Below are positions 1 through 64,000 of a stretch of DNA of 64,000 nucleotides, piece after piece (positions within the stretch are counted from its first letter, which is position 1; every line of letters starts with the position of its first letter). Location: contig CM060733.1 of the NCBI GenBank assembly GCA_030704615.1, positions 39,680,001 to 39,744,000 of the forward strand. The letters run 5' to 3'. A program made the position numbers and the translations under genes. This stretch comes from Takakia lepidozioides. Its lineage: Eukaryota > Plantae > Bryophyta. A model generated the notes under the pieces. That model was not told the DNA's origin. It saw only the letters and a list, made by a program, of their open reading frames with translations, and ran no database searches.

Positions 1-746
1 GGGCTGCTTGTGTCTGCAGTCGGGTGATCTCGGATTGCTCTGTGAGAACCACGTCTTTTCCAAGGTACGTCATACTACTGCCGTCAGCCCCTGACAAAGG
101 TAGTCTCTGTCCCTTTGTGGTGCGCTCAAAATGGGCGGGGGGTCAATGGCCACAAGGCCACGGCAAAAATCGTCTTTCGAGTACATTCTCTTCCAGAACA
201 TTTCTAAAGTCTTCGGGAATTAATGCAGCACAGGAACTAGTGAGTGATAAGTAGGGTTGGCGTGTTTGCTAGAAAAAATTTAGGCTGTCATTGTCAGCTG
301 CTAGCAGCAAGGGGCCTCATCTATGCATATTGGTGCCAAGGCATGGATAGCTGAAGGAGCAGGGATGGTGTGTGGGTCCAGATTCATCTGAGAGGGCCGG
401 ATTTGATTACCTATGAATCTCTGTGGATTGATAGCTGTAAGAAACCTGCAAGGGTAGATGGTCAACTGGCAGCAGCAGCGGCAGCACAGTTGATAAAATC
501 GGGCCCATCCACCATGACCATAGCTTCCAAAAGAGGACCAAGAGAGGGAGTCCATAAAACCTCTTCTGGCACTTCTGGGCATGTGAGGATGCTATGTGAG
601 GCAGGTCACCTGAAAGAGGCTCTACAGATTTTGACCCAAGGAGGCTTTTAAGCAGATTCAGATACTTATGTCTGTCTCTTGCAAAAGTGCATCAAGATGA
701 AAAGCCTGGAAGTCGGAAAGCAGGTGCATGCTCACATTATCCAAAA
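1..746. repeat. Inverted segmental duplication of ~48810-49553
   Basis: Reverse complement of 49553-48810 aligns by eye along the whole stretch, including non-coding upstream DNA. Confidence 0.9.
370..746 (+). pseudogene. 5' fragment of a PLS-DYW PPR gene (inverted paralog of the 46859-49186 gene), truncated
   Basis: Translation nearly identical to the N-terminus of the 775-aa ORF (WVQIH..TSSGTSGHVRMLCEAGHLKEALQILTQGG). In-frame TAA at 649-651 (TCA in the paralog). Homology stops at about 746. Confidence 0.9.
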
Positions 747-1085
747 ATGTGAATTTTTTTTCCACTGTGGCAGTGTTTCCTCTGACGTGTTTGTGTGCTT
801 TTCAGTGGGAATGTAGTTATCTTTTCTTGAAGGAAACGTCCCAAAAGCTCCTTGTTAACGTGAATGGCTACATCAGAAGGCCTGCTCTGAAAGTGGCCGG
901 GCCCAATCATGCTCTCAGCAACAAAAAGGGGTGACAGGGTTCATAGTTCAGAGAGTACAAACGGAGCTCTTATTACTGCTCTCTATTCAGGCATTTTTGG
1001 AATTCCCTATGTGGGGGCACGGATAGCTCAGGGAGGCAGGGATGGATTGTGGGTGCAGGTTCACCCTAAAGGACCAGGGTTCAAG

Positions 1086-2820
1086 TCCTTGGCAGAACCT
1101 CTAGGTCCAACAGTGAGGGGTCCTCTGATGAATGGAAGGACACAGTCGGAAAAACTGTTCCTATGATTCAAAACAGCCCTGATGAACTGGAGTACATTTC
1201 GAAGGCTTACAACGCTCCCATTAGTTCTTATGAGATTGTGGAAGCAATTGATCATTTTAATGGGTATAAAGCTGGTGGACCTGATGGCATAGTCAACGAG
1301 CTTATCAAGCACGGTGACGATCACATGATAGAGGCCCTAGTTCTACTCTTTAACCTTATCTGGAAGACTGAAATGATTCCCCTCCGCTGGCGACAGGGGG
1401 TAATTGTCAATCTCTACAAGAAGGGTGACAGAGAAGAACCGGGGAACTACCGTGGCATCACGCTCCTTGCTGTTGGCAAGATATTTTGCAGAGTTATAAG
1501 TACTCGTCTCGAGGTTGATCTGGAATCTACAGGTTGTTTCCACGAAGGCCAAGCGGGCTTTCGGCGAACCAGGGGCTGTGTGGATCATATCTTCACTCTA
1601 AGCCAGACTATTCAGGGAAGGAAAAAGAAGGAAGCCGACTTATGTTTTTTTCCTGGATGTCAAAAAGGCTTATGATACAGTGTGGAGAGATGGTCTTTGG
1701 CTCCGCCTGTGGTCTTGTGGGATCAAGGGAAACATGTGGAGAGTTGTCCATAACTTGTATACTCACACCAAAAGTTCTGTCATTGTTAATGGACAGAAGT
1801 CTAACTTCTTTGACATAGACCAAGGTGTAGCTCAAGAATGTACTCTCTCCCCTCTGCTCTTCAATGTCTTCATCAATCAACTCCTTGAGGATGTGGAAAG
1901 TGAGGGATTTGGGTTAAGGGTGGGTGATGCCACCATACCAGCCCTTATGTTTGCGGATGACTTCGCAGGCATAGGGGTGACTCCTTCCAAGCTCCAGGAA
2001 TTGATTGATTGCGCGAAGAGATACTTTGATCTTTGGGGGCTAGAGGCTAACGTCAGTAAATGTGCAGTGGTGGCATTCAACGACAGAGGGAGGGAGGACC
2101 GGTCAAACAGGCTAAGTCATGGCAGAAGAGAGTAGAAGAGATTCTCAAGGATCTGAATTTGGATCCGCAAGTCTTGACCCTGCTGGATAAACCTGACTTA
2201 AAGGCTGTAGTGTCCAAAGCCGTGTCTGTTTCCAGAAAATTGTCTGATGAAAATGAAGTTAGCCAGAAAACTTCCCTGAACTTGTTTCCAGTCTGTGACA
2301 TGGGGGAGGACATCATGGATGACCTCAAGGGTCTACCCACTCTTGGCACCAGACTGAAATTTAAACTCAGGGCAGGAAGCCTACGTTTGAACAGCAAACA
2401 GATGCAGAGAGGAAAGGGAGAGTGCAATTGCTCGTTGTGTGGGCAACCCGAAGACAATGTTCATTCCCTGATTCACTGTCCGGGGTTCTCTCACCAGAGA
2501 GACGCTCTCCTCAAATCTATCAAAGGAATTGTGCCTGTACCTCTGTTTACCATCTTTGAAAGTCTCGAGGCTGAGCCAAAAGCCCAGGCCCTTCTGGGGT
2601 CTAGTTATTGGGCAAACCACACACAGCAGATTGATGCTTGTGTGAAGGGTTTTCTAGAGGATATCTGGAAAACCCGGATCAATGTTCTATATCAAGGTAA
2701 GTCATACTACCGACGTCAGCCCCTGACAGAGGTAGGTTCTGTCCCTTTGTGTTCCGCTCAAACTGGGCGCGGGGTCAATGGCCACAAGGCTATGGCAAAC
2801 AACGTCTTATGAGTACATTC
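1086..2820 (+). mobile_element. 5'-truncated, frameshifted LINE (RT + C-terminal CCHC), with an internal deletion near 2095
   Basis: RT motifs GPDGI, NYRGITLL, QAGFR, QxCTLSPLLF, FADD in ORFs 1163-1675 and 1680-2135. CSLC..H..C knuckle in 2060-2812. Close paralog of the 19513-22990 copy but lacking its KWQWGSQ..WKQDR segment. Confidence 0.92.
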
Positions 2821-3483
2821 TGTTTGGTCTGAAAAAGAAAGCAGGCACAGGAGCACTACAGGCACCAATAGTACCAGATGAAAAGATAGACAATGATATG
2901 CATGGTACACTGACTTATTGAGCCCACATAAATTATAAATGGATGCAACGTACGAGCTCCACTCGATTCAACAACAGTTTACAGATCTTGAGCAATTGAA
3001 GACCAACAATGTCGACCAAATGAGAAGACTGGCAGCAGTTCAAAGGGAATCCAGCATCCCTACGGCTAAACTGCACTTACCCCAAATAGGTAGACCTCAT
3101 TCATTCCTTAAAAGCTCCCAGCTGCCTTTATGCATTTCCCTCCAGTGCTTCTTCTGGTAGGAATGCCCATGGCCTCGTACCACCTGCAGCGGGGGGCTCA
3201 GTCAAGTGGCACCTCTCTCTCACACAAAGTGCACAGAAAGGGAGATTATCCACTCAACAAACTCTGTCTGTCACATCTACCAGCTTGAGGGAAGGGTAGA
3301 TCTGCTCATCAACCTCATCACTTGTGGGGTCACACGCAAGGCAGGATGCTGTGTCTTCAGATAGCTAAACATGCATGAACTCCTCAAACACTGTGTTGCC
3401 TTTTTCTCCCTCCACCTGGTTTGCAAATGGGAATAGTGTGTTCATAACAGAGACGCACCATGCCACTCAGTCTCTCGCTCAGA

Positions 3484-4738
3484 TCACCAGTAATCCCCAC
3501 AAGAACAAACCCCAGCTTCAAAGTGGTGAAACCGATTGGCATCCCGTACAACAATTGTTCGTTCAACAATCTTTGAGATGAACTTGGTGGCCATGTGGCA
3601 GTCACCACACACTCGAAGGTTCTTGATGATACGGAGAGGCGTCCCAGGTGGGGTGCTGATCAGCCCAAAAGCAATGGCCAGCTTCTCACTGTGGTGGCCA
3701 ATAGAAAATTCTTTTTGCTCCTCTTCCACGTTACGCAATACAAAGCATGTGTCAGGCACGTACCCTGCTGCCTTCATCAACCCAAATAATCTCTTCAGCT
3801 CAGCATGGATCTTCTCAATTTTTGGATGCAATTTGTCATCTACAACAAAAGTATGCGCCCAGTCGTCCACCTCAATGCAGGTCTGCCCTGGCTTCCTTCT
3901 GACACCTCTGTGCTGCATCATTTTCCTTACCTGTGCTGTATCATCCCATCTGTCAGCTGCAGCATAGATGTTTGATAGCATCACATAAGTTGGAGCATCC
4001 TGTGGATTACACTTGAGAATATACTTTGCTGCATGTTCTGCTACCTGCACATTGCCATGGATTCTGCAGGCACCAAGCAAGGCCATCCACACCAAAGCGC
4101 CTGGTTTCAATGGCATGCTATTAATGAAGTCTTCTGCCTCGTCCAATTGCCCTGCACGGCCAAGAAGGTCCACCATTCAGCCAAAATGCTCCGTTGTGGG
4201 AGTAAGGCCATAATCTTGACTGATGGAATTAAAGTAGTGATGCCCTTCATCCACTAGGCCCACATGCCTACATGCAGAGAGAACTGATATAAACGTGATA
4301 CTGTCTGGCCTCAAGCCTTCCTGTTGCATGTTTTCAAATAGTTGGAGGGCCTCCCTGCTATACCCATGCTGCCCATATCCTGCAATTAATGCACTCCATG
4401 AGACTACATTTTGTTGAGCCATTTTGCCAAAGACTTGCCGTGCATCCCTCAGGCTCCCTGATTTGGCATACATGTCGACAAGGCTATTTTCGAGAATGGA
4501 ATCCAATGGAATTCCAGCTTCGATGATGGCAGCATGCACCCCTTCTTCTAGAGCTGCAAGGCTTGCACAAGCATTGAGAACACAAATAAATGTTATCTTG
4601 TCTGGCATAACCCCAGTCCACATCATTCGTTCATACATCTCAAAAGCCTCCCTACCATACCCATGCCTTGTATATCTGCAATGATCACGTTCCATGAGAC
4701 AACATTTTGTAGAGCCATATTGTCAAACACTTGACGTG
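3484..4738 (-). pseudogene. 3' half of a PLS-E-DYW PPR gene split by the TIR transposon
   Basis: P/L/S repeats, E domain, HHSEKLAIAFG, LRVCGDCH, CSCGDYW. Stop at 4177-4179 and frameshift near 4680. Joins to 24120-24984 to rebuild DARQVFDNM. Confidence 0.93.
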
Positions 4739-5118
4739 TAGGGAATTCCAAATAGGCCTTGATGTGAAATGCAGCGCAATTCACTTGATCAGATGCCAAT
4801 TCAATTGAACTAACCCTAATTTGCAATTCAAAATTCAATTGAATCGCCACTTGGCAATTCAATTGAATTGCTGACTGCAATTCAATTGAATTGTAATCTA
4901 TAATTTTTAACGCAGTTTTGTATATAATATATATAATATATTATCATGTGTATGTATATGTATATGTATCGTATACACATATACATACGAGAGTATAAGA
5001 TGAATATACATGCTGGCCCGTCTATTCCTGTTGCCCGTCCATCCTTTGCTTGTGGTAAGGCCTAAGTCACGACATGAGTCGCGTACCCTAAAGGAGAGAT
5101 ATATACTAGAGAGAGAGC
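4739..5118 (+). repeat. Left TIR (~380 bp)
   Basis: Reverse complement of 23794-24119 with only a few mismatches, plus ~54 bp of extra CAATTCAATTGAATTG-type subrepeats. Contains a TA-rich microsatellite. Confidence 0.95.
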
Positions 5119-5711
5119 GAGAGCGAGGGAAAGAGAGAGAGAAATGAAGTGATGAAGGGTTTTTAGGGCAGAGGTGCCCTAAAAGTGAAAGGATCAAATC
5201 AGTTGGAGGACGAGAAGTAACGAGAGAAGAATGCAACAACAAGTTTAGGGTTGAGCGGTGGTGGCGCTATGTATGATGGAAGCCTTCTTGGATCACCAAA
5301 TGACAAGATCTGCCCATGAGTAAGCACATTCCCATATTGGCATGAGTTCCCCCAATCATTGATAAAGATATCATTTTAGCTAAAGCTGTAGTTATTGTGT
5401 ACGTGCAGGTGACTCATGAGTTTTGAGGAGAGAACTTTAGGGGTAGTAGAGTGGGTTACCAAACGCTCCTCAACACACACTGAAAGAAAGAGCTTGATCA
5501 CATGGTTTGTCTTCAACCTGCCCACACTGTGTACTGTGGTTTGCTAATACATTTTAGGATACAGTAGTTGTTGTTTCAAAGTACATTTGGTTCATCTACT
5601 TGATAGCCTATGTGAACTTTAGTGACGTAAGTCCTATGGGGAGTGTGTGAGTGGATGCAGTGACTACAGAATTAACAGCAAACAATTACAACAAGGGCAA
5701 GGTCGAAAGCA

Positions 5712-7450
5712 TTGGCACTGGGGCTATTAAGCAGAGATAAGACAGATCATGTGAACATGGAAAACAACCATTTGGATGGTGACAAAGTAGTGGATGATTT
5801 AGTACTTTATGTGGAAGCAATGTTGAATGAGGGTGCCACAATGAAATCAATCGTCACTGCCCTTTCTTTCGATGATGTACGACCACTGAGAAGATTGCTA
5901 TCAGAAGTCCAAGGGTCTCCTTTCAAAGTTCATCATGAATTGAGTGTCCAATGCTTGTGTGAAAAGATTCAAGAGTTACTTCCTATTGAAGAGAATGGGT
6001 CAAATTGGGGAATGAGAACAGTGCAATCTGCCTTAAGGAGGTCAAATTGGCGGATTCCTCGAAGGAAGGTGGGGGAAGCTTTGAAAATCATCTCACCCTA
6101 TCATTATGAGCGTAGGAGAAGGGCACAGGCAATTCGGAGGACTCAGTATAATGTCACAATGCCTATGGCTCTATGGCACATTGACTGTAAGTATTTTATC
6201 TCATGCATCTTAATGTTCTTTGAAGATGCACATGCAAGACGTTTTCTTTGTATTACATATCGCACAAAATTGTAGGCAAACTAAAACATGTATGCAATTC
6301 GTGGTGCAGCTTATGACAAATTGATTATGTTTGGTCTTCGAGTACATGCTGGCATTGATGGGGCCTCTCATTTTGTTTTATGGGCGAACGTTGCAAGAAA
6401 CAAGAAAGAAAAAACCATTTTCAAAGGATATCACGATGCAGTTTCCAAGTTTGGAGCACCTTTACGAATTCGATCTGATTTTGCAGTAGAGCACTCTCTT
6501 ATAAAACAACACATTGAAGCCACACGTTCTGAAACACCCAATCCGTACTTGACTGGGTCTTCTACACACAATCAGGTTAGTGTTCTATACAATTCTATCT
6601 TGCATATCAACTTTACGTTTCTGTCATATTTCTTGGTTCATCTTTATTAATCTTTGAGTGTGTAATGTTGTGCATATTCCTAATACTTTGTGTGGTGTAA
6701 TCACCACGTTAGAGGATTGAACACTTTTGGCGGCATCTATGGGAGAAGGTAATGTTCTACTACAAAAATTGCTTCCAAGCAATGGTCAATGATGGATTAT
6801 TGGATATGGACGATCCGTGGCAACGAGAATCTTTTATTGACGTTTATATGCCTATACTACAAGAAGCTGTTGATGAATACGTGAAGATTTGGAATGGACA
6901 TCGAGTTCGCACGATTAATGAAAACGGTCGATATCGTCGATCATATGTTCATGCTCGTTTCTTTCGCGAGTATGAACGTTTGCATGGGTAAGCTCATGGT
7001 TTTCTCTTGTTTGTACTTTCATTGTTAAGCTACAATTTACATTGGAATGTTATTCTAATATGGTGATGTGTTTGATCATGTAGATGGACCAGCCACCTTA
7101 TTGATGACCCATGATTCAGGGAAGACCCCCGACACATTGGTAACCAAGACTTGGGGCCTCGTGGGAATCAAAGGTGGCGATGTGCAGGTGGTTTGCATGA
7201 CCTTCCTACCAAAGGAGCTGAACTCATTCCTGACATGGTTCGTGTCCGTGCACAAGCTTATGAAATTGGAAAGGTTGGGAAGGATTCGATCTCTTGTTTT
7301 CATCTCCACTACTACATGTCTCGGTATTGTGGTTTGGCAACGCATGAACATAGATATTTTGATCAATTGGACCTCATTGGTAATACCGTGTTAAGTAGGG
7401 AAGCACTCCAACTTTTAATTACACAAGCTCTTGTATGTAATTGTGATTAA
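5712..7450 (+). CDS. Spliced DDE integrase-core transposase (IS3EU-like); 5' end uncertain
   Basis: GT-AG introns at about 6187-6309, 6576-6712 and 6988-7083 join LWHID-SYDKLIMFGLRVHAGIDGAS, RIRSDFAVEH, GSSTHNQ-RIEHFW and WNGHRVR. D, D and E are present. Probable premature TGA near 7112 in the last exon. Confidence 0.85.
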
Positions 7451-8199
7451 CTGAATAAGTGGGACAATCACATTCAAAGATAATTATTTTATGTCACGTA
7501 CTTTGAGGATTTCTGTTAAATAAATGTCATCATCATATCCATTGTCCATATTGAACCATACACCCTAAACATCAAACCATACTACTTGGGGGCAGGGCCT
7601 GGGTTGTACGATCTCTGGAGGGTTGTGAAATTGTTGGGTTTCATTGGGAAGTGCACAGCGTGAGGCTCATGAGGCCGCCTTTTATCTCCAACAATCTTTG
7701 TCTGCCCCACATATGAGACAATGATGACCAACTTGCCTCATTTTCAAGAACCCTCTGTTCATAATCTAAGAATTTTGCATACAGTAATAAAAATCTGAAT
7801 ATACACTCATGGAGACACGAATATTCAACCAGGACTTATAGCTGCACCCTTGTCTCTTATATGCCATGTACCTTGAGTTTAAAATCTGATAACTTGTGTT
7901 CTGTTGATTGGAGTCATGGTTTCTCCAACTGCTGTATACCTTCCATAGCCACCGAGAGGTCTATCTCTCCAGGTTCTGGAACACTCCTGTAGCCTGTACA
8001 ACCACAAAGTAGAATTTTTTGGCTTCCATGTAACATTTATTTTTCTCACATAAGTGGTGAACAACCTTACAGTTGGCATGATGATGATAGGTATGACAGG
8101 TATGATGACGAGGTATCACTTGGCATGATAGGTTAGGAGTCTACTTTCATATGCCCAAGTCAAGTTTCAACCTCTACTGAATGGACGCCCTTTGCGCAG

Positions 8200-9040
8200 G
8201 TGTAGCGGTATAGCGTTTGATTACAACGAAACTTAGTTAGTTTTGGTAAATTAGTCTATATGCAGGTAGAGGTATCGTCATTGGGTACTAGCCCTGTTTG
8301 GTATACTCACAGAGGTACAGCGCTTGATTCCAAAGAAACTTAGTCAAAACTACACCATCTGTAGGTAAGGTTATCGTTATGAGGTAGTTTCCCTGTTTGG
8401 TATACTCACAGAGGTACAGCGCTTGATTCCAAAGAAACTTAGTCAAAACTACACTATATGTAGGTAAGGGTATCGTTATGAGATAGTTTCCCTGTTTGGT
8501 ATACCTACAGAGGTATAGCGTTTGATTTACAAATAAATTTGATGTCAAAAACAGTGTATATTTATGGGCAGATATTGTCATGAGGTAGTAGCCCTGATTA
8601 GTATACCAACAGAGGTATAACACAAGTTGACAAAGAAACTTAGTTATATATACTAGTACTGGTATCGTCATTAGGTTGTAGCCCTGTTTGATATATCTGC
8701 AGAGATATAGTATTTCATTTTACAAGAAAAGTTGGCCAAATTAATCTATATTTTACGGAGGTTTCGTCATGAGACAGTAGCCCTGTTTAGTATACCACCA
8801 GAGGTATAGCGCCTGACTTACAAAGAAACTTGGTCAAATCAGCCTATATGCAGGTTGACGTATCGTTATGAGGTAGTTCCCCTGTTTAGTATACCTACAG
8901 AGGTATAACGCATGATAGCCAAAGAAACTCAAGATAAATCAGGCTGTAGGTATCGTTAAGAGGTAATAGTCATGTTTGGTTTACCTACAGAGATATACTG
9001 TCTGGAAGACAAAGAAACCTAACATAATTCAGTCTATATG
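8200..9040 (+). repeat. Tandem array of ~99-bp units (about 8 copies)
   Basis: GGTATCGTYATGAGGTAG..CCCTGTTTGGTATAC..CAGAGGTA.AGCG..TGA....AAAGAAACTT recurs at 8271, 8370, 8469, 8571, 8661, 8760, 8859, 8949. Confidence 0.92.
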
Positions 9041-9824
9041 CCCCTGGTCGCAGCTGAAAAAATGACTTCCTGCATAGCAAAAGCTCAGACATATCTGCAT
9101 AAGACCATAGGAGTGCCCAAATTAGTGAACACATGTTACCTTACCCACTTTCTTATTGCCAATTGTGTAATGCTGTGGATGTTTCTAAACCTTAAAATGG
9201 CATTGGATAAACCCTAAAACATGTGTGAGATTTCACTAGCTTTCAAGGACAACAACAGGGCATGACCAATTCATCAAAGAAGACAATCTTGAACTGTGAT
9301 ACTTCTCATGGGGTGATATTTATAATGTAATAATGTCTTGAAGCTTTACAAAAATCATACGGCAGGTGGGCCTCTCTCCCACCCTCTCCCCCAAGACTAA
9401 AACATATTAGAGCACTTCATACAGCGCATAAGAATGTCAAACTAGCTAATAAATATTTTATAGTAGAGTACTCCACTTACCATATTAAATATGCAGTATA
9501 ACAGCATTCCATTAATGGGTGCAAGAAGATAAGGGACCGCAGCTATACCTCACTGTCAAAATCCTCATCCATTGATGACGTCTGTGCAAAAGTCACCAAC
9601 AGCTGGAAATGTAACAACCGACAACAAAAATGGATTCCCATCCTTGGGCCACAACCAGATGGCACCTCTCCAACCAGATGGCACTACTCAGCGAACTTGT
9701 AACATTTAACATTCAACCAGATGTCACACTCACAGTACCACTCCAAGAGCATTTCAATTATGTATGATACCACAAAATCAACCCCTCTGTTTGAGCCATG
9801 ACTCACACCCTTCACCTCCACATG

Positions 9825-12800
9825 TCATGCTCGACCATAACTACTATCCATGGTAGAATAGTTAATCTTCGTCATCATCATTGAGGCATCTTTGTATGGG
9901 GGAAGATATAGAACTTGAAAGCAAGTGCTTGCTTGAATGCATGGATAGTCGTGTCGATTGAGAAGTTGTATATTGATGTCTTTGCCGCCAAAGTACTCCA
10001 ATCCAATGATAAAAATAGCCAATCGAGACCTCTCAGCATAGGTCATTTGATCCACACAATCTCGAAACCATTTTTGTTGGAGGGGCAATATAGATACATC
10101 AAATATGCACTTCCTCAAGAAATTACTTGCTTCAATTGCACAGGCACCATTGAATACAACACGCATTGTATCAGGAGATATGCCTTTCAAACTGTCTTTC
10201 ATTCGATCTTTTATGGTGGGTGCACATGGTGCTTGTTCCACAGCCATGTAAAACCCCTCTTGCATTGCCTTCACAATCAAATTGCGTCCATTGAAAAGAT
10301 GACTCCAAACAATGGCTCCAATCTTGTGCTCAACTTCACATTCCCAATTTTCTTCTGTCAGATTGAAATCCGAGAATGTCCAAGCCAAGTCTTCATGTGT
10401 TTCATCCTCTTGGAGTCTTCGAATCAATTTCATTGCCTCATCTCTTGATTTTCTAAGGCAATTTAAGATTGACCATTTTGCGGCCCAGCCCAATCGAAAA
10501 TCACGTTCTAAATCCTTTTTCATTTTGGGCTCCACACCAACGGACATGTTTTTGGACTCGGGGACTTGGTCACAAAACATGACCAAAGTTGCGAATGAAA
10601 AAGGTCTTGAGACTTCCAATTCGTTCGATGCGAGCATGAAGATCAAATGCCCTAGCATTTTGGCCTGCAATATGCACAAACAAATAGTATGAATCAACAA
10701 TGATACCTAACATTCAAACACAAGAAATGACTGTCATGGGAGTATCTTTAAAAATAATTCATGCATGTCAATCTAAAACAAATGACTTTGCAATCCAAAT
10801 CTCACCGCATCCAATTGAATGTCTGCGCGTATGACCTCAGAATCCAATTTTGGATGCAACAACTTTCCTTGAAGATTATCAGGATATTCAAATATGGAAT
10901 TGTAGCTCTGAAAACCAACAACAAAATCATCAGTCTTTGCTAGTACAATTCAAGTTTGTCATAAAATGCAAAAAGCACAAAATACATTCCTAAGTATGCA
11001 AAATGTGCATCAAAGCAAAAGATTACAAATAATCTTAAGACATGAAAAAAGTTTGTGTTTACTGCTTACGAAAGAGGTAGACCAAAATTGCTTCCAAGTA
11101 TTTGTAAGCCATGCATCACGCAAACCATCTTCATCGATAGTCAATCTTTCAGCAATGCCGCTGCAATGAATAAATTCAACCTTTGGTCTATAGCAAGCTC
11201 TTTCATGTTTGATCTCATTCCATTCAAGGTTGAAAGCTTGAAGCTCCTTCGTTTGGGTGACCTTGAAAAACAACACGGAAATTTCAACAACTTCGAAATG
11301 TCTAATTCTAAGTGAAAGCAAGCTTACAAAATTAAATACGATCATGACAGTGCATGAACTCACCGGAATCTTGGTAATAGTGATGTTGGAAAAGCCCAAC
11401 CATCTTTTGTACGGCTTGAAAATAATTTGACTCATATAATACCGTTGGTATTTCAATATGGCTTCATCAACCTTCTCTCTTGATTGCAAAAGTGTCGCCT
11501 CATCTTGGTGAGTCTCAATTTTGTCTGAGCAACACATAAGCTCAAGGTGGGCCCTTGAAAATTTGGTAAAAGCACATAACTTCAATGTCTCATGGATTCT
11601 TTGACTGAAGGTGTGATCTTCATCACCTAGAGAACCTCCATTGATGTTGTAGTGTTGTAGAATCTCTTCTGCTGTTGGGATACATAGACCAACATTCGAG
11701 GACTTTGAGATAGCTAAATCCCATGCATCCCAATCTTTCCAAAAAGGTCGCGCCATGAGCTCAAACTAAATTCGAATATCGCCAGGATTATACATGCTCA
11801 TGGAAGGGTGCATAGTAACCCTACTGAGATTAGCCTCACATGTAGTGGAACCCCTACGAAGCTCTTTTCTTTTAAAAAGCTCGTTACCAATACGTCTCAA
11901 CACTTCATCATTGAAAGAATCTGTATGGAGCTCAACTTTAAACATGTCAAAAGCTGACCAAAAAGCTTGGGATCTCTGTTCATCCTTGTGGACATCGAGT
12001 GCTTCATATGCAGATTTAACATCACGTTCCCCCAATGCCTCGAAGTATGCCTCTTGATGTTTGATCCATGTCTCTGCCATCTTGTTCAGAACTTCATCTT
12101 CAGCTGCCCATGTATAATGAGTGGGTGTTGAGTCCATCTCATTAACAATCATACTAGATGAGGAGGACATACCAACATGCGTTGTTGTGATTGGTGATGC
12201 ACGTAATGCCAGATTATAGTGACCTTGGACATTCCCCCGTTGCACGTTCCTACATCCACCTCGAGGCGGCTCACTCATAAAATCTGAATCAGAATCTCCA
12301 AGGCTGCTAGTCGGAATATTGCCACTTGATTGTTCCATCAATCCAAACGAATACACATCACTGTTTAATCCCGTGATGTGCAGGGTCGTAGAAGGCCTTA
12401 CCCCATTTGAACCTCTGACACGCTTCGGTACTTGTGACGTACTATCAGCTTCAATGTGAGATGTTGTCATACCATAAGGCCTTTCGACCCTTCGAACATC
12501 TTGGGGCACTTGGGTGACATGAACATCTTGAACTTGTGATGGGGCCATATGGAAAGGTTCACCATCGTTTGATGAGGACAGAGATTGAGAATCTTCAATC
12601 TCCATAGGCCTGATCTGTGCACTACCACATCGCCATCCATGGGCATTGGACCTTCTTTCATTGTCAACCTCCCTACACCTTCTATCCCTCTTCTTAGGTG
12701 GATTTCTTAGGAATTGTTGATAAGCAACAATTCCATCACTTGGGACTGTGCTTACATCAGGAACATATGAAACCTCGCTGCTATCAGGGATGTAAACAAC

Positions 12801-13562
12801 AAATGTTGTTGCTGGCAATCGGCCCCATAGAGCCCCACGTTTTCGAATCAATGGCTCGAGATAATATTTGTCTGTTGCTCTCCTGGTCCGTTTGAAAAAA
12901 CACCCTGTCACACGTGGTGTAGGTGTTTGACGATGAGGCTCAAGTTGTGCAAAGTGGGCAGCAATCTGAAACTCCACTGTTCCAAGACAAAATGGCTCAG
13001 GATAGATTTGCCCACCCCACTGAAGGTTTGCTTTGAGAGAGACCAAAACAACTGGGTTGTCTGGAACCCAGTTGCAAATCAATGGCGTTAAAGCCTCACG
13101 ATAGGTTGACCACTCTGTTGACCTTGGAAGCATATGGATGCGCCGTTGAATATCTTTGGGAGGCACATTAGAAGATGCTTGAGGCTGTCTTGTTCGTTGT
13201 GTTCTCGACTCGCAAATGTTTCGAGGAACAGAAACATTCAAGTCATTGACAGTGCCAATTTCAGTAGGTCCACAAAGACTTGGTACATTTGCCATACCTT
13301 GGACGTCGTGACCTTGGCCTTGGGGTGGAGCCGGTACATTTGATCTTGAAGAAGATCCAAATCTGGGTGGATATGCAAAACGCTCACCTTCCTGTCGAAT
13401 ATGCCCTACAAATGCACTTACTCGACGCGGGATTTGTGGCAAGTTTTGTACTAAAGAATCCTCATTGTTTTGTGATGCACAACCAGGGTCAATATCCTGC
13501 AAGTCGTGCGTCCAGTCTTCATCTTGTTTGGACATTTCTATATCGTGCACGCATTTGTGAAC
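9825..13562 (-). CDS. HECT-domain E3 ubiquitin ligase-like cargo gene (spliced; one in-frame stop)
   Basis: C-terminus QASTCFQVLYLPPY..SSYGRA* matches the HECT catalytic Cys loop and the -4 aromatic residue. IDEDGLRDAW resembles the N-lobe G-x-D-x-GG-x-x-RE motif. ORFs 11766-13550 and 11010-11756 are in frame across a single TAG. Confidence 0.75.
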
Positions 13563-13604
13563 CTGCCAAAAAAGTAAGAATTGAGATCCATTGAGATCTG
13601 TTGC

Positions 13605-13890
13605 ATTCCAAAGAAACTAAGTCAAAATTGGACTACATGTAGGTAGAGGTATCGTCATGAGGTAGTTTCCCTGTTTGGTATACCTATAGAGGTATAGCGT
13701 TTGATTTGCAAATAAATTTTGCTAAATCAGTTTGTATTTATGTGGAGGTATTGTCATGAGGTAGTAGCCCTGATTAGTATACCAATAGAGGTATAACGCT
13801 TGATTTACAAAGAAACTTAGCTATATATGCTAGTAGAGGTATCGTCATTATGTAGTAGTGATCCTCTTTGGTATATACCTATAGAGGTTG
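13605..13890 (+). repeat. Second block of the ~99-bp repeat (about 3 units)
   Basis: Same consensus as 8200-9040; lies just 5' of the HECT-gene acceptor at about 13563. Confidence 0.9.
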
Positions 13891-16800
13891 GTGCATTTGT
13901 GAGTTGAGATCCATTAAACAATGGGAATTTTTCACGAATTTTACACGTTGTGAGGAATTGGCAGGGTTTTGTCACCAATGCTCAAGTGTCACACGGTTAC
14001 CAGTCTTCCATTGTGTGCTGGCTTAATTCTTCAGTAACCTACTTGAGCTCTAGACTTCTGAAAAAAACACCCGGATTGGCTTACTTGAGGTATACAATAT
14101 GGCCACTTTAGATATACGCTATACATGTGAGCATAAATGCTTGTCATTTCTCAGAGAGCGCCGGCAGTCTGAATGACGATTCTGTAACTATGATATATAA
14201 GAAACGATAGTGTAGAGAAATTCCCTGGCGGTGGGCTTCAGTTACAAGGAATAAATTGACTAGCATTCTACCTGCATGAGGCACTCCCTCGCCAAGCAAT
14301 GTTTGGGTTTCTTAGACTGGGGGTTACATTGTGACGCACTACTGTGGTCGCAACAAACTTCTGCTTTCTCTTTCCTTCTTTCCTCTCTCGTTGACATAGA
14401 AAATTGAGAGAGGTTATGGTATGGGAGAAGAGAGAGGGGATGCAATTGACATCATGATGAGTTGAAGGGGAGAGCAGAGGGAAGTGGTAAATTCGCAGAG
14501 AAGCACAGAGGTCCCCGGGAGACTTACTTTTGTAGTTGCAGCGTAAAGTGAAAGCCAGGGTGGGTAGTATGGCTGTCGATGAGTTCAGGGCGAGTTATGC
14601 TAGTGAGACACCTTCCCTGAAATGCCTTTGTTGGTGTGTGTGCGCTGTCTTTGTAATTCAACAGATATTGACCAAGAATGTTCACTTGGCTTCACTCGCT
14701 GAAAAGAACACGAGAGAAGTCTCCTTCCTTATACTTCCATCACCAGGAAGTGAGTTGCTGACTTCCTTGGAGTTATTGAGAAACAATGGTATCAAGCCAG
14801 GAAGTGATTTCGATTCAATTTTGGCTGCTGTCATTATGGCGCGATGTCCTAAACTTCTAGCGCGTGTTCCGTTTGTTCACTTTCAATAATGGGCTTCATG
14901 GTGGTTATCTTTTTAGGTTCTTAACAGGCTTATTAGCATATTAATGGGCTTTTAATAATGGGCTCCATTCTCCTTCTAACATCTTCAAAATAACCACAAT
15001 AACGGTAATTTGGGTAGTTAAGTTGTCCCTAACACCCATCCAAAATTATTTTATGTATTTCCATCTATTTCCACCCTTTTTATTTTGCCAACTTAACCTT
15101 AGGTGAGATTTCAACCCACAATGAAGATTTGTGTTTGTTGGTCTTGCATCGAGGAGATATCTGCACCTTGAGACACTAACCAATTTCATACTGCCAAGCC
15201 CTTATAGTGCCAATATATGGCTATGTACATATACCAAACATGATACCACTGTAAGAGTATCAACGTCTAAGAGTTGATATATTAAACTCTCTATCGAACA
15301 CACAGCCCAATTTCAACATGATACCTTTGCAAGGGTATCGAAACAAGATTATTGGAGATAATTCTCGAAATGAACATGTCTTTTGTTTTCTCTGGGGTTG
15401 TGTCATGGGGGCCAGATACTAGTGCCAGGGGAGTACATGATGATGTAGGGGAAGCCATTCATCAATTGTGAGGTTTGAAATTGTTTGTTTCTTTCAGAGG
15501 TAGCCATATTTCTTTTGCCACTGAATCAGAGGAAGCTGAAGCACTTCTGAGTAAGCCATCTGTCTCCTTGAGGGTCCCCCAAAAAATGAGATGGAGCTAG
15601 CCCTGGCATGCACATCAAACCCATTTAGCTCACAAGCAGTTTAAGGAGGTTTGCATAAACATTTGGCCAAGGTTTGAGGGCTTTGCCTCATTCCAACAAC
15701 AGTATTTACCAAAGCACATAACGTGCTTGTAATAACACTCGGGCTGCATGTGGGGTTCATGGGATGCTGAATGGAAGTTGAGGAATTTGAAAGGCTGGAG
15801 TGGGAATCGAGAGCATGAATGCTGAGTTCTACAATAGTGATGAGATTATGGTTGTAGTGCAACGTTGTAGTAGGTTTGTTATTGGCAGCCCAACACTTGC
15901 AAGCCACATGCCCACTCCTATGAAGGTGTGACTGGTGATGTAGTGACCAGTCACTTAGTCAAACCAGCGATACGCAGGCAGTGGGTAGAGTGGTGGATGA
16001 GCAGCACATGGAGAGAGGTGTGCACATGGAAGATCAATGTGAAGTCCATATCAGCCCCTATGCCAAGTTATATTGCTTCCCCTTGTGCTCAATACCTCTA
16101 CATTCTTTTGTACTGGAACCGCAGATTGATTGAAAAGCACATGGACAACGGTCTGCACAGGAAGATCACTACCAAGTCCATATTAGCCCATACGCAAGTG
16201 ACCACTTGTAGCAGACCTCTAACCTGCTTCATGACTGGTGATTCCGTTGTTCCTCAGATGTGGGAATCATGCAGAACATAATTCATCAACTAAGTTCTTT
16301 AAATCTTCCTCTTTGTTGCGGGATACTCAGATTGCAAACAACACGAACAAAATGAAAACACGGGGCTATGAAAAGAAGGAAGCAGATCGGATGGTCGTCC
16401 AGGACCATATTCAAATTCCAAAAGTTGCAAGAAATGGAAAACAACAAAATGCAGGTCAACTTCTCATGTATCCAGGCATTGCCGTGGACTCACTCACTCA
16501 ACCACTGAGATTTAAATTAACTTAAGTCTGCAATATGACTGGTTACTCAAAATTTGGTTCTCGGTGTGAGTAAAATTGATTAAATTGATGCCCCTAAACC
16601 GAAACTCCAGGTCAAATAGATATAAGAGCTGGTTGAAGGCACTGTGTACTGGAGAAAAACCAACCACATAGTCACAAAGGTCTAGATCGGCCACATCCTG
16701 AAGCATCGACTGCCTGTTTCGCAGCTGTTGAATGGCTTCTAGTGGGTTTGGCACAATCACGTCTGGATACTTCTGCTTAAAATCCTACAAATGCACAAGC

Positions 16801-17223
16801 ACCAGATCAGCAACATGGCCAAAGAGTAAGTGAATTGGACTCCCAATGTACCCATTTACATGCTTAATCCTAAAGCAGTCACTGTATCCACAGCCTCAAA
16901 ATATGTACATAGCCTCGGCCTACAACTTTTATGTTGTATGCACCCATTTAGCAAAGGTTCCTGGGAGCTATACTTGAGGCTAGGAAAACCACCCGGCGCC
17001 TACACAACCTGCAAACCACATTCCTCTTGGTAGGACAATAGCGACATAGCCTCCCTACAATGGAGTAGTGTAGTCCGTATCTTTGTACCATTATTTGGGC
17101 ACTTTTCTTAGGCAACTAGAATGTGAAAAAGAGAGTAAGAAGAAACACACAAACAAGTCTCAGAATTTTCTCCATACTTACAAGGTGAAGGTAGCCAAAA
17201 AAGAGGCCCTGATTCGATTTTTT

Positions 17224-18953
17224 CTACATTCCTTCCTCTTCATCATCATCATGCTCCTCCTCCTCCTCCTCCTCATCTGCATCGTCGTCATCTGTTTCTT
17301 CCTCCTCTCCCTCATCTCCTCCATCATTGTTTGTCCCTTCCTCATCCTCCGTGTTTGCATTGTCGTCATTGTCTAGTTGCTTGTCTACACAACATGGAAA
17401 CAAAGTACACATCTTAGAGTCCAATTGGCATGTTGAATAGAAACATAGCATGAAATATTTGACAAGTGAACATTCACACTTTTCACTTTTCTTGTAGCGC
17501 TTGGTCGCTAAAGCACACGCTTTGGCACAAAGGGGATCCACGAATCTCCACTTCTCCATCTCTGCATTGACGTACGTCTTGACAAACTCTGCCTTTGTCA
17601 ATGTGAACACCAACGATCTACAAAATATTTAGTCACAAGGGTTAGTTTGAAATCGCACTGATTGGTGAACATATGTACGATACAAACAAGAAGTATGCAA
17701 AGGCAGAATAATACCTTTGTTTGCAGCTTTCTTCCTCATGGTAGGTTAGCAAGCTGTTGGCCACCTCTTTTCGCAACTTGCGACGAGGCATCTTCCAGTA
17801 ATCCTTGCCATCCCTATAGATTCTTTTCATCCGTGCCAAGTCTTGCTTGTAACCCCTAATCGGTTTGTACTGAGCAAGTTTGTTCCTCACCCACTTACCA
17901 GTCGCATTCGCACCCACGATATCATCCAAGGTCTTAGCTGATAAATCGCCCCTTCCCCATTTGGGAATCCCGAAGTGGTCGTACACATCTTCATCGAACA
18001 ATGTTGCCAACAATGGTGCTCGCTTGCTCTTGTTTTCCATGGCCATAGAACCACCTTGTGCCATTTCCCACAGTCGCTCCGCTTTCAATTTGGTTCTGTA
18101 ACGCGCCTTGTTCTCATACACCCTCTTTCTCTTATCTGCATCCCCATAGATCTTCATGTTCGTTCTATGGTAATTTTGTTTTCTCTTCTTCCCATCCGTA
18201 GGGCGACCAGGCTTACCTGGAAGGAGGCGAGGACCTCCACACTTTACCACAAGGTGGTTTTGGAAGTTATGTTTGTCCTTCCAACCCATGGAAGGTCCTT
18301 CACCGCAAATCAAACAAAACCAATGTCCATTCTCCCGTTTGTAGTGCACCCCCTCTTGTGCAAACGAACCACCTAAATAACATAGATAGTGGATGTGTGA
18401 AATTAGGCATACCAGGGTTTTAGAATCGGAGATTCACCTACATGATGATACCTTTGTAAAGATATTTGTCTCTAGGCATCTATTATACTTCCGTGTTTAG
18501 CACTACACCTATCCTGCACATAATGCACATACCTCTGTACAGAAAAGACACCTTTTAATACCTCTGTGGAAGTAAAGACGTTGCATACAATCCAAGCAAT
18601 AAAAGAATGAAAATGTACTTGAAACTAGGAATCCCGTAGGAGTCCCAAGAGTTGTAAATAAGCATGAACTTACTTCCTTGCCCTCCTAGCACTCCTTGCC
18701 CTCCTCCTGTACGCGCCGGCTCTGTCGAGGTAACAGGAGTTGGTACGACGTCACTGTTTGCTACAACAGACACAACGCAAGATGAAGGGGCTTCATGACG
18801 TCTTGACTTCACTTTGATACGCTTCCCTGTTATGTTGGATCTTCCCATGTTTAGATACCTTCCTGTCTCCTGGAAAAAACAATGTTGTTTGAAAAGCTCG
18901 GTGCTCCGAGCTCGTAGCACTGGACTCCTATTCCTATCTTCACAAAAAGACAA
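17224..18953 (-). CDS. Second cargo gene: Zn-finger-like motif, basic core and Asp/Glu-rich tail; exon structure uncertain
   Basis: ORF 17642-18349 has WFCLICGE..FQNHLVVKC. ORF 17224-17613 ends in a long D/E tract. Plausible GT-AG junctions between the ORFs. Confidence 0.5.
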
Positions 18954-19512
18954 TGTTGTTATAGGGCAGAGAACACACCCTGAAGTTGTCTACTGCTGCC
19001 TGCAAGCTCTTGAGATGTGGCTCTATTTTTAGCAGATTGGCCAGCAACCTAATATTGCGGAGACAATAAACACTCAACAGTCACACTGACCATCAACCTA
19101 AACTTAATTCCAAGCATTACAGACCAGCCATGACACAAACACTAACCCCTTCACTCCAATTGTTCTTCATGTGTTTTGCTCACAGACTAGTTTACCAGTT
19201 AGGGCCTTCTTGCTCACATCTTCAAAGAATACAAGCACTGCAAACACATGTTGCTGGCTAGCAAGGTTCAAGTCACACCCTTCCAATGGAAATGACAGCA
19301 GAAACAAAATGAAGCCAACCAACTCCCTAAACTCATTTCCTAACATTGTTAACCATGCTGAGCACCACATCTGAAATAAGCATGTCTCAGATTGATTTAG
19401 ATATGTACCTTGTCACGAGTGGTGCATGTAGCTTCCCTGTACCCACAGTAAACCCTGACTATTGTTACAACTTGCACAAAAGCTTGTCAAGTAACTTTCA
19501 CACCTACTCTTA

Positions 19513-22500
19513 TCCTTGAGGTCATCCAAGATGTCCTCCCCCATGTCACAGACTGGAAACAAGTTCAGGGAAGTTTTCTGCCTAACTTCCTTTTCATCAG
19601 AAAATCTCATGGCAACAGACATGGCTGAGGACACTAGAGCCTCTAAGTCAGACTTACCCAGCAGGGTCAAGCCTTGCGGATACAGGTCCAGGTCCTTGAG
19701 GATGTCTTGTACTCTCTTCTGCCAGGACTTAGCCTGTTTGACAGGGCGGTCCTGTTTCCAAGATATAGAGTCCATTAATTTAGGATATCTGGTGTTGGGC
19801 ATATGTTGCAGCTGACCCCACCATCTGACCTTGAATTCATGTCGTCGGGAGCTGAAGGACGGAATGCCGAACTCACCCCGAACAGCCACATTGGCTGTTT
19901 TGGAGCATGCTGACATACACTCCTTAACCACCCCCACTTGAATGGATTCTAGAGACTTAGCCTGGTTGGAGTTATCAACCCATATAGCAGATCCGTACTC
20001 CAAGGCAGGTCTAATAACGCGACAAAGCATGGTTTTCTTAACCTTAGAGTTGACCCCTCTGCAGTGGAAAAATTTAGTGAGCCCCAGTGCTTTGCCCTTG
20101 CCAGTTTGAACAACTTTCTGGATATGTGCATCCCAATTACAATTGGAGGAGAACTCAACGCCCAGGTAAGTGTAGGAAGGGAGGACCGGGATCTCTTGGC
20201 TACCCCACTGCCACTTAAGATCACTTCCTCCCTCTCCTATGTCGTTGAATGCTACCACTGCACATTTGCTGACATTAGCCTCTAGCCCCCAAAGATCAAA
20301 GTATGTCTTCGCGCAATCAATACACTCCTGGAGATTGGTTGGAGTCTCCCCTATGCCTGCGAAGTCATCCGCAAACATAAGGGCTGGTATGGTGGTATCA
20401 CCCACCCTTAACCCAAATCCCTCACTTTCCACATCCTCGAGGAGTTGATTGATGAAAACATTGAAGAGCAGAGGGGAGAGAGTACATCCTTGAGCTACAC
20501 CTTGGTCTAAGTCAAAGAAGTTGGACTTCTGTCCGTTAACAGTGACACAGCTTTTGGTGTGAGCATACAAGTTGTGGACAAGTCTCCACATCTTTCCCTT
20601 GATCCCACAAGACCAGAGGCGGAACCATAGGCCATCTCTCCACACTGTGTCATAAGCCTTTTTGACATCCAGGAAAAATACATAAGTGGGTTTCCCTCCT
20701 TTTTCCTTCCCTGGATAATCTGGCTTAGAGTGAAGATATGATCCACACAGCCCCTATTTCGCCGAAAGCCAGCTTGGCCTTCGTGGAAACAACCTCTAGA
20801 CTCCAGATCAACCTCGAGACGAGTACTTATAAATAAGCAGAATGTCTTGCCAACAACATTGAGGAGCGTGATGCCACGGTAGTTCCCCGGTTCTTCTCTG
20901 TCACCCTTCTTGTATAGATTGACAATGACCCCCTGTCGCCAGCGAAAGGGGATCATTTCAGTCTTCCAGAGAAGGTTAAAGAGGAGAAGTAGGGCCTCTA
21001 TCATGGGATCGCCACCGTGCTTCATAAGCTTATGACAATACCATCTGGTCCAGGAGCTTTACCTCCATTTATATGTTCAATTGCTTCGACAATCTCAGAA
21101 GAAGTAATGGGAGCATTATAAGCCATTGAAATATACTCCAGTTCATCAGGGCTGTTTTGAATCATAGGAACAGTTTTTCCAACTGTGTCCCTCCATTCAG
21201 CAGAAGACCCCTCACTGTTATACCTAAGAAGTTCTGCCAAGGATACTGTAGTGAGTTTCAAAGGTTTTGACAATGTCAACCGATGAAGTCACCACTGCAC
21301 CTTTAGTAGTCTTCAGCGCTTGTACTTGCTGACCGTTTTTCGGTTTGTACAAACGTTGAAGGGCCAAGCAGAATTTCTTGTCATTACCACCATGGTGGTT
21401 TGAGTTTATTTCACTGTATAACTTGTCCCAATATAATTTTTTCTGAGACCTAACAAGCTGATTGATATCTTTACGGAGCTGGTAGTACCTCGCCCACAAT
21501 TCTCTGTTGGTTTCCAAATTGCAGTACTGTTTATAGAGGGCTCGTCTCTCAGCTATGTTGAGTTTAATCTCATTAGTCCACCAATTAACAGCTCTACCGC
21601 AGACAATTAGTTTCCTCCCAATGATCTTGTCAGCCACGGAGGAAACAAAACTCTCCCAAGAGTCCACTGCTCTTTCGACTTCATTTATTGCGTTAACAGA
21701 GCGTGACTGAAGTTCTTGGAGCGATTGGACAAAATGAGGGAGAGCCTCTTGCAAGGCCTGGACGTACTCAGCCTTGACCTCCTCATTGTGGAATTTTTCT
21801 ATGCGCCACTTCCGAATCGAACGTTTCACAGATCTCTTGGTGGTGGGAAAACACCTTTTGATGTCAGTCCAAACCAGCAAGTGGTCAGAGGTACCAATAT
21901 CAGTTTTGTCGATCAACACATCGGCACACTGGGGGAACAAAAATTTGTCCATTATGATATAGTCCACAATGGAACGTTCCCCAGTTTGGGGTTTCTCACG
22001 AGTCCACTGCACTTGGTCACCTCTTGTCCTGTTATTCAAGGTGAAAAGCTGAAGCTCTTCTAGACAGTTAATTAACCGTCTGCCATTAGAATTCAGCTCG
22101 TCCTCACCAAAAGGTCCAATGATATCGTCCTGATGGATCCGTTTGCCCACCCAGGCATTGAAGTCCCCCAATGGTACCACCTGACCTTTGGCAAGGAACG
22201 AAGCACAGTCCAGCTTAAAAACTTGTGAGGCCTTGTCTGCGTCAGCACACAGGGTCCCCTCTGTGGCCATGTAAACACAACGGACAAAGAGGTCCAGCAG
22301 AGTACTCATGCCGCCCTTCAAATTCAGTTTTAGCCAGATACTATGCTCGTACCTCAAACCCTTGTTGATAATTTCACAATTGTCAAACAAGAAATCACGA
22401 ACGAACTTCTTTGAGATTGAATTGATGCGGGACTCTATTAGAAGCACTTTTGGTCATTGCAACCTTCAACGTACCCCTGTTATCAAGTCTCGAGATGGTA

Positions 22501-22990
22501 CCATAAACCCTAAATCCAAGCCTAAGGTAGAGCATGTAGTTTTAAAGGACACATCGTCCATCCTGGGATTCACCCCAAAAACTACACATGAAGCCCTAGA
22601 TTTGGCATAAGTAACCAATTCCCAGGGATCACCCTGAGGAGTGTTGATGTTGATAGGAGCTATATTTTTGATTGTTTTCGCAAGCCATAAGTTTAAGCAC
22701 AGGAACCAACCCGAGCCCAAGTGCCGAGTATGCTAGACAGAGCATACGACTGCCCAATTTGGGCGGAGGAGCTGCCCCCAAGCGGTAGGAGTCCGCTTGT
22801 TACCATTCAGAGATCACACTCTAGGGAGTTGCAGGGAATGGCCCGTGTAGGCATATTCTAAAGAGGGAAAGGCCCCAAGCTTTCCAACTAAATCCAATGC
22901 ACTACCTTACCTGAAGCAAAACGCTTAAGGTCGAAACAAACAAGGACACGAGGTCAGAAGGCCGGCATTTAGTGACAGAGACATTAATGT
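19513..22990 (-). mobile_element. LINE (APE endonuclease + RT), frameshifted and 3'-truncated, nested in the TIR element
   Basis: APE motifs LGDFNA, SIVDYII, SDHLLV (21224-22447). RT motifs PGPDGI, QGCTLSPLLF, FADD, YTYLGV (19413-21279). Homology to the 1086-2820 copy ends at about 19513; 5' limit approximate. Confidence 0.92.
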
Positions 22991-23038
22991 ACTCCCGTTT
23001 CAAGTCCACCCAATGTCAATAGGCTTCCTAGAGGACAG

Positions 23039-23044
23039 GAGAGA

Positions 23045-23125
<81 letters not shown>
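23039..23125. repeat. (GA)n microsatellite
   Basis: Near-perfect GA run of about 85 bp at the 5' side of the nested LINE. Confidence 0.97.
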
Positions 23126-23128
<3 letters not shown>

Positions 23129-23544
23129 GAAATGAAATAGGGTTTGGTTGTTTGTTTCTCCCTTGGCACCTAATGTGATATTAGTTGTCCTCCGCATACA
23201 TATCCAGCACACCAGAAAGAGAAGAAAGCTCTTTGAACTTACTTGAAGCATCTTGTATTTCCGAGGGTGCAACATCATTCATACTCAGGATGGACACGGT
23301 TGCCTTACCAAATGTGTCAGCTCTGCTGCTGCCTCTTCCTTGGCCTCTTCCTGTCCACCCAACCATGACACGTACCATGAAAAACTCACTTGACATTTCT
23401 ATCCCACTCTTCTTATTGAGTAAACCAGAAACAATAGACAATCATGTAGCCAAGTGCTACGCGATGAACAGCTGTAGAATCTAACAAGCGAGGACTAGGA
23501 TAAAAACAGAGATAAGAATGCGTACGTTGCCAATCCCAATCCCT

Positions 23545-23790
23545 CTGTAGGTATACTAAACAGGGCAACTACCTCATAACGATACCTCAACCTGCATATA
23601 GGCTGATTTGACCAGGTTTCTTTGTAAGTCATGCGCTATACCTCTGGTGGTATACTAAACAGGGCTACTGTCTCATGACGATACCTCCGCATAAATATAG
23701 ATTAATTTGGCCAACTTTTCTTGTAAAATGAAATACTATACCTCTATAGATATATCAAACAGGGCTACAACCTAATGACGATACCTCTAC
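23545..23790 (-). repeat. Third, inverted block of the ~99-bp repeat abutting the right TIR
   Basis: Near-identical reverse complement of about 8660-8900. Confidence 0.9.
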
Positions 23791-23793
23791 TAG

Positions 23794-24119
23794 GCTCTCT
23801 CTCTAGTATATATCTCTCCTTTAGGGTACACGACTCATGTCGTGACTTAGGCCTTACCACAAGCAAAGGATGGACGGGCAGCAGGAATAGACGGGCCAGC
23901 ATGTATATTTATCTTATACTCTCGTATATATATGTGTATACGATACATATACATATACATACACATGATAATATATTATATATATTATATACAAAACTGC
24001 GTTAAAAATTATAGATTACAATTCAATTGAATTGCAAATTAGGGTTAGTTCAATTGAATTGGCATCTGATCAAGTGAATTGCGCTGCATTTCACATCAAG
24101 GCCTATTTGGAATTCCCTA
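23794..24119 (-). repeat. Right TIR (~326 bp)
   Basis: Mirror of 4739-5118; the ORF track shows the same peptides on opposite strands (4907-5242 vs 23775-24005). Confidence 0.95.
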
Positions 24120-24984
24120 GACGTGCATCCTTTATTTTCCCACATTTGGCATACATGTCAACTAGGGTAATCTCCAGAATAATATCTGGTACAATTCCAG
24201 CATTGATGATGTTATTGTGGACCTCTTTGCCCTTTTCGAAGGCTCCAAGGCTGGCACACGCCTTGAGAACACAAATGAAAGTCACAGTGTCGGCCATCAC
24301 CCCTTCCCACATCATTTGCTTATACATCTCAAAAGCCTTCCAACCACTCCCTTGCTGAGCATATCCTGTGATCATTGCACTCCATGCGACCACATCTCGT
24401 TGTGCCATGTTGTCAAACACCTCACATGCATCCTTCATGCTCCCACACTTGGCATACATGTTAACAAGTGCAGTCTCCAAAATGACATCTGGTTCAATTC
24501 CAGCTTTGATAATATCGGCATAGACCTCTTGGCCCTTTTCCAGGGCTAGGGCTCCTAGGCCGGCATACGCCTTGAGTATGCAAGTGGCTGTGACCCTATT
24601 AGGTGTCACCCCTTCCAGTACCATTTGCTCATACATCTCAAAGGCCTCCCTATTACACTTTTGGATAATGTGGGAGTGCACCTGCCCCACCTCTGCTAGG
24701 CCTTTCACCTCAATGCACTCTTGCAAGAGCAAGCCGTAAGTGTTCAAATCCACCAGAATGTCTCCTTGGTTCAAAATGTGCAATGCATCTTGCAATCGTC
24801 CATGACATAGAGTCCTCAAATACTCACAAGTGCCAAAAGAGTTCTTGTTGAGTCCCTCTATAGGTCTTCTGTCACAAGTAGTGGCCATAGTGGAGGTGCC
24901 TGATTGATACAACTCTGCCATCCTGCATGAACCCAAACTTTTAGTTAGGTATTCAGACTTGATATTCATAGATTTGAAAGTCAT
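24120..24984 (-). pseudogene. 5' half of the split PLS-DYW PPR gene
   Basis: PPR motifs LETALVNMYAKCGS, VVAWSAMITGYAQ, TVTFICVLKAC. The frame reads ..KIKDAR and then runs into the TIR. Confidence 0.92.
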
Positions 24985-25369
24985 ATATACTCAACAAAGA
25001 CCTCTTCACGAGGACCAGCTCCTCCATAAATAGGGATTTTCTTTAGGTTTCATTCCCACATCAGAGTGCAGAGGTGCAGACTTGCAACAAATAGACCAAC
25101 TTGGACACCAGCTGCAGTTCCATATCTGTATAGACTACCAAGAACCATTTCGGCCAACTCTGTTCACCTCAGCACCAATAAATCGAAGGACAAATGATGT
25201 TCAGCAGGTATGCATCTATTAAAGAGAAGGGACAGTTATACCGGAAGAACCCTGATAATCCCCCTCCACCAGTGCTCGCTGCAGATTTTTGCCTAGCTGC
25301 TTCCAATTTCTCCAATCGACCAGATAAGCACACAGGTCTCTCGCGGCCGTCAATGCACAGTACCTTGTC

Positions 25370-25730
25370 GGTGCTGTAGTGGGTTTCAAAGGTTTTGACA
25401 ATGTCAGCCGTTGAAGTCACCACTGCACCCTTAGTAGTCTTCAGCGCTTGTACTTGCTGACAGTTTTTCGGCTTGTACAAACGTTGAAGGGCCAACCAGA
25501 ATCTCTTTTCACTACCACCATGGTGGTTTGAGTTTATTTCACTGTATAACTTGTCCCAGTATAGTTTCTTTTGAGACCTTACAAGCAGATTGATATCTTT
25601 CCGGATCTGGTAGTACCTCACCCACAATTCTTTGTTGGTTTTCAAATTGCAGCACTCTTTATAGAGGACTCGTCTCTCAGCTATCTTGAGTTTAATCTCA
25701 TTGGTCCACCAATGAGCAGCTCTACCACAG
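25370..25730 (-). mobile_element. Internal LINE fragment
   Basis: Matches 21250-21600 (ELWVRYYQIRKDIN..KTFETHYS). Confidence 0.9.
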
Positions 25731-26149
25731 ATAATATCTCATTGGTCAACATTGTTGGTCTTCAATCGCTCAAGATCTGTAAACTGTTGTTGAATTAAGT
25801 GGAGCTCGTATGTTGCATCCATTTAGATTTTATGTGGGCTCAATAAGTCAGTGTACCATGAATATCATTGTCTATCTTTTCATCTGGTACTCTTGGTGCC
25901 TGTAGTGCTCAAGGCCCAGCCTGTGCCTGCTTTCTTTGTCAGACCAAACAGAGTCTTATTTTGTCAATGCCTTGAAGGGGCTGTGGGTGGCAGGGCTACA
26001 GGTCACTCATCTGGTCACTGCCAACCCCTTCCGTTCACCATTTCTAATCAGATTTCAGATACAAATTTTGCCTGGGTCAGCAATGGTTGTGTTTGGTGTG
26101 AACACAGCTGCAATAGTTACATTGATAGTTGTCGTGCACCTGACAGGGA

Positions 26150-26470
26150 GAATATACTCATGAGATGTTGTTTGCCGTAGCCTTCTGGCCATAGATCCTG
26201 TGCCCGGTTTGGGCGGAACAAGAGGGAACAGACACTACCTTTGTGAGGAGCTCACTCCACTAGTGGGACTTACCTTGGCATAAACATTTGGTTTGGGCTT
26301 TCCAGATTTCCTCTAGAAATCCCCATCAATCTGCTGTGTGTGAGCTGCCTAGCAGTTAGACCTCAGCAAAGCCAGGGCCTTGGGATATTGAATGTTGGTG
26401 AACAGAGAGGTGCAGGGACTACGTATGGTGCTGAAGAGGGTCACTCTCTGATGAGAAACCCTGGACATTG
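26150..26470 (-). mobile_element. Decayed LINE 3'-end fragment
   Basis: Reverse complement resembles 2470-2820, including CAAGGTAAGTC and GGCAAACAACATCTCATGAGTA. Confidence 0.75.
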
Positions 26471-28663
26471 TACCTAGGCTGAAATGGCTGAAAGAACCTC
26501 CCTAACCTCTCTTTTCTTTGACCTGTGACAGGCATGACATCCATAGTGAGTGTGAAGGTGTTTAACCAGCAACAAAAGAATGTGAAATAGCCTCACCTGG
26601 CTACATCACAGCCAACCAACAAACCAACAGATTAATGATCTCCATGCTACTAAGTGCAAGAGACTAAGGGAAGCATTTTGAGCTCTTTTGGGCCTTGGAT
26701 GACTAAGGGCCACATTATGCACACCACAAACGATCGCCCAAAATGTGGTGGTGGTGTTCACTGGACTAATTTGCTCCTTTGGCTGGTGGGTACTTTTAAG
26801 CTCTGTATGTGTTGCTTGTACATACACCACCACTGTGAAATATGGTGGAATGAGCATGTAGTAACACAGAACGGAGTTGCCTTTGCATTCTGTGACCTGC
26901 CTATGGTGTGTGCATCATCTGACTGCCACTTAGAACACCCTACGCCTCATTTTGCAGTGAGGATATGACAAGGCATGGACACAACACATTGTGTTTTGTG
27001 TTTCCTTATCTAAAATTCACATGCTATGGGCGTATGTCTCTCGCTCTGTGGACATCGTAAAGTTCCCCGTCTTTCTGTTCCTTACTCTATGTGCCCTTTC
27101 TCAAAGCGCCATGTGATCAGCCACATGTGGATTGGGGGCTAGAGACAGCAGTACCGGAAGCAACATGTGTCTCTAGTTTATGATTTTCCAGCCTTCACCT
27201 CAATCCACGTAAGAAGATTACAAGGGCTGTGAAACGTCTGTGGGGTCCAGAGACCTACAGCGTAAAGTTTGCATACGCTGCTGGATGGAAATTTTTATAA
27301 GTGGCTCCAGAAGACAGATATCCCGCAGGGATGGAGTGAATGGTCAGTATCTCTCCAAACCCTTATCAATTCCTCAGTTCGAAAGGTAATTGTAGCTCTG
27401 ACCTGCTTCAGAGAGACCAAAGCAATGTATATCGCGACTGTGGTAACTATTTGACTAGGTTAAGGGGCGAGCTCATACTGCTTCCATCTCACCACTTGGA
27501 CGTGCAGCAGGATTCTGTGGGATGTGTGCAGGGGTGTCATGATTGCCATACTAACAGAAAACCCGATGAAAACAGGGTATCCTAGTGACTATGGCCGCAA
27601 GTACCTCACGCAGCACCATGGAAAGATGAGAAATTTCATGGAATAGAGAAGGAGCTCAGAGACGGAGGCCAAGAGTGTAGGAAGGGTGTCCCTTACACTC
27701 ACTCTGCTGCCCCTGAACGATACTAAATTGGGTTTAGTTTCTGCGGGATGAGTCAAGGCCCGCAGGGAACCCGGGTCGCCCACAGGCACACAGTGTAGGG
27801 ATCCAAAACAACTGCATATCCGTACCTTTCATCGGTTTCTCTGCAGACCAGGGGAACATCATGGCCTTCACGTGCGACGTTCTGGGGCCCCGCATTGCCA
27901 AGCAAGCATGCCAATTTCAGCTCCACAACCTGGTCCTTCTATTGCCGCATGACGAGAGCCCTTCCTCAGGAGAGCTCCCCTGAACGCCATGTGCCAGTGA
28001 GAGATCTGGAGTCTGTGTTGTGAACCACCACTTTTCTGAACTCTAGCACTTCTGTTTCATATAGCCTTGCCCTATGTTACCAGAGTTGTGTTGTTCTCGT
28101 GGTGTCAATAGCTCCCGGGCCTGTTCCTATATCAGTGTGTTGATCTTCCTTGTTAGCAGGTCATAAAAGCACGTTGTTCAATTCTGTTCTCTGTCAGCTT
28201 TAATTGGAAAAGACTTTGTACTTTGGTTCTCGCCTGATCTTTGCTGTGGCTGAAGCTATGGTGGCTTGGTTCTCCCTCCTGATTTCCCAGAAAAGTCCAA
28301 GATTTTCAGACTTAAGTCATAAAAGGACCAAGGAGATGCTTTGGATTGAGCAATGGTTGAACCCTCCTTGGGTGACAGTGGGACTAGCTGCCATGATACA
28401 AGGTCGATCTCAATCTGATGATGACTCTTATGTTGATGTACATCGTGGAGCTCCAGGCCGAGAACGCAATGGGTTATTGTCTCACTGATTTAAGGGTTTG
28501 TACTCAAATAGAGGGATTTGATACATTTAACTCTCACAGTAGCTGACTGCAGTAGTTTGGCAACCCTGATAATATGTAGCGAGCCTGTCCTCATGAAGTA
28601 GTATTTGCTTGTAGTATGTAGGAGTTTCAAGTATATCATGTGAGTTTGACTTTATAATGCAGG

Positions 28664-31120
28664 ATGGCAGGTTTGAATCATGCAGAGGTATTTGTGGGAC
28701 ATGAGGCCAGCAGCAGGGGTAGCACCTTCACCATCACCACTGCTTTTGAAAGAGGAACAGCAGAGGAAGTCAACGAGGGCTCTTCTGGCACTAGCAGGTA
28801 TTTAAGAACACTACGTAAGGGAGGACAACTGAAAAAGGCACTCAACATTTTGAACCAACAAGGCATTCGGGCAGACTGCAATACTTACGTCTATCTGTTG
28901 CAGGAGTGCATCAGCATGAAAGACCAAGCAGAGGGTAAGCAGGTGCACAATCACATTATCCAAAGTGGATTAAAGCCAAACATCTTTCTACTCACCACCC
29001 TAGTCAACATGTATGCCAAGTGCGGGAGTGTGATGGATGCATGGCGAGTATTTGATGAAATGCATGAACGGGATATTCTTACTTGGACAACAATGATCGC
29101 AGGGTATGCCAAGCATGGTTGTGGTAGGGAGGCCCTCAAGATCTATCAGCAAATGCAGCAGGAAGGGCTGAGGCCCAACAGGGTCACATTCATCTCCGTC
29201 CTCAATGCGTGTGCCAGCCTAGGAGCCCTGGAAAAGGCCAAGGAGGTCCATGCAGACATTATCAATACTGGAATTGTGCCAAATATCATTCTGCAGAATA
29301 TCCTTGTCCACATGTATGCCCAATGCGGGAGCCTGATGGCACGTCAAGTATTGGATGATATGTCTCAACGAAATGTGGTTTCATGGAATGCATGATCACA
29401 GGATATGCTCAAAATGAGTGCAGTAACAAGGCTTTTGAGGTGAGCAAATGCAACGGGAAGGGGTGAGGCCCAATAGGGTCACATTCATTTGTGTTCTTGA
29501 TGCATGCGCCAGCCCAGAAGCCCTGGAGAAAGGCAAGCAGGTCCATGCTGACATTATAAAAGCTGGAATTTCGTCAGATACGAATTTGGAGACAGCCCTT
29601 GCTGACATGTATGCAAAATGTAGGAGTATGAAGGATGCATGTCGAGTTTTTGACAAAATGGCTACACGAGATGTGGTCTCATGGAGTGTAATGATCGCAG
29701 GACATGCTGAGTAAGGGTTCAGTTGGGAGGCTTTTGAAATCTATGAGCAAATGCAAGGTGAAGGCATAAGGCCAAATAAGGTGACATTCATTTGCGTTCT
29801 CAATGCGTGGGTCAACCTAGGTGCCCCAGAAAAGGGCAAAGAGGTCCATGCTGACATTATCAAATCAGGAATTGTGCGAGATGTCATTTTGGAGAATACC
29901 ATTGTCGATTTGTATGCCAAATGTGGGAGCATGAAGGATGCACATGAAGTGTTCAACAAAATGTCTCAGCGAGATGTGGTCTCATGGAATGCCATTATTG
30001 CAGGATATGCTCTGCATGGGTGTGGTAGTGAAGCATTCGAGATCTATGAGCAAATGAAACGGGAAGGCGTAACACCTGACAGGGTCACATTCATTTGCAT
30101 TATCAATGCATGTGCCAGCCTAGGAGCCCTGGAGAAGGCCAAGGAGGTTCATGCTGACATCATTAAAGCTGGCATTGACTCATCTATTAATCTGGAGACT
30201 GCCCTTACCGACATGTATGCCAAATGATTGCAGGACATGGTCAGCATGGGTGTGGTAGGGAGGCTCTCCGAATCTTTGAACGAATGCTACAGGAAGGCTT
30301 GAAGCCAAATGGTGTTACGTTTACATCTCTTCTCTCTGCCTGTAGTCATGTGGGCCTAGTAGATGAAGGTCGTCACTACTTTGACTCCATGAGTCGAGAT
30401 CATGGCCTCATGCCTACAGTGGAACATTTCGGCTGCATGGTGGATCTTCTTGGTCGTGCAGGACGATTGCATGAGTCAGAGGATTTAATTAAACAAATGA
30501 CAATCAAACCAGGTGCTGCAGTGTGGAGGGCCTGACGTGGTCCCTGCAGAGTTCATGGTGATGCGGAGCTAGCGGAACATGCAGCAAAAGAGTGTCATCA
30601 AGAGTGACCCATAGCCTGCTGCAGCTTATGTGCTGCTGTCAAATATCTATGCTGCAGCTGACAGGTGGGAAGATCAAGCAAGGGTGAGAAAATAATGGAG
30701 GACAGAAGTGTCGAAAAGGAGCCAGAGGTTGCAGCTGCATTGAGGTGGACGACCAGGTGCATACCTTTGCAGTGGAAGACAAATTGCATCCACAAATTGA
30801 AGAGATCCATGCTGAGTTGAAGAGGTTGTCTTGGCGAATGAAGTAGACCAGGTATCTGCCTGGCACTCCCCTTGTATTACATGATGTGGAAAAGGTGCAA
30901 AACAAATGTCCTCTTTGCTACCAAAGTGAGACGCTTGCCATTGCTTGGGCTCATCAGCACCACCTCCTCGGACACCTTTTTGTCATCAAGAACGTGTGTG
31001 GTGACTGCCACACTGCCATCCCAGTCATCTCGAAGATTGTCGGGCGAGCAGTTGTTGTACGGGATACAAGCCCTTTCACCCACTTCCAAGATGGGTTTGT
31101 TCTTGTGGTGATTAGTGGTG
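28664..31120 (+). pseudogene. Full-length but degenerate PLS-E-DYW PPR pseudogene
   Basis: Successive PLS ORFs (28664, 29448, 29751, 30224) broken by stops and frameshifts. Eroded DYW (YQSETLAIA, NVCGDCH). Confidence 0.92.
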
Positions 31121-32011
31121 AAACAAGGAAGACGAATGAATAATAGTGTGGTGTGTCAAACATAAGGGCAGAGTTAATTTGGCATAAATGAATTGTTTCA
31201 TTAGATACTAAAGCTGGTACTGCACCTTTTGTGAGCTGCCCATACCAGGTCAAACACACTTCCTAAATATTTGAAGATGGGAAAGACTCTCTGGTGTGGT
31301 TAAGTTATCCAGTGGCCTCTTAGAATCTAACAACCAACACTGGCTGCTAAGGACATACAAATAGTTGTCAGGGATAGGATGCCGAGGATAAATCTTAGAA
31401 CGATCTTGATGAGATGACGATGGAATGAGCAACTTTCAGATTGTAGATTACATTCCAGTGAGTTGTTCTGGGTACATTGTCCACGCTCTGTGCCAATTAA
31501 AACACATTCAGCTGGGAAAAAGAGATTCCAGAGCTTCAAGCGACCTTCATCAACTTCAAATTGAGGCAATTTGTGGAAATGTGTGACTTGTGAGTCTGCC
31601 TCATGGAACCATTTGCATGCAAAGGAGCTCACCAAGAGTTGGTTTTTTATTTCCCTTGACATTTATGGTAGTTTAACGTTTATAGAGGTAACAATTATCC
31701 AAGGCAGACTGTGTCACAGCCATAATTGTCTTTATCGGATTCTCTCCCTCCAGGCAGGAAGACCAAGCTACCATGTTTGCAGACTTCTTCTAGCCTAAGC
31801 TGATCAAGAGCAGAATCACATCCAGTTCTAGCTGCAGCGCAAATTCCTGGTCTATAAATCTAGTTGTAGGAGACGAGCAAGGCATACTTACAAAAACATA
31901 AGTTTTACACAGTCTTTAACGATTCCATTAAGAGGAAAAACTTCATTAGCTAGCGTGATCTCCAAATGGATTGCATACATTCGGCGGTTGAGATCCTGGT
32001 AACAACCAGTT

Positions 32012-32020
32012 TTAGGGTTT
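32012..32020 (-). promoter_or_regulatory. Telo-box (AAACCCTAA) upstream of RPL22
   Basis: TTAGGGTTT about 90 bp before the ATG; this motif is typical of plant ribosomal-protein genes. Confidence 0.65.
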
Positions 32021-32108
32021 CGCCAATCGCTTAGGGCTTGGGAGATGGCTCTTCTGCCCTTGCTCTCTTGGCAGGTCTGACGCTGAGCTCTCTCCGATCC
32101 GCTGCGAG

Positions 32109-33017
<909 letters not shown>

Positions 33018-33904
33018 GGTTCAAACTGCTAGGAGTTGCGGTTGGCAGCTTCCACCATTTCCAAGGAGACATTACCTGTTGTGCAAGGGAACAGAATTCA
33101 TTGGTTATCAAAGATTTAGTTGATGTGAATCGAGCATCCTCTTGCTCGGGCATTTTGCTCACATTTCTCAAGGTACTTGAATATAATGTTTCTACAAAAT
33201 CAAAGCACAATCCAGGTTTCATTCGGGCACTTTTATCTAATTCTTAAGAATTCCTGCACGTTTGATGTGTTTGGGGTTGCTCAAGGTGGCTCCTTATTAT
33301 GCTCGGAGCTATGGTAATGAGGAGTTGATTGATATGGTTTCACTGAATCAGGCTGAGTTTTATTACCTCCACAGTCCTCCTGTGATCACCATACTGACCT
33401 AGTCTGTCAGCCTGCTACCTTTGATAAATGAGTTGCCTTTTGTCCCTTGAAGAACAGTGTCCTTTTGTACCATACTTGTATGCCCTCTAGAAGAATAATC
33501 TACTGATAGCAACATTACCCCAACTTTCGCTTCTCTGTGAGACACCTCCTCCATCATTCAGCTGTCGTGTAAGTGATGGAGGCATGCTCAGTGCTGTCCT
33601 GTTGTGATGCAAGCGAGGCAACTGAAGCAGGGTCCGCCCAGTCCCCCAAGACTTCACCGAGTGGCAGTTGCAAACCCTCCTTGACACTCTCATTCCCCAA
33701 ATGGTTTTTGCTGCTCGTTGTACACTCAGCCCATCCCTATGGCTGGCTCTCTTTCTAGCTGGGTCTATTAGCTCTCTCTCCAAGGTAAAGCCTCCGACAT
33801 CTCAAGCAAACAGAGGTCCTACTTCTATCCCTCCTCTTCGGTGGAGGCTGTACTGTCACAGACAAGAACAGGGATGATACTGTGTTTGCATAGCATAACT
33901 CACA

Positions 33905-34075
33905 TGGCGCAGATGGCAGTACCGTTGCTGTTGCCTGCCACGAGCCTTTCTGCTCACAAATATCAACACTGCAAACATACATGCATCTGAGCAACACTCA
34001 AATCACAGAACGATGTCGTGGTGGTAGTGATTGAATGGAGTTGAAAGCTCCACCATGAAATTGGTAGCTCAAATT
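33905..34075 (-). pseudogene. Inverted duplicate of an EXO1-like intron/exon fragment
   Basis: Reverse complement aligns with about 39630-39790 (ATTTGTGAGCAGAAAGGCTC). Confidence 0.6.
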
Positions 34076-34437
34076 CAACACGCGAGATCCAACATGGAGC
34101 ATCTCATCAGTCTCCAGCAGAGCTCCATGAACTTCACCCCTCCCTTAGAACCACGAGTAAGCCTCACATAAAGGGTGAAGCGGAAGGCGATGCGGCTGCT
34201 CCAATTCCTTGTGCGAATGGATGCTCTCGAAATTTGGAGGCTCCGTCAGAGTTGCGAAATTAGGCTAGCACTGACAGTATCAGTGAGATCAAGAAAATGG
34301 AGTAGAACCGAATGGAATATCCTTGGCAGGTGCCTTACGCCGAGACCCTCTTTTCTCTCGCTTTTGTACACTACAGAATTGAGCATGAAGAAGATCTTGC
34401 AGATGGGTTCACCACAACCTGAGGAAAGAAAGAAGCG

Positions 34438-35574
34438 ATGGAAAGTGCAGCTGGTTCGGTGAGTGGGGGGAAAGGGAACCCGAAAGGAAAGCTGCTGAAG
34501 AAACAAGCAAGGAAACGAGAGATGCCGGCCTCAAACGATGCTTCTCCACCGGTCAGTGCTTCTTCATTCAAACCAATAACGAGCATAATTGGGGTTTTAA
34601 ATTGCGCCATAGGTTGCTGATCTTACCCCGGGTTTCTTACGAGTGAATTGCTTTCGTTTTGTGTGGGGAGAAAAGAAGTATTCGCATTTCATCTTGCTTC
34701 AGGAAAAACCAAATAGAGCAGCTGAAAAGATGTGGCTTGTGGTCCAATTGTGCACATCTTTGTTGGCTTGATACAACAGTCCCCGTGATTGACCTCCTTG
34801 TTTTTATTTATGTTACTGTGGATGTCTCCTTCCTTTCTTCAAGTCTTATTCCAAATCAAGTGGATTGGGTGGTGCTCTAGGTCAATTGTCCTGTTGGTAG
34901 ACATGAGCAGCAATATGCGAAGGTATCGGGAATTGATTATGTGTGTTTCTGTGTAACAGAGACACAGAGAGATTCTTGTAGCCCCCTTTAGGTTTGCAAT
35001 GTAGTCCTCCCGTTCCCTTCGAGCATTGGCTGGCCGTTAAGTTTTGGAAGAGAGAGAGAGAGAGAGAGATTTTGGTCTCCATGGACCCCATACCCACAGG
35101 AGGAACGCCACACGGTGAACGACATGAATGCCAAATTCACATGCTTTCGATTGGTAGAGAACCTTGCAGTGTTCCAGTGCGTGCTCGAAACTGATTTCTA
35201 CATTTCGAAATTTGCAGAAGGTAAAGTATGGGAAAGTGCCACACCATCCTGTGGGGACTAATTCAGAGCAATTTCAAGCACTCACGAAAGGGCCAGCGAA
35301 AGGAAGTGTGCTTGTAGCAGTGTGGGAGCAAGAGGCAGAAAATTCAGATCTTGAGAGGTATAAGACAACACAGGTGCTCAGGGAGAAGTACAGGGCATTG
35401 GAAGAAGAGAGTTCATGGATTAGGGAAGAACTCAGGCAATCAGACTGTGAATTGAGGCAGCTCCAACAGAAAAAATATGCACTCTTGGATGAACTGCTGG
35501 TTTTGGAGGGCTTTGCCGTCGACCCTGTACCACCCTTCAAGATTATCTCTCGGTGTAATGCCTCGTCTTCCTAA
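34438..35574 (+). CDS. Small basic protein with C-terminal coiled coil (~156 aa); exons 34438-34551 and 35218-35574; possibly INO80E-like
   Basis: Phase-0 GT-AG intron joins the ORFs. C-terminus KYRALEEE..ELRQLQQKKYALLDELLVLEG..DP resembles a conserved plant family. The INO80E link is a guess. Confidence 0.7.
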
Positions 35575-38106
35575 CAGTCAGATTTGATGGCCTGGTTGTG
35601 AGGGTTTCAGGTGGTGGTATTTGTCACCTGCTGACCATTTAAAATTTGGTGAGAACCATAGGTGGGCCCTTTCCCTGCTGTCACAGCTTTTCTCTTAGTT
35701 TGACATGGAATGCTTATGGATGTCCAGCTGGCTGGCAATAGCATTGCTATAGAAGTTTTCCCTTATTTTGTTTACCACCTCTTGGCCTTTTTGATTGGGC
35801 AGTTTCAAGTTTTCAATTCTGATGTTGTGATATTGCAGACTCTCATTAAATGCTGCAATGTAAAACACTTTTTTGACTGTAACGAAGAAGGGCCACGGGC
35901 TTTATTTTCTTCAGGCTCTGGAGCACCTCGTTGAGCCGTCTTTGCATGTTATACCATCTACATGTGAGCTTTACCAGCTGTGATAAGGATTGATCAATCT
36001 CAGAAGCATGGAATGTATCCAAATCAGGTGTGATGTACACTTGGCACTGAACTGTTCAAGCAACACGGCTTTCTGATCTGTTGGGAGCTGTCCTCTGCTG
36101 ATTGTTGAGTCTCACTTAAATCACACATAATCACAGTTAGGACATATAAAGCAATGCTAGCATGGGTCTCTATAAAATCCGTCTTCCCCCACTAGATAGC
36201 ATGTAGTTGCCTTCCTTTTTTCATGTCTTTCTTTAGTTTGAGGATCCAAAGTGGTTAGAGGACCTGCATGAGGCAGTTCGTTCCTGCATAATGTCTATGC
36301 ATTTTATCTATGCTTTGGTCTCTCTAGTTCTGTGTTGTTCTACTGGCCCATGATGAATTTCTTCTTGATCTCCATATTTATTAGTCTGTGCCCCCACCTT
36401 TCTCAAACACAGCATGACAGGGAGTGCAATCACATATATAGTATTGGAGGATTGGGCAGAATGCTGTTCTCCAGCATGATGGCTGCACTAGTGTCACATT
36501 AGTACACAATGTTTGGTTGTGTGAGCACAAAGAGTTGCCATACCTTGTAGACTCAGCCCAAACTGGTAGAAACCCCTGGTGGGTGCTTTCAAGTGCCTTT
36601 AAGATATTCCTCTCATCCAACCCTCAGAGTGACCGACTGGCTCCATTGTGGCCACAACAATGTGTGTCAGGGCAGTGGTAACCACCCATCCCACTTCCAA
36701 GTGACCCCACAATACTTGCAGCTCATTGGATTTTTCTGATATGTGCAAGCACTGTCATACATTCACACTCTAGCATAAACATGGAGGCCATTTCCTCCAA
36801 ACAGGGGGAATGAGAAAGACTGAGAGGTTAGGCTCCAAAGAGCTGTAAAGCTGAATGTGATTTTCACCCATTGATTAACTTGTTGTAGCCTGTGATGGCA
36901 ATCCAAAACTCGGTACATTACCTACAGAGTCACCAGCACATTACAATGCTAAGGTCTCCAATGAATTCAACATATGATAATCTCTAATCTAGAATGTTTT
37001 CCCTGTTGGAGGTTGACTGAAAGTATTTCCGGATGCCGAGTTCAGGCACAATCTTTTCTCTTAGAGGTTTCTAGGTAACTATTTGCCTTACATTTCTAGG
37101 CTTCAGCAAGCTTGATCACACATCCCTAATTATGTAGTTGATGTGCCACAACCACCAACATGAAAGATCTGCTGACAAGCAAATCCCATCCCAGTGTACA
37201 CAACACATGACCTTGATGTCCCAAGAATGCTATATTGCTCTAAAAGCAACTGGTGCTAGGGTGCTTGAAGGTAATTTTAGCATCCATTTGGTCAACAGTT
37301 CAGAACAAGCTTTGTGGGTGCACTCTTTTCCAGACACTCACAGTGCAGTGGAGGGGTGTTGCTTCTTTTCTGCTGGTTTCTAAGTTCGCCTTACAGATCC
37401 ACAAGCAATTCCAAAGGGGTTAGTGTGCCGCCAGTGCTATGCCCTCAGTTTGGTCAATGTAGACATCCATATCTTTCAAATCCCATATGCTCTTCAGAGT
37501 ACGCAGCTTCCAGATTAATAACAAAATCATCACCATGGGTGCCACTCTTAAAGTGTAGTGTTGACTGTCACATTAGCTTCCCAGTGGTGGCAGAGAAAGG
37601 ATTCCTTATGCTCTCCCTCAACTCTCAGCGACACCATTGAACATTCTGTTGTGGTGTATAGGGAATTGTATAGTGATGAATACTACCATTTTCAGTACAA
37701 AATGTTTTGAATTCACTCAGATAAATGTTCACCACTGTTATCGTAAAATTTCGATTTTCTTATTAGTTTTATTTTGCTGTCAGTGCTTTATATGTCTTGA
37801 AAGTATGCAAAGCTTCTGATTTTTTCTTAAGAAGGTTGACAATGGTGTACCTGCTGTAATCATCAATAAACGCCGTAAAATATGTGGCAGGACCTCTTGA
37901 TTGAGTTTGCATGGATCAGAGTGTACAAGGTATAAAAGGGCAGATGTCTTTTTACCTTCCTTAGGAAACTTATGCCGTTTTTGTTTGCCATGAATACAGC
38001 CTTGACGTAATGGAAATTCATATAAGGGAGTCGGATCAAACCGTGGACAGCTTGATTAGTCTGCATAAGCCCGAGCTTCGATGAATTGGCATGACCAGAC
38101 CTTTGA

Positions 38107-38833
38107 TGTATCTTACCGTAATTCCAACATGGTATCAGAGCAAGGACAGGAAGTACACATAGATTTTCTTCATCTCATTAATTGCTGAATTATCAATATT
38201 GGATTTGCTGACTGTATGTAAAACAAGAGGCTATGAATTAAAAACAAATGCGATTGAATAGCTGATTTATCACTGGTACCAAGCTTGTACAATCCATCAT
38301 GATGAGGATCAATACGAGTAATATAAGCACTACCATTGCCTTCCAAACTTACCGACATATTGGTGAATTTAACGGTAGACCCAGTAGCAACATTGCGTAC
38401 TGAAATTAGAATCCGACTCAGACCTAGAACATGGAGTGTTTTGTATATCATTTTCACGTTCCCATTTTATAAACACGGATGCCTTGACCATGAATACTGG
38501 CATGAGAGGAATTGTCTCCAAGAAATATGTTGTCTCTTCAGAAATATGATTCATAACTAATAAACCAATCTCGATGAGGGGTGATTATTCCATGTGGAGA
38601 AATTAGATCCATCTAATTCCTCGATGTTATTGGTCTGATCTGCCATTGCTAGGACCCTGCAATATTAATCTATGCAATACAATCATTAGACTTGCGAAAA
38701 TCTGCTTTATACATTTTATTTTCATTGATTTTCTGGGCTCTCTACAAAAGAGACTCGTTTTTAATGAGACGAAGAAAATCTGTGTACTTCTTATCCTTGC
38801 TCTCATACCATGTTAGAATTATGATTAGATACA
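38107..38833 (-). mobile_element. Ty1/copia relic bounded by inverted LTR-end/PBS motifs
   Basis: TLHVLGLSRILISV..VKF..GLYKL resembles the copia protease/pre-integrase linker. CA-TGGTATCAGAGC at 38128-38141 and an inverted copy at 38799-38812. Confidence 0.6.
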
Positions 38834-39719
38834 CTCAGTGATATAAGCATAAGACTATGCATTAGAAGGAGCTCTCCTCCCAACCTTAGAAGTCACTCAC
38901 ACATCAACTGCTTTGCGGTTACATGAAAGGTCCATTGAATCGTAACTACGGGTAACTTCACTTCACTAACTATTTGCTTTCATAGACTTACTAACCTACA
39001 TTGGATTTACTAATCCTTTTAACATTGATCATGCTCTCAGGTTTAATATATGTGAAGCTATGAGTGTGCAGCTGAGTGACGATGGCTTGACCAGGCTACA
39101 ACCACCAAAGCATCACAAGGGTCGAACAATACATTCAGGACTGAATTACGAAAGCTTGAACCACTTCGAAGCGGGGAAGCTATGCTTGTGATATATTCCA
39201 TCCTGAGACAAAACCAGGTGGACTATTTTCCTCAAAACACGCTCACGTTCTTCAGCAGCCTTGCATCCTCGCACTTGGTGTTCATCGACCATATAATGCC
39301 GGTAATTTACGCTGTGATGGATCAAGGGTCAGCGTCGCCTGTTTGCATACAACCTTGGGACCCAACAGAATAAGGAGAGAGTCGCATGGTTATACCTTTG
39401 TATAATTTCCCTGGAGGCTGGGGAGATGAGATAGCCAACTCTTGCAAGCATCTCGGGCTCAGCATTGCCACTCCAAAGCCTGACCCAGTAGCCTGCTTTA
39501 TGATGTGTGGCCTCCCGCCCGTCGGCTGCAAGTAGAAAACACAAGCCTTGGCATGGCCTCTTTTGTGAGAGCATGCGATTAGCAGGCTTTGCTGGAGACT
39601 GAGATGCTCCACGTGAAATCATTTTGGTTGTTGAGCTACCAATTTCATGTCAAGGTCATTACACTCCATCATTTCACTATTACAACAACGTTTTGTAATT
39701 TGAATGTTGCTGGTTTGTA

Positions 39720-40780
39720 CAGCATATGCTTGCAGCATGGAGATTTGTGAGCAGAAAGGCTCATGTCGTCAGGCGACATCTATGGTATCCCCCTATTCCA
39801 TGCACCGTGTCAACCTGCTGCGGTTCAATGGTCTGTTGTTGTCTTTGATGGTGGCTACCTTCGCATGAAAGCTTCCACAGAACATAAGTGCCGCAGGTAG
39901 GACCTTTGCTTGAGATGTGGCTAAACCTTGGAGGGACAGCTGCTATCCTGGATTACCTTTTATTCTCACTTTATCAGCAAAACAGTTTCCAAGCTTGGGC
40001 CAAGAATTGTAGATTGAAATCGGTAGATCGTTAGTAGTCAGTACCTTTGTAAGCATCAACGATCATGTAAGCTTGTCTAAGATTGGCTGGAGTGGCAGGA
40101 GATGAGAAATGAATCTTGAGCAAGCACGCTTCAAGCTGTCCCAAGGTGACATTGATGGTTCTAATGAACTCTTTCAGGTATGTTACTGTCTTGTTTCAGC
40201 CAAAGCAGTACATTACATTTCAGATTTGAGTACTGGTACCTAATTGCAAGATGCTAGTGAAGCCACTGTCTTGTTAAATACTGAGGGCGGTTGATACTTC
40301 ACCAGCTATGGCCAATGAGCTTATTAAGGTGGCATCTTCACCTTCTTCTGATGTACTTACCATATTCCAACATAGTCCTACTTTAGGAGTGTAGCCTATT
40401 TTTGTAGCTGAAGTTGTTAGCTGCTCATAGCTCTTTTCCATAGCATCTAACTTGGATGTGTAATTTGCCTTAGAACCAATGTGAAAGAGCTCTGAGAAAC
40501 TGCATGTATCAAACCAATGGATATGCATCTTACCGCTGACGCAAACTCCTCATACATATATTTAAATTCTTGAAAGAATGTGAACCATTGGGTGTACTAA
40601 CCTCTGCTGATGGATTCTACTACTTCTATCCAGGTACTGAGAGCAGGAGTGGAGTTTGTAGTAGCACCATATGAGGCAGATGCACAACTAGCAGGGCTGG
40701 CCAAGTTGGATCCCCTCATGGGGGTTGTGTCTGCTGTCATCACTGAAGAGAGTGATCTTCTTGCCTATGGCTGTCCTGTG
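39720..40780 (+). pseudogene. EXO1: Exonuclease 1 (XPG/FEN1 family) pseudogene exons
   Basis: Exon relics [71 protein letters not shown]. Frame disruptions; EDSD changed to EESD. Confidence 0.8.
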
Positions 40781-42355
40781 GTAATCACCAACTTGCATCC
40801 CATTTGAGCTTTGTCTTCAGTCATGGGCCAAAACACAGTGCATTGAGGAGCAGAGTTTGGAGATGGTTGAGCTAGAGTCTTCTGTAATTTCAACAGTTTA
40901 AGGGAATTCTTTGCTGTTCCTTGAACCATTCACTGTGTCTCTCCCCTTGAGGCTGGGTTTAGTTCATGCGACACAAATTAGACCGTTGTGATTATCACCT
41001 TCTGATGCAAGGGAGAGAAGTTGAGAGAGAAAGAAAGCCAGAAAACTTTCTGCAGGAGGGTTTTTGAGATGGATGGCAAAAGGCCTCACTAGCAGGACCT
41101 GCTTTTGTAGTCAACATTGGTTCTGACGTTCCAGTAAAAGTTTCCCAAATCCCAAGTTTGGCAATGAAGGTGCAGTGACATCTTGAATCAGACAACAGAT
41201 ATTATCCTTCTAACTCCTAACAGATGCTAAATCCAGGTACACTGGTGGTGGAAAGCTCTGGAAAAGGAGATGACTTGCTGGCAAGATGGATTGTGAACAG
41301 GCAGGCAAGGCAGATTTGTGCATGATGACTCCTATGGATTTATTGCAAGAGGAAGAACTCAACTGTAGGGATCCATGATCAGTAAGGACGAAATTTCATG
41401 TTGATACTTTTGATGGTACCCCATTTTTTTCTGAACCAGCACTGCAAGGTGTAACTGGAAGGAGGGTGCTCTCAGCTTTAAAAGAGAGCTGCTTTTTGCT
41501 CCCGTGCCATACCTCTAGGGACTCAATTGCCTGGTCAAATCAATAGCCAGGTATTTAAGCACCACACAAGTCCTTTATACCAGTATGTCTCATAAACCTC
41601 CTTACAGTCACTATTGTCCCAGAAGGCTATGTCCCTCGTCAAGCCAATGTAGGCAGCTTGCCAACTTCACTGCCATCCCCCAACTGAATCTTGGGAGAAA
41701 ATTTCTGCACCGGAAGGAAGTCCCGGGCCAGAGGTAGTGTGCTGGCAAGGAACTCTGGCTAGAAAAGTGAGGTCTGGCCTCTTGTGAATAACGTCACTTC
41801 TGCAAGTCTGAGAGCCAGTTGGAGAGGAAGGTGTCTTTCATGTGTGACATTTAAATCCTCAACAGAAGCATTTGTTAAACCTAAAGACTACTAAGAGCTG
41901 CACCACTGGCAACTCCGTCACACAAGTCCAAGCCTGTTGAGCAATCTTCATCGCAACGTCCCCTTCTACTAGACATGATTGAGGAGAGGAACTTTACAAC
42001 GTACATTAGAAGGGAATCAATATCACACAGCTGAGTACACATGACCAATGCACATACCTGGCTATACAAGATTCAAGGTCTGTCTTAGCCGGAACAAACT
42101 GGACAGGAAAGGTTCACCTCCAGAGTAGAGGGCATGTTGTAAACAACAGTTCACCAATAGAGGGTGGCATCTGTACCACAATCTGGACAACACCACACTA
42201 AATTTTTGCCAAATTTTAGGCGGGATGAAGGGTTGGATAAGTAGGTTAATCCTAAACCCCACCGTTCCTGCCTCCTAATGAGTCAGAGCTCAAACTCGTC
42301 AAGTTTCATGGAGGTACTAAGGGATTACCAATTCACAGTGACAGGCAAGCATGGA

Positions 42356-43361
42356 TTACGAATGCAACCACACTCGGTCCCGAAGTCGCTGAGGACCAGC
42401 ACCATAAAATTCATCCACCTTTTCCCCATCGCGGTAGAAGCGAAATGTAGGCGTGTACCGAACGTCCTGTGTTGTTTTTTCACACTTGTCAACGTCAGCA
42501 TAAATGAAGAGGCACCCTGCATAGTCGTTGCTTAGGTTGCAAAAGGTCGGCAGCATTTGCCTGCACGCTTGGCACCTGAAACCCTCGAACCAATGAGATC
42601 AACTGCAATATACATGCATACCTCCAAGCGTACTAATAGGCCTGCCACATACACCTTGGCAAAACACCCAATCGGAGAAAGCAAGATTGACAATGGGTAT
42701 CTCACTTGTCCCTAAAAAGGAAGGGACAGAACCATGTTCCATGATAGCAGAAGGGTGCACCCACGGCCCCAAACCAGGACACATCTCCCCAGTTGAGGCA
42801 GGGAAAGACTTACCACGGGGCTCCATAGTTCACCACTGCCTGCACAATCCCAACAGCCACAACCGTTTGAGAACTTTGTCCTTGTGTTTGTTATCCTCCT
42901 CAGAATTTCCTGTCAGACGCCACTGCGAAGCTGGCAGCTAATTGCACAGGAACCCTAGATTTCGACAATTCACGAACCTCCAATCCGTGTTTGGCAGAAG
43001 CACGTAACTGTAAAGAGGTCCAGAAGATCGGCAGGATGGAAGAGTCGAAGAGGGTGTTGAATGCTGGAAACACCCCTTTGCGACGCGATCATGCATATAC
43101 GGACCCATCTCATCATCCAGCAAGGCGATGGAATTGCGAGGTGGGTAGATGGGGAAATCTTGACATGGGATATGAGCAACTCACTGGACGCTTGGAAAAC
43201 TTGGCTTCATGGAGCAGATTAGTGAGCTCGTCGTCACTATGAGCGCTTGCAAGGTTTCCATGAAAATTGACAGGCAGCGAAGCATCGTCCAGACCCCTGT
43301 ACACACCAGCCCCCGCACCTGCACCCATATTACTGCTTCCTCCCTCGCTTGCTTGCGCCAT
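42356..43361 (-). CDS. Thioredoxin-like 3-3-type protein; exons 43361-43185, 42839-42814, 42575-42356
   Basis: Spliced product gives AVVNYGAPWCQAC active site and C-terminus YTPTFRFYRDGEKVDEFYGAGPQRLRDRVWLHS; canonical GT-AG sites in consistent phases. Confidence 0.9.
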
Positions 43362-43904
43362 TCTGCTCTCACAACTACCAACTCTTCACCGCATTTTGCC
43401 TACACCCACACCCACACGATGGTCCTGTAAAACACTACTGTAACACATTGCTTCCCAATGGACCTCATTGGAAACTATCCCGAGGCAGAACTATTGTGGG
43501 TTCAACTCTTCTATACAACAAAGTTAGATCCGTATTGGCCTGCCTTCCTAAGGTAAGATTACGCAGGAGGCGCGAGGAATTTTTCATGAAACCATTCAAT
43601 GTTTGACAGATATGAGTAGATAAATGGATAGAATGAGTGGATTTGTTGCATGCCTGACAAGTAAGCAAGAGACAGATTGCTTTTGGTGGCGATAACGCAT
43701 TGGCAGCGTGTCACTGTTGCAAAATCTCGCACAGAGTGACTGGATTTGCATGCAAAACGTGTTTGCGACGAGCTAAGTAGTGTACAGAGAGCCGGCTCAC
43801 ATTATTGCACGATGCCTTTGTTGAACAAGAACTAGAAGGGAGGAGGAGCTGAGTGCCTGACATAGGTTCCTTGGCTTGTGCAAGCAAACTGCGGGGCTTG
43901 GAGG

Positions 43905-44777
43905 ATGGCTGCACTGTCGCTCCTTGGGAGATGTGGTTCCTCTTTTCTCCATTTCTCTACTGCAAGTATGCAGGCTCAGAAACAGCCACCGTGCTTGCGC
44001 CTGTCTGCGCGCAGATTGCAACCAGATTGTCATTCGATGTCTGCTACGAAAGTCTCCCTCCAAAAAACTTCAAGCACAGATTCTGTTCCCCTAATTACTG
44101 TGAATTTGAGTAGTTGTGCTTCCTCCTTTCATTCCGGGCGTGGGCTGCTAAGATTTCATGGGTGTAACATGAGGGAGAGCGCAGGTGTTCCAAGGAGGTA
44201 TGCCTCAGTTAAGAGGACCACAGAGCAGAGCTGTGAGAAGGGGAAGGCAACCTTCAAGGGCGCAAGGGCTGCGAATGAAGGGGTGGTGAGTCTGGCAGTA
44301 GCAGTGGGCATACCATTGGTCGCGGGTATCATCGATGCTCTCGTCAACAGCCCTGGCACACAGTGGTTCAAAAACTTGAAGAAGCCTTCTTGGGAACCCC
44401 CGGACTTTCTGTTTGGAGCGGCATGGAGTGTCCTCTATCCATTGATGGGGCTTGCATCGTGGCTCGTGTGGGCGGAGGGGGGCTGGCAGAAGCAGGCCCT
44501 CCCCTTGACCGTGTATGCAGTACAGCTCGTCCTCAATCTACTTTGGCCTGCACTGTTTTTCGGGGCCCAAAACTTGGGTCTGGCACTAGTTGATATAGTT
44601 TTGTTGCTAGTAGCCATTGTGGTGACCATCGTTTACTTTCAGCGTGTAAATCCTGTGGCAGCTAATCTGCTGAAACCATATCTGGCTTGGGTGGTATTTG
44701 CCACTGCGCTCAACTACAACTTGTGGGCCAACAACCGGGGATCGTCGTCATCATCGCAGCCGCTTCCCCAGACTTGA
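43905..44777 (+). CDS. TSPO: TspO/MBR translocator protein with long N-terminal extension
   Basis: WFKNLKKPSWEPPDFLFGAAWSVLYPLMGLASWLVW, LNLLWPALFFG, LLKPYLAWVVFATALN. First ATG at 43905; Ser/Arg-rich leader. Confidence 0.93.
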   Translation: MAALSLLGRCGSSFLHFSTASMQAQKQPPCLRLSARRLQPDCHSMSATKVSLQKTSSTDSVPLITVNLSSCASSFHSGRGLLRFHGCNMRESAGVPRRYASVKRTTEQSCEKGKATFKGARAANEGVVSLAVAVGIPLVAGIIDALVNSPGTQWFKNLKKPSWEPPDFLFGAAWSVLYPLMGLASWLVWAEGGWQKQALPLTVYAVQLVLNLLWPALFFGAQNLGLALVDIVLLLVAIVVTIVYFQRVNPVAANLLKPYLAWVVFATALNYNLWANNRGSSSSSQPLPQT

Positions 44778-46858
44778 GTTGCCTTCTACTGCAGTGGGCA
44801 AGAAACATGACTTTTGTATCATAATACTGCCCGTCTCTGGTTGACGAGGCACTAACCACACCAGCTATTGTGCATCAGTGAATGAGATGAGTATGCGTGG
44901 ATTTGGTTGGTATGGATGTTTTGCTATGTTTTGTTGGCAGGCAGGACGACGCAGAGGGTTCAGTTCTTTGTGTCAGACAAATGCGCAAAGGATACCAGTT
45001 GCAAATTATTGGTCATGGATTGTTCCAGGAAAGCATAAGCAATGGCTGATCTTCCAGAATTTTACAACCTGTTTAACCTTCTTGCCGGCCTGCACAGGAC
45101 AAAATCAACTATGCTCACATCAGACATGTCCTATGAGCTGAAGTTTGACTGTGATTCAAGCGGGATGCAGATGCTATCCGTCAGGATGTTTACTGAGTAT
45201 TTCCAGCAAATGTTGCTTGACACTGCACTGTTGTCCGCTGCAAATAACATACAAGCTCCTAGCTACAGAGAGCACAATTCCCTTTCGGGATTTTGGGACT
45301 GTGACTTGCTGTAGGAGTGCTGTAGGAGTGCTGTAGGTTCAAGGGGTAAATCGACTAAAGCCTGCACACGCACCTTCATGCAGGATACACTGCTCTGTAC
45401 GTTCAATCCATTACCCCACATTCAAGCAACAGAAAATAGCCGAGTAACACTATATGGCTCATAAAGGCAATTGTCATGCAATTTGTGAACATACCAGTGT
45501 CTTGAAATGACACTGAGAATGGTTCAAAGAACCACATAATCCACACTTCCGGAGAATAGCAAATCCTTACTGTGGTAGAAAAGGAAGTCACTGAAACCTT
45601 ATAGCCATGGAGTTGTTGCAGATTGCAGAGCCAGGCAGGCATGACAAAAATGGAGGGAAGACAGGTACTAGAAGGTTCATTGTTTATCATGTAATTCCGT
45701 TCTATAGGCCACGAGCCTTCAATTACCTTCCGATAGAACTGTAAGTAATACCAAGGGTCTTGGGCGTTTCGGGTTTGTGGAAAGGGTAAAAATACATCAT
45801 CCCAGATGTTTTTCCAACATAGGTTTTTTTCCCAAACTGGAAAGTTAGAAAGCTGTGACACACTTTCTTCACAAATCTGCAGCGATGGTATCTTTTATCC
45901 CTATGAGATTAGGAACCTTGTGCTTCTATTGATCACTTGGTTAATCATGACCAAGCCTCTCAAGCAGAACCAGTTGTTCTGATTCTCCCCTCAAATCATG
46001 TAGACGAAGAGAGACTGCATGGCCCTTTATGATTTCATGAATTTGAAAACTTAAATTTCTCGTGAATGAAGACTTGTAAATGTCTAAGATGTGACCTTCA
46101 ATGTGCCAGCAGTGGCCATTTAAAACCTTTGATTCTGATTTTATTGGGTTGACCTTGCAGCTGGTAGTGCTTTGTGAAGAGTGTGGGAAATGCGAAGATT
46201 TCTCTATAGGAACATGGAAGATTGAACCGGCAGTCCAGTATTGCGTTGAACAGAGGCACTGATTGTGTTAGTCATGTTCCAACCTATTCCAACTGTTGGA
46301 TGGCTCACAAATGTCCGGAACATACACACATCCAGTGAACGGGAGAGAAGCAAATGAGAGGATTTAAGAATGAGTAGAATGTACTCATGAGAAGGCCATA
46401 CACCCTGAAAGTGATTGGCAAGAAAAGTTTAAAAAAAACTTTATTGGCTCTACCTGTAAGGGAGAGACTATGGATCAATGCAGGTTTTGAAATGCCACTT
46501 GGAGTTCCTGAAGTTTCCAATAATGCATATTCACTTTCATCTTCAAGCTTTGAAGAAGCCCCACCATCCACACCACAACCAGAACAGCACTCTGATTTCC
46601 TTCCACTCTCACCAGAGACAGTCAAAATACCCCCTTCGCTCATTACCTGTTCCAGTCAAGGGCAATTATGGGCTCACTTTCCACCTATACTGGATAGACC
46701 CCATGATGGGCTCTTGGATGGTTGATATGCCAGAGGAATGCCTCAACAATAGATCAGAGCCAATATTCTCAGGATCGATGGTGGAACGAAGTAGCTACGT
46801 AGCTACGTAGATCATTCAATGAAGCAAGACACTCACACCTTTTTAGGAAAACATCGTT

Positions 46859-49186
46859 TCACCAGTAATCCCCACAAGAACAAACCCCATCTTCAAAGTG
46901 GTGAAAGCGGTTAGCATCCCGTACAACAATTGCTCGGCCAACAATCTTTGAGATGAACTTGGTGGCAGTGTGGCAATCCCCACACACCCGAAGATTCTTG
47001 ATGAGACGGAGAGGCATCCCAGGGGCCGTGCTGATCAGCCCAAAAGCAATTGCCAGCTTCTCACTATGGTGGCAGAGAGAAAATTCCTTTTGCTCCTCGC
47101 CCACATCATGCAATACAAAGCGTGTGTCAGGCACATACCCTGCCTCCTTCATCTGCCCAGACAATCGTCTCAGCTCAGAATGGATTTCCTCAATCTTTGG
47201 ATGCGATTTGTCATCTACACTAAAGGTGTGCACCCTGTTGCCAACCTCAATGCAGCAGCAACCTGGATCCTTTCTAACCCCTCTGGCCTTCATCATTATT
47301 CTCACCTTTGCAGTATCCTCCCACCTGCCAGCTGCAGCATAGATGTTTGATAGCAACACATAAGCTGCAGCATCCTGTTTATCCCACTTGAGAATAGATG
47401 TTGCCGCGCGTTCGGCCATCTCCACATTGCCATGTATTTTGCAGGCACCAAGCAAGGCCTTCCACACCACAGCATCTGGTTTGATTGGCATGCTATTAAT
47501 GAGGTCCTCTGCCTCATCCAGTTGCCCTGCACGTCCAAGAAGGTCAACCATGCAGCCAAAATGCTTCACTGTCGGAGTGACACCATGATCTCGACTCAGG
47601 GAATCAAAGTAGCGTCTTCCTTCATCCAGGAGGCCAACATGGCTGCATGCAGAGAGAACACATATGAAGGTGATACTGTACGGCTTCAAGCCTTCCTTTT
47701 GCATTCCTTCAAATAGATGCAGGGCCTCCCTATGACGACCATGCTGGGCATATCCTGCAATCATCGCATTCCAGGACACTGCATTTCGTTCGGCCATATT
47801 GTCAAACACTCCTTTTGCATCTTCGATGCTGCCGCATTTAGCATACATGTCCACCAGGGCAGTGTTCAGAACGACATTTGATACAATTCCCGATTTGATG
47901 ATGTCACCATGGACCTCTTTGCCCTTTTCCAGGGCTGCCAGGCTTGCGCATGCATTGCAAACACAAACAAACGTAACCCTATCCGGCTTTACCCCTTCCC
48001 GCATCATTTGCTCATAGGTCTCCAAAGCCTCCATCCCGCATCCATTCTGGGCATATCCTGCAATCATCGCACTCCATGACAGCACATCTCGTTCAGCCAT
48101 ATTGTCGAAAACTCCCTTTGCATCTTCGATGCTGCCACATTTTGAATACATGTTCCCAAGGGCAGTATTCAGAATGATGTCTGGTACAATACCAGCTTGG
48201 ATAATGTCACCGTGGACCTCTTTGCCCTTTTGTAGGGCTGCCAGGCTTGCGCATGCATTGCAAGCGCAAACAAATGTGATCTGGTCTGGCTTCACCCCTT
48301 GCCCCATCATTTGTTCATAGGTCTCCAAAGCCTCCCTCCCACAGCCATGCTGTGCATATCCTGCGATCATCGTATTCCAGGACACCACATCTCGTTCAGC
48401 CATATTGTCGAACACTCCCTTTGCCTCTTCTATGCTCCCGGCCTTCGAATACATATCCACGAGAGTATTGTTCAGAATGACATCTGGTACAATTCCCCCC
48501 TTGATGATGTCACCGTGGACCTCTTTGCCCTTTTCCAGGGCTGCCAGGCTTGCACATGCATTGCAAACGCAGACAAACGAGATGTGGTTGGGCTTCACAC
48601 CTTCAACTATCATTTGCTCATATGTCTCCAGGGCATTTTTACCACACCCATGCTTGTTAAATCCTGCCATCATAATATTCCACGTGATCAAACTGCGTTT
48701 ACGCATTTTGTTGAACACATGGTGTGCATCCACAATGCTCCCGCACTTAACGTACATGTTCACAAGGGTGTTGTGTAGAAAAACGTTTGGCTTGATTCTG
48801 CTTTGGATAATGTGAGCATGCACCTGCTTTCCCACTTCCAGGCTTTTCATCTTGATGCACTTTTGCAAGAGACAGATGTAAGTATTTGAATCTGCTGAAA
48901 GGCCTCCTTGGGTCAAAATCTGCAGAGCCTCTTTCAGGTGACCTGCCTCACATAGCATCCTCACATTCCCAGAAGTGCCAGAAGAGGTATTATGGACTCC
49001 CTCTCTTGGTCCTCTTTTGGAAGCTATGGTCATGGTGGATGGGCCTGATTTTATCAACTGTGCTGCCGCTGCTGCTGCCAGTTGACCATCTACCCTTGCA
49101 GGTTTCTTATAGCTATCAATCCACAGAGATTCATAGGTAATCTTGTGCTTGAAATCCGGCCCTCTCGGATGAATCTGGACCCACAC
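46859..49186 (-). CDS. Intact PLS-class PPR protein with E and DYW cytidine-deaminase domain (organellar C-to-U editing factor); true start uncertain
   Basis: 775-aa open frame with 14 P/L/S motifs, PG box, HHSEKLA, CGDCH and terminal CSCGDYW; intronless. Confidence 0.96.
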   Translation of the reverse strand: MWVQIHPRGPDFKHKITYESLWIDSYKKPARVDGQLAAAAAAQLIKSGPSTMTIASKRGPREGVHNTSSGTSGNVRMLCEAGHLKEALQILTQGGLSADSNTYICLLQKCIKMKSLEVGKQVHAHIIQSRIKPNVFLHNTLVNMYVKCGSIVDAHHVFNKMRKRSLITWNIMMAGFNKHGCGKNALETYEQMIVEGVKPNHISFVCVCNACASLAALEKGKEVHGDIIKGGIVPDVILNNTLVDMYSKAGSIEEAKGVFDNMAERDVVSWNTMIAGYAQHGCGREALETYEQMMGQGVKPDQITFVCACNACASLAALQKGKEVHGDIIQAGIVPDIILNTALGNMYSKCGSIEDAKGVFDNMAERDVLSWSAMIAGYAQNGCGMEALETYEQMMREGVKPDRVTFVCVCNACASLAALEKGKEVHGDIIKSGIVSNVVLNTALVDMYAKCGSIEDAKGVFDNMAERNAVSWNAMIAGYAQHGRHREALHLFEGMQKEGLKPYSITFICVLSACSHVGLLDEGRRYFDSLSRDHGVTPTVKHFGCMVDLLGRAGQLDEAEDLINSMPIKPDAVVWKALLGACKIHGNVEMAERAATSILKWDKQDAAAYVLLSNIYAAAGRWEDTAKVRIMMKARGVRKDPGCCCIEVGNRVHTFSVDDKSHPKIEEIHSELRRLSGQMKEAGYVPDTRFVLHDVGEEQKEFSLCHHSEKLAIAFGLISTAPGMPLRLIKNLRVCGDCHTATKFISKIVGRAIVVRDANRFHHFEDGVCSCGDYW

Positions 49187-49974
49187 TCCATCTCTGCTCC
49201 TTCAGCTATCCATGCCTCGGCACCAATATGCATAGATGAAGCCCCTTGCTGCTAGCAGCTGACAATGGCAGCCTAAATTTTTCTAGCAAACACGCCAACC
49301 CTAGTTATCACTCACTAGTTCCTGTGCTGCATTAATCCCCAAGACTTTAGAAATGTGCTGGAAGAGAATGTACTCGAAAGACGTTGTTTGCCGTAGCCTT
49401 ATGGCCATGGACCACGCGACCAGTTTGAGCTGAACACAGAGGGACAGAAACTACCTTTGTCAGGGGCTGACGCCGGTAGTATGACTTACCTTGGAATAGA
49501 CGTGGTTCTCGCATACCAATCCGAGATCACCCGACTGCAGACACAAGCAGCGCAAGCAAGAGGTCCTTTGTGTTGATGGGTGGCTGAATCCTCCGTGGGT
49601 GAAAGACAAGCTAGCTGCTTTCATGACACAAGGTCGAGGACAATGTGGTGAGTGCACCTTCTTCTTCAACACATTTCAGCCTGTTTTGTCCTCGTGTCAG
49701 CGTCGTCCCTAATTTTCTCCAAGTCAGCTTGGTTGGTGGATCTATGGTGGTTTGGAGTGATTTTGACATGTTACGGCCAATGTGGCAACAGGCAAATATC
49801 CAAAAACAGAAAACAGAGACGAGGAGAAGCTTTGGAAGGAATACTTTTCGGACCCCCAGTCCATGGTGGGACGATCAAAGCAAAAAGGTGAATGCCTGTT
49901 AAGAAGCAGACAACAAGATACATTGCAAAGCTTTTTCTTGGAAATTTTCACCCTCTCTCTCTTCCAGCACAAGA

Positions 49975-50170
49975 TTCATGGTGTTGGGTACTCTCATCAG
50001 AGAGACGCCCTATTCAAATCCATGGAGGGATTTCTGTTTACCAACTTTGAAAATCTGGAGGCGGAGCCAAAATGCCAGGCCCTGTTGGGGCCTAGTAATT
50101 GGGCAAATCACACAGAGCAGAGTGATGCATGTGTAAAGGGATTTCTACTTGGAGGATATCTGGAGAACTG
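49975..50170 (+). mobile_element. Decayed LINE C-terminal fragment
   Basis: SHQRDALFKS..LEAEPKCQALLGPSNWANHTEQSDACVKGFL matches ORF 2060-2812. Confidence 0.8.
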
Positions 50171-50689
50171 GGATTTGACGGGAGGAGCGGGCAGTGGACA
50201 AACTTTTATTTGTTTCTTCTCATCCAAGCTTTGCTTCGATTGTGGTATATCAAACATCCACAAGCTTATCTTTTGAAAAAACAAAATATATTATTTCGAT
50301 GGTGACGTAACGAAAAAAGGTACAATCCATTTTGGACTTAGTAGCATACCTCTCAATTGCAACGAACTACCATCATTAGGCTTAGAAAACTCGGACTCAA
50401 TGTCTAAATCATTTGATCAAGTCCAACTTATGGTGCTACATGAAGCTACATGAAATCTCTACTGTTTGCACTAATATACTTGCATTTGCATACCAACCGA
50501 TGATGTCAGCAAAGTTAGCTTCAAGGTAAAGACTCCACATTCAATGTACCTGATACACGCTAAGGAGAGATGAGCACCATACATCAGTATATATAGCTAC
50601 ATTTTCAGCACTTCCAGCACTCTTGCATCTTGTATTGGCAGCATGGAGTCACATGAACCAGATACATTGGAGTTGTCGCTTACCCAACT

Positions 50690-51660
50690 ACCAGATCAGC
50701 CGTTTCGACTCTCACGACCTTCAACATCACGCCGACGCTCTCGAGACGATAGGCCACCTATGTGACGCGTACTTCCTCGTCTGGACCCCGTACGACGGCA
50801 AGTAGAGCCTACTCGAAGTTTGATAATTCTATTGGAGGTTGAGTTTCGGACCCAGACGGCAACGAAATCATGTTTGAAGGCAGTTTCAAAAATCAGAATG
50901 CTCAAATCACTGCGTGGTCCCAAGTTCAAGGTATTGGACACTATCGATGGTTGCAGGGACCTATAAATCATTTGAGTCAGAACGAAGAGCCGAATACTTG
51001 ACAAGTATCATTCGCCGGATTTTGGATTTTCTCCAACTCTAAGCAAGTCCAAGTTAGATTTTACCGCTCCTCGAGGAACTCGGCGCTAGAGGAGGGGATG
51101 ATGTAAAGAAAAACTTACCAGGAGTAAATACCAGAAGTTATCAAGTTACCATGTTATCAGAAGTTATCATGACTTACCGTGATTTACCATGATCTATCAT
51201 TACTTACTGAGCTACCGGGAGTTTATCAAATTACCAATAGTAAGTTGGGAAACCATCAAGAAACCTTTGTTTAATCTTGGAAACTTCTCCATCAAGAAAC
51301 CTCCATAGGGGAAGCTTCTTAGGGAACTTCTTAATAGCCAGTATATATAGGAGGCGTATAGACACTCTTCAGTCTCGCCAACACAAGTTCAAGCTACTCT
51401 TGTTCCCAGTCCCAGTACTCCAGTCCAGCTTCCAGTACTCTAGTCTAGTTTCCAGTATCTGGTACCCCAGTTCAGTTTCCAGCATTCCAGTATTCGAGTC
51501 AAGTTCCAGTATCTTGTACTCTTGTCCATTGTTATAAAGATCATCTTGATTCATGTTTATCCACCATGCATTCGGCCACGCCGACCTTGACTTCTTGTCT
51601 AGTCTTGTACCTCTAGTCTGATCTCTTGTTTATGTTCAGTCATGTTCTCATCTTTGACAC
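50690..51660 (+). mobile_element. Possible Ty3/gypsy 3' end (PPT + LTR) relic
   Basis: Purine tract GAGGAGGGGA (51088-51097) followed by TGATGT, then short internal repeats and a TATA-like TATATATAG at about 51342. Weak chromodomain-like peptide upstream. Boundaries uncertain. Confidence 0.4.
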
Positions 51661-52149
51661 ATTCTCGTTTGTGTTCATCCCACATACATTCATCCGAAAC
51701 CTTTTTCATCGTATTTTCGTGTCACATTGTCGTCATGGAGTATGTCTGTCTTCGATCCGATTGAATGGACATTGCATCCTTGCAGTGGAGTTCGCGTCCA
51801 CGGCTATAGGCCCACTTGTTTCCTCGGTTTTGGGGTCCGCATCAGTAATCTGCTCACCCATCAGGGAATCTGCTCATGGGTTCTGCTCCACCTTAGCTGC
51901 CCTCGTTATCTGCAAAATAACTTGGAAGTACTAGAATTTCAATTGCGCTTTAGACTCAGGGTCTCTAGCTCGTTTGTGACGCCAATTGAACTCAGTGTCC
52001 TCCCCATCACCAAGGGACCTCCCATTGAGCGGGGATGGATTCTTGCCATTAAATGCGTAAGTTCGGAAGACAAGCTCCGAGGAGGTCATTTTTACCCCAG
52101 GTGCTGGCGAAATATTGGAGCATCTTCCTCCCCCTGCGCTCTCTGAAGT

Positions 52150-53360
52150 ACTAATTGAGAATTAGAGTTGCATGTGAAAAGAAGACACTGAATTTTTGCA
52201 ATTGATTTGTTGTTACGGTATTACTCTGTAAAAAATCTATATTAAAATCCCTTATTATTATAGTTGGACATGTATGTGGGAAATTATCAATGAGGTTTTT
52301 GAGAGAATATAAGAAAATAGTTAATTATAGTGTTGGAGGCTTATACACCGCAATTATGTGAATTATTTTCCTGGTATTCAAATTAAATGTTGCAGCTATA
52401 TATTCAAATTCCCGCTTGGTTGCTAATTTAACATGTGTGCGAATATTTTTACATGCTCTTTTTAAAAATATTGTTGGTTTGTTCAGTTGACTTTGGAAAT
52501 TTTTATATATGTATCTATTTCTAAATTAAATAATCCAATAAGTTTGTTGAATGAAATATTTGTATTAACATCCATTTTATTTAGTGTATCAAATGCTATC
52601 TTTGCATATCGTCTTTGTATCATTGTCATCTAAGCTCCATCTATGTCTTGTTGAAAAGGTTCTAAAATCAAAGTTAAATGCATAAGAGGTAATGGATAAT
52701 AAAAACGACATACTGCTTGATTTTTTTCGTACAAGTCATTTGTGTCGATGAATATAGATCATCATGAGTCAGAAATGTAAATTATAAATGGTATATATAT
52801 AAGAAATATACGATAAATAATAATAAAAACCTTAAGAGCATATGAAATATAAAAAAATAATTTTGTAATATTAATGTTAGTAGATGTGAAATGGTATATA
52901 AATTGATAGATCTAAAGGACCTGAAGGGATCTAAGATCTGAAGAAAACTAGATGTTTTGAAAAGTTGAAAACATATGGATATTACTAGGTAGACTGAAAA
53001 AATCCTTTATTAATTAAATATCTAAATTAAAATAAACACCTAAATTCATTTACATACAGATATATATAACAAATTTAAAGAAGAATTATATTGATAAATA
53101 TGAGAATTTTTATATAGAGTAAATATGTTGATTAATTATAATATATTTTTAACTGATATACAACAATTTCAAGAAAATAACACAACAAAATGAGTTTATA
53201 GTATATAATATAATTATATTAGCTTCTTAAGATTGAAAATATAAATACAATCAAGACTTTATATATTGAAATTAGATTATTTCTTTTAAAAAGATTTTTA
53301 TTATTATCAATTGCTTATTTTTATTTTTATTTTCATTTGTATATAAATTGATGGATCTTA
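52150..53360. other. Extremely AT-rich non-coding tract
   Basis: Sharp compositional drop, no ORFs. GGACCTGAAGGGATCT.AGATCTG occurs at about 52917 and 53363. Confidence 0.8.
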
Positions 53361-53389
53361 AGGGACCTGAAGGGATCTGAGATCTGCAT

Positions 53390-53555
53390 AAACTAAAACT
53401 ACCATCAAATGAGCGGCTGCTGCCATTGCAGGGGACACATAGGCCCCTATGCCCAAGATGTTGGAGGCTGTGCCCCCTGGTGCACCCATAGTGGTCAATG
53501 ATGGTCCATTATTTCCAGCATTACTAACAAACATTACCTCATGTTTGTTTACCAC
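53390..53555 (-). pseudogene. TPP2: Isolated tripeptidyl-peptidase II (subtilase) exon
   Basis: VVNKHEVMFVSNAGNNGPSLTTMGAPGGTASNILGIGAYVSPAMAAAAH matches plant TPP2. Preceded by a CAG acceptor; no other exons seen. Confidence 0.8.
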
Positions 53556-54357
53556 CTGTATACATGCCAAACATGAATAAGCACTGCTTTTTTCACAAAC
53601 GTTCCGGCAAATTGAAGCAAAAGCAGCACCATTAATGTTTCAACCACAGGGGGCTGCTATTTCATGAGCCATGAGCCATGAGCGGCATGAGCCATGAGCA
53701 GAGTCGTAAGTGTCGAAAAAAACATGAGCAGGACTATTTTCCGGAAATGAGTGTCCGCGGGAATAGGGTTTAGGGTGTCACGGTCATAGGGGGAGAAGGA
53801 CCTCCCGATGAAGGAGGTTCAGCAATGTTTTTTAGAATTACATATTGAAAGGCAATGTTTTGCGAATGGTAGGGTGGTATTGAGAAGTGGAAGAGCAGTG
53901 CGGGCTCCAATAATGGAGCATCTGGGTCCCACGTACCCACCAATCATCGTGTAACGTGTTCATCACACCAGCGATGGATGAACCGATACCTCTTTCTCAT
54001 CCACGGGGTATAGTTTGAAATCTGCCACCGAAGTCCATCCCCCGGATGGAAATTCGGCGCCGCATTTACATCGAAGGGGGGATGGACTTCGTCGTCTCGA
54101 GTGGCTATAGGCCCACCTGGCACTTACTGCCCATAGTTTGCATGGCAGGGAAGGAAACTGAAACGGCTACATTCATGGAGCAGCCAATCTTCATCCGTGC
54201 AGGTTCCTGTAGGGGGGAAATTTAAATGTGCCCTGGAGTGTTTGTGAGGAATTGCAGCGTTTGCTTGAACTTCTTCCAGCCACCGCACTGCTCTTTTTCA
54301 AGGATGTCGTGCCGTTGAAATCCTGCTGACTGCCCTTATCATGGCCATGATTATGCT

Positions 54358-54882
54358 ATGTTCAAACCAGAATCAGGAGACATCATTGTCCGGCTCTTTG
54401 TTTTCACAGACGCTTCTGGAATCAAGCGGGAGTCTTTGCGCGCAATGGAGTATTTGGAGGGCTATTACCGCTTTGAGCGAGGTGAGGGCGAGGGTCAATG
54501 CAGTCCGTGGGTCCTGAAAATTGTTGACCTCAATATACCAAGGTGGAATGGGATGCCGGACAGATCACGCACGGCCTCACTTTGGCGCTGGAACTGCTGC
54601 CAGTGGACCAGGGAGGACGGCACCGGGGAAAACTATATTCGTGGAGTTCACTCCGCTCTTCCAGTGTATGGAGACATTCGGCTGAGTTGCGAAGACGAAT
54701 CGCACGGGCACATGAGGCCCACAATGACCTTGTCAATGTATGATGGTGGTATGATTGATGGGCATGACATTGTCGTCAGCTCCACCAAGGGCACTAGATC
54801 GACCGCATTGCAGTTTACCTCGAGGTGCCGCATCAGTAATGAGCTTGTTTTGAGGGCTATCGAAGTTCCGTCGACTTGGTGA
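54358..54882 (+). CDS. Hypothetical 174-aa protein within the palindrome-bearing region
   Basis: ATG-initiated open frame with globular composition; no recognised motif. Confidence 0.4.
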   Translation: MFKPESGDIIVRLFVFTDASGIKRESLRAMEYLEGYYRFERGEGEGQCSPWVLKIVDLNIPRWNGMPDRSRTASLWRWNCCQWTREDGTGENYIRGVHSALPVYGDIRLSCEDESHGHMRPTMTLSMYDGGMIDGHDIVVSSTKGTRSTALQFTSRCRISNELVLRAIEVPSTW

Positions 54883-55158
54883 CGCCCATGTAGAAGGAGG
54901 AAGGGCTTAGATTTGTCTGGAGTTGCTAAATGTGAGACACCGTGTTCGATCAATAAAACAACCCATCGTACCTCACTTCTGTTTGCTTGTGTTTCATCGT
55001 GTTCAAGAACTGCCGTAATTGGCCCACTGTTTACAATTTGTGGTCTCATTTCTACAATGTGTCTGTCCATATGAATATACCAGAGTCAGCGATATCAGAG
55101 TCCTGAGGTGAAGGAAATCCATATATGAGTAAAAGGAAACATGTACACGCCGAAGCTC

Positions 55159-56160
55159 GGAAATTCGGCACCGCATTTCATTTTTCTCCATGCAGCGATT
55201 TCTGGCAGCTCCCTTTCCTCCGTTGTCGTCGTAACGGAAATGCTGTACAACATTTCATTTCCTGACATGGCATTACCATACTTCGAATTGGAAATGCGGC
55301 GCCGCATTTCCATATTGGACCTTGAATTGTCCGAGCATGTCCAGTCGCTAATGCTTGTCCATGTCCATACTTGAAATGCGGCACCGCATTTCCATGTCCG
55401 TCATCAAAATTTCGTACCGGACAATGAAATGCGGCACCGCATTTCCGGAGAGCACAATGGAATGCGGTGTCGCATTTCCGTCGAAGGGTCTGGAATTGGA
55501 CAAACAACGATGTCCGTTCTGGAAATGCGGCACCGCATTTCCATGTCCGTCATCAAAATTTCGTATTGGACAATGGAATGCGGTGCCGCATTTCCATCCA
55601 ACAAGACGGAATACCCACACGGGTCTGGAATTGGACAAACAACGATGTCTGTTTTGGAAATGCGGCGCCGCATTTCCATGTTTGGCAATCGAAAGTTTTT
55701 ATAGGACAATGTAATGCGGTGCCGCATTTCCGTCAAAGGGTCTGGAATTGGACAAACAACGATGTCCGTTTTGGAAATGCGGCGCCGCATTTCCATGTAC
55801 GTCATCGAAATTTCTTATTGGACAATGGAATGCGGTGCCGCATTCCCGTCTAGCATCATGGAATGGGGAGCCGCATTTCCGTCGATGGGTCTGTAGTTGG
55901 AAAAATGTCCATCTCCAAAATGTAAATGCGGCACCGCATTTCCATGTTCGACCTCCGCATTTCCATGTACCTCCATGGAAGGAGCTGGCAATCGGCAAAA
56001 TTGCCGTGTCGGAAACGGGGCCGAACAGTTTCTGATGTCCAAACCATGAAACGGAAAATTGTTCTTGCCCCGGTTTTGGAAATGCGGTGCCGCATTTCCA
56101 AAAGAGGTTTTTGCAGTTGCCACATTCGTTCCGACATTGAAATGCGGTGCCGCATTTCCG
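55159..56160. repeat. Left array of the 22-bp palindrome GGAAATGCGGYRCCGCATTTCC (~16 copies)
   Basis: Copies at about 55159, 55290, 55372, 55425, 55458, 55521, 55574, 55656, 55710, 55773, 55826, 55859, 55922, 56078, 56139, with recurring spacers. Confidence 0.95.
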
Positions 56161-56295
56161 ATTTCGGGAGGGACTAGGTTTGGACGATGTTGTCGTTGAG
56201 AAGCACATGGGAGAGGGGACATGAAGGTCGGGGAGAATTTCCTTTATATACTCTGGAATAGAATTTAAATGTACAGAGAGTTCATTAAAATTCTA

Positions 56296-59200
56296 TTAAT
56301 CTTGAAAATCATCACTATCGTCGTCATGTCCTTGACTGTCCTGCTCCGCCTCCACCCCGTCATTGCCTTTCTCATCGTCATCATCTCCAACGGACTGCTC
56401 GTTGGCCAGGCTTTCAAAAATCCCATCTGCACCTTGCGGAACCGACCATCTCACCTCCGTTGGCTCGTCGTCCTCCCTGTCTGCATCGCTCTCATCCGCT
56501 GAATCACATATGAACTTTCGCACCCGTCTACCTGTCTCAGCTGTTGCCAACTCTTTCCTTATCCTTTTGTCCTCCCTAGCTTTCTCCAAAATCTGCTCTA
56601 CTTTACTGGGATTCTCACATCTTCTAATCGCTGTATTTGCGAGTTTAGCTGCATAACTAGGAAGGGAGTAGTCCTTCACCGGGCTCGTCATGAAGTCGCC
56701 CCTCGCAAAGAACGGGACATTCTTCCTGGCAGGAAGTGTAGGCCCTACATGTTTCGACCCGGATCCTGGAATCCTACACATAACAATCACCAACAAGACC
56801 AATGAGAACCACAGTCCGGAAATGCGTTTGACAAAAAATCACCCAGAAGGCTTTGCAAACTTACAATATTTACACTCACTCATATTCCGGGTTCTCCTCG
56901 GCATCAATGTCCACTGTCTCTTCCTCCGACTCCGACGAATCCGAGGAGTCTTTGGCTTCGATGGGAGCCTTCACATTCCGTTGCAGCCCTTCCAGATGGG
57001 ATCCCCAGACGGATGTGTCCTCCTCGTAGGCAAAGAGGTGCCGGTCGGAAAACCGCCCAGCCCACATTGAGGCACCTGTTACAATGCCATCCACACATTA
57101 TGACATGGCCCTTCAGATGTTGCGAATTAAAGCATAACGAGAATTTGCAGAACAGCATAGAACAAGATTCTGCATACCTGTCCCACATATGAGGTCGAGC
57201 ACTGTGCCCTCCACGTCAGTGCATGTCTCCATAATTGTCTAAATGAAGGCAGGGCTCCGAGTCCGTGAATACCGCAGGGGTTCAGTTGAAGTGAGGCTAT
57301 TAGGGAGAAGTTCCGTGGGAACGTTGTTGAACAGGATGTCGTAATCGATGGGGTCGCAGTTCGGGTCAACCAACAATCCCTCCTTCCGGAAAGCAAAGGT
57401 GGAGTTCTTCTTCACAAAGCAGTATGCATCGAACTGCTTTGTCTGCATACACAGTGGGGAACGATTAGAAATCGAATGCGGCACCGCATTTCAAAACTCC
57501 TAAGAAAATGAAAGGACGAGTGCCAATGTCGTAATTACCTTCTTCCCTTCCGACCGAAGGCCCAATGTGTTGATGCACGTCCACTTCTTCTTCAGAATTG
57601 GGACGGCGCTCTTGCGGGTCCACTTCGCAATTCCCGTCTGCGTGTTTTTGCCTCTGCTCGCCAGGACAACCACACAGCCTCTGTCGTCCAACACCATGCG
57701 GGCGAGCCCGAATCCTTTCTTCCAAAAGTCCTCGGAGTACCTGTTCCAAGATGGCAAAGCTTGCAGTCCTTCCACAGGCTCTCCGTCCGGAATATCCAAG
57801 ATGATCATATCGCAAGACCACTCGGTGGCATTTCCGCCCCTCCTGCAATCCTTGTCTGCACACACCCTCTCAAAGAACAAGACCATCTTCAGAAACCCAG
57901 GGGTGTCGGAAGGCTCTTCGACAGCCGTCTTCTTCAGTGCTCTGCCCTTCAGACCCTCCATGGTCTTCATGTATGCCAACTTGGCTGCCCGTCCATCCAA
58001 AGCCGCCAAGAAACTCTCATTTACACACTGGACTACTGTATCGGGATCCACTTTCGGCCTCTTCATTTCCACCGGCTCGAAAGGGTGCCCCCCCGGGGGG
58101 TTGAAGAGTGCCTTATTTGCCGAGCCAGTTCTCGTCCCTCTCGTAGCAACGGTGGGCACAGGGGATTTCGGCTGCGTTTCGGGGGGAGGGCTGGTTGCAA
58201 AGTCTCAATCGGAGTCCTCTTCCTCACCCTCTTCCTGCACTATCTGTTTCTGCTTCTTCGTTTTCTTGGGTGTTACAACTGCTGCTCCTTGCTGGCGAGT
58301 CCGCTTCTTCGACCCCTTCTGTTGAGCCTGCACAGCTGCATCCACCGTCTTCTGTGCCATCTCAGCTGCCTTTTTGGATTGTTCCAGAGCAGCAGCTTCC
58401 TTTGCCGACTCTGGCCGAGCAGGCACACATCTTTCCTTTCTCTTCTCTTCTGCTTTCGCGTGCAGATCTTTCTCAGACTCGTCAACAATTCCGCTAGACA
58501 TGTCCAGGTACCACGGGCATCCAACCAGATGCGCGACATGCCATTGTTTCTGCATCTCGGGTGTGTAGACACAGCTTGGGCCCGCCACAGTCCAAGCCAT
58601 GAAGAACGGGGGCTCTTGAGCCAGGGCCCCTGTCTGAAGAAGCACGTATTTCATATACCTGCAGGGCAGTCAGCATGCGTGAGCAAAAGTTAAGACCAAC
58701 GTACTGGCAGAGTGCAACCGAAAACTTAAAATGCGAATGCGGTGCCGCATTTCCCGGACAAACCTCATAACCAGGCTTCGTATACAAGAACAGCTGGGCT
58801 TCACCTGTAAACAATTCGCATTGCAGCTTTTCCCGCTCCCTCCTGATGTATAAACTCCACGCTCCTTCTTGATGTTTGCAGCTCCCTGGCGAAGAGGTTG
58901 TCCTTGTACGCACATCTGAAACGTGTCACGTAGTCTTCCAATGTCTGTGTTCCATCCCATTTGACGTACAAGCCGAACGAATTTGTATGCATTACGACTT
59001 GCTCCTTCAAATTCGTCATTACCTGCGATTCCCACATGCATTGTCACGTAGCAGTTCAGGGAATTCATTTCAGAAAAGCAAATCTGGGGAAGTACCTTGA
59101 ATTACCTGGAACCACCAAGTCAAGCGGTTGAGCCACACATCCACTGCAGGGTCGGAAACTTCGAGTGGAAAAGACCACATTGTCCTTATACTCTCCGATG

Positions 59201-61601
59201 CATTCCAGATCGACAGCCACCGTGTCTGCCATTTCCGATCCAATGTCAGGAGCAGGAAGAAGAGTGGCTATTGCTAGGAAGGAACTTCAGTGCATTGAAA
59301 CCTCACCTTCTCTTTCGCCTCAACACATGTCGTTGAGAGGTGACGCAGTTTCTCCAACTGCATGGTCAGCTGCATGGCCCGAGAATAGTGTTTTGCAATC
59401 TCGGGGATGAAGTCCTTTCCAAGTGTCGGATCTGCAATGGCCACCAGCTTCACAAGCTTTGACTTGTATTTTGTTCTGGACTTGACCCCGGATTCCTTCA
59501 AGTGCTCAGTCAATGACTGCAACGTTTTGACCTGCCCCTCACTTTCCATGAAGAAGCGTTTGGCATGGGCCAAATCTAGCTTGATGTTTGACTGCCAACA
59601 AAAACATGCAGAAGCATTACATTCGATTCATGTGGAAAGATTACTGAAAATTGGGGAAAGATGAGCAGAGGGAAATGGGAGGACGACTTACTTCGTATAT
59701 CACCTCCACCATTCCATCCATAGTGAGACGATACCATGTCCGGTCAGTTTTTGCAACGGCTTTCTGAATGAGCTCGGGCTCCAGCATTTCCGCAAACATG
59801 TGCGGATCAGTGAGACCAGTTTTTCTCACCCTATACAGCATATGTGCCATGTGGGTATGCACGTACACATTTTCAGTGACCCTGCAAGGCACACTCTCCA
59901 GTTCAGTCCATGGAAGCACGGAAACAAAACAGATTGGAAACCAAAATGCGGCACCGCATTTCGAACGTGCTTGGGAGGGTATGAGTATCTTACGAGTTGA
60001 GGTCCGCCATGGCATTCTTGAGCAGGGAGGAGTCTGCCGCCTTCACCTTGAGGATGACACACTCCACCATGTAATGCCAGCCAATGTGCTTGGCATGGTT
60101 CTGCTTGATGTACTCCCACCAGGCAAGAAGTCGGTGATTCCCGTCCCACACAAAGAACATTTTACCCGACATATGGCCGAAGTCTGGATCACCCTTCAGC
60201 GTTGCCTCGAATTCGTCGTTGCGAGTGTGCCAGTGGGTATCCCATGTTGACAATTCATCCGCAGTGGGTCCACGAGATTCGCCGTCCTCATTCTCAAGGG
60301 AAACGTAGAAGGTTGGCGAACCTAGACGGTACCCTTCTCGAAATGCAAACTTGAGCTTATCCACATCTCCGGGAAGTGTCTGCCTAACAATGGGAAGGGA
60401 GACCATGCGAGAGAGTGGGATTCAAAGAGTCCGCTGGAATACCCTGCTGCCCAGAACTCTGCCAATGCTACTGTGTGTCTCCTCCAACATTGTATCCGCT
60501 GCACTTTGGAATTCCTCCGGAGACATTTCTGCTGGTGGTGGTAGGGGTTGAGAAGCTGGAGCATCCAACTGGAGCTGCACTCTGGGGAATCTTTGCGGGC
60601 AATTCTGCAATTGCAGAGGCCTCCTCCGGGCCTGCAGTATTCTGAAGATCTTCCTCAACGGTGGTCAGGTCTTGCTGCGAATGTTGAGCGGCAGCACCCT
60701 CCTCCAGTACCAGATCGACGAAATCGGTCGGTCCCATTGCCTTCACTGCAGCAGAGACGCCCCCAACATCACCAGGCTGGAAATCAAGCAGGAACTGGGC
60801 TTCAGCTCGTGGAATCGGTTTTGCGGGAGACTGCTCCGCCCTCCCCGTGATTGCCTTGTGCTTCCTCATTCTTGCAGGTGAAGGTGTCTGTTGCAATTGA
60901 ATCTGCTTCATTCGTCTGGGTGGGGGGGAAACGGCCTGGTCCGGTTCAGAAACAAGTTGAAGGACGGGCTGCTTCTTCTTCGTCTTTGCTGGAGAAGGGC
61001 TAGACCCCTGCTGGCGATTCTCCATGACCTTTGAACGCGAGTCGCTCTCTAGGGCTTGGAACTGCAAAGACTTGCTCTTCGAAGCCGCGTCCTTGAAACG
61101 CACAGGGCTAGGCCCGGCAGGAAGACCCGTGCTCGTGGATCGGCTGGGTATGCGTGCTGCAGCTAGCTCCACAGACTCTGCCTGCACCTCTTTGGATTCC
61201 TGCGATCCCTCCAGCACGTCCACCTTTCCGGTTAGGCATGCAAACATCTTCTGCAGTCAAGTCTCCTAGCATACAATCGAAGAATTGCAGAAGAAAAATG
61301 AGGGGGGTTTCGGTGCTCGATCAGCTCCCGAATCCCGATTGCACGGAGCTCTCACTGGTGGCTGGGTTGCCTGCGTGGCCTGATGCTGCGAGATGGCAAT
61401 CTCCTCCTGTAGGCGCATATGCTTCCTCTCCTTCGGCATTGGCCTACGTCCGAAGTACAATTTTCGGAGCTTGCGACGATGTCTCTTCTCTGGTGCACGC
61501 ACTCCCTCCCTCTCAGGTTCGAGCATAAGAAGAACAGAGAGAGGGAAAAGGGGCGAAGAATGCAGATGGAAATGACGCGAGAGGGGTGTCTGAGTAGACA
61601 C
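56296..61601 (-). pseudogene. Multi-exon ParB-like domain + beta-class amino (N4C/N6A) DNA methyltransferase fusion; this copy is disabled
   Basis: ParB/Srx-like IPLSRM..FFVWDGNHRLLAW (59994-60420). MTase motif IV region CDMIILDIPDG..ARMVLDDRGCVVV (57660-57815). Motif X/I EGTVLDLICGT-GASMWAGRFSDRHLFAYEED spliced across the 57076-57178 intron. Acidic tail. In-frame stops at 60422, 58205 and 57239, and a frameshift near 60580. Confidence 0.8.
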
Positions 61602-61876
61602 GACAAAAGAAGATGAAACGGCGGTGATGCACCACTTGGGTTCGAAAAGCTTGGACGAAAGTGTCTCCTCGTGGACTTTGCATCATTACGAAATTTCAAT
61701 CGTCAAGGGCACGCCTGCCATCCGAAAAACAAACAACATTATCCAACGGTCAGGCCGCGCCGCCTCGTGCCACTTCAGTCAGATAGAGTGCAGATATGTG
61801 CCGCAATTCCGTTGCTCCACGTGTTCACATTTCATGGCATTTCCGTCCCAACGTCTGATGAGTTGGAGTGAAAATA

Positions 61877-63076
61877 CAAATGCGGCGCCGCATTTCCGTC
61901 AAGTACCATCCCGAAGCTACACATACCGTACTTGTTGGACGAAAATGCGGCACCGCATTTCCGTTCCACCTTCACAAACCTTAGTTGTTGAACGGAAATG
62001 TGGTGCCGCATTTCCGGTCTGGAGAGTATGAAGGTCTCAAACGGACGGAAATGCGGTGCAGCATTTCCGTCCCTCCGCTCCATGCCTCAGATACAAAACG
62101 GAAATGCGGCGCCGCATTTCCGTTCGAGTATGTCGGAAGTTGCGACTCGGACGGAAATGCGGTGCCGCATTTCAGTTCCCGTTGTTCATAATTCTCAATC
62201 AGAACGGAAATGCGGTACCGCATTTCCGTTCTGGAGAGTATGAAGGTCTTAACCGGTCGGAAATGCGGTGCAGCATTTCCGTCCCTCGGCTCCATGCCTC
62301 AGATACAAAACGGAAATGCGGCGCCGCATTTCCGTTCTGGAATGTCGGAAGGTGCGACTCGGACGGAAATACGGTGCCGCATTTCAGTTCCGATGGTTCA
62401 CGATTTTAAGTCAGAACGGAAATGCAGTACCGCATTTCCGTTCTGCAAAGTATGAAGGTCTCAAATGGACGGAAATGCGGTACAACATTTCCGTCCCTCC
62501 GCTCCATGCCTCAGATACAAAATGGAAATGCGGCGCCGCATTTCCATTCTGGAATGTCGGAAGGTGGCATTCGGACGGAAATGCGGTGCCGCATTTCAAT
62601 TCCGATGGTTCACGATTTTCAGTCAGAATGGAAATGTGGTACCGCATTCCCGATCTGGAGAGTATGAAGGTCTCAAACGGACAGAAATGCGGTGCAGCAT
62701 TTCCGTCCCTCCGCTCCATGCGTCAGATACAAATCGGAAATGCGGCGCCGCATTTCCGTTCTGGTATGTCGGAAGGTGCGACTCGGACGGAAATGCGGTG
62801 CCGCATTTCAGTTCCCGTTGTTCATAATTCTCAATGAGAACGGAAATGCGGTACCGAATTTCCGTTCCACCTTCACACACCGTACTTGTTGGATGGAAAT
62901 GCGGCACCGCATTTCCGTTCTGGAGAGTATAAAGGTTTCCCCCGGACGGAAACTCGGTGCCGCATTTCCATCGCACTGGTGCATGACTAAGATGCAAAAT
63001 GGAAATGCGGCGCCGTATTTCCGTCCAACAGCAATCGAAAGTATCACTCCGGACGGAAATGTGGAACCTCATTTCT
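61877..63076. repeat. Right array: 22-bp palindrome + 31-bp spacer (53-bp period), with a 212-bp higher-order repeat
   Basis: 21 copies at exactly 61941+53n up to 63001, plus flanking copies at 61877 and 63055. Four spacer types cycle about four times. Confidence 0.96.
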
Positions 63077-63241
63077 GCATGCGGAACCTCAATGGGTTGC
63101 ATTGTTCCGAAACAACACAATTGCGGCCTGTCTTAATGAGCACAACTTGGTTGTCTGACCGTTTTAACTAACAGTCCTGGCACTTGTCGGTGCGAACGTT
63201 CATGTCTGCACCGAGAATACTGCTGGATCCACCCTCAGGAG

Positions 63242-63823
63242 ATGTTATTTCGTCGCCGAATTGGCCATCATTGTCATACTTACTGGATATGGAATCACAC
63301 CTCCCACCTTCATGCATGTAGCTTGAAACAATACTTTCCACTCCTAAACCCTTCCAATCGTCGATGGACTCCGCAGATCCACTTACATGGTGCCTGTGAG
63401 CCTTGGTCTGTCGCTATACTGAACCAGGCACTTGCCAACTTCGTGCGGTCTTCGATGGCTCCAAATTCCTACGCTATAGTTTGCTGTCCTCTGCAACTTG
63501 GGAGAGCCTGGATCCCAAACAAGTTAGGACTTTGCAGAGTGACTGCAACTTACATTTGTTCCAAATTCAAGCTCAAACCGGGCACAGTTTATTTGGAAGA
63601 AGAAAGGAAGGATGTTCCTGGACAGGTTGACGAGACCATTGTCGTGCTAGGTAACGACGGAGGTTGCGGAATCGAATGGCACGTACCCCCATCAGACACC
63701 ATCTTGTATCGAGTTGTGGGAATGCCCATTCCCTTTTCTGAATCAGTCGCTGCCCACACCATCCACAAAGGAGTCGGGAAACCGACTGGCGGCCACTGCC
63801 AACAGAGAGGTATGCAACGATAA
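63242..63823 (+). CDS. Hypothetical protein divergent from the ParB-MTase gene (likely first exon)
   Basis: 193-aa ORF ending just after a plausible donor (AG|GTATGC near 63810); no confident domain. Confidence 0.4.
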   Translation: MLFRRRIGHHCHTYWIWNHTSHLHACSLKQYFPLLNPSNRRWTPQIHLHGACEPWSVAILNQALANFVRSSMAPNSYAIVCCPLQLGRAWIPNKLGLCRVTATYICSKFKLKPGTVYLEEERKDVPGQVDETIVVLGNDGGCGIEWHVPPSDTILYRVVGMPIPFSESVAAHTIHKGVGKPTGGHCQQRGMQR

Positions 63824-64000
63824 TCATTCCCAACCTGGACTGTCAAGACCCTCCATAGCTTCTCGTGTGGATGTATGCAACATTTCTGACGAGGAAGATG
63901 AGTGCATTGAGGTCCCCATGTCGTCCACACGGTCGTTCAAATCCGACATGGACGTCTCTGCAGGTGCTACGCATGTACCCTCGAGCATAACTCCAACCCG

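Follow-up and report, generated by a model that had tools for sequence, protein, structure and literature searches.

Near a transposase gene in the moss Takakia lepidozioides lies a gene for a HECT-type E3 ubiquitin ligase. Does this ligase belong to the transposon, and what could it do there? HECT enzymes receive ubiquitin from an E2 on a catalytic Cys and pass it to a substrate. An earlier note, made from the sequence alone, had proposed that the transposon itself encodes the ligase. We examined this proposal in the stretch of 64,000 nucleotides that holds both genes (the window).

An IS3EU/GingerRoot element inserted into a PPR gene

Comparison of the window with itself, together with its alignment, identified a complete copy of an IS3EU/GingerRoot DNA transposon at 4739-24119 (Table 1). 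The superfamily is characterised by TA..TA termini, terminal inverted repeats (TIRs), a 6-bp target-site duplication (TSD) and an integrase-like DDE transposase (PMC10045372; PMC6839031). The Takakia element begins and ends with TAGGG...CCCTA, its TIRs are identical at 322 of 326 aligned bases (99%) and GACGTG flanks both ends as the 6-bp TSD. Its transposase was modelled with 445 codons from a chosen, predicted ATG and has the catalytic triad D143, D200, E235 (DD34E). Two of the transposase exons scored above the cut-off for PF24764, and about 55 of 115 residues are shared, by eye, with the DDE sequence of a Selaginella lepidophylla GingerRoot (PMC6839031). The assignment is based on the termini, the TSD, PF24764 and this by-eye comparison. 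A contig from X7, which we guess to be RNA, joins 6186 to 6310, exactly at the predicted first transposase intron. When a transposase exon was used as the query, the sole match was one of 13 residues (L001), which was of no use, and the transposase motif had no match in viral contigs. Known IS3EU/GingerRoot elements have TIRs of 100-150 bp and lengths of 3.9-12.9 kb (PMC10045372; PMC6839031), whereas the right TIR of the Takakia element is 326 bp and the element measures 19.4 kb, or ~15.7 kb minus a nested LINE. When the element was excised in silico, an unbroken PPR motif was obtained at the empty site, and the insertion target is a DYW-PPR gene. The window copy is a recently inserted IS3EU/GingerRoot element that has since mutated.

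Table 1. Positions in the window of the element, its genes and repeats, and the interrupted host gene
Feature	Position	Strand	Basis or remark
Interrupted host DYW-PPR gene, 3' half	3484..4738	-	PPR, E and DYW domains; additional lesions
Left 6-bp TSD, GACGTG	4733..4738	.	Same letters as 24120-24125
Left TIR, starts TAGGG	4739..5118	+	54 bp longer than right TIR via a single internal indel
IS3EU/GingerRoot transposase	5757..7450	+	Exons 5757-6186, 6310-6575, 6713-6987, 7084-7450; PF24764 (rva_4)
99-bp tandem array A, between transposase and ligase	8200..9040	+	TRF period 99, 6.9 copies; self-BLAST
Ligase exon 4, most of HECT N-lobe and whole C-lobe	9825..10664	-	PF00632; fold
Catalytic Cys codon	9921..9923	-	Residue 1079 of 1110, 31 before C-terminus
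Ligase exon 3	10806..10907	-	GT-AG borders; P0008 alignment
Ligase exon 2, likely start of HECT N-lobe	11070..11261	-	GT-AG borders; P0008 alignment
Ligase exon 1, 733 codons	11364..13562	-	Polar N-terminal part and region common to Selaginella relative; start codon predicted
Ligase nonsense codon 599	11766..11768	-	Window copy only
99-bp array B, upstream of ligase gene	13605..13890	+	Self-comparison
Third gene, intact, with 325 codons in four exons	17224..18479	-	N-terminal part zinc-finger-like (CxxC/H), middle basic, tail acidic
Nested LINE with frames for RT and endonuclease	19413..23125, ends approximate	-	RVT_1, Exo_endo_phos_2
99-bp array C, abuts right TIR	23531..23793	-	95% identical to 8653-8906 inverted; TRF
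Right TIR, ends CCCTA	23794..24119	-	Alignment with left TIR
Right 6-bp TSD, GACGTG	24120..24125	.	Same letters as 4733-4738
Interrupted host PPR gene, 5' half	24126..24990	-	PPR domains; 288 open codons

Only fragments of host genes have been reported from GingerRoots (PMC6839031), whereas the Takakia element holds a ligase gene in full and, in addition, a third gene. The third gene had no Pfam match, only ESM Atlas matches below 0.9 and no relative in the IS3EU loci that we fetched; an X7 contig covers it over 17715-18321. One motif of the 99-bp unit occurs 11 times in the window, each time within the element. A TSD of the nested LINE was looked for and none was found, and Rfam gave no match within the 64-kb window. 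The intact third gene, the 99-bp arrays and the nested LINE, as well as the introns and both stop codons described below, had gone unmentioned in the earlier note.

The three element genes share a compositional signature. CHG sites are depleted in all of them (ratio 0.45-0.71), and at most one of 300 recodings was as low (0-1/300). The ratio was 1.05-1.25 in five host (PPR, TspO) or LINE frames and 0.81 in the interrupted PPR half. Since the LINE frames are without it, CHG depletion is not a general transposon mark. The common depletion fits a long residence together of the three genes.

The ligase gene and its predicted HECT fold

From its splice signals, the ligase gene (13562-9825, minus strand) was modelled with 1110 codons in four exons, which are separated by three GT-AG introns. 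The earlier note had read 9825..13562 as one frame and had missed nonsense codon 599. The four-exon model is supported by the database protein P0008, which aligns without a break over exons 2-4 (model residues 764-933, 55% identity). We considered whether the stop at 11766-11768 is a splice site and rejected this, since the alignment with a Selaginella relative runs through the position and a sense codon stands there in sister contigs. The window copy is unable to make a full-length ligase. The ligase had no real cover in two runs guessed to be RNA, which has no bearing either way on its expression. Ligase and transposase (5757-7450, plus strand) lie tail-to-tail, as had been noted, with their stop codons 2.4 kb apart and a 99-bp tandem array in between.

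The frame at 9828-10706 (minus strand) matched the HECT family PF00632 with an E-value of 7.9e-9, and its score of 36 bits exceeds the cut-off of 23.9. For exon 4, an AlphaFold model built from a 32-row alignment reached a pLDDT of 85, and a Foldseek search with this model returned HECT ligases in all rows shown. The C-lobe aligned to that of HUWE1 (6fyh) with Z 15.1 and an rmsd of 1.8 Å over 102 residues (VIA-align). Over both lobes, ~230 residues aligned to many HECTs at Z 14-15, with C-lobe rmsd values of 1.6-2.3 Å; this fold comparison covers the exon 4 model only, exons 2-3 lying outside it. Sequence identity of exon 4 to solved HECTs was 13-22%, and the ESM Atlas gave HECT clusters at 0.94-0.95. 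Collectively, exon 4 is predicted to encode a bilobed HECT fold. By family profile, Cys1079 pairs with the catalytic Cys of WWP2 (E 3e-11), and the Cys is present in 65 of the 66 relatives that span the site (from 128 proteins fetched, many of them close kin of each other). An aromatic residue stands fourth from the ligase C-terminus, as is the rule in HECT enzymes. The HECT domain with its catalytic Cys, 31 residues from the end, was thus correctly recognised in the earlier note, and the HMM comparison that it proposed gave a match above the cut-off. Weak phmmer matches to ubiquitin (E 0.04; P0045) were rejected, as the stretch concerned lies within the HECT fold.

Exon 1 had no Pfam match. 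The N-terminus had been described as long and disordered; in agreement with this, residues 1-450 are mostly polar (a composition proxy only), but there is a hydrophobic stretch near residues 150-250, and the protein from residue 572 onward aligns to the Selaginella relative. A single-sequence fold of 13202-12765 had a pLDDT of 37 and was uninformative.

Ligase relatives, sister copies and other IS3EU elements

A phmmer search at E<=0.001 found 53 representatives among 1.84 billion, 25-59% identical to the ligase and mostly exon-sized pieces. Most are unnamed; one is a spurious polyubiquitin match and one is from Selaginella. A profile search listed 21 relatives. PF00632 scored above the cut-off in nine of ten relatives scanned, the Selaginella relative reaching 21.4 bits against 23.9. 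The catalytic Cys and the fold are kept down to ~20-25% identity, and many relatives appear truncated or frameshifted. No longer relatives were found in our searches, which is weak evidence. A narrower family alignment had no match in metagenomes, and ligase exon 4 had none in viral contigs. Of 20 clusters that were checked by name, one alone was informative, Selaginella moellendorffii SELMODRAFT_407700 (P0041), which aligns to model residues 572-1086 (23% identity, E 3e-16), across codon 599. Like the Takakia ligase, this protein has an acidic or polar N-terminus followed by a HECT domain; unlike the 1110-codon Takakia ligase, it has 747 aa, and it is annotated as a hypothetical HECT-domain protein.

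The HECT domains of the plant UPL subfamilies are very similar to one another, and each subfamily has typical N-terminal domains except subfamily IV, which is short, poorly resolved and absent from angiosperms (PMC3712016). Plant UPLs I-VI and the Takakia ligase have in common a C-terminal HECT domain with a catalytic Cys (PMC3712016). Unlike the UPLs, the Takakia ligase has a weak Pfam score and an N-lobe unrecognised by sequence, and it is multi-copy and element-borne. The ARM, IQ, UBA and ubiquitin domains of UPL I-III, V and VI had no Pfam match in pieces of ligase exons 1 and 2, in keeping with the earlier statement that its architecture is unlike that of host UPLs. Close likeness to the HECTs of UPL I-VI was not found, the ligase having only 53 representatives and 13-22% identity to solved HECTs. 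A host UPL domain of recent capture should match far more proteins, and far more strongly, and in this respect the ligase is unlike such a capture. Near-identity to a host UPL, which the earlier note had named as evidence against its proposal, was not seen in these comparisons, which covered protein representatives and solved HECT structures. As judged by sequence, the ligase appears to represent a HECT family of a diverged plant type that falls outside UPL subfamilies I-VI as catalogued, of which subfamily IV may be a remote source. Such diverged HECTs may help to interpret the odd genes that annotations of seed-free plants list as 'HECT-domain hypothetical'.

To compare sister copies, public contigs were aligned to the window. 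X1 and X4 come from one sample, perhaps the window's own source, and are not independent; X5 is a second study but contributes only a small share. Contigs from X1 and X4, ~99% identical to the window, tile 9780-12300 at a depth of 250-500, compared to 33-62 for diverged copies. They contain no frameshift there, and the sole indel is an in-frame insertion of 9 bases. Read loosely, their depth suggests several near-identical copies, although depth is not a copy number. Codon 599 is a sense codon in the sole contig that covers it in each of X1 (depth 317), X4 (449) and X5 (2.4, near the contig end). The transposase of the window copy has a nonsense codon of its own at codon 334 (7112), where contigs of X1 and X5 have a sense codon. 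Both stops are private to the window copy, or assembly errors, and intact sister copies presumably make the ligase. Its absence from sister elements, which would have spoken against the earlier note, is contradicted by these near-identical, high-depth contigs. Over the transposase the X1 depth was ~780-1110, compared to 250-335 over the ligase; if depth reflects copies, this ~3-fold excess means that many sisters may lack the ligase.

The earlier note had also proposed dN/dS among copies as a check. Among 40 of the 44 rows of differences, the window and the X1/X4 contigs differed at 10 synonymous, 14 non-synonymous and 7 intronic positions, and the other 9 rows were from X5 or minor variants (5 synonymous and 4 not, including one stop). 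The rough dN/dS was 0.36-0.5, with P of 0.014-0.077 depending on transition bias, and rests on 24 changes. The signal is weak and not significant under strong transition bias.

Other IS3EU elements also have HECT genes. A scan of metagenome contigs with the transposase motif gave 25 loci, seven of them with the transposase, and Pfam was run on 62 of the 89 frames of at least 95 aa in the transposase loci. HECT matches were above the PF00632 cut-off in L008 and L012 and just under it in L002 and L023, and L007 has the same HECT gene in frameshifted form. In L010 and L024 the contig stops at the transposase or shortly beyond it. A HECT-like gene was thus present in all five transposase loci with more than 1.5 kb downstream, which amount to two independent families, namely four copies of family A, and L008. 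In family A the HECT gene and the transposase share one strand, which shows that the layout varies, and the L012 copy lies inside TIRs and a TSD. The L008 HECT gene is convergent with the transposase at a distance of 758 bp, as in the Takakia element. The ligase family HMM had no match in the 18 chance loci of the 25 (3671 frames scanned). The HECTs of these metagenome loci, here termed animal-type, are 14% identical to the plant-type element HECTs, with an hhalign probability of 33%, and in a tree of 21 element-type C-lobes the two animal-type rows form long branches without a clear placement. At 14% identity, the two types may or may not go back to one origin.

Possible roles of the ligase and known systems

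We consider it likely that the ligase is an accessory gene kept by selection for the element. It is whole, lies inside the TIRs and TSD, is present in sister contigs, belongs to a diverged family that keeps the Cys, shares the composition of its neighbours and has HECT counterparts in other IS3EU elements. The earlier view of an element-encoded ligase rather than a random capture accords with these observations. What the ligase acts on is a more tentative matter, and the earlier note's candidate targets were host silencing factors or the transposase. Our leading proposal, which we hold with some reserve, is an IS3EU/GingerRoot family whose accessory HECT ligase acts on its own transposition machinery. 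The ligase would load ubiquitin from a host E2 onto Cys1079, and its long N-terminal part would pick the substrate, possibly the transposase or the strand-transfer complex. Ubiquitination could then lead to turnover of the transposase, or to clearance of the complex so that the 6-bp gaps are repaired. The transposase is our guess because it is the sole partner common to the distant hosts that have the pairing, an argument that may fail if the plant-type and animal-type ligases have separate origins. The transposase complex is also favoured because, in IS3EU elements of rust fungi, another protein-modifying enzyme, an alpha-kinase, is encoded opposite to the transposase gene (PMC12730594).

The ligase may instead have been kept against host silencing, which we regard as somewhat unlikely. 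In this scheme the third protein would bind the 99-bp arrays, where histones or silencing factors would become substrates of the ligase. Consistent with such a role, the three arrays adjoin genes and the right TIR, the unit motif is confined to the element, the third gene has an intact frame and is represented in X7 contigs, and CHG sites are scarce in the genes of the element. The targets of VANC form tandem repeats (PMC5735166), and TET/JBP genes of fungal IS3EU elements have been proposed to serve escape from methylation (PMC12730594). Such a module would parallel the VANDAL/VANC system but work through ubiquitin; it seems to us similarly on the unlikely side, as the third gene has no family match or relative in the fetched IS3EU loci and the arrays may be ordinary slippage. 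An improbable explanation is that the ligase is an old capture of a host HECT gene, carried passively and of hardly any use to the element, if any, or else kept in some lineages only, for the benefit of the host. GingerRoots do capture pieces of host genes at the DNA level, introns included (PMC6839031), many relatives of the ligase appear truncated or frameshifted, transposase contigs exceed ligase contigs in depth, and in Selaginella the relative has the annotation of an ordinary gene. However, the reported captures are Pack-type fragments of 84-1654 bp that are 79-98% identical to their parents (PMC6839031), whereas the Takakia gene is whole, 3.7 kb long and has 53 distant representatives. 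Moreover, retention of the Cys and fold down to ~20-25% identity needs long selection, and independent IS3EU families also have HECT genes. Very improbable, in our estimate, is an accidental pairing in which the ligase gene sits in a second element nested in the GingerRoot, with arrays A and B as its bounds. Direct 99-bp arrays do lie on both sides of the gene, and depth drops past the transposase. However, the array at the right TIR is 95% identical, so the array belongs to the outer element, self-comparison revealed no second TIR pair around the ligase gene, and the composition signature is common to ligase and transposase.

Retention for the benefit of the element, with the transposition machinery as the candidate target, remains our preferred interpretation. 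A broader proposal, rather doubtful at this stage, is that ubiquitin ligases of their own serve IS3EU/GingerRoot elements in plants, animals and fungi alike, and that the plant family joins a ligase, a sequence-specific protein and arrays into a module for anti-silencing or transposition control. We found no published report of a HECT-IS3EU pairing in the literature searched (Repbase and most subscription journals were outside the search), and 'HECT' did not occur in the texts of the transposon papers searched, supplements included where searched. Nor did we find, in that literature, an earlier report of a HECT ligase kept by a plant transposon. The superfamily and the enzyme class are both known; their combination was not found in print within the literature searched. 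Since there are sister copies that lack the stop, the substrate can be addressed by experiment.

The closest parallels come from other transposons that keep modifying enzymes. Like the IS3EU elements of rust fungi, the Takakia element is multi-gene and has a protein-modifying enzyme opposite the transposase; unlike them, it has a HECT ligase in place of the alpha-kinase and is without TET/JBP genes (PMC12730594). The words 'HECT' and 'ubiquitin' do not occur in the available text of that report (PMC12730594). Plant transposons that keep SUMO-protease domains and anti-silencing proteins are known (PMC13317346; PMC5735166). Like the KAONASHI/Ulp1 MULEs, the Takakia element is a plant DNA transposon that keeps an enzyme domain of a ubiquitin-like pathway (PMC13317346), and like VANDAL, in which VANC acts on the repeats of its own element, it contains tandem repeats (PMC5735166). 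In contrast, KAONASHI and VANDAL are MULEs and the enzyme domain is a SUMO protease, whereas the Takakia element is an IS3EU with a conjugating enzyme (PMC13317346; PMC5735166). If the broader proposal is correct, the IS3EU/GingerRoot element would be a transposon that writes ubiquitin.

Genes and arrays of the element

The third gene of the transposon is intact, and no family match was found for it. Contigs from a sequencing run guessed to be of RNA lie over this gene. CHG sites are depleted in the transposase, the ligase and the third gene, at 0.45-0.71 of expectation; LINE frames of the same window show no such depletion. The 99-bp arrays are restricted to the element and are candidate binding sites.

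Features in the window and at two metagenome loci
Feature	Position	Strand	Remarks
99-bp arrays	8200-9040, 13605-13890, 23531-23793		
Third gene	17224-18479	-	325 codons; zinc-finger-like start, basic middle, acidic tail
High-depth segment	14937-15930		
LINE copies	1070-2812, 19413-22453		
53-bp minisatellite and dispersed copies	55157-63100		
DYW-type or related PPR genes	3484-24990, 28658-31120		broken
DYW-type or related PPR gene	46859-49201		intact, 780 aa
TspO/MBR family gene	43866-44777	+	single open frame
Complete IS3EU element	L012:7497-19102		11.6 kb; TATGG ends, 6-bp TSD
Death-NACHT-LRR gene	L002:15761-20022		adjoins element

Repeats and host genes in the window

Over one segment of the element, contig depth is far above that of the remainder. 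No ORF or RNA family was found in this segment, which is probably another nested high-copy repeat. The two LINE copies belong to one family and are ~90% identical, one of them being nested inside the element. A minisatellite was also observed; it and its dispersed copies have as their core a near-perfect 20-bp palindrome, in ~40 copies, and the long frames over the region gave no Pfam match. The presence of three PPR genes in the window points to a host plant rich in editing factors and probably seed-free.

Related elements with HECT genes

The complete IS3EU element at metagenome locus L012 carries a HECT gene and a transposase on one strand, and has sister copies at L002, L007, L023 and L024. 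Since a Death-NACHT-LRR gene adjoins the L002 copy, the host of this family is suggested to be an animal.
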